Assembly (NCBI GenBank): GCA_963793305.1 | Contig: CAWBZV010000002.1 | Coordinates: forward strand, 768,001 to 832,000 | Length of the DNA: 64,000 nt | From: an uncultured Gemmatimonadales bacterium | GTDB taxonomy: Bacteria; Gemmatimonadota; Gemmatimonadetes; Gemmatimonadales; Gemmatimonadaceae | Reading direction: 5' to 3' | Shown: positions 1 to 64,000 of the stretch, in pieces | How the letters are laid out: each line of letters opens with the position of its first letter | Numbering within the stretch: position 1 is the first letter of the stretch | Made by a program: the position numbers and the translations under genes | The notes under the pieces: generated by a model | The model's database searches: none | What the model was told of the DNA's origin: nothing | Seen by the model: only the letters and a program-made list of their open reading frames with translations

Positions 1-1
1 C

Positions 2-601
2 CGCGAAGGATCGTTCGCGTACAGCGATGGCAGCTTCTGGATTCCCGCGAACAAGCCCGATACGACATCGTCCGAGATCGCGCGCGTGGATGCACGCTCC
101 GGGCGTATCGTGCGCAGAATACGCGTCGCTGCGCGGTCCGACGTCGTCGTGGCCGGGTTCGGGGCGCTGTGGGTCGCGAGCAGTGCGACGGACACCGTCT
201 TGCGGATCGATCCGGTGCACGAGACGATCGTCGCGCGGATTGGTGTGGGCCCGTCGCCAAAATTCATGACCGTTGGCTCGGGCGCGTTATGGGTGCAGAA
301 CCGACGAGATGGATCGGTCTCGCGCATCGACCCGGCCACGAATCGCGAGGTGGCTCGCATTGAGGCGCATGCGCCGACCGAGTGGGGCGACATCGCCGCG
401 GGCGAGGGCGCGATCTGGTTGGCCGTCGACGGCACGCCGATCACCCGCATCGACCCGCGCACGAATCGCGTGTCCGACCAGTTCGTGGGCGGCAGCGGTG
501 CAGATGCGATCCGCGTGGGCTTTGGCGCGCTGTGGGTTGCCGATCACGAGCACGGCGAAGTGTGGCAGGTCGATGTGCGACAACTGACCAGGAGACCATG
601 A
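2..601 (+). CDS. Beta-propeller repeat protein (YVTN/Vgb-like), 5' end outside window
   Basis: Frame open from base 2; repeated blades 'GFGALWVA..', 'GSGALWVQ..', 'GEGAIWLA..' followed by 'V.RIDP.TN'. Confidence 0.8.
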   Translation, partial: REGSFAYSDGSFWIPANKPDTTSSEIARVDARSGRIVRRIRVAARSDVVVAGFGALWVASSATDTVLRIDPVHETIVARIGVGPSPKFMTVGSGALWVQNRRDGSVSRIDPATNREVARIEAHAPTEWGDIAAGEGAIWLAVDGTPITRIDPRTNRVSDQFVGGSGADAIRVGFGALWVADHEHGEVWQVDVRQLTRRP

Positions 602-813
602 TGCGACAGCTCTTCGGCGTGTACATCGGGCAGGCGGTCGGCGGCGGCGATCCGGAACGGCTGGGTCGAGTCCGAGTAAGCGTGCCCTCTCTCGCTGTGG
701 GACCCGTGTGGGCCCGCGTGTGCACGAACGCGGGGGGCCGCGCGACCGGAGAGGTCGTGGTCGGCTTCGAAGCCGGCGACGCTTCGCGGCCAATCGTGCT
801 GGGATTTCTGTGA
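598..813 (+). CDS. Stand-alone phage baseplate V / VgrG-gp5 OB-fold-like small protein (71 aa)
   Basis: ATG at 598 overlaps upstream TGA (ATGA), preceded by AGGAG; motifs DPERLGRVRV, WARV, EVVVGFEAGDASRPIVLG typical of gp5 OB fold. Confidence 0.75.
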   Translation: MMRQLFGVYIGQAVGGGDPERLGRVRVSVPSLAVGPVWARVCTNAGGRATGEVVVGFEAGDASRPIVLGFL

Positions 814-825
814 CGCGTCGCGAAA

Positions 826-896
826 TTGCCCCTGGTGGATTCGAACCACCATTCCCAGATCCAAAGTCTGGTGTCCTGCCATTGGACGAAGGGGCA
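826..896 (-). tRNA. tRNA-Gln(TTG)
   Basis: TGCCCCT acceptor stem, anticodon arm CCAGA-CTTTGGA-TCTGG, T-loop GGTTCGAATCC; CCA not encoded. Confidence 0.95.
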
Positions 897-925
897 GTCG
901 AGCGTGCCCCCAGAATATAACCGTC

Positions 926-1837
926 CTAGTCGTCGATAATCTGCACGGGCGCCACGCGTAGCGCGGTGGCGGTCGTCAGGGCAGTGGCGGGGGCCGGAAG
1001 ATCCTTCGCGACGGACCAGGGCGCGGTGCCATCGGCCAAGACCGCGAAGACCGTTGCACCCGAGCCGCTCATGCGAGTGAACTCGACACCCTTGGTCGAT
1101 GAAAGAAAGCCGATCGCTTCGCCAATCTCCGGACGGCGTTCGGTCACGACCCCTTCGAAATCGTTCGACGCGAGCGGCGCGAGCGCGTCCCAGGCGCGGA
1201 AGGCGTTCAAGGGAAGCACGCGCGGGATAGGTTGCGCCGAGGATGAGCGCGTGGCGGCGAGCCACGAATAGGCATCCGCGGTCGGCACGCCGAACGGCAT
1301 CGTCGCCAGCACGACTGGCCGTTCGGGAAGTGGCGGCAATGGCAGGATGCGCTCACCGCGACCCCAGGCCAATGCCAGCGGGGAACGCAGCGTCAGGAAT
1401 GGCACGTCAGCGCCGAGCGACAGAGCGAGTGCCAAGACCTCGTCGCGCGTCGGTGGTTTCGGGTCGAGCGTGGCGAGCACGCGCAGGACGGCGCCCGCAT
1501 CGGCGCTGCCGCCGCCTAAGCCGCCGCCGACCGGGATGCGCTTCTCGATCTCGATGCGGAAGCCCGCCGGCCAACCGCGTGCATCCGCGTACGCGACCGC
1601 GGCGCGGAAGGCCAGGTTGCGTCCGGCCGGTCCGACGTCGGCGCCGCGGCAGTCGATGGTGCGGATGCCGCCCATCCGCGCTGGCTGCGTGTGCACGACA
1701 ACGTCATCGGCCAGCGCGAGCCGGCAGAACGCGGTCTCGAGCTGGTGATAGCCGCTCTTTTCCCGCGCCAGGATGTGCAGGAACAGATTGACCTTTGCCT
1801 GCGCGGTCACGCGCGCCGAGCGGGGTCGGGCGCTCAT
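926..1837 (-). CDS. ispE: 4-diphosphocytidyl-2-C-methyl-D-erythritol kinase
   Basis: AKVNLFLHI, KRIPVGGGLGGGSADA, LGADVPF, MSGSGATVF motifs; start taken at ATG 1837. Confidence 0.93.
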   Translation of the reverse strand: MSARPRSARVTAQAKVNLFLHILAREKSGYHQLETAFCRLALADDVVVHTQPARMGGIRTIDCRGADVGPAGRNLAFRAAVAYADARGWPAGFRIEIEKRIPVGGGLGGGSADAGAVLRVLATLDPKPPTRDEVLALALSLGADVPFLTLRSPLALAWGRGERILPLPPLPERPVVLATMPFGVPTADAYSWLAATRSSSAQPIPRVLPLNAFRAWDALAPLASNDFEGVVTERRPEIGEAIGFLSSTKGVEFTRMSGSGATVFAVLADGTAPWSVAKDLPAPATALTTATALRVAPVQIIDD

Positions 1838-2841
1838 GCCGCCTCGACGGCCTTGACGTCCTTGAGGTGCACTCCCATCCGGATGAAGTACCACGCGCCA
1901 ATGATCGTGATCGGCGCGAAGGAGAGGAGATGGTAGCCGATCGCCCACGCGGTCGCCTGCGCCTTCGGGATGCCATACAGCCCGAGCCCGAGGACGCCGA
2001 AGAACTCGAACACGCCGAAGAAGCCAGGTGCGGCCGGCGCGGCCACCCCGATCGCGATCACACCCTGCAAGAAGAGCGCGGCGCCGAATGGCACATGAAT
2101 GCCCACGGCGAAAAACCCGAGCCAGAACGCCAGTCCGTTGCAGAGCCAGTGCAGCACGGCCCAGAAGAGCACGACCGCGAATCGCACCGGGCTACGGAGC
2201 ACGCTCAGGCCCTGCGCAAAGTGGGTCAGCGCCTTTCGGCCGGGCTCCTCCAACTTTGGCGCGACCTTCCGCGCGAACGCCTCGTAGGCACCAATGAGCC
2301 ACTGCGGGAAGTACACGATGCTGTACAAGATCACCGCGAGGACGGCGAGCAGAATCGTTCCCACGATCGCCACGCGCGTGGTCGAGACATCGCCTACCCT
2401 CGCCCCTTTCGGAAACGAAGGCAACAGCATCGCGATGACCGTCAGCATCAGCACGACGAAGGCGTCGAACAGTCGATCGACCGCGAGGGATGCCAGCGCG
2501 GCCGAGAAGGGAACCTTCGGCTCTTCCTTGGTGAGCGCGTACCCGCGGGCGAATTCGCCGACCCGCGCGGGGACGACGTTGTTCACCATCATGCCGATCG
2601 CGGTTGCGCGCCAAAGTGACCAGTACGGGAGCCGTGGCGCGACCGGGTCCAGAATCGGCCGCCACCGGATCGCGCGCAACGGCACGCAGATGGTGGCCGT
2701 GATCGATGCCGCCGCGAACAGCAGCAGGTTCGAGGAGCGGAGCACGGCCCAGACTTGGGACAACGGGATCTGAGACAGTACCCACGCGAGCAGCCCCGCA
2801 CTCAGGACAATGCCCAGCGCGCCGCGCCAATCCAACTTCAT
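1834..2841 (-). CDS. Lysylphosphatidylglycerol synthase TM-domain / UPF0104 flippase-like membrane protein
   Basis: Multi-TM; RAIRW, NNVVPARVGEFAR, DRLFD, PAAPGFFGVFE motifs. Confidence 0.85.
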   Translation of the reverse strand: MKLDWRGALGIVLSAGLLAWVLSQIPLSQVWAVLRSSNLLLFAAASITATICVPLRAIRWRPILDPVAPRLPYWSLWRATAIGMMVNNVVPARVGEFARGYALTKEEPKVPFSAALASLAVDRLFDAFVVLMLTVIAMLLPSFPKGARVGDVSTTRVAIVGTILLAVLAVILYSIVYFPQWLIGAYEAFARKVAPKLEEPGRKALTHFAQGLSVLRSPVRFAVVLFWAVLHWLCNGLAFWLGFFAVGIHVPFGAALFLQGVIAIGVAAPAAPGFFGVFEFFGVLGLGLYGIPKAQATAWAIGYHLLSFAPITIIGAWYFIRMGVHLKDVKAVEAA

Positions 2842-2847
2842 TTCGGC

Positions 2848-4461
2848 TTACGCTGTCGCGGCAAGGTCGATGAGATCGAGCAGCTCGGCGAGCGACTCGG
2901 GACGTGCGGCGGCGCCGGTACGCTCGGCCTCCCGGATCTCGTCGCGCACGGCGCGCGCCCGGTCCAGCGCGGCGCGGCCGCGATACAAGAGCGCGTCGAT
3001 CGACACGATCTCCGAGCTGTCGTCGTCGACCGCGATCGGCTCGCGCTCGATCTCGCTGATGCCATTCTGCAGGAACGCGTGCAGCGCCCTCCCCGTCGGC
3101 GTGGAGGTGCGCTCGCGGCCCGGGCTCATCGGACTCGGCGCGGCGAAGCCCGCGTCCGGTCCCCGCAGGCCGAGCAGGCGTTCGAGCGACAGCTCGGTCT
3201 CGATCCCTTCCGGTACGATCGTGGTGTCGCTCAACCCCAGCGCGATCTCTTGTTCGAGCGCGCGGGCATCGACTTCGCCATCGGCGTTGTCAACGCCGGC
3301 GACGCGAGCCGCCAAGTTCCGCGCATCGGCGGACGGGTCGGCGAGCACGTCGGCGATGGCGCGAATCGAGCCGAGCTCGCCGGGCGCGAACGGCTGCGAG
3401 TCGTCGCCTTCGGCAACCTGCGCAATGATCGCCGCCACATCGCGCTCACCAAAGCTCTCGGCGGCGCTGCGCATGGCGCGCAGGGCCGAGCGAAGGTCGG
3501 CCGGCGTGCCGCCCGCGAGCAGCGATCGGAGATGTTCGGCCTGGCTGACGACCTCCAGCCGGAAACGCTCGGCCGGCGTCGTCGGAGGACTGGGCGCCGC
3601 GTCGATGACGCCGTCAGAGCCGTCATCGGGGAAGAGCGCGTCGATCGGGACAATGCGGTCGGCGGCCTCGGAGGCTTTCGCGATCTGGGCGCGCGCCAAC
3701 ACGAAGCGCTGATACTCGACGGACGCGGTGGCATTCCTGATGTTGCCGGCCCGGAGCTCGCCAGCCGCGCGGCGAAGGAGCTGGGCGGCTGCGGTCAGCA
3801 AGACCAGGGACGCAGCCCCTGGCGTGCCCGCGTCGAGCTCCAGCGACCGCCCGACGCGCTCGACGGCGTCGAGGACTTCCGGGAGCGGCGGCCGGTCGGC
3901 GACGGCGGCCACCCCGCGCAGCGTGCGCACGCGCGCCAACGCGCCCGCGAGCGTCCCGCGGCCGGCGGGACGAGCCGCAAATGCATCGAGCGCGAGCGCG
4001 ATCTCAGTGGTCTCGCTCGCGAAGTACTGGTCGGCGCCAGCGCCGGCGGCAGACGCCGTCGCGCCGACGGCATCGGCGCCGGCCGGCAGGTACCGGGCAA
4101 GGTCGGCTACCCGTCGAGCCGATCGCGCGTCCTCGGTCGCGCTCCAACCGCGGACCTTGTGCACCAGGATCTTGAGATCGTCGACCGCCGCGACCAGCGC
4201 GGCCGAAAGCGGCGCGGTCCACCGGAGCTCGCCAGCGCGGAGCGCACGACCAGCGCGTTCCAGGGCAGCGGCCAAGTCGGCGATCGCCGAGAGGCGATGC
4301 ATGGTCGCGGCGCCGCGCAGCGTTCGGGCGGCCCGCACGAAATCGTCTGCCGACGGCCCGCTGCCAGTCGCACCCGCGGCGTGCAGAATGACATCGAGGC
4401 GCTCGATGCATTCGCTCGCTTCCAGAGTGAAAAAGTTGAGCGGATCGGAGGACGTGGTCAT
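2848..4461 (-). CDS. Hpt-like repeat protein (phospho-acceptor His replaced by Arg)
   Basis: N-terminus resembles CheA P1 (FFTLEASECIERLD...AARTLRGAATM); two further similar helical repeats. Confidence 0.75.
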   Translation of the reverse strand: MTTSSDPLNFFTLEASECIERLDVILHAAGATGSGPSADDFVRAARTLRGAATMHRLSAIADLAAALERAGRALRAGELRWTAPLSAALVAAVDDLKILVHKVRGWSATEDARSARRVADLARYLPAGADAVGATASAAGAGADQYFASETTEIALALDAFAARPAGRGTLAGALARVRTLRGVAAVADRPPLPEVLDAVERVGRSLELDAGTPGAASLVLLTAAAQLLRRAAGELRAGNIRNATASVEYQRFVLARAQIAKASEAADRIVPIDALFPDDGSDGVIDAAPSPPTTPAERFRLEVVSQAEHLRSLLAGGTPADLRSALRAMRSAAESFGERDVAAIIAQVAEGDDSQPFAPGELGSIRAIADVLADPSADARNLAARVAGVDNADGEVDARALEQEIALGLSDTTIVPEGIETELSLERLLGLRGPDAGFAAPSPMSPGRERTSTPTGRALHAFLQNGISEIEREPIAVDDDSSEIVSIDALLYRGRAALDRARAVRDEIREAERTGAAARPESLAELLDLIDLAATA

Positions 4462-4483
4462 TCGAATAGGAGGTTAACCGGCT

Positions 4484-5227
4484 CTATATGGACGCGCGAG
4501 CCATGTTCATCGCCACCCGCATCTCCCGGACGGCCTCGGCCAGACCGACAAACAGAGCACGGCTGACAATCGAGTGGCCGATGTTCAGCTCCTCTATTTC
4601 TGGGATCGCGGCGACCGGACCGACGTTTCCGACCGTGAGGCCATGGCCGGCATGGACCGCCAGTCCCAGCGCTGCCGCACGCTCGGAGGCGGCCGCCAGA
4701 GCCTGCACCTCACGGTCCGCGCCACTCAAGGCGTATTGGCCCGTGTGGAGCTCGATCGCGTCGGCGCCGACGTCCCGGGACAGCGACACTGTCTCCAGCG
4801 TCGGGTCTATGAACAGGCTGGTCCGAATGCCGGCCGAGCGGAGGCGAGCAATCGCGCGGGCGATGCGATCCGCCGCGCCGGCGACATTGAGGCCGCCCTC
4901 GGTCGTGACCTCCAAGCGTCGCTCTGGCACGAGCGTCACCTGATACGGCTTGAGCCGTTCGGCGATGCCGACCATCTCGTCGGTACAGGCCATTTCGAGA
5001 TTGAACGCCGTTCGCACTGAGCGCATGAGACGATTGACGTCGTCATCCTGGATATGACGACGATCTTCGCGCAGGTGCGCCGTGATGCCATCGGCGCCCG
5101 CGTCCTCGCACACCGCGGCGGCCGCGACGGGGTCGGGTTCGGATCCGCGCCGCGCTTGCCGCACTGTGGCGACGTGGTCAATGTTGATGTAGAGCCGCTG
5201 GTACGGATGGGCTCGGGTTGCTGGCAT
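4484..5227 (-). CDS. pdxJ: Pyridoxine 5'-phosphate synthase
   Basis: [49 protein letters not shown]. Confidence 0.97.
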
Positions 5228-5253
5228 TGGAGAGGCTCGCTAGCTTCGCTTTC

Positions 5254-5766
5254 GTGAAATCATACGCCGGGATATTAGTCGCGGCATTGGCGGTGCTGGC
5301 GGCATGTTCGTCGAACAAGCCGACCACGACGAATCCGCCAGTGAGCAACAACCCGCCGATCGCCAACAGCACGCCGACCGCGCCGACCACCGATCTCGGG
5401 CTCACCGGCGCTCCCGACGCACGCAGCGCGGCGCGGGCGTTCCTCGACGCCGGCAAGGCTCAGGATCTGCAAGCGCTCTCGGCGGTCTGGGGCAGCAATA
5501 ATGGGCCGCTTCGCAACATGGTTTCGCACGCTGAGCTCGAGAAGCGAGAGCTCGTGATGATGTGCTTCTTGAAGCACGACACCGACAGCATCGGCAGTCC
5601 AAGCGCTGCCGCCGGAAGCCGCGTCGTGTTCCCGGTGACGCTCACGGCGGGCCGCGTCTCGCGCGCGACGACGCTTACGACCATGGTCGGCCCGGCTTCG
5701 CGGTGGTACGTGGAGAAGATCGACCTGCGGGCCATAGAGGCGCTCTGCCAAAAAGGGCCCAGCTGA
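5254..5766 (+). CDS. Hypothetical lipoprotein
   Basis: GTG start gives MKSYAGILVAALAVLAA-C lipobox, then a Pro/Thr/Asn linker and a small globular domain. Confidence 0.7.
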   Translation: MKSYAGILVAALAVLAACSSNKPTTTNPPVSNNPPIANSTPTAPTTDLGLTGAPDARSAARAFLDAGKAQDLQALSAVWGSNNGPLRNMVSHAELEKRELVMMCFLKHDTDSIGSPSAAAGSRVVFPVTLTAGRVSRATTLTTMVGPASRWYVEKIDLRAIEALCQKGPS

Positions 5767-5802
5767 GGCCCCGCGGGGGGAACTCTGAGGCGTGTTTACC
5801 GG

Positions 5803-6195
5803 TTAGTTTTCTGTCAGTTCGATTAGCACGCCCCCGGTAGCGCTCGGATGGAGAAACGCAATCCGTTTCCCCTCAGCGCCCACCCGGGGCGTTTGATCGA
5901 TCAGCCGGATTCCGGCGGCTCGGCAGCGCGCGAGCGCATCGTCGAGGTCGTCGACGGCGAAGCAAATGTGATGGATTCCTGGCCCCCGCGAGTCCAGAAA
6001 CTTGGCGACCGGAGTGCCCGCTTCCCGCGGTTCGAGAAGCTCGACGAGCGACTCGCCGGCCGCGAGCCCGATGATCGACGCGCCGTCGGCGTCATCGAGC
6101 GGAACGACGGGGAGTCCGAGAACGTCGCGGTAGAACGGCACGGAGTCGGCGAGCGCACGAACAGCGATCCCGATATGTGAGATTCGGGGAGCCAT
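5803..6195 (-). CDS. mce: Methylmalonyl-CoA epimerase (VOC family)
   Basis: ISHIGIAV, ELLEP, FLDSRGPGIHHICFAVDD, AFLHPSATGGVLIEL. Confidence 0.88.
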   Translation of the reverse strand: MAPRISHIGIAVRALADSVPFYRDVLGLPVVPLDDADGASIIGLAAGESLVELLEPREAGTPVAKFLDSRGPGIHHICFAVDDLDDALARCRAAGIRLIDQTPRVGAEGKRIAFLHPSATGGVLIELTEN

Positions 6196-6221
6196 GCGGT
6201 CATAATCTACGAGGGCGAGAC

Positions 6222-6582
6222 ATGTCGAACGCTATAGCGGTTACGGATACCAGTTTTGAGAGCGAAATAGAGAAGCACGAAGGGTTGGCCGTCGTCGACT
6301 TCTGGGCCACGTGGTGCGGCCCGTGTCGGATGGTCGCGCCGATCCTCGATCAGCTGGCGGTGGAGTACGAGGGTCGGGCGAAGGTCACGAAGCTCGAACG
6401 TCGACGCCAACCAGCAGACGGCCATTCGGTTCAACGTCCGGTCCATCCCAACGATTCTCTTCTTCAAGGACGGGAAGCTCGTTGACCAGATCATCGGCGC
6501 CCTCCCGAAGCCCGCTCTGGAGGCGAAGTTCAAGCAGCACGCCACGAACGGCGTGAAGGCGCCCGCCGCGCCGCAAGCCTGA
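6222..6582 (+). CDS. trxA: Thioredoxin, interrupted by a +1 frameshift near 6397 (probably assembly error)
   Basis: [12 protein letters not shown] in frame 1; removing one base at GAACGTC restores [29 protein letters not shown] to TGA 6580-6582. Confidence 0.9.
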
Positions 6583-6757
6583 TCGATTACGATCGTGGCT
6601 CGGGCTGCACCTGAGCGATCCGAACCGACGGCAACGGCAATAACGGCAGGTTCCTCGGGGGGTGGGTACGCGCGAAGCGCGGCCCACCCCTTTGGCATTT
6701 TGGGTTGCGGGGGCCGCGTCTCGACCGTCTATTTTCGGCCGACACCCCCCGCCCCGC

Positions 6758-7753
6758 ATGCCTCTTCGAGCCGCCAGCCTGCGTTTCCCGTGCGAACGCG
6801 TGCTGCTCGCGCGGACGAAACTGGCGTACGTGCACGTGCGGAACCTCCTCACGGACGCCAAGCGAGACCGCGCCGGGAGAGTCTACGGCTACGTCGCCAT
6901 CTGGCTCCCCGAAGAGTTTCTGGTCCTGTACGTCCGTTCCGGTGAAGTGGTAAACGCGATGGCCCTCGACGATGAGGGCTATCGCGCCCTCTCGATCGCG
7001 GACGCGATCGATCTCGTGCCGGCCGAGCCCGAGTTCGGCGAGATCTGTTTTCACGAGGCGAGCGACCGTCAGCTCGCCTGCATGCACTTCTCGCAGATGG
7101 AAGAGCCGACGCCGTGGCCGCCCGAGCTCGACCCGACCGACCCGGAAGCGCTCTTCGCGCACCTCGGCGCGACGACATTCGACGGAATGCTGGAGATCGT
7201 CGACGATGGCGCGATCCACTACGTCATGCTGCGCGACGGCCTCGTCGAGCACTGCTTTCTCGGGTGCGGCACCGCGAAGACCGATGAGCCCGAAGTCCTG
7301 CGCGCCCGCCGCCCGTTCAGCGAGACCGCCGATCGGAAGACGCTCGGCGTGTTTCGCTGGCCGGTCCCGCCGCCACTGCCGGTACAGGCCAACCCGAGCC
7401 TGATCCAAGCCTACCGGGAGCTGACGCACGCGCTCGTGAGCCGACTGGTCGAAGGTGGCAACCCCGGGGCGCCCAAGGTCGCGGAATACGCCCGCGAAGC
7501 CCTGGTGCCGGATCATCCCTGTCTCGCCTGTTTTTCGGCGCTCTCGCAGGCGCCCGACCTCCACGATCCCGTGGTCGACGCCGAAGCGCTCACGGCCGCG
7601 GTCGCGCAATGGGTGCAAGAGATCATTCTGGCGGCGGTGGATCTGGACACCACGCGTCCCGAGGAGATCTTGCGTAGCGTGACCCACGAGCGGCGCCGCG
7701 CATTTCAGTCGGCAGGATTCTTTCAAAGGCTGCCCTGGCCGATCACGTGGTAG
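6758..7753 (+). CDS. Hypothetical protein with two PATAN/DUF4388-like segments
   Basis: Long ORF with coding-like GC3 bias; repeated 'G.v.I......l.v..G.V' beta pattern. Confidence 0.7.
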   Translation: MPLRAASLRFPCERVLLARTKLAYVHVRNLLTDAKRDRAGRVYGYVAIWLPEEFLVLYVRSGEVVNAMALDDEGYRALSIADAIDLVPAEPEFGEICFHEASDRQLACMHFSQMEEPTPWPPELDPTDPEALFAHLGATTFDGMLEIVDDGAIHYVMLRDGLVEHCFLGCGTAKTDEPEVLRARRPFSETADRKTLGVFRWPVPPPLPVQANPSLIQAYRELTHALVSRLVEGGNPGAPKVAEYAREALVPDHPCLACFSALSQAPDLHDPVVDAEALTAAVAQWVQEIILAAVDLDTTRPEEILRSVTHERRRAFQSAGFFQRLPWPITW

Positions 7754-8565
7754 AGGGTCGGCTCTACGTCGTCAGCACCCCGATCGGCAACCTCGCCGAT
7801 CTGACGTTTCGCGCCGTCGACATTCTCAAGACCGTCGACCGGATCCTCTGCGAGGACACACGCCACACGCGGATCTTACTGGATCATTACGCGATCCGGA
7901 CACCGACGAGCGCGTATCACGAGCACAACGAGGCCAAAGCGACCCCGCGTATCGTCGCCGAGCTTGCCAAAGGCGCGGCGCTGGCGCTCGTCACCGACGC
8001 CGGTACGCCGATTCTCTCGGATCCCGGCGCCCGCCTCGTCCGCGCGGCGATCGAGGCTGGCGTGCCCGTCGAGCCAGTGCCCGGCGCGTCGGCCCTGTTG
8101 GCGGCGATCGTCGCCGCTGGGCTCGATGCGGACCGGTTCACGTTCTTCGGGTTCCTGCCCCGGAAGGGCGCCGAGCGGCGGAGTCTCGTCAGCCAGATTG
8201 CAACGGCTGAGCATCTCACGATCTTGTATGAAGCGCCCGGGCGGGTTGCCGCGACGCTGGCCGAGATCGGCGGGACTCGCCAGGCGGTTGTGGCGCGGGA
8301 ACTGACGAAGCAGTTCGAGGAGCTCCGGCGCGGAACGGTGGACGAGTTGGCGGCGTACTACGCAGAGCACCCTCCGCGAGGGGAGGTGGTTGTGTTGATC
8401 GCCGGAGGTACGGCGTCTCCACCGGATGAAGCCGTGGTCCGGAAGCGCGCCGTGGCTCTTCGTACGCAGGGCGCCCCGGCTCGCGAGATCATGCAGGCGC
8501 TGACGGCCGAGTTTGGGCTGGCGCGCAATGTGGCATATCGGTTGGCGCACGAGGAGGAAGAATGA
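7747..8565 (+). CDS. rsmI: 16S rRNA (cytidine1402-2'-O)-methyltransferase
   Basis: LYVVSTPIGNLADLTFRA, CEDTRHT, DAGTPILSDPG, VARELTKQFEE. Confidence 0.95.
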   Translation: MVEGRLYVVSTPIGNLADLTFRAVDILKTVDRILCEDTRHTRILLDHYAIRTPTSAYHEHNEAKATPRIVAELAKGAALALVTDAGTPILSDPGARLVRAAIEAGVPVEPVPGASALLAAIVAAGLDADRFTFFGFLPRKGAERRSLVSQIATAEHLTILYEAPGRVAATLAEIGGTRQAVVARELTKQFEELRRGTVDELAAYYAEHPPRGEVVVLIAGGTASPPDEAVVRKRAVALRTQGAPAREIMQALTAEFGLARNVAYRLAHEEEE

Positions 8566-9326
8566 GGGCAGCCACGACGTTGCCAGCGAGGGCAGCCGCG
8601 ACGTTGCCGTTGAGGGCAGCCGCGACGTTGCAGTTGAGAGCAGCCACGACGTTGCTACTGGCAGTTGCGACGCTCGGCTGGGCCAGTCGAGACACGGCGT
8701 CGAAGGCGCGAAGCGCCGAGACGCGCTTGACTGTCGCGCGACTGCAGTACGATGGCGGCGGAGACTGGTATGCGAACCCGTCGAGCCTCCCGAACCTCCT
8801 CGCGGCTATTTCAGAACGAACGTCGCTCAAAGTCGAGCGGACCGAAGCCCGCGTCACGCTCATGGATGATCGCCTGTGGGACTATCCGTTTCTCCACGTC
8901 ACGGGACACGGGAATATCCATTTCAGCGATCAAGAGATCGTGCGTTTGCGCGAGTATCTCGCCCGAGGCGGATTCCTGCACGTCGATGACAACTACGGCC
9001 TGGACGAAGCCTTCCGCCGTGAGATCGCTCGCGTCTTCCCGGACCGGCCGCTCGTCGACGTCCCTCTCTCGCACCCGATCTATCACATTGTCTACGATTT
9101 CCCGAAAGGCGTGCCGAAGATTCACGAGCACGATGGGAAACCGGCCAGAGGATTCGGCATTTTTATTGGCGATCGGCTCGCGGTGTACTACACGTTCTCC
9201 AGTGATCTCGGGAATGGGTGGGAGGACGTTGGCACCTATGATGATCCCCCAGCGCTGCATGAGGCGGCGCTCCGTATGGGCGTCAATCTGTTCGTGTACG
9301 CGGTGACGAGCCGGCCGGTCTCGTGA
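8562..9326 (+). CDS. DUF4159 domain protein
   Basis: ARLQYDGGGDWYANPSSLPNL, YPFLHVTGHG, GGFLHVDDNYG, PKIHEHDG, DLGNGWED. Confidence 0.85.
   Translation: MRAATTLPARAAATLPLRAAATLQLRAATTLLLAVATLGWASRDTASKARSAETRLTVARLQYDGGGDWYANPSSLPNLLAAISERTSLKVERTEARVTLMDDRLWDYPFLHVTGHGNIHFSDQEIVRLREYLARGGFLHVDDNYGLDEAFRREIARVFPDRPLVDVPLSHPIYHIVYDFPKGVPKIHEHDGKPARGFGIFIGDRLAVYYTFSSDLGNGWEDVGTYDDPPALHEAALRMGVNLFVYAVTSRPVS
8564..8659 (+). repeat. Four imperfect 24-bp tandem repeats (GAGGGCAGCCRCGACGTTGCxxxx)
   Basis: gagggcagccacgacgttgccagc / gagggcagccgcgacgttgccgtt / gagggcagccgcgacgttgcagtt / gagagcagccacgacgttgctact. Confidence 0.85.
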
Positions 9327-12300
9327 CCGTCCACGACCTGGTCGAACGCGAGCGCGCGCGGCTCACGCGATCGACGACCGCGAGAGGCGGCGCGATCGCC
9401 ACTGCCGGCGTCGCGCTCGTCCTCGCGGCTGCCGTCGCGCTGCTCGGCGATGCGCGCTGGCTCGACCTGCCACCGCTCATTCCGTTCATCGTCTGGGTAC
9501 TGGCGATCGGCGCGGCAGCGGCCGGCATTGCGCTCACGGTCGCCTGGCTTCGCCGCAACACGACCCGCGTCGCGGTGGCCCGCACGATCGAGCACGAGCG
9601 CAAGCTCCGAGCAGGCGCTCTGCAGGGCGCGCTCGAAGTCGAGAACACCGGCGCCCTCGGTCGTCGTGGCGCCGCCGACCTCGTCGCCCGGCTCAAGGGC
9701 GCTGCCCTGGCGCCGGTGACGCAGAAGAGCGCGGGTCGGCGTGCGCTCGCCGGCGCGTTCACCGCCGTCTTCGGCGTCGCCGCCTGCGTCGCGCTCGCGC
9801 AATGGTCGCCGGACGGCTGGAGCGCGGTGCTGCATCCCATCCGCGCGTGGCGCGGCACCCTCTTGCCACGGCTCGTCATCGACGCGCCCGCGGACGTGCT
9901 GCGCGGTGAGCGCACCACGGTGCGCGTGACCGCGCCCGGGCGGCATCGGGTCGCCGTGTATTCCCGTACGCGTGGTGCGGAATGGTCCGCGCGCTGGTAC
10001 CCGGTCAATGACGACGGAGCGGCGCGCCTCGCCGTCGGACCGATGGACGCGGATGTCGCGCTCGTCGCCAACGATGGGCGGGCCGCGAGCGACACGGTCT
10101 TCGTGCGCGTGAGCGACAAGCCATTCCTGGGTGGCATTGCGCTTCGCGCCATCTATCCCGCATACCTCAAGCGCGTGGACGAGGCATTGCCGGCCGGCGA
10201 AGTCGCCCGTGTGCCGGTCGGTACTCGCATCGCGATCAACGGTCGCGCATCCACGGAGCTCTCGGCCGTTGCGCTCGTTCGCGGCGCCGATACGAGTCAT
10301 TTCGGCGTCAGCGGGCATCGGTTCGAGGGCTCGCTGCGCGCGAACCTCGGCGGGAGCGGGCGATACGACTGGCGCGCCACGGGCACGAACGGCGCGATCG
10401 CCGACCTGCCAGCGGCACTCGAGCTCGAGGTCGTGCCGGACTCGGCGCCGAAGATCGAGATCCTCTCGCCGGCGCGCGATACGATCGTCACGCCCGGCGA
10501 TCGCGTTGAGGTGTCGCTGTCGGCGACTGATGATCACGGCCTGGCGAGCATCGCGGTGCGCAGTTGGCGCGCATCGACGAACGGGACGGCGTGGAGCAAC
10601 TCGCCGGTGGTGAACGAGACGATCACGCTGCCGACGCCGGCCCAGTGGAGCGGGACGTCCGTGCTCGATCTGAGTCAGCGCGGCCTGGGGCAGGGTGATG
10701 CGCTGCACGTCGTGGCGGTCGCGACGGATGACTCGCCGTGGCATCAGACCGGGATGAGTCGCGAGCTCATTCTCCGGGTGCCGAGCGTGGCCGAGGAGCG
10801 GACGCTCGCGCGGTCGACCGCGGACTCCGCCGCGTCGGCGGCGGCATCGATCGCGCAGGCGCAGCGCTCGCTGGAGCAGCGCACGGACGATGCATCGCGC
10901 GCGCGGGGACAGCGCAACGGATCACCGCAGGCCTCGCCGCGACAGAACCAGCCCGGTGGCGGAACATCCAACGGCGCGTCCGGACAGCAGTCGATGTCGT
11001 ACGCGTCGGCCGAGCAGGCGAAAGCGTTGGCACAGGAGCAACGGCAGCTCGCGGACAAGGTCAAGTCGCTCGAGCAGCAGGCCAAGCAACTGGAGCAGCA
11101 ATTAAAGCAGGCCGGGTCGCTCGACTCGGGGCTCGCCAATGAGCTGCATCAAGCGCAACAGCTGCTCCGCGACGCGCTGACTCCCGAGCTCAAAGCGCAA
11201 CTCGACAAGCTCGATCACTCGGCGCAGTCGCTGCAGAGTGGTGACGAGCGGCAGACCTTGGGCGATCTGGCGCGAGAGCAGCAGAAGCTGCGTGAGCAGC
11301 TCGAGCGCACGGTGGACGTGCTCAAACGCGCGGCGCTCGAAGGCTCCATGCAGACGTTGCATGACGAGGCCAAGGATCTGGCGCATCGCGACAGTGCGTT
11401 GAGCCAGAAGTCGCAACAGTCGCGTGGGCAACAAAGCCCGAACGCGCAGGAGGCGAAGGAGCTAGCCGACAGGTCACGCGACCTTTCGCACGCGGTCGAT
11501 AGTCTTTCCAAGCGACTCTCGCGTGAGAAGGCCGAGACGGGTGCCAAGGGTGTGAGCGAGGCGCAGCCGCACGTCGATGCGTCGACGCAAGACATGGATC
11601 GCGCGGCTGGCATGCAGCCACAGACTGGTTCGCAGCAGCAAGCGAACGCACAGCAACAGCCCGGCCAGCAACCCGGCGCTCAGCAGCAGCCTGGTACCCA
11701 GCAGCAGCCCGGCCAGCTACAGCTCCGCGCTGGTCAGCAGGGCGCGCCGCAGCCACAGCCTGGCGACGCGCGTCAGCAGATGGCTCAGCGCTCGGGTCAG
11801 CCGCAAACTGGTCAGCAAGCCGGCCAGCAGAGTGGTCAGCAAGCGGCGCAACAGGGTGCCCAGGAGATGGGCCAAGCGGCGCAGCAGCTGGCTGACGCGC
11901 GCAACGCGCAGATCGGCGAGTGGAAATCGGCGACGACGTTGGAGCTCGATCGCTCGATCCAAGAGACGTTGCAGATGGCGCGGCAGGAGCAGGATCTGGC
12001 TCAGCAAGCACAGCAGAACAGCAGTGACGCCGCAAGTCTCAAGAGCGAGCAGAGCGCGATACAGCAGGGAGTCGACCAGGCGAATGCCCGACTGCAAAAG
12101 GCCGGTCGCCAGTCCGCGCTGATCTCCGGCAATGCCCAGCGCGCCGTGAGCGAGGCGCGGGCCAAGGTCCAACAAGCGACCAGTGAGCTCCAAGCCAACT
12201 CGTCGGCCGGATCGCAGTCCGGCGGTCAGACCGGATCGGGGCAGCAGACCGCGGGCGCGATGCGGGATGCCGCGGACGCGCTCAATCAGGCTGCCGCGTC

Positions 12301-12871
12301 GCTGGTTCGCGATCGTGAGAGAGCGAACCAGGCGACGTCCTCGTCGGGGCTGGCGGAGATGCTGCAGCAGATGCAGCAGCTCGCGCAGCAGCAGGGCCAG
12401 CTCAACGCGCAGTCGCAGGGACTCTCGCTCATGCCTGGCGCGAATGGGCAGCCGAGTGCCGAGGCGCAGGCGTTGGCCGAGCGGCAGCGGCGGGTGGCGC
12501 AGTCGCTCGACGCGGTTGGCGGCGGCGACGCCAGCGGTCGCGCCGACGCCCTCGCGAAGGAGGCGCGCGAAATCGCCGCCGCGCTCGCGCGGAGCGGGCC
12601 GGACCCGAGCACGATCAATCGCCAGCAGCGCTTGTATCACCGGCTGCTCGACGCGGGACACACGCTCGAGCAGGACGAGCGCGATTCGACGGGCAAGCGT
12701 CAGGCGCAGGCGGCCGTCGATCGCCCCGGCTTCGTCCCCGGTTCGGCGCCCGTCGAGGGCAAGAGCGCGTCCAAGTTCCGGGAGCCGACCTGGAACGAGC
12801 TTCGCGGGCTGAGCGCCGAGGAGCGACAGCTCGTCATCGACTACTTCAAGCGCATCAATGCGCAGCAGTAG
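9323..12871 (+). CDS. DUF4175-family membrane-anchored coiled-coil protein with Q-rich linkers
   Basis: N-terminal TMs, 'DSAPKIEI..P..D', 'ATDDHGL' Ig-like segment, long coiled coil, C-terminal 'LVIDYFKRIN'. Confidence 0.8.
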   Translation: MTVHDLVERERARLTRSTTARGGAIATAGVALVLAAAVALLGDARWLDLPPLIPFIVWVLAIGAAAAGIALTVAWLRRNTTRVAVARTIEHERKLRAGALQGALEVENTGALGRRGAADLVARLKGAALAPVTQKSAGRRALAGAFTAVFGVAACVALAQWSPDGWSAVLHPIRAWRGTLLPRLVIDAPADVLRGERTTVRVTAPGRHRVAVYSRTRGAEWSARWYPVNDDGAARLAVGPMDADVALVANDGRAASDTVFVRVSDKPFLGGIALRAIYPAYLKRVDEALPAGEVARVPVGTRIAINGRASTELSAVALVRGADTSHFGVSGHRFEGSLRANLGGSGRYDWRATGTNGAIADLPAALELEVVPDSAPKIEILSPARDTIVTPGDRVEVSLSATDDHGLASIAVRSWRASTNGTAWSNSPVVNETITLPTPAQWSGTSVLDLSQRGLGQGDALHVVAVATDDSPWHQTGMSRELILRVPSVAEERTLARSTADSAASAAASIAQAQRSLEQRTDDASRARGQRNGSPQASPRQNQPGGGTSNGASGQQSMSYASAEQAKALAQEQRQLADKVKSLEQQAKQLEQQLKQAGSLDSGLANELHQAQQLLRDALTPELKAQLDKLDHSAQSLQSGDERQTLGDLAREQQKLREQLERTVDVLKRAALEGSMQTLHDEAKDLAHRDSALSQKSQQSRGQQSPNAQEAKELADRSRDLSHAVDSLSKRLSREKAETGAKGVSEAQPHVDASTQDMDRAAGMQPQTGSQQQANAQQQPGQQPGAQQQPGTQQQPGQLQLRAGQQGAPQPQPGDARQQMAQRSGQPQTGQQAGQQSGQQAAQQGAQEMGQAAQQLADARNAQIGEWKSATTLELDRSIQETLQMARQEQDLAQQAQQNSSDAASLKSEQSAIQQGVDQANARLQKAGRQSALISGNAQRAVSEARAKVQQATSELQANSSAGSQSGGQTGSGQQTAGAMRDAADALNQAAASLVRDRERANQATSSSGLAEMLQQMQQLAQQQGQLNAQSQGLSLMPGANGQPSAEAQALAERQRRVAQSLDAVGGGDASGRADALAKEAREIAAALARSGPDPSTINRQQRLYHRLLDAGHTLEQDERDSTGKRQAQAAVDRPGFVPGSAPVEGKSASKFREPTWNELRGLSAEERQLVIDYFKRINAQQ

Positions 12872-14561
12872 AACGCTCGCTCTGTTGTGCGCCTTCCTGA
12901 CGGCAGCCCGGGCGGCCGCGCAGGACCCGTCGCCCCTGTCCGCCGGGTACGATGCCGAGCAGCGGGGAGATTGGGCCGAGGCGGCCGCGAATTATCGCAA
13001 GGCACTCCACGCGGGCGGCAACATGGCCGCGTCCGTACTCGGCTTGGAACGGGTGTTCGCCGAGATCAACCACACGGACTCGCTGCTGCCAGTCCTCGAC
13101 ACGGTGATCGCGGAGCGCCCAAAAGATGCAGTGTTCCGCTCTGTCCAACTCCGGGCGCTCCGGATGCTCGGACGCCAGGACGAGGAGCGCGCGGCCTTCG
13201 AGCGCTGGGTCCGCGATGCCCCTCGCGATCCCACACCGTATCGCGACTACGCCCGCGCGCTGCTGGAGGAAGGCCGCCCGCAAACCGCCGACTCGGTCCT
13301 CGACCGCGCCCAGCGCGCTCTCGGCAGCGGCCGCGAGTTTCTCGTCGAGACCGCGCAACTCCGCGCGACGATGGGCTTGTGGGATGCTTCGGCGCGCGCC
13401 TGGCGCACGGTCGTCGACAGCGCCCCCGATCTCGCCTCGAGCTCGGCCTACGCGCTGCGGCCTACGCCGCGCCCGTCGCGCGACAAGGTTCGCGCGGTGT
13501 TCCTTGCGCCCCCGGTCACGCTCGGCGCTCGTCGCGCGCTGGCATCGGTCGAGTTGGCCTGGGGCGACGCGAACGACGCCTGGATGGCCCTGTCGTCCGT
13601 GCGCCCGGACTCGGCCACCGTCGCCGCCTGGGACGAGTTCGGCGATGCCGCGTCGGCGCAGGGCGAGTGGCGGACGGCGCACGATGCATTCGCGGCGATC
13701 CTGGCGGTCTCGCACGCGCCGCCGCCGGCGCTCGCGCGCCTGGCGATCCGAGCCGGCGACGCCGCATTGCGCGCGGGCGACGCCTTGTCGGCGCTGGCGA
13801 TGACCAATCGCGCGTTGGCGACGGGGATCGATTCGGGGACCGCCGCGCGCATCGTGCTCCCGCTCAAGATTCGCGCTCTATCAGCCCTGGGCCGGGCGAG
13901 CGATGCCGATTTCACCCTGAGCGCCTACGCGAAGTTCGCCGATGACTCGTCGCGCGCGCGGCTCACACGCGATGTCGCGTGGGGCTACGTGCGATCCGGC
14001 GACATTGCCCGCGCGAAGACGGCCGTGGCCGCGGCTGGCCTCGGCGATGACCGCGAGCTTGCGGGATGGCTCGCGCTCTACGCCGGCGACCTCGGCGCCG
14101 CGCGCACGGCGCTCCGGCAAGCGGATGCGCCGACGGCCGACCTCGTCACGGCGCTCGCGCTCTTGGCGCGAACGAGAGCTGACACCGCGGTGCTCGTCGG
14201 CCACGCGTTCGTGGACCTGGCGCGCGGCGACACGACGGCCGCGGCGACGCAGTTCGTGGCCGCGAGTGACGTCGTGCGTGACGCGGCACCCCTCCTGCTC
14301 GCGACGGCGGCGCGACTGCACACGGCGCGGCGCGAAGACGCCGAAGCGATTCCGCTCTGGAAGAAGGTGGTCGAGCAGTACGCCGACGCACCCGAGGCGC
14401 CCGAGGCCGATTTGGAGTGGGGCCGCGCGCTCGCGCGCGGTCATGACGTGCAAGGTGCGTTGTCACGATGGGAGCACCTGATCTTGACATACCCGTCGAG
14501 CGCGCTGGTGCCGCAGGCCCGGCGCGAGGTCGAGGCCGCGCGCGGGAGCGCAACCTCGTAG
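12858..14561 (+). CDS. Secreted TPR-repeat protein
   Basis: Signal peptide; helical repeats; C-terminal 'VVEQYADAPEAPEA' and 'LILTYPSSALVPQAR' BamD-like TPR motifs. Confidence 0.8.
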   Translation: MRSSRTLALLCAFLTAARAAAQDPSPLSAGYDAEQRGDWAEAAANYRKALHAGGNMAASVLGLERVFAEINHTDSLLPVLDTVIAERPKDAVFRSVQLRALRMLGRQDEERAAFERWVRDAPRDPTPYRDYARALLEEGRPQTADSVLDRAQRALGSGREFLVETAQLRATMGLWDASARAWRTVVDSAPDLASSSAYALRPTPRPSRDKVRAVFLAPPVTLGARRALASVELAWGDANDAWMALSSVRPDSATVAAWDEFGDAASAQGEWRTAHDAFAAILAVSHAPPPALARLAIRAGDAALRAGDALSALAMTNRALATGIDSGTAARIVLPLKIRALSALGRASDADFTLSAYAKFADDSSRARLTRDVAWGYVRSGDIARAKTAVAAAGLGDDRELAGWLALYAGDLGAARTALRQADAPTADLVTALALLARTRADTAVLVGHAFVDLARGDTTAAATQFVAASDVVRDAAPLLLATAARLHTARREDAEAIPLWKKVVEQYADAPEAPEADLEWGRALARGHDVQGALSRWEHLILTYPSSALVPQARREVEAARGSATS

Positions 14562-14641
14562 ATCTGAGCGTAGCGAAGATCAGTCCAACCGACAAGTTCT
14601 AGCAGGGTGCGTAGTTTGCACCCGTGCTAGATTTCGTTCGT

Positions 14642-15928
14642 ATGGTATCGCGACGGAAACTGCTCGCAGGGATGGCGGCCGCGGCGCTGGCTCGCGCGAC
14701 GCGCGTCGACCTGTGGCACGCCGCGGTGCCGATGCTGCTGGTCCCGATGGACGATGACCAGCAAAATCACCTCAAGGCGTACGGGCTCACGTACAACACG
14801 CTCAAGGCCGGCATCAAAGGCGAGTGGCTCTTGAACTACAAGGGCGGCTCGTTCTTGCTGGCCGACCTGCCCGAGGTGAGACGACGGGCGGCTCTGGCGG
14901 GAGTGACGGTGACGCCGATCGCCGATGCGGATCTCGAGGCGGCGCGAAGCGAGATCGCCTCGAGCAACATGGACAGCATCGTGCTCGAGAAGGCGCCGAC
15001 GATCGCGGTGTACAGCCCGCCCAAGTCACCGCCGTGGGACGACGCGGTGACCTTGGCGCTCAACTACGCCGAAATCCCGTTCACGAACGTGTGGGATGAG
15101 CAAGTGATCGCCGGCGATCTGCCGAAATACGACTGGGTGCACCTCTTCCACGAAGATTTCACCGGTCAGTTCAACAAGCTCTATATCAACTCGCGCGGCG
15201 CGCCGTGGTTTCAGGAACAGGTCATGCGCGACCAGGGCGCGGCAAAACAATTAGGCTTCGCGAACGTGCCGGCGCTCAAGAAGGGGGTCGCCGAGCAGGT
15301 GCGGGCGTTCGTGCAGCACGGGGGGTTCCTGTTCGCGATGTGCGGCGCCACGGAGACGCTGGATCTCGCGTTGGCCTCGCACGACGTCGACATCGCCGGT
15401 CCGTTCTCCGATGGAACGCCCATGGATCCGAACGCCGATGCCAAGATGGATTGGTCGCGCGCGCTCGCGTTCCAGAACGCCCATCTCGAAACATCGCCGC
15501 TCGTGAACGCCATGAGCGATATCGACGGCCATCAGGCGAACGTCCCGGCGCGGAAGCAGCCGCTCGGCGCGTTCACGCTGTTTTCGTTCGCCGCCAAGTT
15601 CGATCCCGTGGCGTCGATGCTCGTGCAAAATCATCGCACGGTGATCCCCGATTTCTACGGCGTGACCTCGAGCTTTACGAAGGCGACGCTCAAGTCGGCC
15701 GACATCATCCTGGCGAACGAAGAAGGCGCGCCGTGGGTCAAGTACATCCACGGCGATTCCGGCAAGGGATCGTGGACGTTCCTCGGCGGTCATGATCCCG
15801 AGGATCCGCAACACGCGATCGGGAACCCGGCGACCGATTTGTCGCTGCACCCGAACTCGCCCGGGTATCGGTTGATCCTCAACAACGTGCTGTTTCCGGC
15901 CGCGAAGAAAAAACCCCTCAAGACGTGA
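14642..15928 (+). CDS. Conserved exported protein (family commonly labelled 'asparagine synthetase B'; GATase-like fold suspected)
   Basis: SRRKLL Tat-like leader; QQNHLKAYG, WLLNYKGGSF, PWDDAVTLAL, HEDFTGQ, GGFLFAMC, GGHDPED, GYRLILNNVLFPAAKKK. Confidence 0.75.
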   Translation: MVSRRKLLAGMAAAALARATRVDLWHAAVPMLLVPMDDDQQNHLKAYGLTYNTLKAGIKGEWLLNYKGGSFLLADLPEVRRRAALAGVTVTPIADADLEAARSEIASSNMDSIVLEKAPTIAVYSPPKSPPWDDAVTLALNYAEIPFTNVWDEQVIAGDLPKYDWVHLFHEDFTGQFNKLYINSRGAPWFQEQVMRDQGAAKQLGFANVPALKKGVAEQVRAFVQHGGFLFAMCGATETLDLALASHDVDIAGPFSDGTPMDPNADAKMDWSRALAFQNAHLETSPLVNAMSDIDGHQANVPARKQPLGAFTLFSFAAKFDPVASMLVQNHRTVIPDFYGVTSSFTKATLKSADIILANEEGAPWVKYIHGDSGKGSWTFLGGHDPEDPQHAIGNPATDLSLHPNSPGYRLILNNVLFPAAKKKPLKT

Positions 15929-18432
15929 CCGGTGAACGGGCACGCTTGACGCCCCCGGCCGCCGCCGCGATTCGGGCCGCGATCACGTTGGCGGGCGGTC
16001 GAGAGGTGTGCTTCGTCTGCGGGCTGGACGACGAGCAGCGCGTGGCGACCGCTCGAGTGGTGGCCCGTGGTGACGTCGCCAGCGTCCTCGCGCTGCCGGG
16101 GTTTGCGTCGCGCGGCGAAATGCTGGTGCACAATCACCCGTCGGGACTGCTCGAGCCATCGGACGCAGACCTCAACGTCGCGGCCCGGATATACGAGAAC
16201 GGGGTGGGGTTCGCGATCGTCGACAATGCCGCGACGCAACTGTACATCGTCGTCGAGGTGCCCCAGGCCGCCGTGCGGACGCCACTGGATCCCGCGGCGG
16301 TTGGCGATGCACTTGGCCCGGCGGGCCCCATTGCTGCCTCCCTCTCTCGCTATGAGCACCGGGAGAGTCAGCAGGAGATGGTCGTCGAGATCGCGCGGCT
16401 GTACAACGACGGCGGCGTCGGCTTGCTGGAGGCTGGCACGGGCGTCGGGAAATCCCTCGCCTATCTCATTCCGGCGCTGCGCTGGGCCGCCGCGAATGGC
16501 GAGCGCACGGTGGTGTCGACGAACACCATTAACCTCCAAGAGCAATTGGTCGGGAAGGATCTCCCGTTCCTCGCTCGGGCGCTCACGGACCAACCGGTGC
16601 GATTCGCGCTGCTCAAGGGCTGGCGCAATTATTTGTGCCTGGCGCGGCTCGAGGTTGCGCGTGCGACGGGCGGTGGCCTGTTCGACAAAGGCGTCGAAGA
16701 GGAGTTGCGCGCGTTGGCCGCCTGGGCGGAGCGCACGGCGGATGGGTCGCTGGCGGATCTGCCCACGCCGCCGAGGTCGGAGCTGTGGGACGAAGTCGCG
16801 GCCGAGCCGGACCTGTGTTCGCGGATGCAATGTCCGCATTTCAGCGACTGCTTCCTGTTCCGCGCGAGACGGGAGGCAGCCCAAGCGGACATCGTCGTCG
16901 TCAATCACCACTTGTTGATGTCCGACGTGGCGGTGCGGCGCGTCCAACAGAATTGGCAAGATGCCGCTGTGCTGCCAGCCTACACGCGACTGGTGGTCGA
17001 CGAGGGGCATCACTTGGAGGACGCAGCCGCCGCGCACCTTGGCTCGTCGGTGACGCGCCGGGGGTTGCAGCGATTGTTCGGGCGACTCGACCGGAAAGGC
17101 CGCGGGTTGCTCGGCGCGCTCGTCTCGCGGCTCGGCCGCAAGAGCGACCTCCTGAGTACGGCCTCTCTCGACCTCGTGCAGGGTCGTCTCATGCCGTCGG
17201 CCGCCGCGGCGAAACGCAACGCCGAGCTCGTATTCGATATTCTGGAGAAGTTCATCGCGGAGCAGGGTGGGGGGCAGATTCGCCTCACGTCGTCGTTCGC
17301 CGTGACGACCGAGCTCGCGACGGCACTGGGGGACTTGTTGCGCGAGATCGAGCTCTTGAATGAGAGTCTGCGTTTGATTCGCGAACGGCACGAGCGCGAG
17401 GCCGCGCGGGATGAGATCGTCGCCCCCCTGTTCAATGAGATTCGCGGTGTCGGACGGCGGTTGGGGACCGCGGCTGACGCGTTGCGGATGGGACTCGCGC
17501 CGCCGCCCGATGCTCCGCCGAGTGTTCGGTGGGTGGAGCTGCGGGGCGCTCCGGCGCGTGCGGGCGAACGCCCGGAACGCAATGTCGCGGTATCGACCGT
17601 GCCGCTCGACCTGGCGCCGATCCTGCGCGATGATCTATTCGCGCGTCTGACGACGACCGTCGTCACGAGCGCGACGCTGGCCAGCGCCAACGAGGGTTTT
17701 GGTTTTCTTGCGCGCCGCCTGGGCGTGGACGAGATGCCGACCGCGCCGGCGACGGCCGTGTTCCCATCGCCGTTCGACTATCCGCACCAGGCGATTCTGG
17801 CGGTTCCCACCGATATCCCGCCGCCGAATGTCGACGCCGTCGAGCATTTCGCGGCGGTGTGCCGGCTGGTCGACGATCTCGCCGACGCGGCCGACGGCGG
17901 GATGTTCGTGCTGTGCACGAGTCACCGCGATGTGCGCGAGATCGCGGCGCAGATGCGGGGAAAGCGTTGGCCGTTGCTGGTGCATGGGGAGGAGCCGCGC
18001 GACGTGCTGTTGAACAGGTTTAGAGAGTGCGGCCGCGCGGTGTTGCTCGGCACGGCCTCGTTCTGGGAGGGCGTCGATGTGCCGGGCGATGCATTGCGGG
18101 CGCTCCTGATCGCGAAGCTGCCGTTCCGCGTGCCGAGCGAGCCGGTGACGGCGGCGCATTGCGAGGCGATCACGGCCCGGAAGGGGGACCCGTTCGCCGA
18201 GTACATGCTGCCGCATGCGTCGTTGCGGCTCAAGCAAGGGTTTGGGCGACTGATTCGGTCGACGACCGATCGTGGCGTGGTCGTTGTTGCCGATCCGCGT
18301 CTGGTGACCAAGTCGTATGGCCGCATCTTGCTGGCCGCGCTCCCGCCGGCCAAACGTCTCGTCGCGCCCTGGGCGAAAATTCGGCCGACGGTGCGGCAGT
18401 TCTACGCGGAACGCGCTAATTTTGCGCGATGA
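15925..18432 (+). CDS. DinG/YoaA-family Fe-S ATP-dependent helicase with N-terminal JAB/MPN domain
   Basis: JAMM motif REVCF...HNHPSGLLEPSDAD; Walker A GTGVGKS; Fe-S Cys (NYLC, C-x4-C-x5-C); DEGH; SFWEGVDVPG; QGFGRLIRS. Confidence 0.92.
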   Translation: MTGERARLTPPAAAAIRAAITLAGGREVCFVCGLDDEQRVATARVVARGDVASVLALPGFASRGEMLVHNHPSGLLEPSDADLNVAARIYENGVGFAIVDNAATQLYIVVEVPQAAVRTPLDPAAVGDALGPAGPIAASLSRYEHRESQQEMVVEIARLYNDGGVGLLEAGTGVGKSLAYLIPALRWAAANGERTVVSTNTINLQEQLVGKDLPFLARALTDQPVRFALLKGWRNYLCLARLEVARATGGGLFDKGVEEELRALAAWAERTADGSLADLPTPPRSELWDEVAAEPDLCSRMQCPHFSDCFLFRARREAAQADIVVVNHHLLMSDVAVRRVQQNWQDAAVLPAYTRLVVDEGHHLEDAAAAHLGSSVTRRGLQRLFGRLDRKGRGLLGALVSRLGRKSDLLSTASLDLVQGRLMPSAAAAKRNAELVFDILEKFIAEQGGGQIRLTSSFAVTTELATALGDLLREIELLNESLRLIRERHEREAARDEIVAPLFNEIRGVGRRLGTAADALRMGLAPPPDAPPSVRWVELRGAPARAGERPERNVAVSTVPLDLAPILRDDLFARLTTTVVTSATLASANEGFGFLARRLGVDEMPTAPATAVFPSPFDYPHQAILAVPTDIPPPNVDAVEHFAAVCRLVDDLADAADGGMFVLCTSHRDVREIAAQMRGKRWPLLVHGEEPRDVLLNRFRECGRAVLLGTASFWEGVDVPGDALRALLIAKLPFRVPSEPVTAAHCEAITARKGDPFAEYMLPHASLRLKQGFGRLIRSTTDRGVVVVADPRLVTKSYGRILLAALPPAKRLVAPWAKIRPTVRQFYAERANFAR

Positions 18433-19043
18433 CATCGTTTGCTGTTCCGACGAAGATCGTCTGCGTCGGTCGCAATTATCGCGCGCATGCCGCGGAGCTG
18501 GGCAACGAGGTCCCGACGGAGCCGCTCATTTTCCTGAAGCCGCCGTCATCGATCATTGCCGATGGCGATCGGATTGTCCTTCCGCCGCAGTCGCAGCAGG
18601 TCGAGTTCGAGGGCGAGATCGGCGTCGTGATGGGGGCCCGGGTGCATCACGTATCCGAATCCGATGCGGCCAATGCCATTCTCGGCATCTGCGCGGTGAA
18701 CGATGTCACGGCGCGCGACCTGCAGAAATCGGACAAGCAGTGGACGCGGGCCAAGGGGTTCGACACGTTCTGCCCCATTGGCCACACGCACGAGTATCGT
18801 GGCGACCTAGCAGCATTAACTGTTGTAACCCGAGTAAATGGTCTCGAGCGGCAGCGTGGGACCTCGGACCTCATGGTATTTGCGATTCCGCGGCTGATCG
18901 CCTTCATTTCCAGTGTGATGACCTTGGAACCCGGCGACATTATCGCGACGGGAACACCTGAAGGCGTGGGCCGTTTGTCGTCTGGCAACGTCGTCGAAGT
19001 CGAGGTGGTCGGCATGAGCCATGTGCGGAGCACGGTCGCCTGA
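18429..19043 (+). CDS. Fumarylacetoacetate hydrolase family protein
   Basis: KIVCVGRNYRAHAAELGN, EFEGEI, NDVTARDLQ, KGFDTFCP, PGDIIATGTPEG. Confidence 0.93.
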   Translation: MTSFAVPTKIVCVGRNYRAHAAELGNEVPTEPLIFLKPPSSIIADGDRIVLPPQSQQVEFEGEIGVVMGARVHHVSESDAANAILGICAVNDVTARDLQKSDKQWTRAKGFDTFCPIGHTHEYRGDLAALTVVTRVNGLERQRGTSDLMVFAIPRLIAFISSVMTLEPGDIIATGTPEGVGRLSSGNVVEVEVVGMSHVRSTVA

Positions 19044-20227
19044 TGCCGGCGCAGAGTACCCGTTTCGCAACGCTTCCCGAATATCCGCTCGCGAGCATCC
19101 CGCAAAAGAAACGGGATCTCTTGGCGCGCGGGGTCAACGTCATCGACCTGGGCGCGGGTGATGCGGATTTGCCCGCGCCGCCGGCGGTCCTCGAGCGCAT
19201 GCGGTCTGCCATCGCCGAGCCGGCGTTGAGTCGGTATGGATTCGGCCTTGGCTATCCGCCGTATCGCGAGGCGGCGGCGGCGTGGATGCAGAAGCGGTTC
19301 GGGGTCACGTTCGACCCATATCGCGAGATTGTCCCGTTGATTGGCTCGAAGGAGGGTCTTTCGCACCTCGCGTTCGGCTACCTGAATCACGGCAACGTCG
19401 CGATTGTCCCTGAGCCGGGCTACAACTCGTACATGGGCGGCACGCTGCTTTCGGACGCCACCAGGTACTCCTACGCATTGCGGCCGCGGACTCAGTTCTT
19501 GGTGGACCTGAATGACGTTCCCAAGGATGTGCTCGCGCGGACCCGGATTCTGTACCTCAACTATCCGAACAACCCGACGGCGGCAACGGCTCCATTGTCT
19601 TACTTGGAGGACATAGTTCGCCGTTGCCGGGAACTCGACATATTGTTGGTGTACGACAACGCTTATAGCGAGCTGGCATACGACGGGTATGTTCCGCCGA
19701 GCATTTTCGAGGTCAATGGGGCGCGCGAGGTGGCGATCGAGTTCCACTCGTTGTCGAAGACGTATAACATGACCGGTTGGCGCTGCGGATGGGCGGTTGC
19801 GCGGCCGGAGGTGGCGGGAACGCTGGCCAAGGTGAAGTCTTTTATCGACACGGGCCAGTTCATGGCGGTACAGGCGGCTGGGGTCGCCGCGCTCGAGAGT
19901 TGGGCGCAGTTCGTGCCGGGCAACGTGGCAACGTTCAAGGAGCGGCGCGACGCGGCGGTCGCGGCATTTCGAGAAGCCGGGTTTGCTTGCGAGGTTCCGC
20001 GCGCGGCTATGTACTTATGGATCCCCTTGCCGGAAGGCGTTTCCAGTGCGGAATTCGGTGACCGGTTGCTGCAGAAGGAGGGTGTGATAGTTATGCCGGG
20101 GTCTGCGTTCGGGCCGGGTGGAGAGGGGTTCTTCCGCGTGTCGTTCATCGTGTCGCCCGAGCGTATGCGCGAGGCGGCGCGCCGCGCAGGCGGCGTGCTG
20201 GCATCGTTCGAGGCACGGGCGGCGTAG
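19043..20227 (+). CDS. PLP-dependent aminotransferase class I/II (LL-diaminopimelate aminotransferase-like)
   Basis: LIGSKEG, LNYPNNPT, YDNAYSE, EFHSLSKTYNMTGWR, GEGFFRVS. Confidence 0.9.
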   Translation: MPAQSTRFATLPEYPLASIPQKKRDLLARGVNVIDLGAGDADLPAPPAVLERMRSAIAEPALSRYGFGLGYPPYREAAAAWMQKRFGVTFDPYREIVPLIGSKEGLSHLAFGYLNHGNVAIVPEPGYNSYMGGTLLSDATRYSYALRPRTQFLVDLNDVPKDVLARTRILYLNYPNNPTAATAPLSYLEDIVRRCRELDILLVYDNAYSELAYDGYVPPSIFEVNGAREVAIEFHSLSKTYNMTGWRCGWAVARPEVAGTLAKVKSFIDTGQFMAVQAAGVAALESWAQFVPGNVATFKERRDAAVAAFREAGFACEVPRAAMYLWIPLPEGVSSAEFGDRLLQKEGVIVMPGSAFGPGGEGFFRVSFIVSPERMREAARRAGGVLASFEARAA

Positions 20228-20233
20228 GGCATT

Positions 20234-21106
20234 ATGCGACGTTGGCGGCGGCCCTCCGCGGCACTGGCGCTCTCTCTCGTCCTGCACGTCGTGCTGGGCG
20301 CGGGAATCCTCGCCCTCCTCATCATGCCGCACACAGCCGCCAATTGGCTGCATCTGACCAGGGGCGAGCCGGCTGTCGTCGAGCGCATCGGGTTCGTCGC
20401 CATGCCCAAGACGGGCGCTCAGACGAACCCTGGGAAGGCTGGTGGCGACGACCGGCCGGTATCAAAGACGAAGCCCAAGGAGCTCGTCGCGCCTCTAGAG
20501 ACTCCAAACACCTTGCCGACGGCTCCCGCGAATCCCACGACGCCGGCGCAGCCCGAAGGTGGTGCTGGCAAGGTCATCGGACAGGGCGGGGCGACGGAGG
20601 GCATAGCGCCCATTTACTCGGACCCGCGCCCGTGGGTCCCGCCTGCCTCGGTGCCAACGGCACCCAAGACGGTGCCGCAGCGCTACGACTCGGCGCTCGC
20701 GGGCATGGTCAAGGCGCACAACGACAGCCTCGCGGCTCTTGGCACTGAGCGGGAGCCGGGCGACTGGACGTTCGGGAAGAACAAAGATTGGGGCATCAAT
20801 CAGAAGTGGATCAAACTGGGCCCCGTCCAGCTGCCAACGGCGTTGCTCGGACTTCTGCCGCTCAACGCCACCGGGAATCCGGTGCTATCTCAGCGCGAGG
20901 CTCAGCTGAATGCGATGCACAATGATATCGCGTATCACGCTTGGCAGGGGATGAACGAGGATCAGTTCCGGCAGGCGGTGAAGGAGCTGCGCCAGCGCAA
21001 AGATCGCGAGCGGCAACTACAGCAGAATGAGAAGCCGAAGGACGACAATACCACGCCGACGCTCGCCAACAGCAGCCAGCACGACCCGGTAATCCCGCAG
21101 CCGTAA
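20234..21106 (+). CDS. Hypothetical single-TM protein with Pro-rich linker (TonB-like N-terminus)
   Basis: SLVLH TM motif, Pro/Thr-rich spacer, no recognisable TonB C-domain. Confidence 0.7.
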   Translation: MRRWRRPSAALALSLVLHVVLGAGILALLIMPHTAANWLHLTRGEPAVVERIGFVAMPKTGAQTNPGKAGGDDRPVSKTKPKELVAPLETPNTLPTAPANPTTPAQPEGGAGKVIGQGGATEGIAPIYSDPRPWVPPASVPTAPKTVPQRYDSALAGMVKAHNDSLAALGTEREPGDWTFGKNKDWGINQKWIKLGPVQLPTALLGLLPLNATGNPVLSQREAQLNAMHNDIAYHAWQGMNEDQFRQAVKELRQRKDRERQLQQNEKPKDDNTTPTLANSSQHDPVIPQP

Positions 21107-21135
21107 TCCCACAGGCGGCTTGGTTTGAAAACACG

Positions 21136-21168
21136 CGGGGCCAGCTGGGTTCTTCGCAGCTGGCCCCG
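21136..21168. terminator. GC-rich hairpin between convergent genes (probable terminator)
   Basis: cggggccagctg / 9-nt loop / cagctggccccg perfect 12-bp stem. Confidence 0.65.
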
Positions 21169-21239
21169 TCTTGCGTTGTGAGCGGACGCGAAGCGCCGCG
21201 TAATTTCTATCGGCCAGTGTCAGCCGCGCTGTCCAGCAA

Positions 21240-21956
21240 TCAGGCGGCGTCCGCCGGATGCCCGACGCCGGCAGCCATAACCTCGCCTTCCTCCTCGTCT
21301 TCCATACGACGCCGATGCGCCGTCTCCGGATTGGCCTCCGCGTCGTAGAACGGCCTGAACACCCCGCAGATGACGCCGAGCACGGCGAAATCGTCGTGCG
21401 GCCCAACGACGATCTCCCGCTCGCCGCTACCGGCGGGTTCAAGCACGATCGACGCCCCGCGGTGCGTCAGCGTCTTCACCGTCGCATCCCCGCCGATCCG
21501 CGCCGCGACGACCTGTCCGTCACTAGCCCTCACAGACGGATTGACGAGGACGTAATCGCCATCGTGTATCCCGCGCCCTGTCATGCTGTCGCCCTTGATG
21601 CGCAAGAAGTAGACGTTGTCATTCGGCACAAACCGTCTGTCAACGGTCAAGTACCCCTGCCGATACTCGGGGACCAAGCTCGGCTCACCCGCATGGATCT
21701 TCCCGTACACGGGCACCGGTTGCGTCCGCCCAGCGGCGGCAAATCCAAGGAGTCGCACACCTCGCGATCGCGACGGATCGCGCTCGATGTAGCCTTTCTC
21801 GGCGAGCGACTGCAGGAGATCGGACACCGTCTTCGTCGATTTGATACGAAAACGTTTGCCAATCTCCCGAATGCTCGGCTGGTATGTGTTTTCGGCGAGA
21901 AAGTCGATGAGGTAGTGGTAGACTTTCCGCTCGATTGGAGTCAGGGGTTCGGCCAT
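21240..21956 (-). CDS. lexA: SOS repressor LexA
   Basis: YQPSIREIG HTH, Ala-Gly cleavage site (IHAGEP), catalytic Ser (GDSM) and Lys (ATVK). Confidence 0.93.
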   Translation of the reverse strand: MAEPLTPIERKVYHYLIDFLAENTYQPSIREIGKRFRIKSTKTVSDLLQSLAEKGYIERDPSRSRGVRLLGFAAAGRTQPVPVYGKIHAGEPSLVPEYRQGYLTVDRRFVPNDNVYFLRIKGDSMTGRGIHDGDYVLVNPSVRASDGQVVAARIGGDATVKTLTHRGASIVLEPAGSGEREIVVGPHDDFAVLGVICGVFRPFYDAEANPETAHRRRMEDEEEGEVMAAGVGHPADAA

Positions 21957-22052
21957 GCGGAGCCTCGGGAGAGAAAAGATCAGGCGCTCAAATGCGATAC
22001 AGCAGTTCACTATGTTTGCGGCGCCCAATGTAAGGTTCGGCTCGGCAAGCGG

Positions 22053-23523
22053 TCAATAAGAGCCTTCTTTTGTTATCCACGAAATTGCTGTCTGAATTCT
22101 CGACAGCGACATGTCGCGCCCGAGCATCAGTAGTACATTAAATATGCCCGGACTGACAGTTAACCCCGTCAAAGCGACACGGAGTGGCTGGAAGAGCTTC
22201 CCGTCCTTGAGACCCATTTGCTGCGCTAGCGAGCGCAACTGATGCTCGAGAGCCTCTGCCGACCAGGCGGTGATGCCGGTCAATCTGTCGCGAATCCCGA
22301 TAAGTACGGTGAGAATTTCCTCCCGGTCACGCCATTGTTTCGCCACCGCTTCGGGATCGTATTCAATGCTATCTCGCAAATAGGGAATAGCTTGGCGCAC
22401 GATGTCGTCTATTGTGCGCGCGCGGACGCGCAGCAAATCGAGGAGCTGGAGGTACCACGCGTTTCTCGCGTCGAGCTCCTCCTTCGTCACCAATCCCGCC
22501 TTCACGAGCGCTGGTGTTACCAACGGGGCCAGTTCTGTAACGGGCATTCGAGACGAGATGCTGACCGTTCATCCATTCCAGCTTGGTTGGATCGAACACG
22601 GCTGGTTTTTTTTGCAGCCCATCTGGAGAGAACAACTCGATCATCTCCGCTCGCGTCATGATCTCCCGATCACCGCCCGGCGACCACCCGAGCAGCGCTA
22701 AAAAGTTGATCATCGCGTCGGCGAGAATGCCTTCGTGTTGGTAATCCCCGACCGCCGTGGCGCCGTGCCGTTTGCTCAGCTTCTTCCCGTCCATCCCGAG
22801 GATCATCGGGAGGTGCGCGAATGTGGGAAGCGGGGCGCCGAGCGCTTCATATAGAAGGATCTGCTTCGGCGTGTTCGATATATGGTCGTCGCCGCGCATC
22901 ACGAGTGTGATGCCCATGGCGACGTCATCGGACACGACGGCCATGTTGTACACTGGCGTCCCATCCGAACGCAGGATCACGAAGTCATCGAGATCCTTGT
23001 TGGGGAACGCAATGCGCTCGTGCACCATGTCCACCCACGCGGTCACCCCCTCATCGGGCACGCGAAACCGAATCGCGAATGGCTCGCCGCTGTGCACGCG
23101 CCGCTCCACTTCCTCTCGCGTCAGGCGATCACAGCGCCGATCATATCGGAACGCCTCTTTCTTCGCGTCGGCCGCCTTCCGCCGCTCTTCGAGCTCGGCG
23201 GGCGTACAGAAACATCGATACGCGTGGCCGCTAACCAGCAGCCTGTCGGCGTCTCTCCGATGCCGCTCGAGATTCGCGCCTTGATACACGGGCTCCTCAT
23301 CCCACGTGAGCCCGAGCCACTCCATGCCTTCGAAGATGGCCCGCGTACTCTCGTCGGTACTCCGCGCCTTGTCGGTATCCTCGATGCGCAGCAGCATGGT
23401 CCCGCCATAGCGCTTCGCATACAGCCAATTGAAGAGCGCAGTCCGCGCGCCGCCGACGTGCAAATATCCGGTCGGCGACGGCGCAAATCTGAGCCGTGGC
23501 CGGCCGGTGTCAGGTGTGCCCAT
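22053..23523 (-). CDS. gltX: Glutamate--tRNA ligase, interrupted by a +1 frameshift near 22554 (probably assembly error)
   Basis: RFAPSPTGYLHVGGAR, KLSKRHG; C-terminal anticodon domain continues in ORF 22053..22547 (FQPLRVALTG...SPGI); deleting one base gives NGQHLSRMPVTEL. Confidence 0.93.
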
Positions 23524-23546
23524 GTTGTTATGAGGTGGAGGTCCTA

Positions 23547-23637
23547 CGGAGTGGGAGGGATTCGAACCCTCGATACAGGTTTTCGCCCGTATAACGGTTT
23601 AGCAAACCGCCGCCTTCAGCCTCTCGGCCACCACTCC
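23547..23637 (-). tRNA. tRNA-Ser(GCT)
   Basis: GGAGTGG acceptor, anticodon loop TTGCTAA, long variable arm, GGTTCGAATCC. Confidence 0.95.
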
Positions 23638-23672
23638 AACTATTTCGTCTCGTGTAACTTACACGCTCACTA

Positions 23673-24146
23673 TCAGGGCGCTACCCCGCTGTCGAGTTGC
23701 ACGGTACGAAGCATCGTCCAGAACACGGCCAGGTCGTGCGAGTCAGAGGAGACCCCGCCAACCGTCAGTGTCAGACTTCCTGGCTGGTTCGACCACTGCG
23801 CGCCGACCCACGTCGAGGAGGTGCCAGCGTGCCAGGTTACGAATGCAGGCCTCCCGCCTACGTTCAACCGGCACACCGCGTCGCCTTCGGCCGTACCACG
23901 TGTCACATCATCGTGGTAGCCATAGTTGGCGACGAAATGCCGGCCGCCATCGACCCAGCTTTCTCCACCATGAATCGAGTGGTACGCCATCGACGAATCT
24001 GGCTTGAAGGTCGGCGGCGCCCCGAACCAGGGATGCGATGCGGATTGAATGCGTTGCCATCCAGCAGTGTCCACGAGCGGCGGCGGCGAGCACGCCGGTA
24101 GCCCATGTCGCGATGCACTCGCGCATCCGGATCCGATAGCTAGCAT
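23673..24146 (-). CDS. Hypothetical exported protein/lipoprotein (start uncertain)
   Basis: Natural-looking composition; possible lipobox GSGC; ends FWTMLRTVQLD. Confidence 0.45.
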   Translation of the reverse strand: MLAIGSGCASASRHGLPACSPPPLVDTAGWQRIQSASHPWFGAPPTFKPDSSMAYHSIHGGESWVDGGRHFVANYGYHDDVTRGTAEGDAVCRLNVGGRPAFVTWHAGTSSTWVGAQWSNQPGSLTLTVGGVSSDSHDLAVFWTMLRTVQLDSGVAP

Positions 24147-24225
24147 GCAGCCGAACGCGAGTGGCGTACCCCCGTGCCAGCATCGCGCGGCGAAAGTCTG
24201 CAACGCTCGTATCGCGCGCGGACGC

Positions 24226-24411
24226 CTAGCGATCGCCGCGGTCCTCGCCGAGCAACTTCGCGACCGTCCCAGCCGGTAGCGAGAGCTCCTCTGGCGAGGG
24301 CCAATCCGCCAGTGGGTCACCTCGGTGAATCGCGGGGCCGGATGCCACGAGCGCCGCATAGTGGCAGCGGCTCAGGTTGTTCTTCAAGTCGCGAATGCCG
24401 GTCGAGATCAT
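24226..24411 (-). pseudogene. Internally deleted Phd/YefM-type antitoxin
   Basis: MISTGIRDLKNNLSR is a Phd N-terminus; central beta strands (VTDRG.PVA) missing; ends LLGEDRGDR*; no toxin gene follows. Confidence 0.65.
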
Positions 24412-24497
24412 GAACAGAATGTAGCGCCGTGTGACCACCGGCCGCCGTGTCCGCATTCTGGCGCTTGCCTAAGAATGGTGGCGTCGTATATTGCCAA

Positions 24498-24858
24498 ATG
24501 GCTATATACGCGGGGCGACGGAAACCGGCGGCGCCTGATCGCCTCAGCGCGATCTTCGGTGCGCTGTCCGATCCGACGCGGCGGGCCATTCTCGATCGCC
24601 TGCGGAAGCGACCGCATTCGGTGATGGAGCTCGCCGCACCGTTCGACATGACGCAGCCGTCGATCTCCAAGCACCTCAAAGTGCTGGAGCAGGCGAGGCT
24701 GGTCGTACGGGGCAGGGATGCGCAGCTCCGCCCGCGTGCGCTCAGGCCCGAGTCGCTTGAAGGAAGCCAACGCGTACCTCGAGCGCTTCCGCACTCTCTG
24801 GGAGGCGCGCATCGATCGGCTCCAACACTACCTCGCCAAGCTGCAATCCGACCAATGA
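24498..24858 (+). CDS. ArsR/SmtB family regulator, +1 frameshift near 24757
   Basis: FGALSDPTRRAIL, SISKHLKVLEQA; shifted frame continues KEANAYLERFRTLWEARIDRLQHYL to TGA 24856-24858. Confidence 0.85.
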
Positions 24859-25557
24859 CCACATCACGCGCTGTCGTTCTCGCCCTCGGCGGGATCCTGA
24901 TGCAAGCCGCGCCCGCCGGCGCGCAGCGTCCCGAACGTCACTCCGTACCTCATGGACCGCGCGGCGGAGGTCAGCCTCGCACGATCCGCGGCCCCGCGGA
25001 CCATCGCTGATGCCGTGACGGTGCTCGTCCTCACGCGCACGGGATATGTCGAGGCGGTGTCCGGCACCAACGGCTTTACCTGCCTGGTGCTCCGCTCGTT
25101 CTCCGGACCCGCAACCGATGCGGGCTTCGCGAAAGATCCGGGCTTCTGGAACCCACACGTCCAGTCGCCCTACTGCGCCAATCCACCGGCCGCGCGCACC
25201 GTACTCCCGCCGATGCTCGCCAGCGTCCAATGGCTGTTGAGCGGCGCGAGCCCGGTCGCCGCGGACGAGCGCTTCCGGCAAGCGTACGCCTCGCACCAGT
25301 TCCCGAGCCCAGCGCCGGGCGCCATGGCGTACATGCTGTCGTCGCACCAGTACCTGACCGAGAACGACCCGCACTGGATGCCACACCTCATGTTCTACTT
25401 CGACCGGTCGCTGCCAGTCGCAACGTGGGCCGCTGGCGGCCCGTCGGCCGCGGTGATCGACGCCGACGCGGGGGACCCGACTGCCCCGATACTCACGTTA
25501 CTCGTTCCGGTGCGGCAATGGTCAGACGGCACAAGCGCAGCGACGCGCTCGAGGTAA
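24855..25557 (+). CDS. Hypothetical exported protein, +1 frameshift near 24934
   Basis: Signal peptide from ATG 24855; joins ORF 24952..25557 (EVSLARSAAP, GTNGFTCLVLRS, AMAYMLS, HWMPHLMFY). Confidence 0.7.
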
Positions 25558-26012
25558 AATTCTCGCGCCTCCTCAATGCGCCGCGCGATCTGGTGTGGCG
25601 CATGTGGAGCGAGCTCCCGCACGTCCACGAGTGGTATGGGCCGGACGGATTCACGACCACGACCCTCGAGTTCGACTTCGTGCCGGGCGGCGTGTGGCAG
25701 CATGTCATGCACGGTCCCGACGGCACCGACTACCCAACGCGGATCGTCTTTCGCGAAATCGATCGACCGTCGCGACTGGTCTACGACAACCGCTGGGAGC
25801 TACCCGGCGTGCCGCTCGACTTTCGCGTGGTCGTCACGTTCGAAGCCAGAGGGAGCAAGACGGAGCTCTCGCTCCACATGATCTTCCCGAGCGAGGATGC
25901 GTTGCGGATCGCGGTCGAGCGCTATGGCGTGCTCGACGGAGGCACGCAGACGCTCGACCGCATGGCCCGCGTCTTGGATGAGCGCGCCGACCGCGAGGCC
26001 AGCCAGCGCTAG
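25518..26012 (+). CDS. SRPBCC/AHSA1 domain protein
   Basis: APRDLVWRMWS, WYGPDGF, FDFVPGGVW...MHGPDG; typical partner of ArsR. Confidence 0.85.
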   Translation: MVRRHKRSDALEVKFSRLLNAPRDLVWRMWSELPHVHEWYGPDGFTTTTLEFDFVPGGVWQHVMHGPDGTDYPTRIVFREIDRPSRLVYDNRWELPGVPLDFRVVVTFEARGSKTELSLHMIFPSEDALRIAVERYGVLDGGTQTLDRMARVLDERADREASQR

Positions 26013-26390
26013 GGCCGTGCTCGAGAGACCAAGTGCGAGCGCGGAACCGACGCCGAGGTCAGGAGTGGCGAGGCTCGTGATGAAGTTGTCGAAGCTGAGG
26101 GCCGCCGCCAGCAGGAAGAGCGTTGCGTCGCGCGAGGTGCGGCGGCGCAGCCAGCCCAGGGCGAAAACCAGGAGCAGATAGCATCCCAGTGACGCGGGGC
26201 CCGGCACGTGAGGCACGGCCGCGGTCGGAACGAATACGTGGGCGCCGAGCCAGCTCGCGAGTCCATCGCACGTACCGAGCGCGAATGCGAAATCGCGGCG
26301 CTCGCGCCAGTTCCGTGCGACGAGGCCGAGCGGAATCGAGACGACGAGACTGTCGAGTCCCAACTGGGACGCCAATGCGATGAGAGTCAC
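25800..26390 (-). CDS. MntP/DUF204-like membrane protein, 3' end probably truncated and running into SRPBCC gene
   Basis: LGLDSLVVS and ALSFDNF repeats characteristic of MntP; C-terminus overlaps opposite gene. Confidence 0.55.
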   Translation of the reverse strand: MTLIALASQLGLDSLVVSIPLGLVARNWRERRDFAFALGTCDGLASWLGAHVFVPTAAVPHVPGPASLGCYLLLVFALGWLRRRTSRDATLFLLAAALSFDNFITSLATPDLGVGSALALGLSSTALALAGLAVGALIQDAGHAVERLRASVEHAIALDRDPQRILAREDHVERELRLAPSGFERDDHAKVERHAG

Positions 26391-26399
26391 GAACGCCTC

Positions 26400-29300
26400 C
26401 TAGAGACCGAACACGGTGACCTGCCCGTCGCCCCCGACATAGATCTTTCCGCCGACGACCGTGGGCTCGATCATGGGTGCGCCGCCGGTGTTCCCCCACG
26501 GACCGGCGTCCTTATCCAAAAGCTTCGACCGTAGGTCGGTGGCATCGTAGGCACGGAGACCGAGGCGCCCCGCGCTCCACTCACGCACGATCGCCCAGAG
26601 TACCGCCGTCCCGGCCATCTGGCCGTTCGATGAGACGACCGGTGTGGCGCCGCTCTCGGCCGCTCCGGGGAACGAGTCCGCCGCGGTGTTCGGCATCCCA
26701 CCGACGATCGAGGGCGAGAGCGCGACTCCGTTGAAATTGAACGCGCGAAGCGTCCCATCGTTGCCGCAGTAATAAATGAACGCGCCGCCCGGGCCAGAGA
26801 AGAACGCCGGACCGCCCCACGGACCGATCTGATTGTTCGGCACAGTCCCAGGGTTCAAAACCAGCGTCTGCACCGCATTCGCGTTCGCGCCGTATGTCCC
26901 CGACGCGGACGGTCCGCTGTACCCACCGAGCGCGCTCCGATCGAGCAGCATCATGTTCCCGTCCTTGCCGCAGGAGAGGAGGAGCGGACGCTGACCGGTC
27001 GGATTGTCGGGCAGGATGAGCACACCGCCCGAGCCCAAGTCAATGTCACCGCCGAACAATTGGGACTGGTCCGCTGGCGTGAACCAACTGGCGACCGTGA
27101 GGTTGGTCGTCAGCTTCAGCACGGTGTCGCCGTAATCGCGTCCCCCGGTGTTCACGGTGAAATCGCCGTTCGCCGTGTTGAGGTAGATGAATCCCTGCGG
27201 ATCGCTCGCCGGTCCGATTCCCCCCTGCCAGATGCCACCCTCCTGGCCATCGGGCGTCGTGCAGAACGCCGCGACCTGCGCCAGCAACGTCTTGTCGTAA
27301 CCCATGATCCATCCGTGCCACGTGTCGTTGTCGCAATGGCTGCCGAACGCGACATAGATGGTGTTGTTCACGAGGAGCAGAGCCGGACGGTTCAATTGCC
27401 ACTGCGCCGAAAACTCGACGTTGCCCTTGCCATCGCTCGGCTGCGCCGACCCTGGATAAGTCGCTGTGATCTCGACCGGGCTGCCCGGGCGCTCGGCCCC
27501 GCTCGTCAAGTCGAGTGCGTGCAGGCGATACCGAAGTGTCATCGAGCTGCCAGACCCGCTGGCAGTCTTTGCCACGGCGTAGAGCGTGCGGCTCGAGCAA
27601 TCGATGACCGGCGTGCTCGTGATGCCGACCAGCGGAGCCACGTTGTTACAGCCGCCAATGTCGGCGACCGGCATCGCGGACTCGCCCGGCTGGACCAGCG
27701 CGACCTGCCACAGCGGCTGACCCCCAACGTCCGCGTCGAACGCATAGATGCTGTCGTTCTCGGTGGCGACGTAGAGCACGTTGTGCGCCCCCTGACCCGC
27801 CACATTCACGTGGTGGACATAGAGCGGCTGCGCGTACACCTGGGCATCGACGGTGAGGGCGAAGAGTTGCGAGACGGACGGGACGTTGGTAACGGTCAGG
27901 GTCGTCTCGTATGGCCGCCATCCGGTGCGCGCGACGTCGAAATGCTGCGTCAGGTAATTGAGCGTTGCGTTGCTGACGACCGTGGCACCCTCGCCGTACG
28001 CCGTAATCACCGCGCACAAGCGCTGCCGCGCCCGCACCACATCGTTGACGTGCAGCATGCCCGACAGCTGGACCTCGACCAATGTCGCGCCGGCGATGGC
28101 CGAGCCTCTCCAGGCACCATTCACTTCGACGTCGACGTGGGCGCCGGGAATCACGTGGATGACCGTCACGCTCCGCATGCAATCATCGACAGGCGCCGCG
28201 ATCATCGGCGGCGCAATTCTCGGCACCCGCCGGACCAACACATGGTTGGACTGAATCGGCGTCCCGCCACACGCGACTTCGGTGGCGAAGACGTGATCGC
28301 CCAGGATGAGCTGCGGCGAGACCGGGATGTCGGCAAACGTGCCGGAGACGACCTGCCATCCGATCTCGCCGCCGAGCAACTGCGAGTGCACCGCGACCGC
28401 CGACCCCGGCGTCACGTTCGTCACGCGCACGACCGCGCCACACGCGTACAACGGTCCGGGGACATGCGGATTCGGAATGCTCGCTGGACGGGGATTGACG
28501 GTCACGCCCGGCGACGCCGCGCTCCAGAATGAACAGAGTTGCTGCTCCGCCGTCACGACTGCATTCGCCGCGAGCGGCGGAACGATGATCTCGGCTGTCG
28601 CATTGCCAGCGCCGCCTTCGGCGATCACGGCACCGTTTGCGAGTACGCGAAGGTCGCACCCGGGTGTGAGACCCGAGATCGGCACGATCGTGGTTCCCGC
28701 GCAGAGCGGGCCCACCACGGTCGGTACAGGCACGGGCCGCGCCGGACCGACCTTCGCATGCGTCTTCGGGCTGTGACTGCCGCACGGTGGGAACGCCTGC
28801 TCGGCGGTCACCGTCTCGTTCAGCACCAGCGGAGCGACAGTGAAATACTCGGCCGTGTAGTCGAAGCAGCCGCCGGCTGGCGGGCCCGCGGTGCGCGTTA
28901 GGGTCACGACCGCGCCGTCGAGGACGTTGCTGACCGTGACGCTCCGCTCACACTCCTTGAGCGGGGTGTCGATGGTCGGCGTGGGGAGCGCCTGCTCCCT
29001 CGGCCACGGCGACGGCGTCGGCCCCGGCGTCATCGTCCCCACTATTCCGCACGCGGTCTGCTGTGCGCTCACCGTCTTGCTGGACGACAGCGGCACCGAC
29101 AGCCCGAGCCTGACCGTGCCATCGATCGAGCTGCCGGTCGCGGCGGGCGCGCCACCGACCCAAACGTTGACGGTCGCGCCCGGCACCATGCCGTCGAGGT
29201 GCAGACACTGGCCGCAGTTCCAGAGCTGACTCGAAAACCCCACCGTGCCCACCACGGGAGGCTTCTTCTGCACGATGACGCCATCCGCGGGCGGCGTCGC

Positions 29301-29528
29301 CGGGCTCGTACTGCCGCCGAACGTCTGCTTGGCGGTCACGACATGGCCCGCAATCAGCGGCGCGGTCAACGGAAAGACTTCGTCGCTCCACGTCGCGACG
29401 CCGCCGCCGACGTGCACGCCGTTCGCGAAAATCGCGACCGTCGCGCCAATGAGTTGGTTCTGGACGCGCGCCTGCGTGCTGCACTCCGACAGCGGCGCGA
29501 CAACGAGCGGTGGCGTAAGGGGAGGCAT
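26400..29528 (-). CDS. 1042-aa protein: six Cys-containing Ig-like repeats plus C-terminal PQQ-like beta-propeller
   Basis: Repeats P..PL..C...V.V....PGA.V.V..NG...V.A.Q..C; propeller part VYAQPLYV, YVATENDSIYAFDA, GITSTPVID, DIDLGSGG. Confidence 0.85.
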   Translation of the reverse strand: MPPLTPPLVVAPLSECSTQARVQNQLIGATVAIFANGVHVGGGVATWSDEVFPLTAPLIAGHVVTAKQTFGGSTSPATPPADGVIVQKKPPVVGTVGFSSQLWNCGQCLHLDGMVPGATVNVWVGGAPAATGSSIDGTVRLGLSVPLSSSKTVSAQQTACGIVGTMTPGPTPSPWPREQALPTPTIDTPLKECERSVTVSNVLDGAVVTLTRTAGPPAGGCFDYTAEYFTVAPLVLNETVTAEQAFPPCGSHSPKTHAKVGPARPVPVPTVVGPLCAGTTIVPISGLTPGCDLRVLANGAVIAEGGAGNATAEIIVPPLAANAVVTAEQQLCSFWSAASPGVTVNPRPASIPNPHVPGPLYACGAVVRVTNVTPGSAVAVHSQLLGGEIGWQVVSGTFADIPVSPQLILGDHVFATEVACGGTPIQSNHVLVRRVPRIAPPMIAAPVDDCMRSVTVIHVIPGAHVDVEVNGAWRGSAIAGATLVEVQLSGMLHVNDVVRARQRLCAVITAYGEGATVVSNATLNYLTQHFDVARTGWRPYETTLTVTNVPSVSQLFALTVDAQVYAQPLYVHHVNVAGQGAHNVLYVATENDSIYAFDADVGGQPLWQVALVQPGESAMPVADIGGCNNVAPLVGITSTPVIDCSSRTLYAVAKTASGSGSSMTLRYRLHALDLTSGAERPGSPVEITATYPGSAQPSDGKGNVEFSAQWQLNRPALLLVNNTIYVAFGSHCDNDTWHGWIMGYDKTLLAQVAAFCTTPDGQEGGIWQGGIGPASDPQGFIYLNTANGDFTVNTGGRDYGDTVLKLTTNLTVASWFTPADQSQLFGGDIDLGSGGVLILPDNPTGQRPLLLSCGKDGNMMLLDRSALGGYSGPSASGTYGANANAVQTLVLNPGTVPNNQIGPWGGPAFFSGPGGAFIYYCGNDGTLRAFNFNGVALSPSIVGGMPNTAADSFPGAAESGATPVVSSNGQMAGTAVLWAIVREWSAGRLGLRAYDATDLRSKLLDKDAGPWGNTGGAPMIEPTVVGGKIYVGGDGQVTVFGL

Positions 29529-29639
29529 AGCGGTTCCTCGTCGCTCCCACGTTAAGCGCCACGTTCGCGACCGCTAGGGCTGATTCAGGACAGATTGGGG
29601 CACAATCCTGTCAACGGACTCGTCTTTTATGGCATCCCA

Positions 29640-29674
29640 GCCGGCGGGACGCCGGAGGACGACGTCCCGCCGGC
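29640..29674. terminator. 12-bp perfect inverted repeat downstream of the minus-strand OMP-like gene
   Basis: gccggcgggacg / 11-nt loop / cgtcccgccggc; no clear U-tract. Confidence 0.45.
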
Positions 29675-29689
29675 CAAGCTTTGCGTCGA

Positions 29690-30438
29690 TCAGAAGAGAC
29701 CGAGGCTGACCGCGAGGCGGAGCGTATAACCCGTATTATGCACAGGTAACGGCATCGCGTACTTCCCGATGACCGTGTAGTCCGGCATGAGGGCGCAGTT
29801 GCCTGATGTGCAGACAATCGGCCCGCCGCTCAGGTCGAGTCTCGCGCGACCGCCCGGCAGCGCGAACGACACGAGCGGACCGGCGAAGATCATCGTCGTA
29901 CGGCCTTCCGACGCGAGCGACTCGACGCCGAGACTCACGCCGGGCGCGACCTTCGCGGTCGAGCCGAGGGAGCCGAAGTATTGCGTCCGGTATGGCGCTG
30001 TCGTCTCGGGACCCGAGAACACCTGGACGGCATCGGCATTAACGGCGACTGACCACGTATCGGTCGTTCGACTGATGCTCAAGCGGCCGAGCGCCATGTC
30101 ACTGCCGTCATAGTGCCGGCGCACGCCTGCGCTCAAGGACAAATGCCATCCGGCGAACCGGAGGACATCGACCATCGTCTCGAGCTGGCCCGCTCCCTCG
30201 AATGAACCGAAGCGCTCGTAAGCCACATCGGTTGTCGCCATGACGACGACGCGGGACCGATGGGCACGTCCACCTCACCGGACTGCTCGGCACCGAGGGC
30301 ATTCCCATAGCCCGAGCTGTACTGAAGGATGGCTTGCACCTTCGTAGTGCTCGGGAACGACTCCGTGAAATTGAACGGTTGCCCTTGTGCCCCGGCCACA
30401 CTGCTAACCACCACGAGCGCGAACACGATGTGCTTCAT
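29690..30438 (-). CDS. Putative outer-membrane beta-barrel protein, -1 frameshift near 30254
   Basis: Signal peptide MKHIVFALVVVSSVAGA; adding one C in the ccc run joins ORF 29690..30241; amphipathic strands and terminal Phe. Confidence 0.6.
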
Positions 30439-30537
30439 GGTTGCCTCCGAGACCCTGGTTGAGGTAAGCGATGAGTACACCGCCACCGATCACAGAGTTC
30501 GGGCAGGCCGTTTCCGGACGTCCCGTACGATCAATCG

Positions 30538-31836
30538 CTACAGAGAGTGCAGATGCGCTGCCGCGTGAGAAGCAAGGACGTCCACGTCCACGTGCTCGAA
30601 GCATCGGGGCCTCGCGCACGTTTTGAACAGCTTGCCCACGCAGGTGATGTTGCGGCAGGGACTGACCGCTTGGTAGCAGAAGGACGGCGCGTCCTGGTTG
30701 GCGGGCAGGTATCCCGAGCGGGAGGAATCGTAACCGGACATCCGGGGCGGCGTGGCGCCGAAGAAGGACAGCACCGCCGTCCGGTTGCGGAACTGGTGAC
30801 GGTCGGAGCGCGCGTAGCGCCGTGCCGCGGCGAGATGCAACGGCCCGGTGTCGCCGCTGACGAAGACGTCGGCCAAGTCGATGAGGGCGGAGTAGGCGTC
30901 CAGCGATATGCTCTGGGGCACGATGCGGACACTCCCTTGCATCGCCGTAGGGAGGGCTGCGAGCAGGCGCTCCCCGATGCCCGCGGCCGAGTGACCGGCG
31001 CCCAGCAGAATGGTGGTCGCCGTCGGAGCTCGGGCGATGATCTCCCGCAGCAGTTCGACTTGCGCGTCAAAGGGCATCATCGTGAAGCGGGACGCCGTGT
31101 CGGGATTGTACATCACGACGGGCGCGGTGGGCGAGAGGCCCACCGATGTCGCGAAGCGCGCCGCCCCCTCGATGGCGGCATCCGAGTAATGCGTGCGGAG
31201 ACCCGGGAATCGCCAGTCGCGGACCGGCCGTGCCACGGTCTCGAGCACGTCGCGGACGAAACGATATGCCTCATAGCTGAAGTGATTGATCGTGCTCGCA
31301 TCGTTGTCGTTGCGCAGAATCGTGGCGCCGTGCGCCGCGAAGTCCACGAACGGCTGGCGCGGGCCCGCGACGTCCTCCCGAGCGACGAAGGCGCTGCAGT
31401 TCACGCACAGGTCGTACCGCCCCGCCTGGACGATGTCGCGGAGCGCCGCGAAATCCGCCGCGGTGGGGAGCTCCGCGCTTTCGAAGATCGGCAGCACGCG
31501 CGCCGCGTCCGGCAGTCCTTCGACGAGGGGACCCACCGCCGCGTTGACGGCGAAATCGATTTCGGCATCGGGAAAGAAGTCCCGCAGGGCGGTCAACGCC
31601 GGCTGGGCGATCAACGCGTCGCCGATATGGACGTCCGCGATCACCAGGAAGCGTCGGAACCCCCGCATGCGTCGGGCGATGCTCCGGCTGCGCCACGCGC
31701 CGAGGGCGACCACCGGGCGACTGCCCGCCACCGAGCGGACGGTGGTGTCGAGCAGACGCGCGCCGAGGTGCGGGAACGCGTCAGTGAGCCAACTCGAGGC
31801 GCCGAAGAAGACCTCTTGCGTCCGGGTGTTCATCAC
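30538..31836 (-). CDS. Glycosyltransferase family 9 (heptosyltransferase-like)
   Basis: HIGDALIAQPALTALRDFFPDAEI; ADVFVSGDTGPLHLAAA; FFGATPP. Confidence 0.85.
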   Translation of the reverse strand: MMNTRTQEVFFGASSWLTDAFPHLGARLLDTTVRSVAGSRPVVALGAWRSRSIARRMRGFRRFLVIADVHIGDALIAQPALTALRDFFPDAEIDFAVNAAVGPLVEGLPDAARVLPIFESAELPTAADFAALRDIVQAGRYDLCVNCSAFVAREDVAGPRQPFVDFAAHGATILRNDNDASTINHFSYEAYRFVRDVLETVARPVRDWRFPGLRTHYSDAAIEGAARFATSVGLSPTAPVVMYNPDTASRFTMMPFDAQVELLREIIARAPTATTILLGAGHSAAGIGERLLAALPTAMQGSVRIVPQSISLDAYSALIDLADVFVSGDTGPLHLAAARRYARSDRHQFRNRTAVLSFFGATPPRMSGYDSSRSGYLPANQDAPSFCYQAVSPCRNITCVGKLFKTCARPRCFEHVDVDVLASHAAAHLHSL

Positions 31837-31866
31837 CGGCTCCCATCCACCCCGGCGGCAGGGCGC

Positions 31867-31917
31867 CTAGCGATCGTCGCGGTCCTCGTCGAGATCGCGA
31901 ATGCCGGTCGAGATCAT
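31867..31917 (-). pseudogene. 16-codon remnant of the same Phd antitoxin (MISTGIRDLDEDRDDR*)
   Basis: Shares ATGATCTCGACCGGCATTCGCGA start and CGAGGACCGCG.CGATCGCTAGGCG end with 24226..24411. Confidence 0.7.
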
Positions 31918-31925
31918 GCAGAACT

Positions 31926-32225
31926 TTAGATCCTTGCGGGGCTCGCCGTCGAGGCCCAGCGCTCACTTCCACGTGCGAAATCGCCACAACCACAGGTGCA
32001 GACGAACAGCAGCACGAGGCGCGCGACGTGGCGCACCGTCCAGTATCTCCGGTTGTTGGACATGCCATGCTCGACCAACGTCAGGGGCCACGCCGCCACG
32101 AACGCCGCGATGGCCGCAAAGATGAACTCCTTGAGCCCCAGGTACACGCCCGCGTAGACCGCGATCGTCGCCAGCAAACCGCCAATCGCGAGAAACGGAT
32201 TGTTGCGCACCCCGCGACCAACCAC
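31926..32225 (-). CDS. Small hypothetical membrane protein
   Basis: Three hydrophobic segments; ends uncertain. Confidence 0.45.
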   Translation of the reverse strand: MVGRGVRNNPFLAIGGLLATIAVYAGVYLGLKEFIFAAIAAFVAAWPLTLVEHGMSNNRRYWTVRHVARLVLLFVCTCGCGDFARGSERWASTASPARI

Positions 32226-32394
32226 TCAGTTGATCTGCGGGATAACGGGGGCCACGGGCTTCCAAGTATCCGCGTTGGGCTGAGGGCTCCAGTCGGCCTC
32301 CTGGCGCGCCCGCTCGGCATCATTCCAGGCGCGGACGCCCCGGCCCGCCTGCCAGGCATTCATGTCGCCGCCCCTCGCGCAAAACCGTCATGAC

Positions 32395-32434
32395 TTGACG
32401 CGACAAAGATGATTGTATACAAATATGCATACAA
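32395..32434 (+). promoter_or_regulatory. Promoter with palindromic operator (GntR-type TTGTATACAA)
   Basis: TTGACG at 32395; AT-rich ttgtatacaaatatgcatacaa immediately before ATG 32436. Confidence 0.55.
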
Positions 32435-32435
32435 A

Positions 32436-33227
32436 ATGACCACCCGACTCGGCACCTTCATCCTCGGCCTGGGCTCCGTCGCGGCCGGCGTCCTGGATCT
32501 CATCTGGGGCGAATTCGAGCCCTCACATGAGCCGATCCAGGCATGGGGCGATCACATTCCCGGCCAGACCATCCTGGCGTACCTCACGGCCGCCTGCCTG
32601 ATCGTCGGAGGTACGGCGCTTCTCTGGCGCCGGACAGAGCGGGCAGGCGCGGTGGTGCTCGCCATTGTCTACGGCGCGTTCACGGCGTTCTGGCTACCAC
32701 GACTGATCACCGCGCCCTCCATACTCGGCTATCACCCGAACGTGTACATTGGCGTGCTCGCCGGGCTGTGTTCGCAGCTTATCGTAGCCGCGGCGCTCGT
32801 GGGAATGCCGCGCGTCAATCGCTGGATCTTCGGCCTCGGCGCGATCGCCTTCGGCTTGGCGCACGTGACGAATATTCAAGACAACGCCTCGCTGGTCCCC
32901 ACGTGGATGCCTTTGGGCGGCGACTTCTGGGTGCTGCTCACCGGCATCGCCTTCGTGCTCGCGGGCATCGCCATACTCACGCGCGTCAAAGACGTGCTCG
33001 CGAGCCAGCTCCTGGCGATCATGTTCCTGGTCTTCAGCGTGATCGCCCTGGCGCCGCTGCCCATCGCGCACCCACATGACCACGTCGCATGGGGCGCCAA
33101 TGCGTACAACCTTGCCGCCGTTGGCGCGACGTGGATCTTCAGTCGCCAGCTAACGCTCGCGCCTCGGCGTACTGAGGCAGCTCGATCCGAATCCGCGCGC
33201 CGCCGTCTGGCAGGTTCGCGGCCGTAA
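32436..33227 (+). CDS. DoxX-like multi-TM membrane protein
   Basis: Duplicated '...P.w.P....w..lTG..l..aG.aiL' halves. Confidence 0.75.
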   Translation: MTTRLGTFILGLGSVAAGVLDLIWGEFEPSHEPIQAWGDHIPGQTILAYLTAACLIVGGTALLWRRTERAGAVVLAIVYGAFTAFWLPRLITAPSILGYHPNVYIGVLAGLCSQLIVAAALVGMPRVNRWIFGLGAIAFGLAHVTNIQDNASLVPTWMPLGGDFWVLLTGIAFVLAGIAILTRVKDVLASQLLAIMFLVFSVIALAPLPIAHPHDHVAWGANAYNLAAVGATWIFSRQLTLAPRRTEAARSESARRRLAGSRP

Positions 33228-34563
33228 CCGCGCCGCCCAGAGTGGAGACCGTCTGTCGGACGATCCAGAGCCCGAGGCCCGTGCCCTTGCCGGCGGGCTT
33301 CGTGGTGACGAAGCGATCAAAGGCGCGCGTGGAGAGGTCACCCGGGAACCCTGGGCCCGTGTCCTCGACATCGATGACCAGGCCAGCGCGAACGCGGATC
33401 CGAATGAGCCTCGGACCAGTCTGGCTCTCCATCGCGTGGATCGCGTTGACCAGCAGGTTCACCAAGGCGCGCTCGAGACGAACCGCCGAGCCAGGGAGTG
33501 TCTCGGCGTTGGCGACGTTGTCGACCGTGATCTCGACGGGGATGCGGTGCGCATTCAAGAGCGGACGCACCGCGGCGACGGCTTCGTCGATCCGCTCGCC
33601 GATCGAGAGGGGGCGGGCGTCGTCGTCCTTGCTCGCCGTGCGGGCGAACGTCAACAAATCGGACAGAAACGATTGCGCGCGACGGGCCTCGTCGCGGATG
33701 AGACGCAGATCCTCGTGCGGTCCATCGCCGAGCGGCATCTGCAACATCATCTCGGACTGGAGGCCGATCGACGTCAGCGGGTTGCGCACGTCGTGCACGG
33801 TCGCGGCGGCCAGCGTCCCGATCGCCGCGAGCGTCTCGGCCTCCCGCAACCGCTCGACCATCGCCCGCTCCTCGGCGTCGCGACGCACCTGCGCGGCAAG
33901 GGCGCGGTGCAGCGTCCGCTCACTCCACGCCGTCGCGTAGGTCGCGATCGCGCCGACCGTGCCCAAGAGCGCGACCTTGGCGCCCTCGTCGAGCCACGAG
34001 GCCTGATCGGTGCGAGTCAGCGCGAGCGGACCGGCGACGAGTTGCACACGCCCCGAGAGAATGACCGTGAGCGCGACCGTGGCGGAGGCAATGACCGCGG
34101 CGATCGTAACGGCGCCGGCGTGACGCGCGGAGCCGCTGAACGGGCTCGCGGCGAGAACGGCGAAGTACGCGAGAAATATCGGTGCGTGCAGCGCGAGACC
34201 CGGGGCGCCGGCGAGGCCGTAGCCGATCTCGAGTGCGGTGATCGCTCCGAGGTCCGTCGCCGCGTTGACCGTCGCCAGCCAGGCGGGTGCGCGATGCCGG
34301 CGGTGATAGCGCCAGTGTTGAAAGACCGTCCACGCGAGCATTGGAACGAACACGCTCGCGTTGACACGGACCAGGGATGGCGTCAGCGCCGGGGCATAAA
34401 GGAGCGCGGTGACCCCGAGGACGAGCAGGACCAGGACTCGGGCGCGATTGAGGCGATCCTCAGCCCGCGCGTGCTCGGCCGCGAGCAGCGCCTCGACCGT
34501 GTCGGCCGTCGCGCTCTCGTCTCGTTTCCATTTCCACTCGACTGATCGAGGCTCCCCGCGCAC
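33139..34563 (-). CDS. Membrane sensor histidine kinase
   Basis: TM region, H-box VHDVRNPLTSI, N-box NLLVNAIHAM, DTGPG, TTKPAGKGTGLGL. Confidence 0.92.
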   Translation of the reverse strand: MRGEPRSVEWKWKRDESATADTVEALLAAEHARAEDRLNRARVLVLLVLGVTALLYAPALTPSLVRVNASVFVPMLAWTVFQHWRYHRRHRAPAWLATVNAATDLGAITALEIGYGLAGAPGLALHAPIFLAYFAVLAASPFSGSARHAGAVTIAAVIASATVALTVILSGRVQLVAGPLALTRTDQASWLDEGAKVALLGTVGAIATYATAWSERTLHRALAAQVRRDAEERAMVERLREAETLAAIGTLAAATVHDVRNPLTSIGLQSEMMLQMPLGDGPHEDLRLIRDEARRAQSFLSDLLTFARTASKDDDARPLSIGERIDEAVAAVRPLLNAHRIPVEITVDNVANAETLPGSAVRLERALVNLLVNAIHAMESQTGPRLIRIRVRAGLVIDVEDTGPGFPGDLSTRAFDRFVTTKPAGKGTGLGLWIVRQTVSTLGGAVTAANLPDGGARIRIELPQYAEARALAGD

Positions 34564-34587
34564 GTTGGTCGACGCGCCACGGAGCGT

Positions 34588-37500
34588 TCAGTCACCCGTC
34601 ACGGGAACGGCCGCAGGGGACTCTGTCCAAGGCAAACGAGCGAACAGCCGGCCGAGCCAGCCTTGGAAGTCGTCGAGGTACGTGTAGAACACGGGCGTGA
34701 CGTACAGCGTGACGACCTGAGAGAACGCGAGGCCGCCGACCACGACGATCCCGAGCGGGCGGCGCGAGGCGGCGCTCGAACCGACACCGATCGCGATCGG
34801 CAGCGTGCTGGCCAGCGCCGCGAAGGTCGTCATCATGATCGGACGGAATCGAACCGAGCAGGCTTTCAAGATCGATTGCTCCGGCGTCAGGTGCTCGTTG
34901 CGCTCGGCCTCGACCGCGAAGTCGATCATCATGATCGCGTTCTTCTTGACGAGTCCGATCAGCATGATGAGCCCCACGTAGCCGTACACATCGAGCTCGA
35001 CGCCGGTGATCCACAGCGCGAACAGCGCGCCGCACGTCGCGAAGGGCAGTGCCGTGAGGATCGTGATCGGGTGGATGAAGCTCTCGTACAGAATGCCCAG
35101 AATGATGTAGATCACGAACACCGTGATCAGCAGGAGCACGGGAAGGTTTTGCACAGAGGCCTGAAACGCCTGAGCCTGACCCGAGAATCCCGTCGTGATG
35201 TCGGGCGGCACGGTCCCGTGCGCGACACGGTCGACGGCCGCCGTCGCCGCCCCGAGATCACCGTTCGGCGGGATGTTGAATGAAATCGTCACCGACGGCA
35301 ACTGCCCCGAGTGATTGATCGCCGCCGGTCCAAATGTCGGCTCGAGCTCCGCCACATCCGCCAGTGGGACGACCTCGCCGTGCGACCCGTTGATGTACAG
35401 CTTGTTCAAGTCGAGCGGAGACGATTGGTCTTGCGGCAGCACCTCGAGCACGACCCAATACTCGTTCACCGCCGTGTAAATCGTCGACACTTGCTCGGCG
35501 TTGTACGCCTCGGCGAGCGCATTCTCGATCGCCGCTGGCGTGAGACCAAACGGCGCGGCCTTGGCGCGGTCGATGTGAACCGTGACCTCGGGATTGCGAT
35601 TGAGCAGATCGCTCGTGACGTCCGTCAGCAGCGGGACCTTCTGAAGCGTGTCCAACAGCCGGAGCGAGTTGCTGTAGAGCAATGCAATGTCGGGACCCTG
35701 CAGCGTGTACTGATACAGCGCCTTTGAGTTGCGCCCGCCGATACGAATCGAGGGCGGGTTCTGGAGAAAGAGCTCCATGCCCGGAATGCCGGACGCGCGA
35801 CGCGTGATCTCGTCGACACACACGTCCGCCGACGGACGCTCGGTCGGCGGCTTGAGCGTGAGCCAGAGGTTCCCCTGGTTCGTCGCGCCCGCGGTCCCGC
35901 CGCCACCCAACGCCGACGTGAACGACGCGATGCACGTGTCCTTCGTGAGGATGGTCGCCAGACGACGTTGCAGGCGCGACATCTCGTCGAACGACGTGCC
36001 CTGCGCGGCCTCGGTCGTCGCGTCCAACTCTCCGCTGTCCTCGGGTGGGAAGAGACCCTTGGACACGCGGTGGTACAGCACCGCGGTCACGCCCAGCACC
36101 GCCAACGAGAATACGATCGTCAACGGCCGGTGGCGCATCACCACGCCCAGACTGCGCTCATAGGCGCCAAGCGCGGCATTGAAGACCCGCTCGCTGGCGA
36201 GGAACAGCCGTCCGTGCGTGACCTCGGGTTGCGGTCTGAGAAACCGGCTGCAGAGCATCGGGGTGAGCGTCAGCGATACGAACCCCGACACGAGAATCGC
36301 GAACGTGATCGTGAGCGCGAACTCGCTGAACAGTCGCCCAATGACCCCACCCATGAACACGATGGGAATAAAGACCGCCGCCAGCGACAACGTCATCGAC
36401 AGAATCGTGAACCCGACCTCGGCGGAGCCGTGGAACGCCGCCTGCATCGGCTGCTCGCCGGCTTCGATATGCCGCACAATGTTTTCCAACATGACGATCG
36501 CGTCGTCGACGACGAACCCGACCGCCAGCGTCAGCGCCATCAACGACAGGTTGTCGAGGCTGAAGTTCAGCAAATACATCACCGAGAACGTGCCGACGAT
36601 GGCCATCGGGAGCGCAAGACTCGGGATGACCGTGGCGACGAGACTTCGCAAGAACAGGAAGATCACGAGCACGACGAGCATCAGCGCCAGCAAGAGCGAG
36701 AACTTCACGTCGTGCACCGCGCCCTGGATCGACACCGAACGGTCGTAGTCCAGATTCACCTTGACCGATCGCGGGAGTCCCACCTCGATCTCGGCCATCT
36801 TGGCTTTGACGGCGTTGATCACGTCGACGGTGTTCGTGCCGGGCTGCCGCCGGATGGAGAGGAAAATCGTCCGCTCCATATCGTGGCCATTGTAGAACCA
36901 GGCGGCCGCCTTGTTGTTCTGCACATCGTCGAGGACCGTCGCCACGTCCATGAGTCGAACCGGTGCGCCATCCTTGTAGGTCACGATGAGCCGCCGGAAC
37001 TGGGCGGCGTTGTAGAGCTGTCCGGTGGCGTAGAGGGTGGTGGTTTGGCTCGGGCCGTACAGGACGCCCGTCGGGATGAAGACGTTTTCGTTCGAGATCG
37101 CCTTGGCGACGGTGTTGGGGCTGATGTTGCGCGCGGCGAGCTTGGCGGGGTCGAGTTGGACGCGTACCGCGTATTTCTGCGATCCATACACGATGACCTG
37201 GGACACGCCACTGACCATCGAGATGGTCTGCGCGATCGTCGTCTCGCCGTACTCGTCGAGCGTTTGGAGCGGCAGCACCGCCAATGTCAGCGAGTAGAAC
37301 AAGATCGACTGTCCGGCCGGATTCTGCTTGTAGTACGCCGGCGGGATGATGTTCGGCGGCAGGTTCGGCAGCGCGGCCGAAATGGCCGAGTTTACGTCCT
37401 GGGCGGCAGCGTTGATGTTGCGGTCGAGCGAGAACTGGACCGTGATGCCCGTCGTGCCCAGCGCGCTCGTCGACGTGATGTTGTCAATGCCGGCGATCCC

Positions 37501-37749
37501 CGAGAATTGCTTTTCCAGGGGCGTGGCAACGGTGGCCGCCATGGTCTCGGGGCTGGCACCCGGCAGAGATGCGCGGACGAAAATCGTCGGGAAGTCGACC
37601 GGCGGCAGGTCGCTCACGGGCAACTGCCGGTAGGCGATCACCCCAAAGATCACGATGCCGATCATGATCAGGGTGGTCATGACCGGGCGCTTGATGAACA
37701 GCGCGGTCATTCCCGCCGCGCGGGATGTATGCGCTACTTCGTCGGTCAC
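34588..37749 (-). CDS. RND efflux permease (AcrB/MdtB/MdtC family)
   Basis: FIKRPV, VDDAIVMLENI, VKKNAIMMIDFA, RFRPIMMTT. Confidence 0.95.
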   Translation of the reverse strand: MTDEVAHTSRAAGMTALFIKRPVMTTLIMIGIVIFGVIAYRQLPVSDLPPVDFPTIFVRASLPGASPETMAATVATPLEKQFSGIAGIDNITSTSALGTTGITVQFSLDRNINAAAQDVNSAISAALPNLPPNIIPPAYYKQNPAGQSILFYSLTLAVLPLQTLDEYGETTIAQTISMVSGVSQVIVYGSQKYAVRVQLDPAKLAARNISPNTVAKAISNENVFIPTGVLYGPSQTTTLYATGQLYNAAQFRRLIVTYKDGAPVRLMDVATVLDDVQNNKAAAWFYNGHDMERTIFLSIRRQPGTNTVDVINAVKAKMAEIEVGLPRSVKVNLDYDRSVSIQGAVHDVKFSLLLALMLVVLVIFLFLRSLVATVIPSLALPMAIVGTFSVMYLLNFSLDNLSLMALTLAVGFVVDDAIVMLENIVRHIEAGEQPMQAAFHGSAEVGFTILSMTLSLAAVFIPIVFMGGVIGRLFSEFALTITFAILVSGFVSLTLTPMLCSRFLRPQPEVTHGRLFLASERVFNAALGAYERSLGVVMRHRPLTIVFSLAVLGVTAVLYHRVSKGLFPPEDSGELDATTEAAQGTSFDEMSRLQRRLATILTKDTCIASFTSALGGGGTAGATNQGNLWLTLKPPTERPSADVCVDEITRRASGIPGMELFLQNPPSIRIGGRNSKALYQYTLQGPDIALLYSNSLRLLDTLQKVPLLTDVTSDLLNRNPEVTVHIDRAKAAPFGLTPAAIENALAEAYNAEQVSTIYTAVNEYWVVLEVLPQDQSSPLDLNKLYINGSHGEVVPLADVAELEPTFGPAAINHSGQLPSVTISFNIPPNGDLGAATAAVDRVAHGTVPPDITTGFSGQAQAFQASVQNLPVLLLITVFVIYIILGILYESFIHPITILTALPFATCGALFALWITGVELDVYGYVGLIMLIGLVKKNAIMMIDFAVEAERNEHLTPEQSILKACSVRFRPIMMTTFAALASTLPIAIGVGSSAASRRPLGIVVVGGLAFSQVVTLYVTPVFYTYLDDFQGWLGRLFARLPWTESPAAVPVTGD

Positions 37750-37782
37750 AATGAGAGCTTACGCGCCAGATCGTGGTTTCGT

Positions 37783-38097
37783 TTACGACGTGATCCGTTG
37801 ACGCCGCCTGAACGCAACGAAGGCGACGCAGGCTGTCCAGGTCGGCGCGGCGTCGAGGCCAGGGACCAGCTCGATCGCGAATGTCGGCAGCAGCGCCCAG
37901 TGGAATCCGAGTAATCGGTTGATCAGCAGGGCTGCTACTACATCTATCGCAGTGTCGAGTGCCTCCAGCGGTATCTCGCCGCCGATGGTGGCGAGGCCGA
38001 CGGAGAAGAACGAGAGATTGACGGGAAGTTGAAGAATGTCGGCCAGAATGCCGACGGCGAACGCGAGTTTGACCTGCCGGGGTGTCACGGTCCGCAT
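37783..38097 (-). CDS. Small hypothetical membrane protein
   Basis: AFAVGILADILQ...GFHWALLPTFAIELVPGLD..PTWT. Confidence 0.7.
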   Translation of the reverse strand: MRTVTPRQVKLAFAVGILADILQLPVNLSFFSVGLATIGGEIPLEALDTAIDVVAALLINRLLGFHWALLPTFAIELVPGLDAAPTWTACVAFVAFRRRQRITS

Positions 38098-38105
38098 GCC
38101 GTAAT

Positions 38106-38666
38106 TTACCGCGCGCGGTCGATAAACGAGCGTGTCGCCTCGAGGACGGCGTCTGATTTCTCGGGCGCCACCATGCGGGCGAGCAGCACGCCGCCGAGCA
38201 TGGTCGCGACAATGGCCGTCGCATTCTCCTCGGTGGCTTCGCCTTCCGGCAAGAGCCGCCGTACCCACTCGATCCGCTGGGCGACGCGCGTGGCAACGCC
38301 GTCTCGTATGCGATCGCTGCCCCGAACGAGCTCAGAGCCGAGGGCGGCGAGCGGGCACCCGAATTCGGGATGGGCGGCGTGTGCCGCACTCAAGTACCTG
38401 TCGAGCACCGCGTCCATGCGCTGATCGTTTGGAACTCGAGTATCGGACAGGCGCTCGATCGTTTGACGGCTCGCGCGGCCGAGCGCGGCGTCCACCAGCT
38501 CGTCTTTCGACTCGAAGTGAGCGTAGAACCCGCCGTGAGTGAGCCCGGCCTCGGCCATGATCTCAGCGATGCTCACTCCGTCGAGCCCCTTCGCGCGGAG
38601 CGCGGTGGCGGCCGACTCGACGATACGGTCACGGGTCTGACGCTTGTGCTCTTCCGGCCAAGCCAC
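38106..38666 (-). CDS. TetR/AcrR family regulator
   Basis: GLDGVSIAEIMAEAGLTHGGFYAHFESKDEL; GCPLAALGSE. Confidence 0.93.
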   Translation of the reverse strand: MAWPEEHKRQTRDRIVESAATALRAKGLDGVSIAEIMAEAGLTHGGFYAHFESKDELVDAALGRASRQTIERLSDTRVPNDQRMDAVLDRYLSAAHAAHPEFGCPLAALGSELVRGSDRIRDGVATRVAQRIEWVRRLLPEGEATEENATAIVATMLGGVLLARMVAPEKSDAVLEATRSFIDRAR

Positions 38667-38684
38667 GGGAACTCCTTTTGTGAA

Positions 38685-38702
38685 ATATGATACCTATCAT
38701 AT
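38685..38702. promoter_or_regulatory. Palindromic TetR-type operator in divergent promoter
   Basis: ATATGATA-cc-TATCATAT perfect 8-bp inverted repeat between the TetR gene and the divergent gene. Confidence 0.75.
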
Positions 38703-38723
38703 ATTAACTGCCACGGAGGTTTT

Positions 38724-39413
38724 ATGCTCGATGCGATTGACACCATTCTCATTTTCGCCTCGGCCGCCGTCATCCTGGTCGCCATGACGAGACGCCTGCT
38801 CGTTGCGGGCATCGCGGGTGCCTGGTTCGGCCTCGCCATCGTTGCCTCGGCCTCGGGCGCGTTCGATGGCCAGAGGACAGGTCCGCTCGCGCTCTTGTTC
38901 TTCTTCGGTCTCCCCCTGATCCTCGCGGCGCTCGTATGGCAGCGGCCCGCGATTCGAGCGGCGTGGCTCGCGATTCCAATGCCGTTGCTCATTGGGCTCA
39001 ACGTGATTCGCTCGATCGGCTTCATGTTTCTCTTGCTCGCGGCCGACGGGCGGCTCTCTGGCCCGTTCCCGTATAGCGCGGGTGTGGGCGACATCATCAC
39101 TGGTGTCTTCGCGCTCCCCGTCGCGTTCGCCGTCGCACGCGGGACGGCGTCGAGAGCTCGCGTCACGGCGTGGAATGCGTTCGGAATGCTCGACCTCGTT
39201 GCCGCCGTCTCACTCGGCGTCGTGACGCGGCCCGGTTCTGCCGTGCAATTGCTCCACGTCGGTGTCGGCAGTACCGGCATAACGCAACTGCCCTGGTCAC
39301 TCATCCCGACCGCGCTCGTGCCGTTCTTCATCGTGACGCACGCGATCATCTTCGCCCAGCTCCGCGCGCTGGCTCCGCGGCGCGTGCCCACCGCCGCGGC
39401 AGTGCGCGCCTAG
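38724..39413 (+). CDS. Hypothetical multi-TM membrane protein
   Basis: GGAGG RBS; AGVGDIITG, WNAFGMLDL, PWSLIPTALVP. Confidence 0.8.
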   Translation: MLDAIDTILIFASAAVILVAMTRRLLVAGIAGAWFGLAIVASASGAFDGQRTGPLALLFFFGLPLILAALVWQRPAIRAAWLAIPMPLLIGLNVIRSIGFMFLLLAADGRLSGPFPYSAGVGDIITGVFALPVAFAVARGTASRARVTAWNAFGMLDLVAAVSLGVVTRPGSAVQLLHVGVGSTGITQLPWSLIPTALVPFFIVTHAIIFAQLRALAPRRVPTAAAVRA

Positions 39414-39467
39414 CACTCCGGCCTTGCGGGCGGCGAGCCCGGTGGTTTTCTTTGGCCTAAACGGTTT

Positions 39468-39809
39468 ATGCCAAAGCCAAAGAACCGACCACCGGAGCTC
39501 GTGCAGGGCACGCTCGACATGCTCGTGCTCAAAGCGCTCACGCGCGAGAGCCTGCACGGCTACGCGGTCGCCGAATGGATTCGCGCGACGTCGCGCGACG
39601 TGCTCCGCGTGCAGGAGGGAGCGCTCTATCCCGCGCTGCATCGGCTCGAGCTCGCGGGGATGCTCACGTCAGAGTGGGCGGTGAGCGACAAAGGACGTCG
39701 CGCCAAGTACTACTCGCTCACCGCCGCGGGGCGGAAGCATCTCGCTGCCGAAGCGCAGTCGTGGCACCAGCTGTCCGGGGCCATCGCGCTCGTGATGCGG
39801 ACGGCGTAA
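39468..39809 (+). CDS. PadR family regulator (acidobacterial type)
   Basis: QGTLDMLVLKAL, HGYAVA, EGALYPALHRLE, RRAKYYSLT. Confidence 0.93.
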   Translation: MPKPKNRPPELVQGTLDMLVLKALTRESLHGYAVAEWIRATSRDVLRVQEGALYPALHRLELAGMLTSEWAVSDKGRRAKYYSLTAAGRKHLAAEAQSWHQLSGAIALVMRTA

Positions 39810-42497
39810 TGCTGACCCAACTGACCCAGCGACTCCGTGCGCTCTTCCGTCGGCGGCGCCTCGATCGGGATCTCGAAGACGAGCTCGCGTTTCATCTCGA
39901 CATGCGCGCCGGACAAATCGAACAGACGGGCGTGCCGCACGCCGAGGCTGCGCAAGCGGCCCGGCGTCAATTCGGGAACGTATCTGGGATTCGGGAGCAC
40001 ATGAGAGACCTCTGGAGCTTTCCGTCGGCCGAGGCACTCTGGCGCGACATTCGCTACGGCGCACGGGTGCTCGCCCGCGCGCCGACATTTACGATTGTCG
40101 CCGTACTGACGATCGCACTCGGCGTTGGCGCGAATACCGCGGTATTCAGCGTCGCCGATGCCGTGCTGTTGCGGCCGCTGCCGTTCACGCACGCCGACCG
40201 TCTCGTGCGCTTGTACTCGATCGTCGGCGGCAGTCCGATCGGCCCGTCGATTGGCGATGCGCACGACTTCGCGACCGAGTCGCACACGCTCCAGTCGCTC
40301 GTGGTCTACGACGTTCTGGCGCAAAAACGTCAGCGGGAACGCACCGGGCGAGCGGCCAGAGCAACTGCGCGTCGGTCTCGTGCCCGGCGAGTTCTTCACG
40401 GCCCTCGGCGTGACACCCCGCCTGGGCCGCGTCTTCACCCCGGAGGAAGTGCGCCCGGGGAACGACAAGGTCGTCGTGCTCACCGAGCGCTATTGGCGAT
40501 CGCATTTCGGCGCCTCGCCGTCGGTCCTCAGCCAGACCGTTCGCATCAACGACGAGCCGTACACGGTGATCGGAGTCATGCCCAACGTCATCCCCGACTG
40601 GCTCGACGGCGCGGAGTTCGGTCCCACCCTGATGTGGACGCCTTACGTTCTGTCTCCCGAAGATTTCGACGCCATGCACCATAGCGACCGCGGGAATGGC
40701 ACGATCGGCGTGTTGAGACCCGGTATGACGGCGGCCATGGCGACCGCGGAAATGCAACGCATCGCTGGCGAGTTGGCCGAGCGATATCCCGTGAATCGTG
40801 GGGTCTCGGCGCGCGTCGTACCGCTGGCCGACACGCGCGCGGGCAGCTTGCGTCCAACCCTGGTGCTCTTGCTCGCGTCGGTGGCGATGATTTTGGCCAT
40901 CGCATGCACGAACGTGGCCGGCCTCGTGATGGCGCGGCACACGGCCCGGCATCACGAGATAGTCATTCGCGCGTCGCTCGGCGCCGGGCGATGGAGCCTC
41001 GTCCGGCAGCTCGTGTCCGAGTATCTCATGTTGACGCTGCTGGGCGGAGCGATTGGGCTCGTAGCGGCGTGGCTAGGTGGCATCGCCGTGGTCAGGCTGC
41101 ATCCCGCGAATCTGCCGCAACTCGCCGAGGTCCGCATCGATGCGCGAGTGCTGTTGTACACGCTCGCCCTGTCGGTGGGCACCGGCGTCATATTCGGCAT
41201 CATCCCGGCGTTGCCCGCGACTCGTGGGAACCTCGGCACCGCGATCCGAGAGGGTGGGCGCTCAGGCACGGGGGGCAAACGGCGTCAGGCCGAGCAACAG
41301 GCGCTCGTCGTCGCGCAGATCGCGTGCTGCGTCATCCTGGTGCTCTGGACAAGCCTACTCGTGAAGAGCCTACTGCGACTCGAGCATCAAGACAGCGGAT
41401 TTCAGACCGAGCGGTTGTTGACGGCGCACGTGACGTTGCCGCCGGTGCGATATCCAGATCGCCCCGACGCGGGTCCGATCGAGCGGTTCAACCATCAGTT
41501 CGCCGAGCGCCTGCGGGCGATCCCCGGTGTGCGAGACGCGACCGTGACGACGTTCTTCCCGCCCGTCAATCAGTATTCTCGATCATTTACGCTGGACGGT
41601 CAGGCTGCGTCACGCCTCGACGACATGCCTCGGGCCAGCTTCGGCGTGGTCGACGACCAGTATCGCACCACGCTCGGCATACCCATGATCGAAGGGCGCG
41701 ATTTCGCCGGATCGGATCTCGCGACGAACCCGCCGGTTATTCTGATCAACCAAGCGCTCGCCAGAAAGTACTTCGCCGATCGCGATCCGATCGGCCAGCG
41801 TCTCGTGCTGCGTCAGCTCTCGCAGGGGCGTCCAGACACGATATCGACAACCGCTGCGATCGTCGGCGTCATCGGCAACACGAAGAATCACGGGTTGGCG
41901 GTCGAGCCCGAGCCGGAGATCATTGGCCTGGCGCGCCAGATGCCCGACATGAACGCCGGGTTCAAATACATCGTCGTACGCACAACGTCCGACCCATCGC
42001 TCGCCATCGAATCCGTTCGTGATGCGCTACGGTCGATCGACCCGGAGCTGCCGCTGTCCCAGGTGGCCACGATCGACGCGGTGATGGCGGAGCAGACGAC
42101 GGATCGGAGACTCAGTACGACGTTGCTCGGCCTGTTCACCGTCGGCGGCGTCCTGCTCGCCATCATCGGCATCTACGGCGTCATCTCATACTTCGTCGCC
42201 CAGCGCACGAAGGAGATCGGGCTCCGCGTCACTCTTGGCGCCAAGCGCGCGGATATCCTGTGGCTCGTGCTCGGCACCGGGCTTCGCCTCGCGGTGATCG
42301 GCATCGCGATCGGTCTCGTGGGTGGGTTTGCGCTGGAACGGGTGCTGTCCAAGTTCCTCTTCCTGGTGACGGCGACCGACCCGACGATCGTGATTGGGGT
42401 TCCGATTGTGATCGCCGGCATCGCGATCCTCGCGTGCTACCTTCCGGCGAGACGCGCCACCAACCTCGACCCGGTGCTCGCGCTGCGCGAGTCCTAA
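39809..42497 (+). CDS. ABC permease, ADOP (duplicated MacB/FtsX) type, +1 frameshift near 40313
   Basis: RLDRDLEDELAFHL prefix, LGVGANTAVFSV, IACTNVAGL, GIYGVISYFVAQRTKEIGLR, DPVLALRES; two frames joined at GACGTTC. Confidence 0.9.
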
Positions 42498-43370
42498 CGC
42501 CAACGCGTCACGGAAGCAACGAATTGGCGCGGCAAGCCGACCCGGATAGGTCGAGTGGATGAGCCAGACGGTGAATACGGGTCGAAAGTCCTCGACTTCG
42601 ACGATCCGCACCGCATCCCCGAACGCGCTGCGATCGAGCATTCGAGGGAGCACCATTCCAACGCCATGTCCGCGCGCGATGAGCGACAGTTGCAGTTCGG
42701 CGCCGCCGACTTCGATGCCTGGCACGAGCGCGCGCCCGGTGGCGGCGAATGCGTCACGCAGCACGCGCCGGAACGAACAGCCATCGTGATCGAGCACCCA
42801 TGGGAGCTGCGCCAAATTCTCGAAGCGCACTCGCCCAGGGAGCGCGAGATCCTTGCTAGCGACGATCGCCGCGGGATCAGTGGTGAGCGCCTCGCCCCCG
42901 CGCCCCGCGAGAGGCTGGCGTCCGTCGAGCGTGAGCACGGCCGCGGCGTCGAGCGTGCCGCCGCGCACCGACTGAATCAGCGCTTCGGACCATCCGGTCA
43001 ACGCTCTCAAGTGCAACTGAGGGTAGGTCGCTCGCACGCGATCGACCGGTTCGGCCAGCGCGAGATCGCCGAGTGCGGCGGTGACGCCGACGCGAAGATC
43101 GCCCTGAGGCTCGCCGTCGGGTTCGAGGGCAAGAGTCATGTCGCGCACGGCTTGCACGACGCGGCGTGCCTGATCGTAGGCAGCCCGGCCGGCGGTGGTC
43201 AGCCGCGGCGGCTTCGACCGGCGGTCGAGCAGGGGAGAGCCGAGCGACTGCTCGAGGGACTGGACCCGACGCGTCACGCCCGGTTGCGTGAGGTGCAGCC
43301 GGAGCGCCGCGCCGCCGATTGAGCCGGTCTCGACGACCGCGATGAATGCTTCGAGATCAGGTATGTTCAT
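42186..43370 (-). CDS. LysR family regulator (3' end reads ~310 nt into the permease gene)
   Basis: LEAFIAVVETGSIGGAALRLHLTQPGVTRRVQSLE; LTTAG; substrate domain ends near 42500. Confidence 0.88.
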   Translation of the reverse strand: MNIPDLEAFIAVVETGSIGGAALRLHLTQPGVTRRVQSLEQSLGSPLLDRRSKPPRLTTAGRAAYDQARRVVQAVRDMTLALEPDGEPQGDLRVGVTAALGDLALAEPVDRVRATYPQLHLRALTGWSEALIQSVRGGTLDAAAVLTLDGRQPLAGRGGEALTTDPAAIVASKDLALPGRVRFENLAQLPWVLDHDGCSFRRVLRDAFAATGRALVPGIEVGGAELQLSLIARGHGVGMVLPRMLDRSAFGDAVRIVEVEDFRPVFTVWLIHSTYPGRLAAPIRCFRDALALGLAQREHRVEVGGASRRKVAREDRDAGDHNRNPNHDRRVGRRHQEEELGQHPFQRKPTHETDRDADHREAKPGAEHEPQDIRALGAKSDAEPDLLRALGDEV

Positions 43371-43440
43371 GCGCGCAAAGCATGATTATCGTGACAATAA
43401 TTGATTTGTAGTATAATGCTACGCCCAGTAGCCTTCGTCC

Positions 43441-44781
43441 ATGAGGTCTAAAGTCATCCTCGTGACGATGGCGACCGTGACCGCCCTCGTCACGCTCGAT
43501 GCGACGATCGTCGCGGTGGCATTGCCGTCGATTGCCCGTGGGCTCCACGCCTCGTTCGCCGACGTTGAGTGGGTGATCGGCAGCTACGTGCTGGCCTTCG
43601 CGTCGCTCATGACGCCCTTCGGCGCACTCGGCGACCATCGGGGCCGAAAGGGCGCGGTGCTCGCCGGTGTGTCCCTCTTCGCCATCGCGTCGCTCCTCTG
43701 TGGCGTGGCGCAGAATGCATCGCTCCTCATCAGCGCACGCGTACTCCAAGGCATCGGCGCGGCGTTCTTGCCGCCCGCGGCGCTCGGCATCATCGGGCAC
43801 ACGTTCCAGGGCGAGGAACGGAACCGCGCGTTCGGCGTGTGGGGCTCGGTCATCGGCCTCGCCGTCGTCGCCGGCCCGGTGATCGGTGGCATCGTCACGT
43901 CGCTCATGGGCTGGCGTTGGACGTTCTTGATCAACCTGCCACTCTGCGTGGTGCTGTGCGTCGCGATCGTGCGATGGGTGCCCGACTCGCGCAACCCGCA
44001 CGCGCGGCGCTACGACATCGGAGGGAGTGTCACATTTTGTGGCGCGCTCTTCTTTCTCACCTGGGCGCTGATCGATCCGCACGATATGGCCGCGCGCATC
44101 GCCGGATCGCTGGTCATGCTCATCGCGTTCGTCGCGATCGAGCGCCGACAGCGCGAGCCGATGCTCGACTTAGGTCTGTTCCGCCGGTCAGACTTCCTCG
44201 GCGCGGTCGCCGCGATGGCCGGATACTCGGCGAGCGCGCAGGTGCTGGTCTATTTCTTTCCGCTCTTTCTCCAGAATGGCATCGGATACTCGCCGCTGAC
44301 GTCCGGCATCGCCATGCTACCGTACGCCATTCCACTCTTCCTCATGCCGCGCGTGGCCGCGCGACTGACCATCCAGCGCGGGAATCGCATGGTCCTGGCG
44401 TCGGGCCTGGCGATCGTGGCGGTCGGTGATCTCCTCATGGCGCTCGCTGCGCCGCGGCTCAGCTATCCGCTCTTCGCGGGCGCGATGTTCGTCTCGGGGC
44501 TAGGCGCCGGTCTCCTGAATGGGGAGACCGCGCAGACCCTGCAGGCCACGATCCCCACGGCGCAAGGCGGAATGGCCGGGGGATTGAGCGCGACGGTTCG
44601 CTTCGCCTCGATCCTCCTGGCGGTGGCGATCCTCGGCGTCTTTTACTCGCACAAGGGCATTCCGTGGGTGATGGCGGCGGCCAGCATCGTCGCCGTTTTG
44701 TCCGCGACGTTCGTTTGGCGGTTGCTGCCGGTTCGCGAGATCTCCGACCGAGCCCAGCTCGAACCCCTCGCCGTGGACTGA
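43441..44781 (+). CDS. MFS transporter, DHA2 family
   Basis: LDATIVAVALPSI, GALGDHRGRK, ARVLQGIG, GWRWTFLINLP. Confidence 0.92.
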   Translation: MRSKVILVTMATVTALVTLDATIVAVALPSIARGLHASFADVEWVIGSYVLAFASLMTPFGALGDHRGRKGAVLAGVSLFAIASLLCGVAQNASLLISARVLQGIGAAFLPPAALGIIGHTFQGEERNRAFGVWGSVIGLAVVAGPVIGGIVTSLMGWRWTFLINLPLCVVLCVAIVRWVPDSRNPHARRYDIGGSVTFCGALFFLTWALIDPHDMAARIAGSLVMLIAFVAIERRQREPMLDLGLFRRSDFLGAVAAMAGYSASAQVLVYFFPLFLQNGIGYSPLTSGIAMLPYAIPLFLMPRVAARLTIQRGNRMVLASGLAIVAVGDLLMALAAPRLSYPLFAGAMFVSGLGAGLLNGETAQTLQATIPTAQGGMAGGLSATVRFASILLAVAILGVFYSHKGIPWVMAAASIVAVLSATFVWRLLPVREISDRAQLEPLAVD

Positions 44782-44804
44782 CGCGGTCGTAGATTTGGCC
44801 CGCT

Positions 44805-45551
44805 ATGAGTGGAGATTTCGCCGGGCGGGTCGCGATTATCACGGGAGCGGCGCGTGGTCTCGGGAGAGCCGTCGCCGTGCGCCTCATCGAGCGTGGCGCT
44901 CGCGTGGCGGTCAATGTGCGGGACGCCGAGCGCGCCGAGGCGGTGGCGAGAGACCTGGGTCCACAGGCGCTTGGCGTTCCGGGTGACATCGCTGCACCCG
45001 GTATACCAGACGCCATCGCCCGTCAGACGCTGGACCACTTCGGCCGGATCGATATTCTCGTCAACAACGCGGCGTTGGCCACGTCCACGCGTTTCGGCGA
45101 CCTGTCCGCCGATGAGTGGCGATTGGCGCTCGAGGTCAACGTGACCGCGCCTTTTCTGCTCACAAAGGCCGTGTTGCCCGCCATGAAGGCGCAGCAGTAC
45201 GGCCGCATTGTGAATATCTCGTCGACCGCGGGAAAGACGGTGAGCACACTCGGGGGAGCGCACTATACCACGTCGAAGGCGGCGCTCCAGGGACTCACGA
45301 GGGCCGCGGCCAAGGAGCTCGGGACGTTCGGGATTACCGTGAACGCCGTGTGCCCCGGGATGATCGACACGGAGCTGACACACGAGTACGCGTCGGACGA
45401 TCTGTTGCAACGTCTGGCGGCGAGTTACCCGGTGCCCCGTCTCGGGACGTCGCGAGAAGTGGCGGACCTGGTATGTTTCGCGGCTTCCGAGGCCGCGGGG
45501 TACATCACGGGTGCCTCGCTCGACATCAACGGCGGCGATCTGATGCTATGA
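44805..45551 (+). CDS. SDR oxidoreductase (FabG-like)
   Basis: TGAARGLG, LVNNA, YTTSK, VNAVCPGMIDT. Confidence 0.92.
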   Translation: MSGDFAGRVAIITGAARGLGRAVAVRLIERGARVAVNVRDAERAEAVARDLGPQALGVPGDIAAPGIPDAIARQTLDHFGRIDILVNNAALATSTRFGDLSADEWRLALEVNVTAPFLLTKAVLPAMKAQQYGRIVNISSTAGKTVSTLGGAHYTTSKAALQGLTRAAAKELGTFGITVNAVCPGMIDTELTHEYASDDLLQRLAASYPVPRLGTSREVADLVCFAASEAAGYITGASLDINGGDLML

Positions 45552-46774
45552 AAGTTTTGATCGCGCTCATCGCGGCGCTCGTCATCGGGGCCGCGATCGC
45601 CGCCTCGGGCAATCCGACGCTCCTCGGATTCGCCGACGCGCTCGTGCCGATCGGCACCCTCTGGATCAATGCGATCCGCATGACGGTGATTCCACTCGTC
45701 ATCGCGCTCTTGATCACCGGCGTGGCATTGACATTGGACGTGAAGGCCATTGGCCGCATCGGCAGTCGAACGCTCGTCGTGTTCATCTCGCTACTCGTTG
45801 GCGTGGCCATCGTCTCGGGGATCGTGGCTCCCCTCGTCTTCAGACTCCTCCCGCCCAACCTGGGGAGTCACCCGTCGCTGCCGCCCGGCGCGGCGGAGGC
45901 CGCCGAGCAGCTCGGTGCGGCCGGTGCCACGCCGACGTTCGGCGCGTGGGTCGTCTCCCTCATCCCGCCAAATCCGATCGCCGCGGCGGCGAATGGCGCG
46001 ATCGTGCCGCTCATCATCTTCACGGTGTTGCTCGGACTGGCGATCGCCCACAGTCCGCCCGTTGCGCGCGATCGGCTCGTCGAGTTTTTCGCGGCATTCC
46101 GCAATGCGATGCTGACGCTCGTGCAATGGGTGATCGCGGTCGCTCCGATCGGCGTGTTCGCGCTGCTGCTGCCGCTGGCCGCGAAGAGCGGCGCCGCGCT
46201 GGTCGGCGGCGTTGGGTTCTACATTGTGGTCTACTCCCTCGGGCAGATTCTGGCGACGCTCGTGCTCTATCCCGTCGTGGCCATGTTCGCCCACGTGCCG
46301 ATGCGGCAGTTCGCGCGAGCCGCGTTGCCCGCCCAGCTCATCGCGTTCAGCTCCAGCTCGTCCATCGCCGCGCTCCCCGCGCTCGTCGAGGGCGCCGAGC
46401 GCGACCTCGATCTCCCGGATCGGGTCGCGGGGTTCGTGGTGCCGCTCGCGGTCTCCATGTATAAGATCGCGGCGCCGCTCTCGTGGACCATCGGCGCGCT
46501 GTTTATCGCCTGGTTCTATGGTATCACGTTGCACGTGCGAGAGCTGGGGCTCATCGCGGTGGCGGGTGTGTTCCTCACGTTCGCCGCGCCGGGCGTCCCA
46601 CGGGGCGCGTTTCTCATGCTCACGCCGCTCTTCTTGGCAGTCGGCTTGCCGGCCGAAGGGATCGGGATATTGATCGCGGTAGACACGATCCCCGACTTGT
46701 TCTCGACGGTGTTCAATACAACCGGCAATCTCGCGGCTACCGCCCTTGTGGGAGCTAAAGCCCCAGTTCGCTGA
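45548..46774 (+). CDS. Dicarboxylate/amino acid:cation symporter (DAACS)
   Basis: [51 protein letters not shown]. Confidence 0.88.
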
Positions 46775-47231
46775 GGCCAGGGTGGTTGTCCGGCCGACGG
46801 CCTAACGGCCAGTGGTATTTCCGGTCGGCCTCCTGAATTGGGAGATCGTTGATCGACGCCAGCCGTCGTTGCATGAGGCCATTCTCGTCGAACTCCCAGT
46901 TCTCATTGCCGTACGACCGGAACCAGTGCCCGGAGTCGTCGTGCCACTCGTACGCGAATCGTACGGCGATGCGATTGCCCTCGAAGGCCCAGAGCTCCTT
47001 GATCAGCCGATAGTCCAGCTCCTTGGCCCACTTACGCGCGAGGAACGCGACGATCTCGGCGCGACCATTCAGGAACTCGGCGCGATTTCGCCAGCGCGAG
47101 TCGGAGGTGTAGGCGAGCGATACCTTCTCGGGGTCGCGTGAGTTCCACCCGTCTTCGGCCATACGGACCTTTTGGGTCGCGGTCTCGCGGGTGAACGGCG
47201 GCACGGGTGGCCGCGCTGTTATGGCACTCAT
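46755..47231 (-). CDS. DUF1348 / NTF2-like protein
   Basis: [28 protein letters not shown]...[12 protein letters not shown]...YGNENWEF. Confidence 0.9.
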
Positions 47232-47251
47232 GATCAGTCCGTCTACCAGAT

Positions 47252-47653
47252 ATGAGAAAGCAACGACCGATGCTCGCCGTTCTCGCAATATGCGCTTTCG
47301 TATGGGGAGTGTACATGCTACTCGCGGCGTGGTCGTTTGGCCGAACGGCCCACCGCGTACAGGGACTGATCGTCGATCGTGACAACGCGAATTTCACGGT
47401 GCAGTACATGGTCAACGGTCAGATGCTGCAGTTGACCGAGGCATTGCCAAGCACGAAGGGCATGTCGGGCATGACGAGACAGCAATTGCGGCCCGGTAAC
47501 AGCGTGCCGGTCCTCTACGACCCGGCCCTACCGACGCGAGCGAAATGGGACAGCAATCGCGTGTGGGCCATGCCGGTCGCGATCATGGCGGTCGCTATGA
47601 TCGCTTTCGGCGTCGCAATGTTCCCAAACTTGATGGCGCGTCCCCTACGCTGA
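47252..47653 (+). CDS. DUF3592-like membrane protein
   Basis: TM, small beta domain with [11 protein letters not shown]-terminal TM. Confidence 0.7.
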
Positions 47654-47681
47654 CATGTGGGACGCTATAAATTAGTCCGGC

Positions 47682-48353
47682 ATGGGCCGGCTCGCGATCT
47701 ACATGCAGATGCTCTTCCGTTACAAGCCGCAGCGATACTGGAACGACATCCTCTCGGAGTCGTTCGACCTGCGCGGCGTCGGCCACTTCGGCCGGAGCGA
47801 GGCCGAGAATGCGGCGATGTACGCGGAGAAGCGCGCGATCATCGAGCGCGAGCTCGCGCGCTGCAACGTGGCGCTCGGCCCCGACACCCGCGTGCTCGAG
47901 ATCGGGAGCGGCGTCGGATACTGGACGGAGTTCTTGCGGTCGAAGGGTGTGCGTCATTACACGGGAAACGACATCGCCCCGGTGTCGATCGAGACGCTCG
48001 GCGCCCGCTATCCTGATTTCACGTTCGTGCTCGGCGACGCCGGCCAGATAGCGTTGCCGGCCGCGTCGTTCGATCTCGGTTGGATGATCGACGTGACGCA
48101 GCACATCACCGATGACGCCGCGTTCGATCGCGCGATCACGAACGTCTGGCAGGCGCTCCGCCCCGGCGCGACTTTCGTGGTCACATTCTGGGATCCGGCC
48201 ACGAACAAGTACCTGGCGAACAAGTTACGGTTGAACCGCATCGAGAAGCCGCGCGGGCTCGCGGCCTATCGCGCCGTGTTCGGCGCCGGCGCGCAGATTT
48301 CCGACCCGGCGCCATTCAACGACAAGCACCTAGTCGTCGTTCGCAAACCCTAA
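47682..48353 (+). CDS. Class I SAM-dependent methyltransferase
   Basis: VLEIGSGVG, GNDIA, SFDL, LRPGA motifs. Confidence 0.88.
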   Translation: MGRLAIYMQMLFRYKPQRYWNDILSESFDLRGVGHFGRSEAENAAMYAEKRAIIERELARCNVALGPDTRVLEIGSGVGYWTEFLRSKGVRHYTGNDIAPVSIETLGARYPDFTFVLGDAGQIALPAASFDLGWMIDVTQHITDDAAFDRAITNVWQALRPGATFVVTFWDPATNKYLANKLRLNRIEKPRGLAAYRAVFGAGAQISDPAPFNDKHLVVVRKP

Positions 48354-48763
48354 TGGATATTCGCGTCCAGGCGCTGAACTCATCGGATTGGATGGAGCTG
48401 CGCGATGCGCGTCCGGCCGATGAAGTCTCGCTCTACCGCGCGCTCTTTCGCGTCCAGGTCGACGGCCAGGTGCACAACCGTCCGTTCTGGTTCGACCGCT
48501 CTGACCTCGACGAGTTCGCCCACGATCTCGCGTGGCTGGACAAGGCGGTCGGCGGCCGCGCGACCCTCAACCACGCGGGTCGTCCCGAGTACTTGACGGT
48601 CGTGATCGAAGCCTCAGGAACAGCCTACGTCACCGGCGAGCTCTTCGACTTCGACGACCCTGACCAACACGTGCGCTTTCGCCTCCAACAGAGCCGCGCT
48701 TCGCTCCGCACGCTATTGCGCGACGTGCGGACGCTGCTCGATATGCGCGTACCGCCGGGCTGA
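48353..48763 (+). CDS. Hypothetical protein
   Basis: TAATG coupling to upstream gene; globular composition. Confidence 0.7.
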   Translation: MDIRVQALNSSDWMELRDARPADEVSLYRALFRVQVDGQVHNRPFWFDRSDLDEFAHDLAWLDKAVGGRATLNHAGRPEYLTVVIEASGTAYVTGELFDFDDPDQHVRFRLQQSRASLRTLLRDVRTLLDMRVPPG

Positions 48764-48773
48764 CCTGCTTATA

Positions 48774-48858
48774 CGGAGGGCGAGGGACTCGAACCCCCAA
48801 GCGGCTTTCGCCGCGCCAGTTTTCAAGACTGGTGCAATAGCCATTCTGCCAGCCCTCC
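48774..48858 (-). tRNA. tRNA-Ser(TGA)
   Basis: GGAGGGC acceptor, anticodon arm CCAGT-CTTGAAA-ACTGG, variable arm GCGGCGAAAGCCGC, GGTTCGAGTCC. Confidence 0.95.
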
Positions 48859-49013
48859 TGACAACGTCACAAGCTATTGGCGCTGTGACGCTTGAGCAAC
48901 TTACTAGCGCGGCACCGCGCGCCGCGTCTTCGGCGAAGTATGACTCGGGCGCGTGCTCAGCGAGAAAGCTGGGGATAAGCAAGCTGGCCTACACTGCGGA
49001 ATGCTATGGGCGC

Positions 49014-49151
49014 GGGTTAACGCTTGGCGTTTCGGCGCGTGGCCACTTGCTCGTGGTAGTGCATACCGATGTCGAGGACGAAATTCGACTCATTTCGGCT
49101 CGACAGGCAACCCCGCGCGAGCGACGCCAATACGAAGAACACGGCCCGTAA
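49014..49151 (+). pseudogene. 5'-truncated BrnT toxin
   Basis: LTLGVSARGHLLVVVHT...IRLISARQATPRERRQYE is the BrnT C-half; N-terminal WD..K...N..KH part absent. Confidence 0.75.
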
Positions 49152-49168
49152 AGTGGCCGTCTGTCGCA

Positions 49169-49345
49169 ATGGCTGACGACGAAATGCGAGACGAGTACGA
49201 TTTCAGCGGCGGCGTACGTGGGAAGTACGCGGCGCGCTACGCGCAGGGCACGAACATAGTCGTGCTCGATCGCGACGTAGCCGAGATCTTTCCGACATCG
49301 CGTCGTTTGGACTATCAGTTGCCGCACTCGTTGTCTCGCTGGTAA
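49169..49345 (+). pseudogene. BrnA-like antitoxin, 3' end lost
   Basis: EMRDEYDFSGGVRGKYAARY...VVLDRDVAEIFP then diverges before the expected VN.ALR helix. Confidence 0.7.
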
Positions 49346-49807
49346 CCGCATGGGCCACCATGTGGCGTCGTGGTCGCGTCTGCATGACGCAGCCGACGCT
49401 CATTCACTTTGGGTTCGATCGAAGCGTGACGAGCGACGGTGTCAATCTGAAGGCGAGGATCTATCTACGCACCTTGCTGTTCAGCAGTGGAAAGCACGGG
49501 AACATTGTTGAGAACATGTACATGCGGGTCCGTCGCGGAGATACGGTCCAGACATTCAATGTCTGGGTTGCCACCGGATGGGACGGAATTCGTCTTTAGA
49601 GAGGGGGAGTATACCCTCGAGATGTGCGCGACACTGTTCCGGGTAAGGCAGCCGATCAAACTACACGAGTCCAAGCTCTCGCTTCGAGTTACGGATGCGA
49701 ACATCATGTCAGACACTCGCGCGGGTTGCTATTTCGATTGGAGTCCAGAGTCGGCACGCTATCATAATCACGTCGAGTCTGCGCCGCGGCCAGCCTTGAG
49801 AGAGTAG
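49330..49807 (+). pseudogene. Fragmented hypothetical gene
   Basis: Two successive frames (49360..49599, 49487..49807) with protein-like composition, lower GC. Confidence 0.4.
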
Positions 49808-49957
49808 CCGCTGGCAAATTTGGTGGTACTCCGGCCAACCACCCGGAAATGAGTGATATCACTCGACGAGAATCACCCGCGTCTTGCTTGTCGCTATGGC
49901 TGGCACTTGTGTTCGGCGGCTGCCGACGGCGACCGGTCGTCGCACTCCGGTAACCCG

Positions 49958-50581
49958 TCAGACGCGCCGCGGCAGGAGCACCAAGTCGGCCGCTTCCTCA
50001 GCATCTTTGAGGAGCGTCTTGCGCGGCGTGCCTATCCGCGCTCGCATGGTCAAGCCACGAGCAAAATCCGTGACTTGGATCGCGCGCACGACTACCGGAA
50101 AGTCAGGCGGGATGTCTCCCGCACAGATCCCGTCCCGGAAACGGCGCTCCACCAGCGCCGCGGCGCCCGCGACCGCGCTCTGCAGGAACCGCCGAACCTC
50201 AGCGTCGTTCACGAGCGGCGCGACGCATTCCAGAAGGCACCCCCGGGCGGACCCTTTCTCGGTCGCACTTTCGACGGCGTACCTCAGAAAGCCCGCGATC
50301 GAGTCGCGAAGACCCTGTGGCGAGAGGAGCGCCTTCGCGGCTGATGCGCCCTTCCGTTCTGCGTACGCCCTAAGAACGCGCAAGAATATCGCCCGCTTGT
50401 CCCCAAAGACGGCATACAGGCTCGGCCGTCCCACACCCATTCCGGCGACGAGATCGTCAATCGTCACTCCGTCGTAGCCCTTCGACCAGAACACCTGAGT
50501 CGCCTTTTCCAGCGCCCCCGTCTCGTCGAAGCTGCGCGGTCGACCCCGCGGCCTAGCGTTATTTTGAATCATTTGGTTCAA
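49958..50581 (-). CDS. TetR family regulator (ComR-like)
   Basis: RGRPRSFDE, FWSKGYDGVTIDDL, SLYAVFGDK, RGCL. Confidence 0.92.
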   Translation of the reverse strand: MNQMIQNNARPRGRPRSFDETGALEKATQVFWSKGYDGVTIDDLVAGMGVGRPSLYAVFGDKRAIFLRVLRAYAERKGASAAKALLSPQGLRDSIAGFLRYAVESATEKGSARGCLLECVAPLVNDAEVRRFLQSAVAGAAALVERRFRDGICAGDIPPDFPVVVRAIQVTDFARGLTMRARIGTPRKTLLKDAEEAADLVLLPRRV

Positions 50582-50634
50582 AACTCATTGACAATGGCCA
50601 TCGCACCAATAATATATAACTGAATAGTTCGAAA
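50562..50634. promoter_or_regulatory. Divergent promoter with TetR-type operator
   Basis: Near-palindrome ttttgaatca-tt-tggttcaaaa at 50562-50583; TTGACA at 50588 followed by an AT-rich -10 region. Confidence 0.6.
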
Positions 50635-50699
50635 TTAGCATGGCACTGGCCTCGCGCGGCCTCACGACTCGACCTTCACCCTTCACCACGGAGACGCCC

Positions 50700-51674
50700 A
50701 TGAAACATTCGATCGCACTCGTCACCGGCACCACCTCCGGGCTCGGTTATGCGGCAGCCAGCATGCTCGCCGCCGAGGGCTGCCGCCAGGTCATCGTCAC
50801 CGGGCGCAGCCTGGCCCGGGTCCAGGAAACGGCCGCTCAGCTCGCGGCTGAGACCAAGACCCAGGTCTTCACGCCGCTGGAGCTGAATCTGAACGCACGG
50901 ACCAGCGTCCAGTCCGCCCTCGCCGAGCTGGTCAAGCGAGGTCGGCCGATCGATTTCCTACTGCTCAATGCAGGGATGGTCGGAGGTAAGAAGCGCGTGC
51001 TCACTGCGGCGGGTATCGAGGAGGATCAGGCCCCGCTCATCGGCCATCATCAACTGACTGTCGGGTTGCTCCGCGCCAACCTGTTGAGCCCCAACGCGCG
51101 GATTGTTATCGCCGGCTCGGAAGCTGCCCGAGGGGACGTCCCTATGTTCAGCTACACCGACGTGGCGGCCTTCGCGGCCAAACACCACCAGGGTGACCGA
51201 ACCGCTGCTGTTGAAGCCCTGGTGCGCAACGGGCCGAACGTGAAGTACGAGCCCAACCGGGCGTATACCGACGCGAAGCTCATTATCGCTTGGTGGGTCG
51301 CGGCGCTGGCGCGCCGGCTACCCTCCGGCATGGCCGTGTACGCTGTCTCGCCCGGTGCGGCGACCGACACCAAGGCGGTGCGAAACGCTGGCCCGGCGTT
51401 GAAGTATCTGTTTATCCCAATCGTGAACCTCATTCCCGGCATGAATCAGACGCCGGAGACCGCGGCCCGTCGGTACCTCCAGGCGTCGGAGTTCGGAACC
51501 GACGTCTCAGGCCAATTCTTCGCCTCGGCGCCGAAGAAGCTCACAGGCCCAATTGAGGCGATGCGCCACCCACACTTTCACGATCGCGCCAACCAGGAAG
51601 CCGCGTGGCAGGCCGTCGTTGAGGTCTCCGGCGTCGACTTGTCTTACCCAGCATCCTTGAGCGCGGTGTCCTGA
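50700..51674 (+). CDS. SDR oxidoreductase (retinol dehydrogenase/protochlorophyllide reductase-like)
   Basis: LVTGTTSGLG, LLLNAG, YTDAK, AVSPG. Confidence 0.88.
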   Translation: MKHSIALVTGTTSGLGYAAASMLAAEGCRQVIVTGRSLARVQETAAQLAAETKTQVFTPLELNLNARTSVQSALAELVKRGRPIDFLLLNAGMVGGKKRVLTAAGIEEDQAPLIGHHQLTVGLLRANLLSPNARIVIAGSEAARGDVPMFSYTDVAAFAAKHHQGDRTAAVEALVRNGPNVKYEPNRAYTDAKLIIAWWVAALARRLPSGMAVYAVSPGAATDTKAVRNAGPALKYLFIPIVNLIPGMNQTPETAARRYLQASEFGTDVSGQFFASAPKKLTGPIEAMRHPHFHDRANQEAAWQAVVEVSGVDLSYPASLSAVS

Positions 51675-52361
51675 AGGAGCGCCGGTCGCGGCGAAATGGT
51701 CGCGGTGACCAGAATAAGCATGCGATTGCGGAGCTACGTGGTCGTCCACGGTGTGACCGACCTGGGACCGCCGGTATTCTCTGCGTATGGCACGGCGAGC
51801 GGAAGACGTGCGTTGCTGTGCGTGCTGGTCTGAACCATGATGGCCGAGCATCCTCGGAAACGCCAGAGGCATTCCGAGTCGTGTTCGACAGTCTTCGCCT
51901 GATGCAGATTCGCTGACGCGGCGAGTTCATGTGCTCTCATGATGGGGCTCGCGTGCTGTAAGTGGCGATACGGAACCGCGAGAAGGCGACAGGATAGACG
52001 CTCGGTCCAACCGGTCTATCGAGTAGTCCGCACGCGCGGCGCATGAACGCCGAGGACATCGCGTCAGCACAAGGTCAGCGTCGGACTATCGGTCTCCAGA
52101 TATCCGATTATGCGCCGGCAAGGAGCTTGAGCAGTTGGATGACCGCTGGCATGTACGCCGACCGATAGTGGAAGCTGCGCTTATCCAGCTTGTCAACGAG
52201 GCGACACACCACTTTCTCGATCTTCACCCGAGCGTAATCGGTGACACCGGAGGGGCACAATCTCGCCCACCGCGCGATCGCCGGCGACGAGTCGCCTGCT
52301 CGCGACCCTAGATTGACCACTTCAGGCTTGCCTTCCGATCTCGCATGACGATCTTGCTTGC

Positions 52362-53114
52362 GTGAGACGCTGGATCTATTTGCCGGCCGGCGGCCGAATG
52401 GTCGCGGTTGCGTGGGGGCTCGGGCTGCTCATCTTTCCCATCCTGAGCGCACTGGCGGCGCCGCATATCGAGCGATTGGACCTCCCGGAGCATCCCGGAG
52501 GCGTCGTCCAGTCACTTGTCCTCCTGATGATCGGCCTCGTGGCCAATGGCGCGCTGTTCTTCATTCACATTAACGGCGCGTTCCTGACGTGGCGAACTGC
52601 CGCGCGGCCATTCCTGGTCACCCTGTTCATGCTGCAACTGTGGTGCGGCATCGTCGTTGGCATCTGGCTAATGTGGAACGGCACTGTTGCGCTCGCCGCG
52701 CTCAACGGCCGACCCATTGATGGTCCACTGACCGCCGCGTGCGCGGTCGCTGCGGTTGGCGCGCTCTTGGCGCTTCTCTTGGTATCCGAGTTCTGGAAAG
52801 ATCAGGATGACGATGTCGTCAAGGTGCGCGAAGCTCGGACGAAGGCGCTTGCACTCTATCCCGCCGTTTCGGCGGGAAAGAGCAGCGCCGAAGAGCGGGA
52901 CCGGTTTGTCCAGTTGCTGAAGACATTGAACGAAGAAGCCAAGGCGCTCGAGGCCAGGTTGACGGAGCCGGATCGAACGCTGGCTGGCAAGTGGCGTAAG
53001 GCGGCCAAGCGCTTGTACGACGCGGCATATGGGTATGAAGCGAGCAAGCCATTCACGGAGACGAGCGCAACGGTGGCCGAGGACGAACGACTATTGAAGC
53101 TCGACTACCCCTAG
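52362..53114 (+). CDS. Hypothetical protein, ~4 TM plus charged helical C-domain
   Basis: Four hydrophobic segments then a charged helical tail; first gene of GroEL-variant operon; start uncertain (GTG 52362 or ATG 52398). Confidence 0.7.
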   Translation: MRRWIYLPAGGRMVAVAWGLGLLIFPILSALAAPHIERLDLPEHPGGVVQSLVLLMIGLVANGALFFIHINGAFLTWRTAARPFLVTLFMLQLWCGIVVGIWLMWNGTVALAALNGRPIDGPLTAACAVAAVGALLALLLVSEFWKDQDDDVVKVREARTKALALYPAVSAGKSSAEERDRFVQLLKTLNEEAKALEARLTEPDRTLAGKWRKAAKRLYDAAYGYEASKPFTETSATVAEDERLLKLDYP

Positions 53115-53125
53115 CTGGATATCGC

Positions 53126-53704
53126 ATGCCTACGCCGGGACAGGAAATCGCACTCCTCGTAGCGGTGCTCGATGATGACAACCCCGCGATATGGGTGCCG
53201 TGGACGAAAGCATTCGACGTGGTCAAGAAGGAGGTTAGCGCCCAATCGCCGCGATACTCCGAGATCCAGCGCGAGGACGTGTTGCTCCGCATGCACCTGG
53301 AGCTCGACGATCCGAACAAGTTGATGGGGCTTCGGGCGGAGGACATGGTCCATCACGTCGGCGTGGTCGTCGATGGCATCAGCGTCGGGTCGAATAAGCA
53401 TCATGCCCAACAGATCACGGACCGATTGGCTCAGTTGTGCGCGCGACTGAAGACCTGCGCAGACGCGTTCTTCCGATCCACCGGGTTTTATCTCTTCGTT
53501 GCCGGTGTGGAGGAAGGTCACCGGGCGTTTGATAACTCTCAGAAGGCGTTTCGCGAGCAACTCGTCGATCGAGCGGGACAACGGCTCGGCATCGAGCCCA
53601 AGGGTTTATTCGCATTGGAGGTCCTCAATGAGGTGGACCTCGTGCACACCATACGGCACGCGACGGAGCTGGCCATGAGGAACTATTCCTTTAGGGCCCG
53701 CTAA
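53126..53704 (+). CDS. Hypothetical alpha/beta protein
   Basis: 11 nt after upstream stop; stop overlaps GroEL start (TAATG); alternating hydrophobic strands and helices. Confidence 0.72.
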
Positions 53705-55584
53705 TGGCGGCGAAAGAGATTCTTTTCAGCGGCGATGCCCGGGAGGCGCTCGTCGCGGGCGCCGAGCGTCTCGCGCAGGCGGTATCCGTGACGCTGGGGC
53801 CGAGAGGAGGCTCGGTTGTCATCCAGCAGGCAGGCGGGGCGCAGCCCTTGGTGTCGAGGGATGGCTACACGGTCGCCCGGAATATTACCCTGAATCGCGA
53901 ATCTGATACGGGGGCGGCCATGCTGCGCGACGTGGCGGAGCACACGGCCAAACAAGTCGGCAATGGAACATCGACCGCCATCGTGCTCGCGCGGGCGATC
54001 TATCGCGAGGGCATCAAGCGTGTGGCCGCCGGTATCGATCCCATGGCCCTCAAGCGTGGTATCGATCGTGCCATTGCCACGATCGTTGACCAGCTCAGAA
54101 AGGCGAGCGTGAAGGTCACCATCTATTCATCGGCGCAGGCCGCGCTGGCGGAAGTCGAGCACGAGACCGGCCGCACGACGCTCGCCAACGTCGCGCGGAC
54201 GTGCGTGGGCTCTGACGTTGCCGACCGGTTGCCGCCAGCGTGGTCGAATCACGACGTGCGCGCGCGCACATTCCTGCCGGTCGACTACTGGCGTCAGGGA
54301 CGCGCGGCCAGTCTGTCGGTCGATACGCTCGCGCAGATCGCCGACCGCGTCGATGATGAGGGACGGCGCCGGGCCGACGAAGCCCACTCGCGATATTCGA
54401 GGCTCTCCGATGTCGCCACGGTGGCCGCGAGTGGTGACGCGGGCGTGGGCGCGATCATCGCCCAGGCGTTCGCGGCGGTCGGGCGAGATGGGGTCATCAC
54501 TATCGTCGACGGACGGGGAGCCGATACCTCAGTGGAAATCGTTCCCGGCATGAGCTTCGACCGGGGCTATCTGTCGCCGTACTTCGTGACCGACACCGCG
54601 AAAGCGGAAGCGGTTCTCGAGGACAGTTACATTCTCCTCTACGACAAGAAAATCTCGTCGATGAAGGATCTGCTCCCGATCCTCGAGAAAATCGCGCAGG
54701 CCGGCAAGCCGCTGCTCATCATCGCCGAGGATGTCGAGGGTGAGGCGCTGGCGACGCTCGTCGTCAATACGATTCGCGGCATCCTGCGTGTGACCGCGGT
54801 CAAAGCGCCGGGGTTCGGCGATCGCCGCACGGCGATGCTGCAGGATATCGCAGTGCTCACGAACGGACGGGTCATCTCCGAGGAAGTCGGCCTCAAGCTC
54901 GAGAACGCGGCCTTGGACGATCTCGGCAAGGCCAAGCGTATCGTCGTCGGCACGGAGAGCACGACAATCATCGAAGATGGACACGAGCGCGGCGATCTCG
55001 TGTCCGGCCGCATCAAGGAGATCCGTTCGGCAATCGACAAGTCGACCTCCGATTACGACAAGGAGAAGCTCCAGGAGCGGCTGGCGAAGCTCGCCGGCGG
55101 CGTGGCGGTGATTAATGTCGGCGCCACGACCGAGTCGGAGATGAAGGAGAAGAAGGCCCGGGTCGAGGACGCGTTGCATGCAACGCGCGCCGCGGTCGAA
55201 GAGGGTATCGTTCCCGGTGGTGGCGTCGCGTTGATTCGCGTGCAGCCGATGCTCACCACGTTCCGGTCGGGCGATGCCGACGAGCAGGCAGGCGTCGAGA
55301 TCGTGCGTGACGCGATCGAGGAGCCCATCCGCGTCATTATGCGAAATGCGGGCGGTGAGGGCTCGATCGTCGTCCAGAAGGTGCGCGAGTCGGACGATGA
55401 CGCGTTCGGTTACAACGCCCTGACCGATACGTACGAGAACCTGATCAGGGCCGGTGTCGTCGATGCGACCAAGGTAACGCGGACGGCATTGCAGAACGCC
55501 GCGTCGCTGTCGGGGCTGCTGTTGACCACGAACGCGCTGGTGGTCGACCTGGCGTACCAGCCCGCCGATGTCGGAGCGACCTGA
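53704..55584 (+). CDS. groL: Divergent group I chaperonin (GroEL paralogue) with ~90-aa insertion and GNGTST in place of GDGTTT
   Basis: [72 protein letters not shown]. Confidence 0.92.
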
Positions 55585-55586
55585 CA

Positions 55587-57080
55587 ATGCGCTCCAAGAT
55601 ATTCCTACTGATGGTGGCGGTCATCGGGTGCGCTGGCGGCGGCACGGCCCCGAAGTCCCCCTCGATTGCGCTGTCCCTCGTCGGCAGCAATCAGACGGAC
55701 ACGGTCAACACGACGCTGCTGCAAGCGCTGGTGGCGCGTACGCTCCCCCACGAGCTCGTGCAGTTTCAGTCCCTGCCCGATAGCGGCAATCTGTATGGGG
55801 CATTCGTCGAGTCGCTCGCGATACCCGACGCGACGACCCTCATCGCCGACTCGACGGACGCCAACGGGCAAGCGGCTGTCGTCGTCTACCTCGGCCAGAT
55901 AGCCGGACGGGCGCGCATCATCGTCACCGTGCCCAAATATGGTATTGCCGATACGGCCACGTTCACTGTCCAAGCCGGACACCTGGTCGCCATCACGGGC
56001 ATCCCGGCCGATACCACGGTGTACTCCGGGGGTAAGTTTGTGCTGCAGGGCACTCCGGTCGATCGCTTCGGGAATCGACGGACGGATCCCATCTCGTTCC
56101 ACGTCTTGTCCGGTCCGGCCACGCTCTCGGCGGATACCGTGACGGCCACCGCGCTGGGGTTTGCGTACGTCGCGACGACGTCAGGGTCGGTGGCCGATAC
56201 GACATTCATCTCGGTCGTCCCCACCGGGCGCATCGCGGTGTCGCGCAGCCCGTACATTCACATTTTCAATCTCGATGGCACGGACTCGGTGTCCATCCTG
56301 CCGAACATTGGTGGGGTCGGCAACGTGCGTTGGGCTCCGGATGGGAAGTCGCTCGTGTACGATGGGATGTCCGGATGCTCGATCACGGCGATCGGCAACA
56401 ACGCGCCGATCGCCGTCGCGAATCTCAGTGGTGGCGCGGCCGCGCTCCAACTCCCGACATTCTATTACGCGTACTATCCGCAATACGCGCGCGACGGCTC
56501 ACGCATCTACTTCACGATGCTCAATCCCAACGGCCAATTCTGGGAAGGCGATCCCAAGACGCTCGCCATCGATTCGCTCGGTCTCGCGCCGGACCAGGAC
56601 TACGCACCTTCGCCCTCGCCCGACGGATCACAGCTCGCGTATTTCCACGCGACATTGAACGTTACGGGCGTCCTCCGCGTCCTCACCCTGAGCACCAGTG
56701 CGGTGACCGATCTGGGTGTCCCCGCCAATCAACCCGTGTGGTCGCCCGTGTCGAATCAGATCGCGTACGTGGCGGCGGGCACCTGCCAAGGCCAAATCCA
56801 TATCATCAATTCCGACGGCTCCGGCGATCGCCGGCTCTCGCCGAACACGTACAACAGCGGCTTCGACTGGTCGCCCGACGGCGCGTGGATCGTCGCGCTC
56901 AATTCGGTGACGGGAAAGATCGACGTGATAAACGTCGCCTCGGGGCAGGCCCTGCCGCTGACGTTCACGTCGGGATTCAGCTCGCCGGCTTGGTTACCGA
57001 CTACTCCAGCCCCGAGACAAGATACAGCTCCGAAAGAAACCGGGCATAGCCGTACACGTACGATCGGCCATCGGCGCTGA
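55587..57080 (+). CDS. Lipoprotein with Ig-like domains and TolB/PD40 beta-propeller
   Basis: Lipobox VIG-C; TDANGQA Big-1-like motif; WAPDG, PSPDG, WSPV, WSPDG blades. Confidence 0.82.
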   Translation: MRSKIFLLMVAVIGCAGGGTAPKSPSIALSLVGSNQTDTVNTTLLQALVARTLPHELVQFQSLPDSGNLYGAFVESLAIPDATTLIADSTDANGQAAVVVYLGQIAGRARIIVTVPKYGIADTATFTVQAGHLVAITGIPADTTVYSGGKFVLQGTPVDRFGNRRTDPISFHVLSGPATLSADTVTATALGFAYVATTSGSVADTTFISVVPTGRIAVSRSPYIHIFNLDGTDSVSILPNIGGVGNVRWAPDGKSLVYDGMSGCSITAIGNNAPIAVANLSGGAAALQLPTFYYAYYPQYARDGSRIYFTMLNPNGQFWEGDPKTLAIDSLGLAPDQDYAPSPSPDGSQLAYFHATLNVTGVLRVLTLSTSAVTDLGVPANQPVWSPVSNQIAYVAAGTCQGQIHIINSDGSGDRRLSPNTYNSGFDWSPDGAWIVALNSVTGKIDVINVASGQALPLTFTSGFSSPAWLPTTPAPRQDTAPKETGHSRTRTIGHRR

Positions 57081-58999
57081 ACAAAATATGCGAGATGGGC
57101 CCGAGACCGGTCATGTCGGTCGGGCTCACCGCGCGGAACGGTTCGCGTTGCCCCGTGAGCACGTTGACACGGTACACCATGACCGGTGCTTGCTTCGCCT
57201 GATACGCGTAGATGAAGCGTGGGTCGGCGGTCCACTCGATTGTCTCGCCGGGCAGGAGACCGGGGATCGCGCGTGGCGCACTGCCGTCGAGTGGGTAGAT
57301 CGAGCCTGCGCCCGCAATGGATTTGCCGTCGGGCGATGGCTCGCACGATGACACGCCGTCCGGCGTCACGGGACGCGGCGCGCCGGCGTCGATGCTTTGA
57401 ATGAAGCAGCGGATCGCATGTCCAGGCTGAGTGGCGGGGAAGACGATCTGCTTGCCGTCAGGAAGCCAGTGGGCGCCGTGCCAATATTGTTGGACGTCGC
57501 CGCGCGGGAGGCGCTTGGCGGCGCCAGCGCCGGTGGGCAGCACCATGAGTTGAGTCGATGCGACGACCGTGGTCGCCCATTTCCCATCGGGTGAGAGGTC
57601 GCCAGCCAGCCCGTCTCCCAGTGGAATCGGGGACGCGGCGCGAAGGTCGCGCATGCCGACAATGTAGTTCGGCCCACTTTGCTCGCTCTGTTCGCTGAAC
57701 AAGACGGTGTTGCCGTCGGCGGAGAGACCGACGGGGAGCGACCAGTCGAGCCACGAGAACGTCGCGTTCGCTGGTCGCGCCAGGCGCCAGGGCCAGCATC
57801 CCCACGCGACAGTCATCGCGCGTGAGCAAGACGCGGCCGTCGGCGGCAACGTCCTGCAAGGTCACGCCACCAGGTGCGCGGTAGAGGAGACGCAGGTGGC
57901 CACGAAGGTCGACCGCGTAGAGATGGCGTTCGACACCGGACTCCGTGGCGGTGAACCACACGTTGGATCCGTCCGGAGACCACGCGAGCCCCTGGGCGCT
58001 TCCCCAGCCGCGAGAGAGGACGGTTCGATGCCCCGAGAGATCGACGACGGCGACGACGCCGTGATCGTCCGGCGCGGCCTCGTGGTCGAGGAAGGCGATC
58101 CGGTCGCCTCTCGGTGATACGCGCGGATGGCTGATCCAGCCCAACGTCTCGTACAGCGCGTGGCCGACGGGGAACTCGAGGCGCTGTTTGCCGGCGACGC
58201 TGTGAACGATCGCCAGCGTCTTCGCGTCAGGCGCATAGTCGGCCCATTCGACATCCTCGGCGATCTGTCGAGGCGACCCGCCGCCCAGCGACACTTGGCC
58301 GAGGGTGCCGCGGAGCGTCAACAAGAAGCGGGGGGCGGCTGATTGGAGGACAGCGACCGCACCGGAGGGGGCCACGGCGAGTAGGTCCGTGCCGTGCAAC
58401 CCCAAGCTGCGAGCGCCCGGGATCTTGGTGTCGGTCGAGTAGATCTCGATCGGACCGCCATCCCAGGCCGCGGAGTAGAGCACGTTGCGGCCGTCCGGGG
58501 CGAAGCGGGCCGAGTAGATCGTGCCGCGCTGGACAGTCAGGCGCTGGAAGTTTGGCGGCTCTTTCCGGGTCGCTCGGTATCCCAAGAATGCGCCGAGTCC
58601 GAGACAGCATGCGGCGACCGCTACTAAGACCGGGATCCGATTCGGGATCGGGGATCTGGAAGGCGGCGCCGTCGGGCTGTCGAGTTTCGCGACAAATCGG
58701 TAGCCCCGGCGCGGCACCGTCTCGATGTAGGACGGATTCTCGGCCGAGTCGCCAAGGGCCGACCGCAGCTTACCGACCGCGACGTTCACGGCGTGGTCGA
58801 AGTCGCCGAAGCTCTCGCGCGGCCAGATCCGGGTCTGAAGCTCCTCGCGCGTGACCAGGTCGCCAGGGCGCTCCAACAGGACCTGGAGGACCTTGAACGG
58901 CTGATCCTGGAGCTTGATGCGCTCGCCGGCTTTCCGGACCTCTCCGGCGTGGAGATCGGCCTCGAATGGGCCGAATCGGATGCTCCCGTTCTGTGTCAT
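57001..58999 (-). CDS. Membrane-anchored CadC-like winged-helix protein with TolB-like propeller, +1 frameshift near 57760
   Basis: FGPFEADL, LQDQPFKVL, VTREEL, YIETVPRRGYRF; TM; PD40 blades; frames 57458..58999 and 57001..57849 join as ERDVSWLDW. Confidence 0.85.
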
Positions 59000-59114
59000 C
59001 CCTTGGCAAATCTACAGGAGATCTCCCTCTCCCGCGGGTCTACACAGCGGCTAGGTCCCGTGAATTGAGACCGCGGGCTCTCCGAGGCAAAGGTAAGAAA
59101 AAAAGGAGAAACCT

Positions 59115-60119
59115 GTGTTGAGATGGCTTCTGCTCACCCTGTTGGTTTTGCCCGTACGCGACGGGCAGCACGATTTCGACTTCGGCGACGGCACCTGGCA
59201 TTCACAGATTCGGCGGTTGCAGCATCCGCTGACGGGCTCCACCAAATGGCTGGACTACGATGGCAAGGTGGCCTCTCGCAAAGTGTGGGGCGGAAAGGCC
59301 CATCTGGAGGAGCTCGAGGTCGACGGTCCGACCGGGCACCTCGAAGGGCTGACCCTGCGCTTGTACGACCCAAAGGCCCACCAGTGGAGCCTGAGTTTCG
59401 CCAATAGCGCCGATGGCACGATCGGAGCGCCGCTGATCGGCGCGTTTCAGGATGGTCAAGGGGAGTTCATCGACCAGGAGTCGTTCGACGATCGGGCGAT
59501 CCTGGTGCGGCACCGGTTCTTCGAGATCACGCCAGGCTCGCACCACTTCGAGCAGGCGTTCTCGCTCGATCGTGGGAAGACGTGGGAGCCGAACTGGATC
59601 GCGACGCTGACGCCGATGAGCGGCCCGATCTCGACCGACACCGCGCACCAGCACGATTTCGATTTCAACATCGGGACGTGGAAGACCCACATCAAGCGCC
59701 TCATGCACCCGCTGACCGGTTCCACGACGTGGGCCGAGTATGGAGGAACCCATACTGTGCACACAGTCTGGAATGGGCGAGCGAACATCGGCGAAATGGA
59801 AGTCGATGGCCCGAATGGGCATATCGAGGGGCTGCAACTGCGGCTTTACAACCCGCAGTCGCACCAGTGGAGTCTGGCCTTCGCCAGCAGCGGCGAGGGC
59901 AAATTGGGCCAGCCGGCGATCGGAGAATTCGCCAATGGCCGCGGGGAGTTTTACAGCCAGGACACCTTCAATGGCCGCGCCATCTTGGTTCGGAGCGTGT
60001 ATTCCGACATCACCCCCACATCGTGTCGCACCGAGCAGGCGTTCTCCGTTGACGGAGGGAAGACCTGGGAGGTGAACTGGATGTCCGCCGATACGCTGGT
60101 ACAAGCCGATGCGCGGTAA
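59115..60119 (+). CDS. Tandem-duplicated DUF1579-like protein
   Basis: Two copies of QHDFDF..GTW...I.RL.HPLTGST.W ... EQAFS.D.GKTWE.NW. Confidence 0.8.
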   Translation: MLRWLLLTLLVLPVRDGQHDFDFGDGTWHSQIRRLQHPLTGSTKWLDYDGKVASRKVWGGKAHLEELEVDGPTGHLEGLTLRLYDPKAHQWSLSFANSADGTIGAPLIGAFQDGQGEFIDQESFDDRAILVRHRFFEITPGSHHFEQAFSLDRGKTWEPNWIATLTPMSGPISTDTAHQHDFDFNIGTWKTHIKRLMHPLTGSTTWAEYGGTHTVHTVWNGRANIGEMEVDGPNGHIEGLQLRLYNPQSHQWSLAFASSGEGKLGQPAIGEFANGRGEFYSQDTFNGRAILVRSVYSDITPTSCRTEQAFSVDGGKTWEVNWMSADTLVQADAR

Positions 60120-61161
60120 GTGCCTGATCCTCGCGGTCATGCCGGTCGTCTGCGCGGCGCAATCGCAAGTGCTCTCGATCCCGCTCAAGAGTCAGCGCGC
60201 CGCGGTCTCGCAGACCATCGGGCTCACGGACATCACGATCATCTACCACCGGCCACTCGTGGGCGGCCGTGTGATCTGGGACAGTCTCGTGCCCTACGGG
60301 AAGGTGTGGCGCACGGGAGCGAACATGAATACGACGATCACGTTCACCGATCCCGTGCGCATCGACGGGAATCCGCTTGACCGCGGGACGTATGGGCTGC
60401 ACATGATTCCAGCGGCAGATGAGTGGACGGTGATATTCTCGAAGAACTCGACCTTGTGGGGGTCATTTACGTACGACCAAACCGAGGACGCGTTGCGCAT
60501 TCGCGTAAGACCAAAAAGGAGCGACATGCACGAGGCGTTGACGTACGAGTTCGATGATCTCGCGCCAAGTTCGACCATCGTCGAACTGTTATGGGCGAAG
60601 GTCGCAGTACCTTTCACGGTGTCGGTCGATGTGCATGCGGTCGCGCTGGCGAGTCTCCGAAACCAGCTGCGCATGTTGGCGCGCTACACGTGGCTGAGTT
60701 GGAACGATGCGGCGAACTATTTGCTCAACGAGAAGATCGCGCTCGATACGGCACTGGCGTATGCGGACACGTCCATCACGAACGAAGATCGGTACGAGAA
60801 TGAGATGACCCGATCGAAGATCTTGACGGCCCTCAATCGACAGGCCGACGCCGAGGTCGCGCAGCGGAAGGCGCTCGATCTCGGCACGCCGAGCGAGGTC
60901 GACGAAGTCGCGCGCGAGCTGTTGGCACGGAAGCGCACCGTGGAAGCGCTGGCGGTCTTTCGGCTGAACGCTGCCAAGCATCCGAACGACTGGTTCGTGC
61001 ACGACGGTCTCTCACGCGTGTACAGCGCGCAGGGCAAGTTCGACGACGCGACGAAAGAGATGCGCGCGGCCCTCGCCGAGGCGCCCCCCGATCAGCGACA
61101 TCGCTTGGAGCCTCTCCTCACCGCGCTCGGCGCGAAACAGGACATCAGCACATCGCAATGA
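60109..61161 (+). CDS. DUF2911 domain protein with C-terminal TPR
   Basis: SQRAAVSQTIGLTDITIIYHRP, LVPYGKVWRTGAN, YDQTEDALRI. Confidence 0.88.
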   Translation: MRGKCLILAVMPVVCAAQSQVLSIPLKSQRAAVSQTIGLTDITIIYHRPLVGGRVIWDSLVPYGKVWRTGANMNTTITFTDPVRIDGNPLDRGTYGLHMIPAADEWTVIFSKNSTLWGSFTYDQTEDALRIRVRPKRSDMHEALTYEFDDLAPSSTIVELLWAKVAVPFTVSVDVHAVALASLRNQLRMLARYTWLSWNDAANYLLNEKIALDTALAYADTSITNEDRYENEMTRSKILTALNRQADAEVAQRKALDLGTPSEVDEVARELLARKRTVEALAVFRLNAAKHPNDWFVHDGLSRVYSAQGKFDDATKEMRAALAEAPPDQRHRLEPLLTALGAKQDISTSQ

Positions 61162-62039
61162 ATTGTCGCCTGCTTCTGTGCAGCGTCCTGTTCACGGCGC
61201 CAGTGCTCGCGCAGCCGGCGCACGAACCGCTTGGAGACGCCTGGTGGACCGGCCCGATGCTCGCGCCCTCCGCGGGCACGCTGCCACCTGGCCATTGGCT
61301 CGTCGAGCCGTACGTCTATGACATCAAGACCGCCCACGCGGACAACTACGGCTCGCGAGCCTACGTCATCTACGGGCTCCTCGACCGATTCTCGGTCGGG
61401 GTGATTCCCATTCTGGGTTTGAACGACGGGATTGGGCTCGGCGATCTCACGGCGCAAGCGCAGTATCGGCTCACGCAATTCCAGCCGGGCAGTTGGGTGC
61501 CGACGATGTCCATCGTCGTGCAGGAGACATTTCCGACTGGCACCTACGATCGACTCGGCACGAACACGAGCAATGCGCTGGGTGCCGGCGCGTATGCGAC
61601 GACCTTGGGATTCTACTCACAGACGTACTTCTGGATGCCGAACGGGCGCATTCTCCGCGCCCGCCTGGACCTGTCCCAAGTCGTCTACTCGACCAAGGTC
61701 CACGTCGACGACGTCAGCGTGTACGGCACGGGCCCGGGTTTCCTCGGGCACGCCCTACCCGGTCTGTCGTCCTCAGCCGATCTCGCGGCCGAGTATAGCG
61801 CCACCCAGCGCTGGGTGCTGGCACTCGATGCCGCGTACGGTTGGAATGGCGACACGCGCGTGGATGGCGACAACGTCCAGTTGCACAGCGGCTGGAGCGA
61901 GTCGCTCGCCCTCGCGCCGGCGGTCGAGTACAACATGAGCTCGAGGATCGGCGTGCTGCTCGGCGTCCGGTTTATCGACATCGGGCGTAACACGACCCAC
62001 TCGGTGTCGCCGGCGCTGGCCGTGAATATGGTCTACTAG
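61158..62039 (+). CDS. Outer-membrane beta-barrel 'transporter' (MetA-pathway/phenol-degradation-like)
   Basis: Signal peptide; DAWWTGPMLAPSA, GLGDL, PTGTYDRLG, APAVEYN, terminal aromatic residue. Confidence 0.8.
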   Translation: MNCRLLLCSVLFTAPVLAQPAHEPLGDAWWTGPMLAPSAGTLPPGHWLVEPYVYDIKTAHADNYGSRAYVIYGLLDRFSVGVIPILGLNDGIGLGDLTAQAQYRLTQFQPGSWVPTMSIVVQETFPTGTYDRLGTNTSNALGAGAYATTLGFYSQTYFWMPNGRILRARLDLSQVVYSTKVHVDDVSVYGTGPGFLGHALPGLSSSADLAAEYSATQRWVLALDAAYGWNGDTRVDGDNVQLHSGWSESLALAPAVEYNMSSRIGVLLGVRFIDIGRNTTHSVSPALAVNMVY

Positions 62040-62714
62040 CTAGATCGGGTACGGCGCCCACCGCCGTCGCCGGCCTCTGTACTCCTCCGCTGCGTACCAA
62101 CGCAGGTCGCTCACTCCAGGCATCGACCGGAGTGCGTCGTCCACTAAATCACCAGTGTGCGCCATCGTCGGGTGGTAGCGCCGTGAAACCATCGCCAGCC
62201 AGCGGCCTGCGCCGTCTTCTGACCGTCGAACCGTTACGTCGACATCGGTCTTGGCGCCATACGCATACGTGATACGGGTGGCGGCGCTCCGTGTGACCGT
62301 GATGTACGATGTGCTAGCAGCGAGCGCCGCGGCAATGGATTCAAGGACGCTCTGCGCATCGCGTCCGTCCAGTTGGAATGTGACGTGCGTGCGCGGAACG
62401 ACATTTTGGGCGCGAACCGGATGGTCGCACTGGCCGGCTGCACTGACGGCTGCCGCGCGCTGCAAAATGACGGGATCGGTTCCGGCATAGCGCACCGCGC
62501 CGACGCAGCAGACGGCCATCGCCCGAAGGGCGTGGTACGTGTCATTGGCGTTCTCTGGTTGCCGATAGAAGTAGCAACTGCCGTGCTCCTCGTCGTGTCG
62601 GATCAACGATGGCGCCTCGGCCTCAGGGGCGCCGCAGGTGATGCATTCGTCCTTCGCGACATAGAAGGGACCGGGCACGTTGCTGGGTGTACGTGGATGT
62701 TCGGTCACAGACAT
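62040..62714 (-). CDS. Ferredoxin-like N-domain fused to unknown C-domain
   Basis: NVPGPFYV..ECITCGAP..EAP ... YFYRQP ... CCVGAVRY. Confidence 0.7.
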   Translation of the reverse strand: MSVTEHPRTPSNVPGPFYVAKDECITCGAPEAEAPSLIRHDEEHGSCYFYRQPENANDTYHALRAMAVCCVGAVRYAGTDPVILQRAAAVSAAGQCDHPVRAQNVVPRTHVTFQLDGRDAQSVLESIAAALAASTSYITVTRSAATRITYAYGAKTDVDVTVRRSEDGAGRWLAMVSRRYHPTMAHTGDLVDDALRSMPGVSDLRWYAAEEYRGRRRRWAPYPI

Positions 62715-62759
62715 ATATCGCAATTTGACAGCGGGTGAGCACAGCGCGATAGTCATCGT

Positions 62760-63521
62760 ATGACCTCCACGATGCCCCGCCGCGGCCTCCCGCTGATCGT
62801 CGCCGTCGGCCTGTTCATTACGCTGCTCGGCGTGATCGCCGAGATGGTGTCCGGATTCGGATACCGCTTCCACCTGTGGGACCTCGGCGTCGCCTTCCGG
62901 ATCTTCGTCTACGGATCATGGGTCGCGGCGGCCGGCGGCGTGCTGTGCCTCCTGGCCGCGCTCGCCACGCGGCCCGGTACGGGGCGGCGCGGGTTCGGCA
63001 TGTCGGTGCTCGGCGTGCTCATCGCGATCGCCGGATTTGGCACGGTCATGCAATGGAAGGCGAGAGCCGAGAAAGTGCCGCCGATTCACGACATCTCCAC
63101 GGATCTCGCGAACCCACCAGCGTTCGTCGCCGTCCTTCCGCTCCGCGCCGCGGCGCCAAACAAGGCGGTGTACGATACCGCGGCCGCCGACTCGGTCGCC
63201 GAGAAGCAACGGCGTGGCTATCCCGACCTCGGGCCGGTGATGCTCCCGGTGCCTCCGGGCGCGGCGTTCCATGTCGCCCTGGCGGCGGCGCGCGACATGG
63301 GTTGGGCGATCGTCGCGGCCGACTCGGCGTCCGGCCGCATTGAGGCGACGGCCACCACGACGTGGTTCGGATTCAAGGACGACGTCGTCGTGCGCATTGG
63401 TCCCGATCCAAAGGGCAGCCGTGTGGACGTGCGGTCGGAGTCCCGCGTTGGCGGGAGCGACGTTGGAACGAATGCGGCTCGGATCAAGAAGTACGAGCAG
63501 CGCCTTACGGCGCGAGTGTAG
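62760..63521 (+). CDS. DUF1499 domain membrane protein
   Basis: PPIHDISTD...PP.F, IEATATTTWFGFKDDVVVRI, VDVRSESRVGGSDVGTNAARI. Confidence 0.9.
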   Translation: MTSTMPRRGLPLIVAVGLFITLLGVIAEMVSGFGYRFHLWDLGVAFRIFVYGSWVAAAGGVLCLLAALATRPGTGRRGFGMSVLGVLIAIAGFGTVMQWKARAEKVPPIHDISTDLANPPAFVAVLPLRAAAPNKAVYDTAAADSVAEKQRRGYPDLGPVMLPVPPGAAFHVALAAARDMGWAIVAADSASGRIEATATTTWFGFKDDVVVRIGPDPKGSRVDVRSESRVGGSDVGTNAARIKKYEQRLTARV

Positions 63522-63999
63522 CCTCGACAAATCGTACGACTTCGTTCGTCAGTCGCTGGGCGAACCGTCCCAAGTCCGCCGAATGTACGACGCCAATGAC
63601 GGGATAGCCGCCAACGGTGGGCCCATCCGCCATCAGCACGATCGGATGCCCCTCGGCCGTAATCTGAATCGCGCCTGGACACACGGGCTCCGACAAGCGC
63701 GTGCCCCACTCGCCGCCCGTGAGGGGATCTCCATCGAGCCGGTATCCCATGCGGTCGGACGCCTGGGCGACCTTGTACTCCGTCGCCAGCAATTGCTCGC
63801 GGTGCGCATCGGTGAATGCCGCCCGGTTCGGGCCGAATATCACGCGGATCGCGTCGCTCTCGAACGCCGGCGGTGTCCACGCCGTCGGCGCCGAGGCGCT
63901 GCTCGGGCCCACCGGGATCTCGTCGCCCGCGCGAAGGATGCGCCCTTTGTAGCCGCCGAATGCGCCGGGGAGATACGTCGACCGACTCCCGAGGACCAA
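63505..63999 (-). CDS. 5-oxoprolinase subunit C / allophanate hydrolase subunit 2 family, 5' end outside window
   Basis: LGSRSTY, SDRMGYRL, PGAIQI, LMADGPTVGGYP. Confidence 0.88.
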   Translation of the reverse strand: MVLGSRSTYLPGAFGGYKGRILRAGDEIPVGPSSASAPTAWTPPAFESDAIRVIFGPNRAAFTDAHREQLLATEYKVAQASDRMGYRLDGDPLTGGEWGTRLSEPVCPGAIQITAEGHPIVLMADGPTVGGYPVIGVVHSADLGRFAQRLTNEVVRFVEATLAP

Positions 64000-64000
64000 C

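Follow-up and report, generated by a model that had tools for sequence, protein, structure and literature searches.

What is a gene for GroEL doing within a variable islet of bacterial DNA, preceded not by groES but by two genes without a known family? The question is raised by one stretch of 64,000 nucleotides, which was analysed as a whole and is here called the window. The features which are relevant to an answer are these, with genes 1 to 3 described together as the triad:

48774..48858, minus strand: tRNA-Ser(TGA), left anchor of the islet (ARAGORN)
48865..56998, no strand: variable islet of 8.1 kb, missing from this site in genomes of the same genus
48885..49151, plus strand: truncated BrnT-type toxin fragment, a decayed TA gene (PF04365, E=2.7e-9)
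52362..53114, plus strand: gene 1 (P0001), 4-TM protein; ORF of 250 aa, GTG start
53126..53704, plus strand: gene 2 (P0002), alpha/beta protein; ORF of 192 aa
53704..55584, plus strand: gene 3 (P0003), GroEL paralog; ORF of 626 aa
53962..53964, plus strand: codon 87 of gene 3, AAT (Asn), a private variant where GroELs otherwise have Asp
~54112-54399, plus strand: insert domain of GroEL, residues ~137-232, all-helical, ~96 residues
55587..57080, plus strand: lipoprotein gene (P0004); ORF of 497 aa

The operon thus listed consists of four ORFs, all in the same orientation, with an 11-nt gap between genes 1 and 2, a TAATG overlap between genes 2 and 3, and a 2-nt gap between genes 3 and 4. Both the ORF calls and the sequence of the junctions agree, that is, with what a first-pass annotation of this DNA had said of the direction and spacing of these genes. 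No CIRCE-like element was found in the window, and one is present upstream of a groES on contig C21 of the same genome.

That annotation had also placed the operon within an accessory region, next to tRNA-Ser(TGA) and to decayed toxin-antitoxin genes, and here too it is borne out, by the tRNA call along with comparison of the flanks with those of same-genus genomes. The flanking DNA (46000-48864 and 56999-62000) is 94% identical to that of contig C45 of genome G001, where the two flanks lie 4.7 kb apart. The same flanks are 1.1 kb apart in G004 (contig C117) and about 6 kb apart in G005 (contig C120). Conservation of the left flank with G001 and G004 extends up to about 48864-48893, the boundary of the right flank is found at 56999-57008, and the same tRNA-Ser(TGA) occupies the equivalent site in G004 and G001. 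Between these boundaries the islet holds the BrnT remnant, which matches positions 42-77 only of the 77 of the PF04365 profile, and besides the triad and the lipoprotein gene it has one gene for TetR and one for SDR.

Recurrence of the triad

The same gene order, i.e., a 4-TM protein whose C-terminal part is soluble, followed by an alpha/beta protein of ~190 aa, followed by a GroEL with an insert, is seen in all five of the loci for which there is enough DNA: the window itself and loci L009, L010, L013, and L014. These are from Gemmatimonadaceae-like bacteria, from Thermoanaerobaculia, and in one case from an unknown taxon, and as a census they amount to about three lineages. Loci L009 and L010 were recovered via the small protein and L013 and L014 instead via the TM family. 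Because each was recovered with one gene only, the other two genes at each locus are independent observations. Co-occurrence of the upstream genes with divergent GroELs elsewhere, a check which had been proposed on first inspection of the window, is therefore seen in five of five. Coupling is tight elsewhere as well, with the triad of L010 displaying a 4-nt overlap at both junctions.

The fourth gene is a different matter. P0004 begins with a lipobox-like ...VIGC, and its C-terminal half is TolB/PD40-like. The last ~27 codons of its gene extend into the conserved flank, and the genes found downstream of the triad differ among the window, L010, and L013. Earlier doubt over whether the lipoprotein belongs with the other three was justified, that is, as it is cargo of the islet, co-oriented with the triad, lying outside of the conserved module.

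The triad is rare. The TM family has a single weak match in 400 other genomes of phylum Gemmatimonadota, and none either in 400 other genomes of the class of genome G061 or in 400 others of its phylum; the triad as such is present in at most one (the weak match) of about 1,200 sampled genomes from two phyla. The small protein was found in none of 60 relatives. As to neighbours, recognised defence genes adjoin one of the three loci with informative flanks, namely L013, where DrmB and a DUF1156/HmaB-like methylase are encoded in one flank and a caspase in the opposite one. The neighbours of L010 gave no defence match, and what accompanies the triad in the islet of the window is genes for TetR, SDR, and lipoprotein rather than defence genes. 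PADLOC-DB 2.0 contains no family for P0001 through P0004 nor for the L010 triad, and PHROGs gave no match for the three triad proteins. No phage association was found.

The chaperonin and its insert

The third ORF had been read as GroEL, rightly, with P0003 scoring 695.9 bits against TIGR02348 (cut-off 582.1) and 233.3 bits against PF00118 (cut-off 34.3). It is far below the cut-off of 600 for the chlamydial variants GroEL3 (NF038369, 218.8 bits) and GroEL2 (NF038370, 168.5 bits), and no match to the SecB family is seen in Pfam or NCBIfam for any of the three triad proteins. Both TIGR02348 and PF00118 match P0003 in two stretches because of an insert, one which was overlooked in the earlier reading of the window. 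Upon alignment with PDB chains, residues 137-232 of the query are unmatched, falling between chain residues 134 and 141, and in solved GroELs the place of the insert is taken by approximately residues 135-141. Its site is the junction of the equatorial and intermediate domains, presumably at the lower hinge and facing outward from the ring, and its length across lineages is ~96-115 aa. The window's insert is homologous to those of L013 (E=5e-10) and L010 (E=0.002). Its AF2 model has a pLDDT of 87.7, with no known fold matching it (best E=4 with Foldseek, best Z=4.7 with VIA).

The apical hydrophobic stretches for substrate and GroES binding (20 residues), which we take to be GroEL helices H and I, are present in P0003, and DRGYLSPYF along with a second stretch of 11 residues is invariant across the aligned insert-bearing copies. 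The GGM tail is missing from P0003, having been lost in the window's clade as seen upon alignment with housekeeping GroELs; a GGM-type tail is kept at the level of the family. The dN/dS is 0.20 for P0003, i.e., purifying selection, and 0.25 for the insert, rather than the value near 1 that had been suggested as a mark of a decaying copy.

The nucleotide site requires more care. An altered ATP site had been reported, and codon 87 of the window copy does encode Asn, the motif reading GNGTST and not D-G-T-T-T, the Asp of which we take to be Asp87 in E. coli GroEL numbering. In its nearest relatives, P0007 and P0006 (the latter 95% identical in a search with the insert), the motif nevertheless is GDGTST. 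A metagenome contig (run X1) which is nearly identical, with 4 differences in 1887 bases, has G at 53962 and with it GAT, or Asp. More distant versions (P0045 and P0048) display the canonical GDGTTT. D87N is a private single-base variant of the window copy, that is, and not a trait of insert-bearing GroELs. What stands of the earlier claim is the Asn itself, whereas the proposal of an ATPase-dead, substrate-trapping GroEL was based on this private SNP and fails at the level of the family.

No match to Cpn10 occurs within the window, and groES is missing as well from between the small-protein gene and GroEL at L009, L010, L013, and L014. The genome has two groES matches only, on contigs C5 and C21, each adjoining a groEL. 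Separate canonical groES-groEL operons, to which the first-pass annotation had directed attention, thus do exist elsewhere in this genome, and its statement that two unknown genes have taken the position of groES holds, given no Cpn10 in the window and an upstream pair lacking known family.

The two upstream proteins

Neither P0001 nor P0002 has a family match in Pfam, NCBIfam, PADLOC, or PHROGs. By hydropathy, P0001 has four hydrophobic segments (about 13-35, 50-72, 84-110, and 122-145), which are followed by a soluble C-terminal part of ~105 aa, and its charge distribution suggests, by the positive-inside rule, that the N-terminus and C-terminal domain both are cytoplasmic. It does not resemble known effectors. 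A search of 1.84 billion proteins gave 34 further representatives at E<=1e-3, with W145, K146, R159, W211, and A215 near-invariant, and judged by its sequence P0001 is founder of an unnamed protein family. Its dN/dS against L009 is 0.27, i.e., purifying selection.

P0002 belongs to an unnamed family of six sequences. Invariant in these are V-x-D...P-x-x-W-x-P-W, a motif following strand 1, and, at strand 3, V-G-x-x-x-D. The AF2 model (pLDDT 75.6) has a (beta-alpha)5 order, with residues 19-50 at pLDDT<50, and into this low-confidence loop fall the invariant P20, W23, P25, and W26. The protein is evolving fast, its dN/dS being 0.72, a value which could equally be compatible with relaxed constraint.

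Mosaic evolution

The insert-bearing GroEL backbones do not form one clade (tree; AU test p=5.4e-10). Each instead is closely related to the housekeeping GroEL of its own host, and what different lineages have in common is the insert, along with both upstream genes. At three of the five loci GC3 is as low in the insert as in the upstream pair, and there insert and backbone differ in GC3 (L013, p=3e-6; L014, p=4e-7; L010, p=6e-11). A shared insert and shared partners on a host-like backbone is an unusual evolutionary pattern for the paralog of an essential gene. What is shown is a module of three genes which is both conserved and rare and which moves horizontally. Co-occurrence, a separate canonical groES-groEL, and a GroEL dN/dS of 0.20 favour a genuine multi-gene system. 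Two protein families and a domain are newly defined by it; their models are confident, and for the insert no known fold matches.

Possible roles

We give a probability of roughly 35% to the triad being a chaperonin-gated membrane effector module resembling toxin-antitoxin-chaperone (TAC) systems. The chaperonin here would fill the chaperone role, the membrane protein would be the effector, and the small, fast-evolving alpha/beta protein would restrain that effector while depending on the dedicated GroEL copy. It might do so by docking on the insert, by offering to the chaperonin the aromatic loop with its invariant P-x-x-W-x-P-W, or both, with the GroEL copy either self-assembling or mixing into host rings. 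Were that copy then to become occupied or diverted, e.g., by a flood of phage structural protein or by proteotoxic stress, the small protein would be lost and the membrane effector freed, which would be an abortive-infection or stress-arrest type of outcome. The host-like backbone may serve to keep the sensor recognisable to whatever engages host GroEL. Speaking for this reading are the conserved order and tight coupling of the triad, its mobile islet, the defence neighbours of L013, host-like backbones with homologous inserts, the GC3 and dN/dS values, the invariant apical stretches and aromatic loop, the TAC and bNACHT25 precedents described below, and the lack of a CIRCE-like element in the window. 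Counted against a TAC-like role are that P0002 is a folded alpha/beta domain and not a typical small labile antitoxin, that the three proteins match nothing in PADLOC or PHROGs, that the TM protein is unlike known effectors, that defence genes adjoin one in three informative loci, that the census covers about three lineages, and extreme rarity; because the family is so rare, there is no evident selection for a general defence role.

The main rival, possible but on balance unlikely, is of a membrane-tethered, dedicated chaperonin with no role in conflict. The 4-TM protein would anchor GroEL, the small protein serving as adaptor and the insert providing the place to dock, and particular membrane-associated or exported clients would be folded or held, which here could include the lipoprotein. 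Retention of the apical substrate-binding stretches, of DGTTT, and of a GGM-type tail at the family level is as expected of such a chaperonin, as are purifying selection on GroEL, the predicted cytoplasmic termini of the TM protein, and an exported lipoprotein encoded 2 nt downstream in the window's islet. Specialised GroEL paralogs lacking an adjoining groES are well known, moreover (PMC5904260). But no client-like fourth gene is conserved, given the differing downstream genes of the window, L010, and L013; a sporadic, islet-borne distribution and a small protein with so high a dN/dS are odd for a housekeeping folding aid; and the host-tracking backbone is left unexplained.

More doubtful is a chaperonin-based immune sensor, with the GroEL copy as decoy or guard. 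Recombination with the resident groEL would keep this copy host-like, the domain grafted at its hinge would report engagement of the chaperonin by phage capsid clients or co-chaperonins, and the small aromatic-loop protein would then unleash the 4-TM membrane effector.

It is improbable that the small protein instead regulates the chaperonin or serves it as an alternative co-factor, for instance as a degenerate GTPase-like or receiver-like switch setting the activity of insert-bearing rings, for which the TM protein would provide signal input. P0002 is in the groES position, translationally coupled to GroEL, and two invariant acidic residues, D16 and D83, lie where strands 1 and 3 end. Its best structural matches are to GTPase-like and flavodoxin-like folds, small GTPases leading (Z 10.4, rmsd 3.5, 157 residues aligned) and receiver domains further down the match list (Z 7.7-7.8), though these values are modestly above a stated background Z of 7-8. 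The small-GTPase motifs, i.e., the P-loop GxxxxGK[ST], DxxG, and NKxD, are absent from its sequence, it has no Pfam match, and a (beta-alpha)5 fold is nothing like the GroES beta-barrel.

Last, and very improbable, is a decaying groEL duplicate which is next to two orphan genes by chance and shares no function with them, as might be read from D87N, from the GGM tail gone in the window's clade, and from an apparent frameshift near the 5' end of the L013 and L014 copies, but which is largely refuted by gene order conserved in five of five loci and about three lineages, by the low dN/dS of GroEL and insert, by nearest relatives without D87N, and by those frameshifts being at differing sites in metagenome assemblies, where they may be assembly errors between similar paralogs.

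Comparison with known systems

GroEL is among the best-studied of proteins, and yet a conserved, insert-bearing version of it apparently has gone undescribed. We know of no non-canonical GroEL paralog with a domain of ~100 aa at the equatorial/intermediate junction, nor of one that shares a conserved operon with a TM protein. A literature search likewise gave no description of a conserved GroEL with an extra domain at that junction, encoded after two partner genes, and the combination of membrane protein, small protein, and insert-bearing GroEL appears to be new. As described in PMC5904260 and PMC3578752, mycobacterial Cpn60.1/GroEL1, chlamydial GroEL2 and GroEL3, and Myxococcus GroEL2 are extra groELs lacking groES, and the likeness to P0003 extends to an altered C-terminal tail and a presumed specialised function.

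Phage T4 gp31 resembles the present case in being a non-groES partner beside chaperonin function (bioRxiv 10.1101/2024.02.24.581848), but P0002 has a (beta-alpha)5 fold versus the beta-barrel of GroES and gp31. With bNACHT25 and DnaJ, guarding of host chaperones has been proposed, the dependence of phages on chaperones being exploitable for detection (PMC12169576). The similarity is in concept only, i.e., chaperone dependence as a route to detection, since there a NACHT protein is paired with the host's DnaJ, whereas the triad encodes a modified chaperonin and no NTPase sensor.

Closest are the SecB-type TAC systems, the chaperone of which, per PMC11618068 and bioRxiv 10.1101/2024.02.24.581848, stabilises the antitoxin, senses phage capsid or tail proteins, and recognises aromatic patterns. 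As with HigBAC and CmdTAC, the triad is a tripartite mobile module in which two partner genes come first and the last encodes a dedicated paralog of a chaperone with housekeeping duties, and the invariant aromatic loop of its middle protein recalls aromatic recognition by TACs. The toxin and antitoxin of a TAC belong to recognised TA families, and the antitoxin has a chaperone-addiction element. The triad differs in that its chaperone is not SecB-like but instead a GroEL with an inserted domain, that the 4-TM protein of gene 1 belongs to none of the known toxin families, and that P0002, in the middle, folds as an alpha/beta domain and is from no known antitoxin family. Should this be a chaperone-gated effector, then the TAC principle would be extended from SecB to the chaperonin that many phages need, and the idea of 'guarding the folding machinery' would become directly testable. 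Were it instead an immune sensor, then it would give the SecB-type TACs their first counterpart of GroEL type, and would exemplify a mobile domain-plus-partners cassette which rebuilds itself on the essential gene of each new host.

The four genes and their junctions

Reading of the ORFs, and of the junctions between them, bears out the four-gene array which the first-pass annotation had described in the window, that is:

52362-53114, + strand: gene 1, TM protein, an ORF of 250 aa with a GTG start
53126-53704, + strand: gene 2, small alpha/beta protein, an ORF of 192 aa
53704-55584, + strand: gene 3, GroEL variant, an ORF of 626 aa
55587-57080, + strand: gene 4, lipoprotein, an ORF of 497 aa

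These genes are tightly coupled, with TAG, 11 nt and then ATG joining genes 1 and 2, TAATG joining genes 2 and 3, and TGA-CA-ATG joining genes 3 and 4. Gene 3 encodes a GroEL (TIGR02348, 695.9 bits versus a cut-off of 582.1; PF00118, E=6.9e-69), and genes 1 through 3 are described here as the triad. Neither gene 1 nor gene 2 belongs to a family found in Pfam, NCBIfam, PADLOC or PHROGs, and PADLOC and PHROGs supplied zero matches for the core proteins. The gene 1 product has four hydrophobic segments followed by a soluble tail of ~105 residues, and that of gene 4 has a lipobox-like VIGC near its N-terminus as well as a TolB/PD40-like propeller at its C-terminal end.

Separate, canonical groES-groEL pairs, which the first-pass annotation had treated as a point to confirm, are present twice elsewhere in this genome (5.7 Mb, 26 contigs), i.e., as two more groEL loci on contigs C5 and C21, with groES preceding each. 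The window itself has no Cpn10 match. The groEL of the C21 operon, the second of these (L003 939-2577), is read as two overlapping frames of 256 aa and 365 aa, through a frameshift or else through faulty assembly.

Conservation of the triad

The order TM gene, small-protein gene and then insert-bearing GroEL is conserved, being seen in five of five loci with enough DNA, window included, and the position of the insert within GroEL is equal in all five. The upstream genes do co-occur with divergent GroELs elsewhere, a point which the first-pass annotation had proposed to check. The other four loci are:

L009: 2.7-kb metagenome contig, triad of a close relative
L010: 22.6-kb metagenome contig, genes of 251, 194 and 639 aa with 4-nt overlaps
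L013 and L014: two Thermoanaerobaculia MAGs, each with the triad

The small protein led to L009 and L010, and the TM protein (using a four-sequence alignment) to L013 and L014. As each locus was found by one gene only, the remaining two genes at that locus are independent observations, with this census covering about three lineages. Two further candidates, L011 and L012 (36% over 52 residues), were dropped as chance matches inside of a heptosyltransferase-like/glycosyltransferase ORF. In both L013 and L014, the insert-bearing groEL appears to be shifted in frame by a single base within its 5' part, at differing sites (L013 7340-7422; L014 ~5280-5295); MAG assembly may have confused similar paralogs here, or the inactivation may be real.

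The gene found downstream of GroEL varies from locus to locus, and the lipoprotein, membership of which had been flagged as uncertain, therefore lies outside of the conserved core.

The GroEL variant and its insert

TIGR02348 and PF00118 each match the GroEL variant in two stretches, and this is because ~96 residues (137-232) are without counterpart in other GroELs. Alignment with PDB chains equates variant residues 3-136 with chain residues 1-134, and variant residues 233 onwards with chain residues 141 onwards; alignment with housekeeping GroELs likewise sets this insert, overlooked by the first-pass annotation, apart from the rest of the protein (the backbone). The replaced GroEL residues, 135-141, we take to be the equatorial-to-intermediate crossing, near the lower hinge and on the outer wall. 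The insert is predicted to be a helical domain with a terminal 30-residue helix (pLDDT 87.7), and has no fold match in the PDB (Foldseek best E=4, VIA-align best Z=4.7). Those same searches leave unsupported the idea of an HTH or DNA-binding domain, behind which are sequence patterns and weak Pfam matches, i.e., HTH_31 for the L013 insert (E=0.015) and VMAP-M2 for an L014 piece (E=0.0071).

An altered ATP site, as had been claimed in the first pass, does not hold up as a trait of the system. Codon 87 of the window copy is AAT, that is, Asn within GNGTST. The close relatives P0006 (95% identical) and P0007 (78%; NCBI name Gemmatimonadaceae), both found using the insert as query, possess instead GDGTST; a metagenome contig with 4 differences over 1887 bases has G at 53962, giving GAT and thereby Asp; and distant insert-bearing GroELs have GDGTTT. 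Invariant across insert-bearing copies are an apical DRGYLSPYF stretch and a second apical stretch of 11 residues. The GGM-type tail is kept in L010 and L013 and is lost in the window's clade, a clade which also displays a divergent N-terminal third.

The L010 GroEL, P0045 (10531-12450), has within residues ~140-255 a segment (…EEIGHVASVSAN…) similar to the first helix of the intermediate domain, which is present ahead of its insert and again, in degenerate form, behind it, as if a short stretch had been duplicated on either side of the insertion. In other lineages, a EEIGHVASVSAN-like segment is recognisable only after the insert.

A mosaic GroEL

In a tree built with insert columns removed, the five insert-bearing GroELs (window, P0006, P0007, L013 and L010) are not a clade, and a tree constrained to make them monophyletic is worse by 144.7 log-likelihood units (AU p=5.4e-10). 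The group of the window, P0006 and P0007 stems from its own lineage's 'b' paralog (the G003 'b' copy and the C21 copy of the window's genome; support 92/98). Tree placement of its GroELs, together with the NCBI name of P0007, suggests that the window's organism is Gemmatimonadaceae-like. The L013 GroEL is nested among the housekeeping GroELs of Thermoanaerobaculia (clade 100/99), where the copy from its own genome is its neighbour (83/81), and has the two-residue indel of those GroELs. That of L010 forms a long, basal branch of the Thermoanaerobaculia group. The backbones, that is, are host-like. The inserts nevertheless are common to these proteins, i.e., are homologous (window versus L013, E=5e-10; L010 versus either other, 2e-4 to 2e-3).

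At three loci, the third-codon-position GC (GC3) of the insert is like that of the two upstream genes and unlike that of the backbone; the window and L009 display no such contrast between insert and backbone.

GC3 by gene portion at three triad loci
Locus; insert; upstream genes; backbone; Fisher p, insert versus backbone
L013; 0.54; 0.54; 0.78; 3e-6
L014; 0.55; 0.62; 0.84; 4e-7
L010; 0.72; 0.75; 0.94; 6e-11

We infer from this that insert and partner genes move together, and that a local groEL either gave rise to the backbone or has repeatedly homogenised it. The GC3 contrast could alternatively stem from codon-usage selection on a highly expressed backbone that arose by duplication, but this leaves the GroEL tree unexplained. 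Recent gene conversion can be set aside: there are no long identical tracts between insert-bearing GroELs and resident copies, and nucleotide identities between variant and resident GroELs are 69-72% in this genome and 82% in genome G061, such that any homogenisation was not recent.

Genomic setting and rarity

The triad is mobile. Flanks at 46000-48864 and 56999-62000 are kept in same-genus genomes, with 94% identity to G001, but the spacing between these flanks is 8.1 kb here versus 4.7 kb in G001, 1.1 kb in G004 and ~6 kb in G005 (contigs C45, C117 and C120, respectively). The variable stretch, or islet (48865-56998), starts directly after tRNA-Ser(TGA), a tRNA which is equally placed in G004 and G001. 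Here it contains a truncated BrnT toxin, a TetR gene, an SDR gene, the triad and the lipoprotein gene, and the equivalent stretch in G004 contains an unrelated 259-aa ORF. The site adjoining this tRNA is, going by such sequence comparison, a cargo hotspot in the genus.

Two short pieces from the left part of the islet, 48920-49932 and 51750-51894, are found together (83-94% identity) at G001 C73 302412-303613, with no TetR-SDR pair between them. This hints at a common mobile backbone into which TetR-SDR was inserted. At the islet's other end, the lipoprotein gene overlaps, by its final ~27 codons, the 3' end of an OmpR-type (Trans_reg_C) regulator gene with PD40 repeats (minus strand, 57001-58999, the regulator being read as 57458-58999). 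Given PD40 also in a second, overlapping frame (57001-57849, minus strand), and a G004 ortholog which terminates exactly at the islet boundary, this regulator gene may be frameshifted in the window.

The flanks of the L013 triad (2005-5479 and 9305-12721) contain, on one side, genes for a caspase-like protein, an alpha/beta-hydrolase and an uncharacterised product, and on the other a DUF1156/HmaB-like DNA methylase along with a DrmB homolog, i.e., a DISARM-like set.

Among 400 other genomes of the window's phylum, a TM-family profile gave one weak match (G091, E=7.5e-6, a 399-aa frame), and gave none among 400 other genomes of the class of G061 nor among 400 others of its phylum, with some overlap between these samples. 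The small protein was found in none of 60 close relatives, and no TM-family member was found in viral contigs. Metagenome runs from soil and 'urban' sources, spanning at least three studies, contain near-identical pieces.

The two partner proteins

Among 5.8 billion clustered proteins, the small protein's single other close relative is P0005 (63%), and profile search enlarged the family to six sequences; alignment of that family against genome contigs gave no match. For the TM protein, a search of 1.84 billion proteins gave 34 other representatives (E<=1e-3). At E<=1e-10 this family consists of 18 proteins, the window's own counted in. Its members are ~250 aa in length and display near-invariant W145, K146, R159, W211 and A215. 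Ten members that were traced are of metagenome or MAG origin, and mostly are single sequences. One member, P0015 (413 aa, from a 110-kb metagenome contig), has an N-terminal extension of ~160 residues, either a wrong start call or a fusion. The ESM Atlas contained no usable match for the small protein, and its leads for the TM protein were all below 0.8.

The small protein is predicted to be a (beta-alpha)5 three-layer sandwich (pLDDT 75.6, pTM 0.77), with a low-confidence loop, residues 19-50, which bears invariant P20, W23, P25 and W26, and with invariant D16 and D83 placed by the model where strands 1 and 3 end. Structurally, the small protein is most like GTPase domains (Z 10.4, rmsd 3.5, 157 residues), with GDSL esterases, flavodoxins and receiver domains also among the best matches. 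Its sequence contains no P-loop, DxxG or NKxD motif.

Possible function

The three products presumably act together, with the small protein perhaps bound by the insert, by the apical face of the GroEL variant, or by both. Toxin-antitoxin-chaperone (TAC) systems supply a model (PMC11618068; bioRxiv 10.1101/2024.02.24.581848): In these, an antitoxin is kept stable by its own dedicated chaperone, itself the paralog of a housekeeping one; phage structural proteins titrate this chaperone away, and recognition relies on aromatic patterns. By analogy, the triad may be a TAC-like, chaperonin-gated membrane effector, to which we assign a probability of roughly one in three. The TM protein would then be the candidate effector, the small protein a chaperonin-dependent inhibitor or adaptor, and the GroEL variant the sensor.

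Pointing towards this TAC-like scheme are the islet setting, the fast-evolving middle gene, the host-mimicking GroEL backbone, and the location of the L013 triad between caspase and DrmB plus methylase genes. So too does the lack of a CIRCE-like element in the window given that one (an inverted repeat with 1 mismatch, L006 1414-1440) is found ~60 nt upstream of the C21 groES; using the CIRCE consensus, none was seen in the window nor upstream of the C5 groES within L007. Against the scheme are the absence of a PADLOC match, a defence-like context in only one of three informative loci, a TM protein which is unlike any known effector, a middle protein which is a folded domain, and the extreme rarity of the family.

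Almost as probable as the TAC-like scheme is that the triad is a membrane-tethered dedicated chaperonin. That the small protein is a co-factor or switch of the chaperonin is unlikely. Least probable, indeed highly improbable, is a decaying groEL duplicate, for which a dN/dS near 1 had been named in the first pass as the mark: By simple Nei-Gojobori comparison of the window with L009, the GroEL variant is at 0.20 (0.19 before the insert, 0.25 within it and 0.18 after it) versus 0.09-0.19 for housekeeping groEL pairs of the clade using the same script, so this paralog is under constraint, if a somewhat relaxed one, and is not decaying. Purifying selection is seen as well with the TM protein, at 0.27 over its aligned part, and the small protein is at 0.72.

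Comparison with known systems

Full-text literature, coverage of which is thin for subscription journals such that absence is unproven, yielded no paper with such a GroEL insert or such partners, and neither is mentioned in the available portions of a review of atypical type I chaperonins (PMC5904260). We rate the triad as a non-canonical GroEL paralog, or chaperone-containing tripartite module, of an apparently undescribed make-up. A guarding of host chaperones has been proposed for bNACHT25 and DnaJ (PMC12169576). The closest described logic to that of the triad is that of TAC systems.
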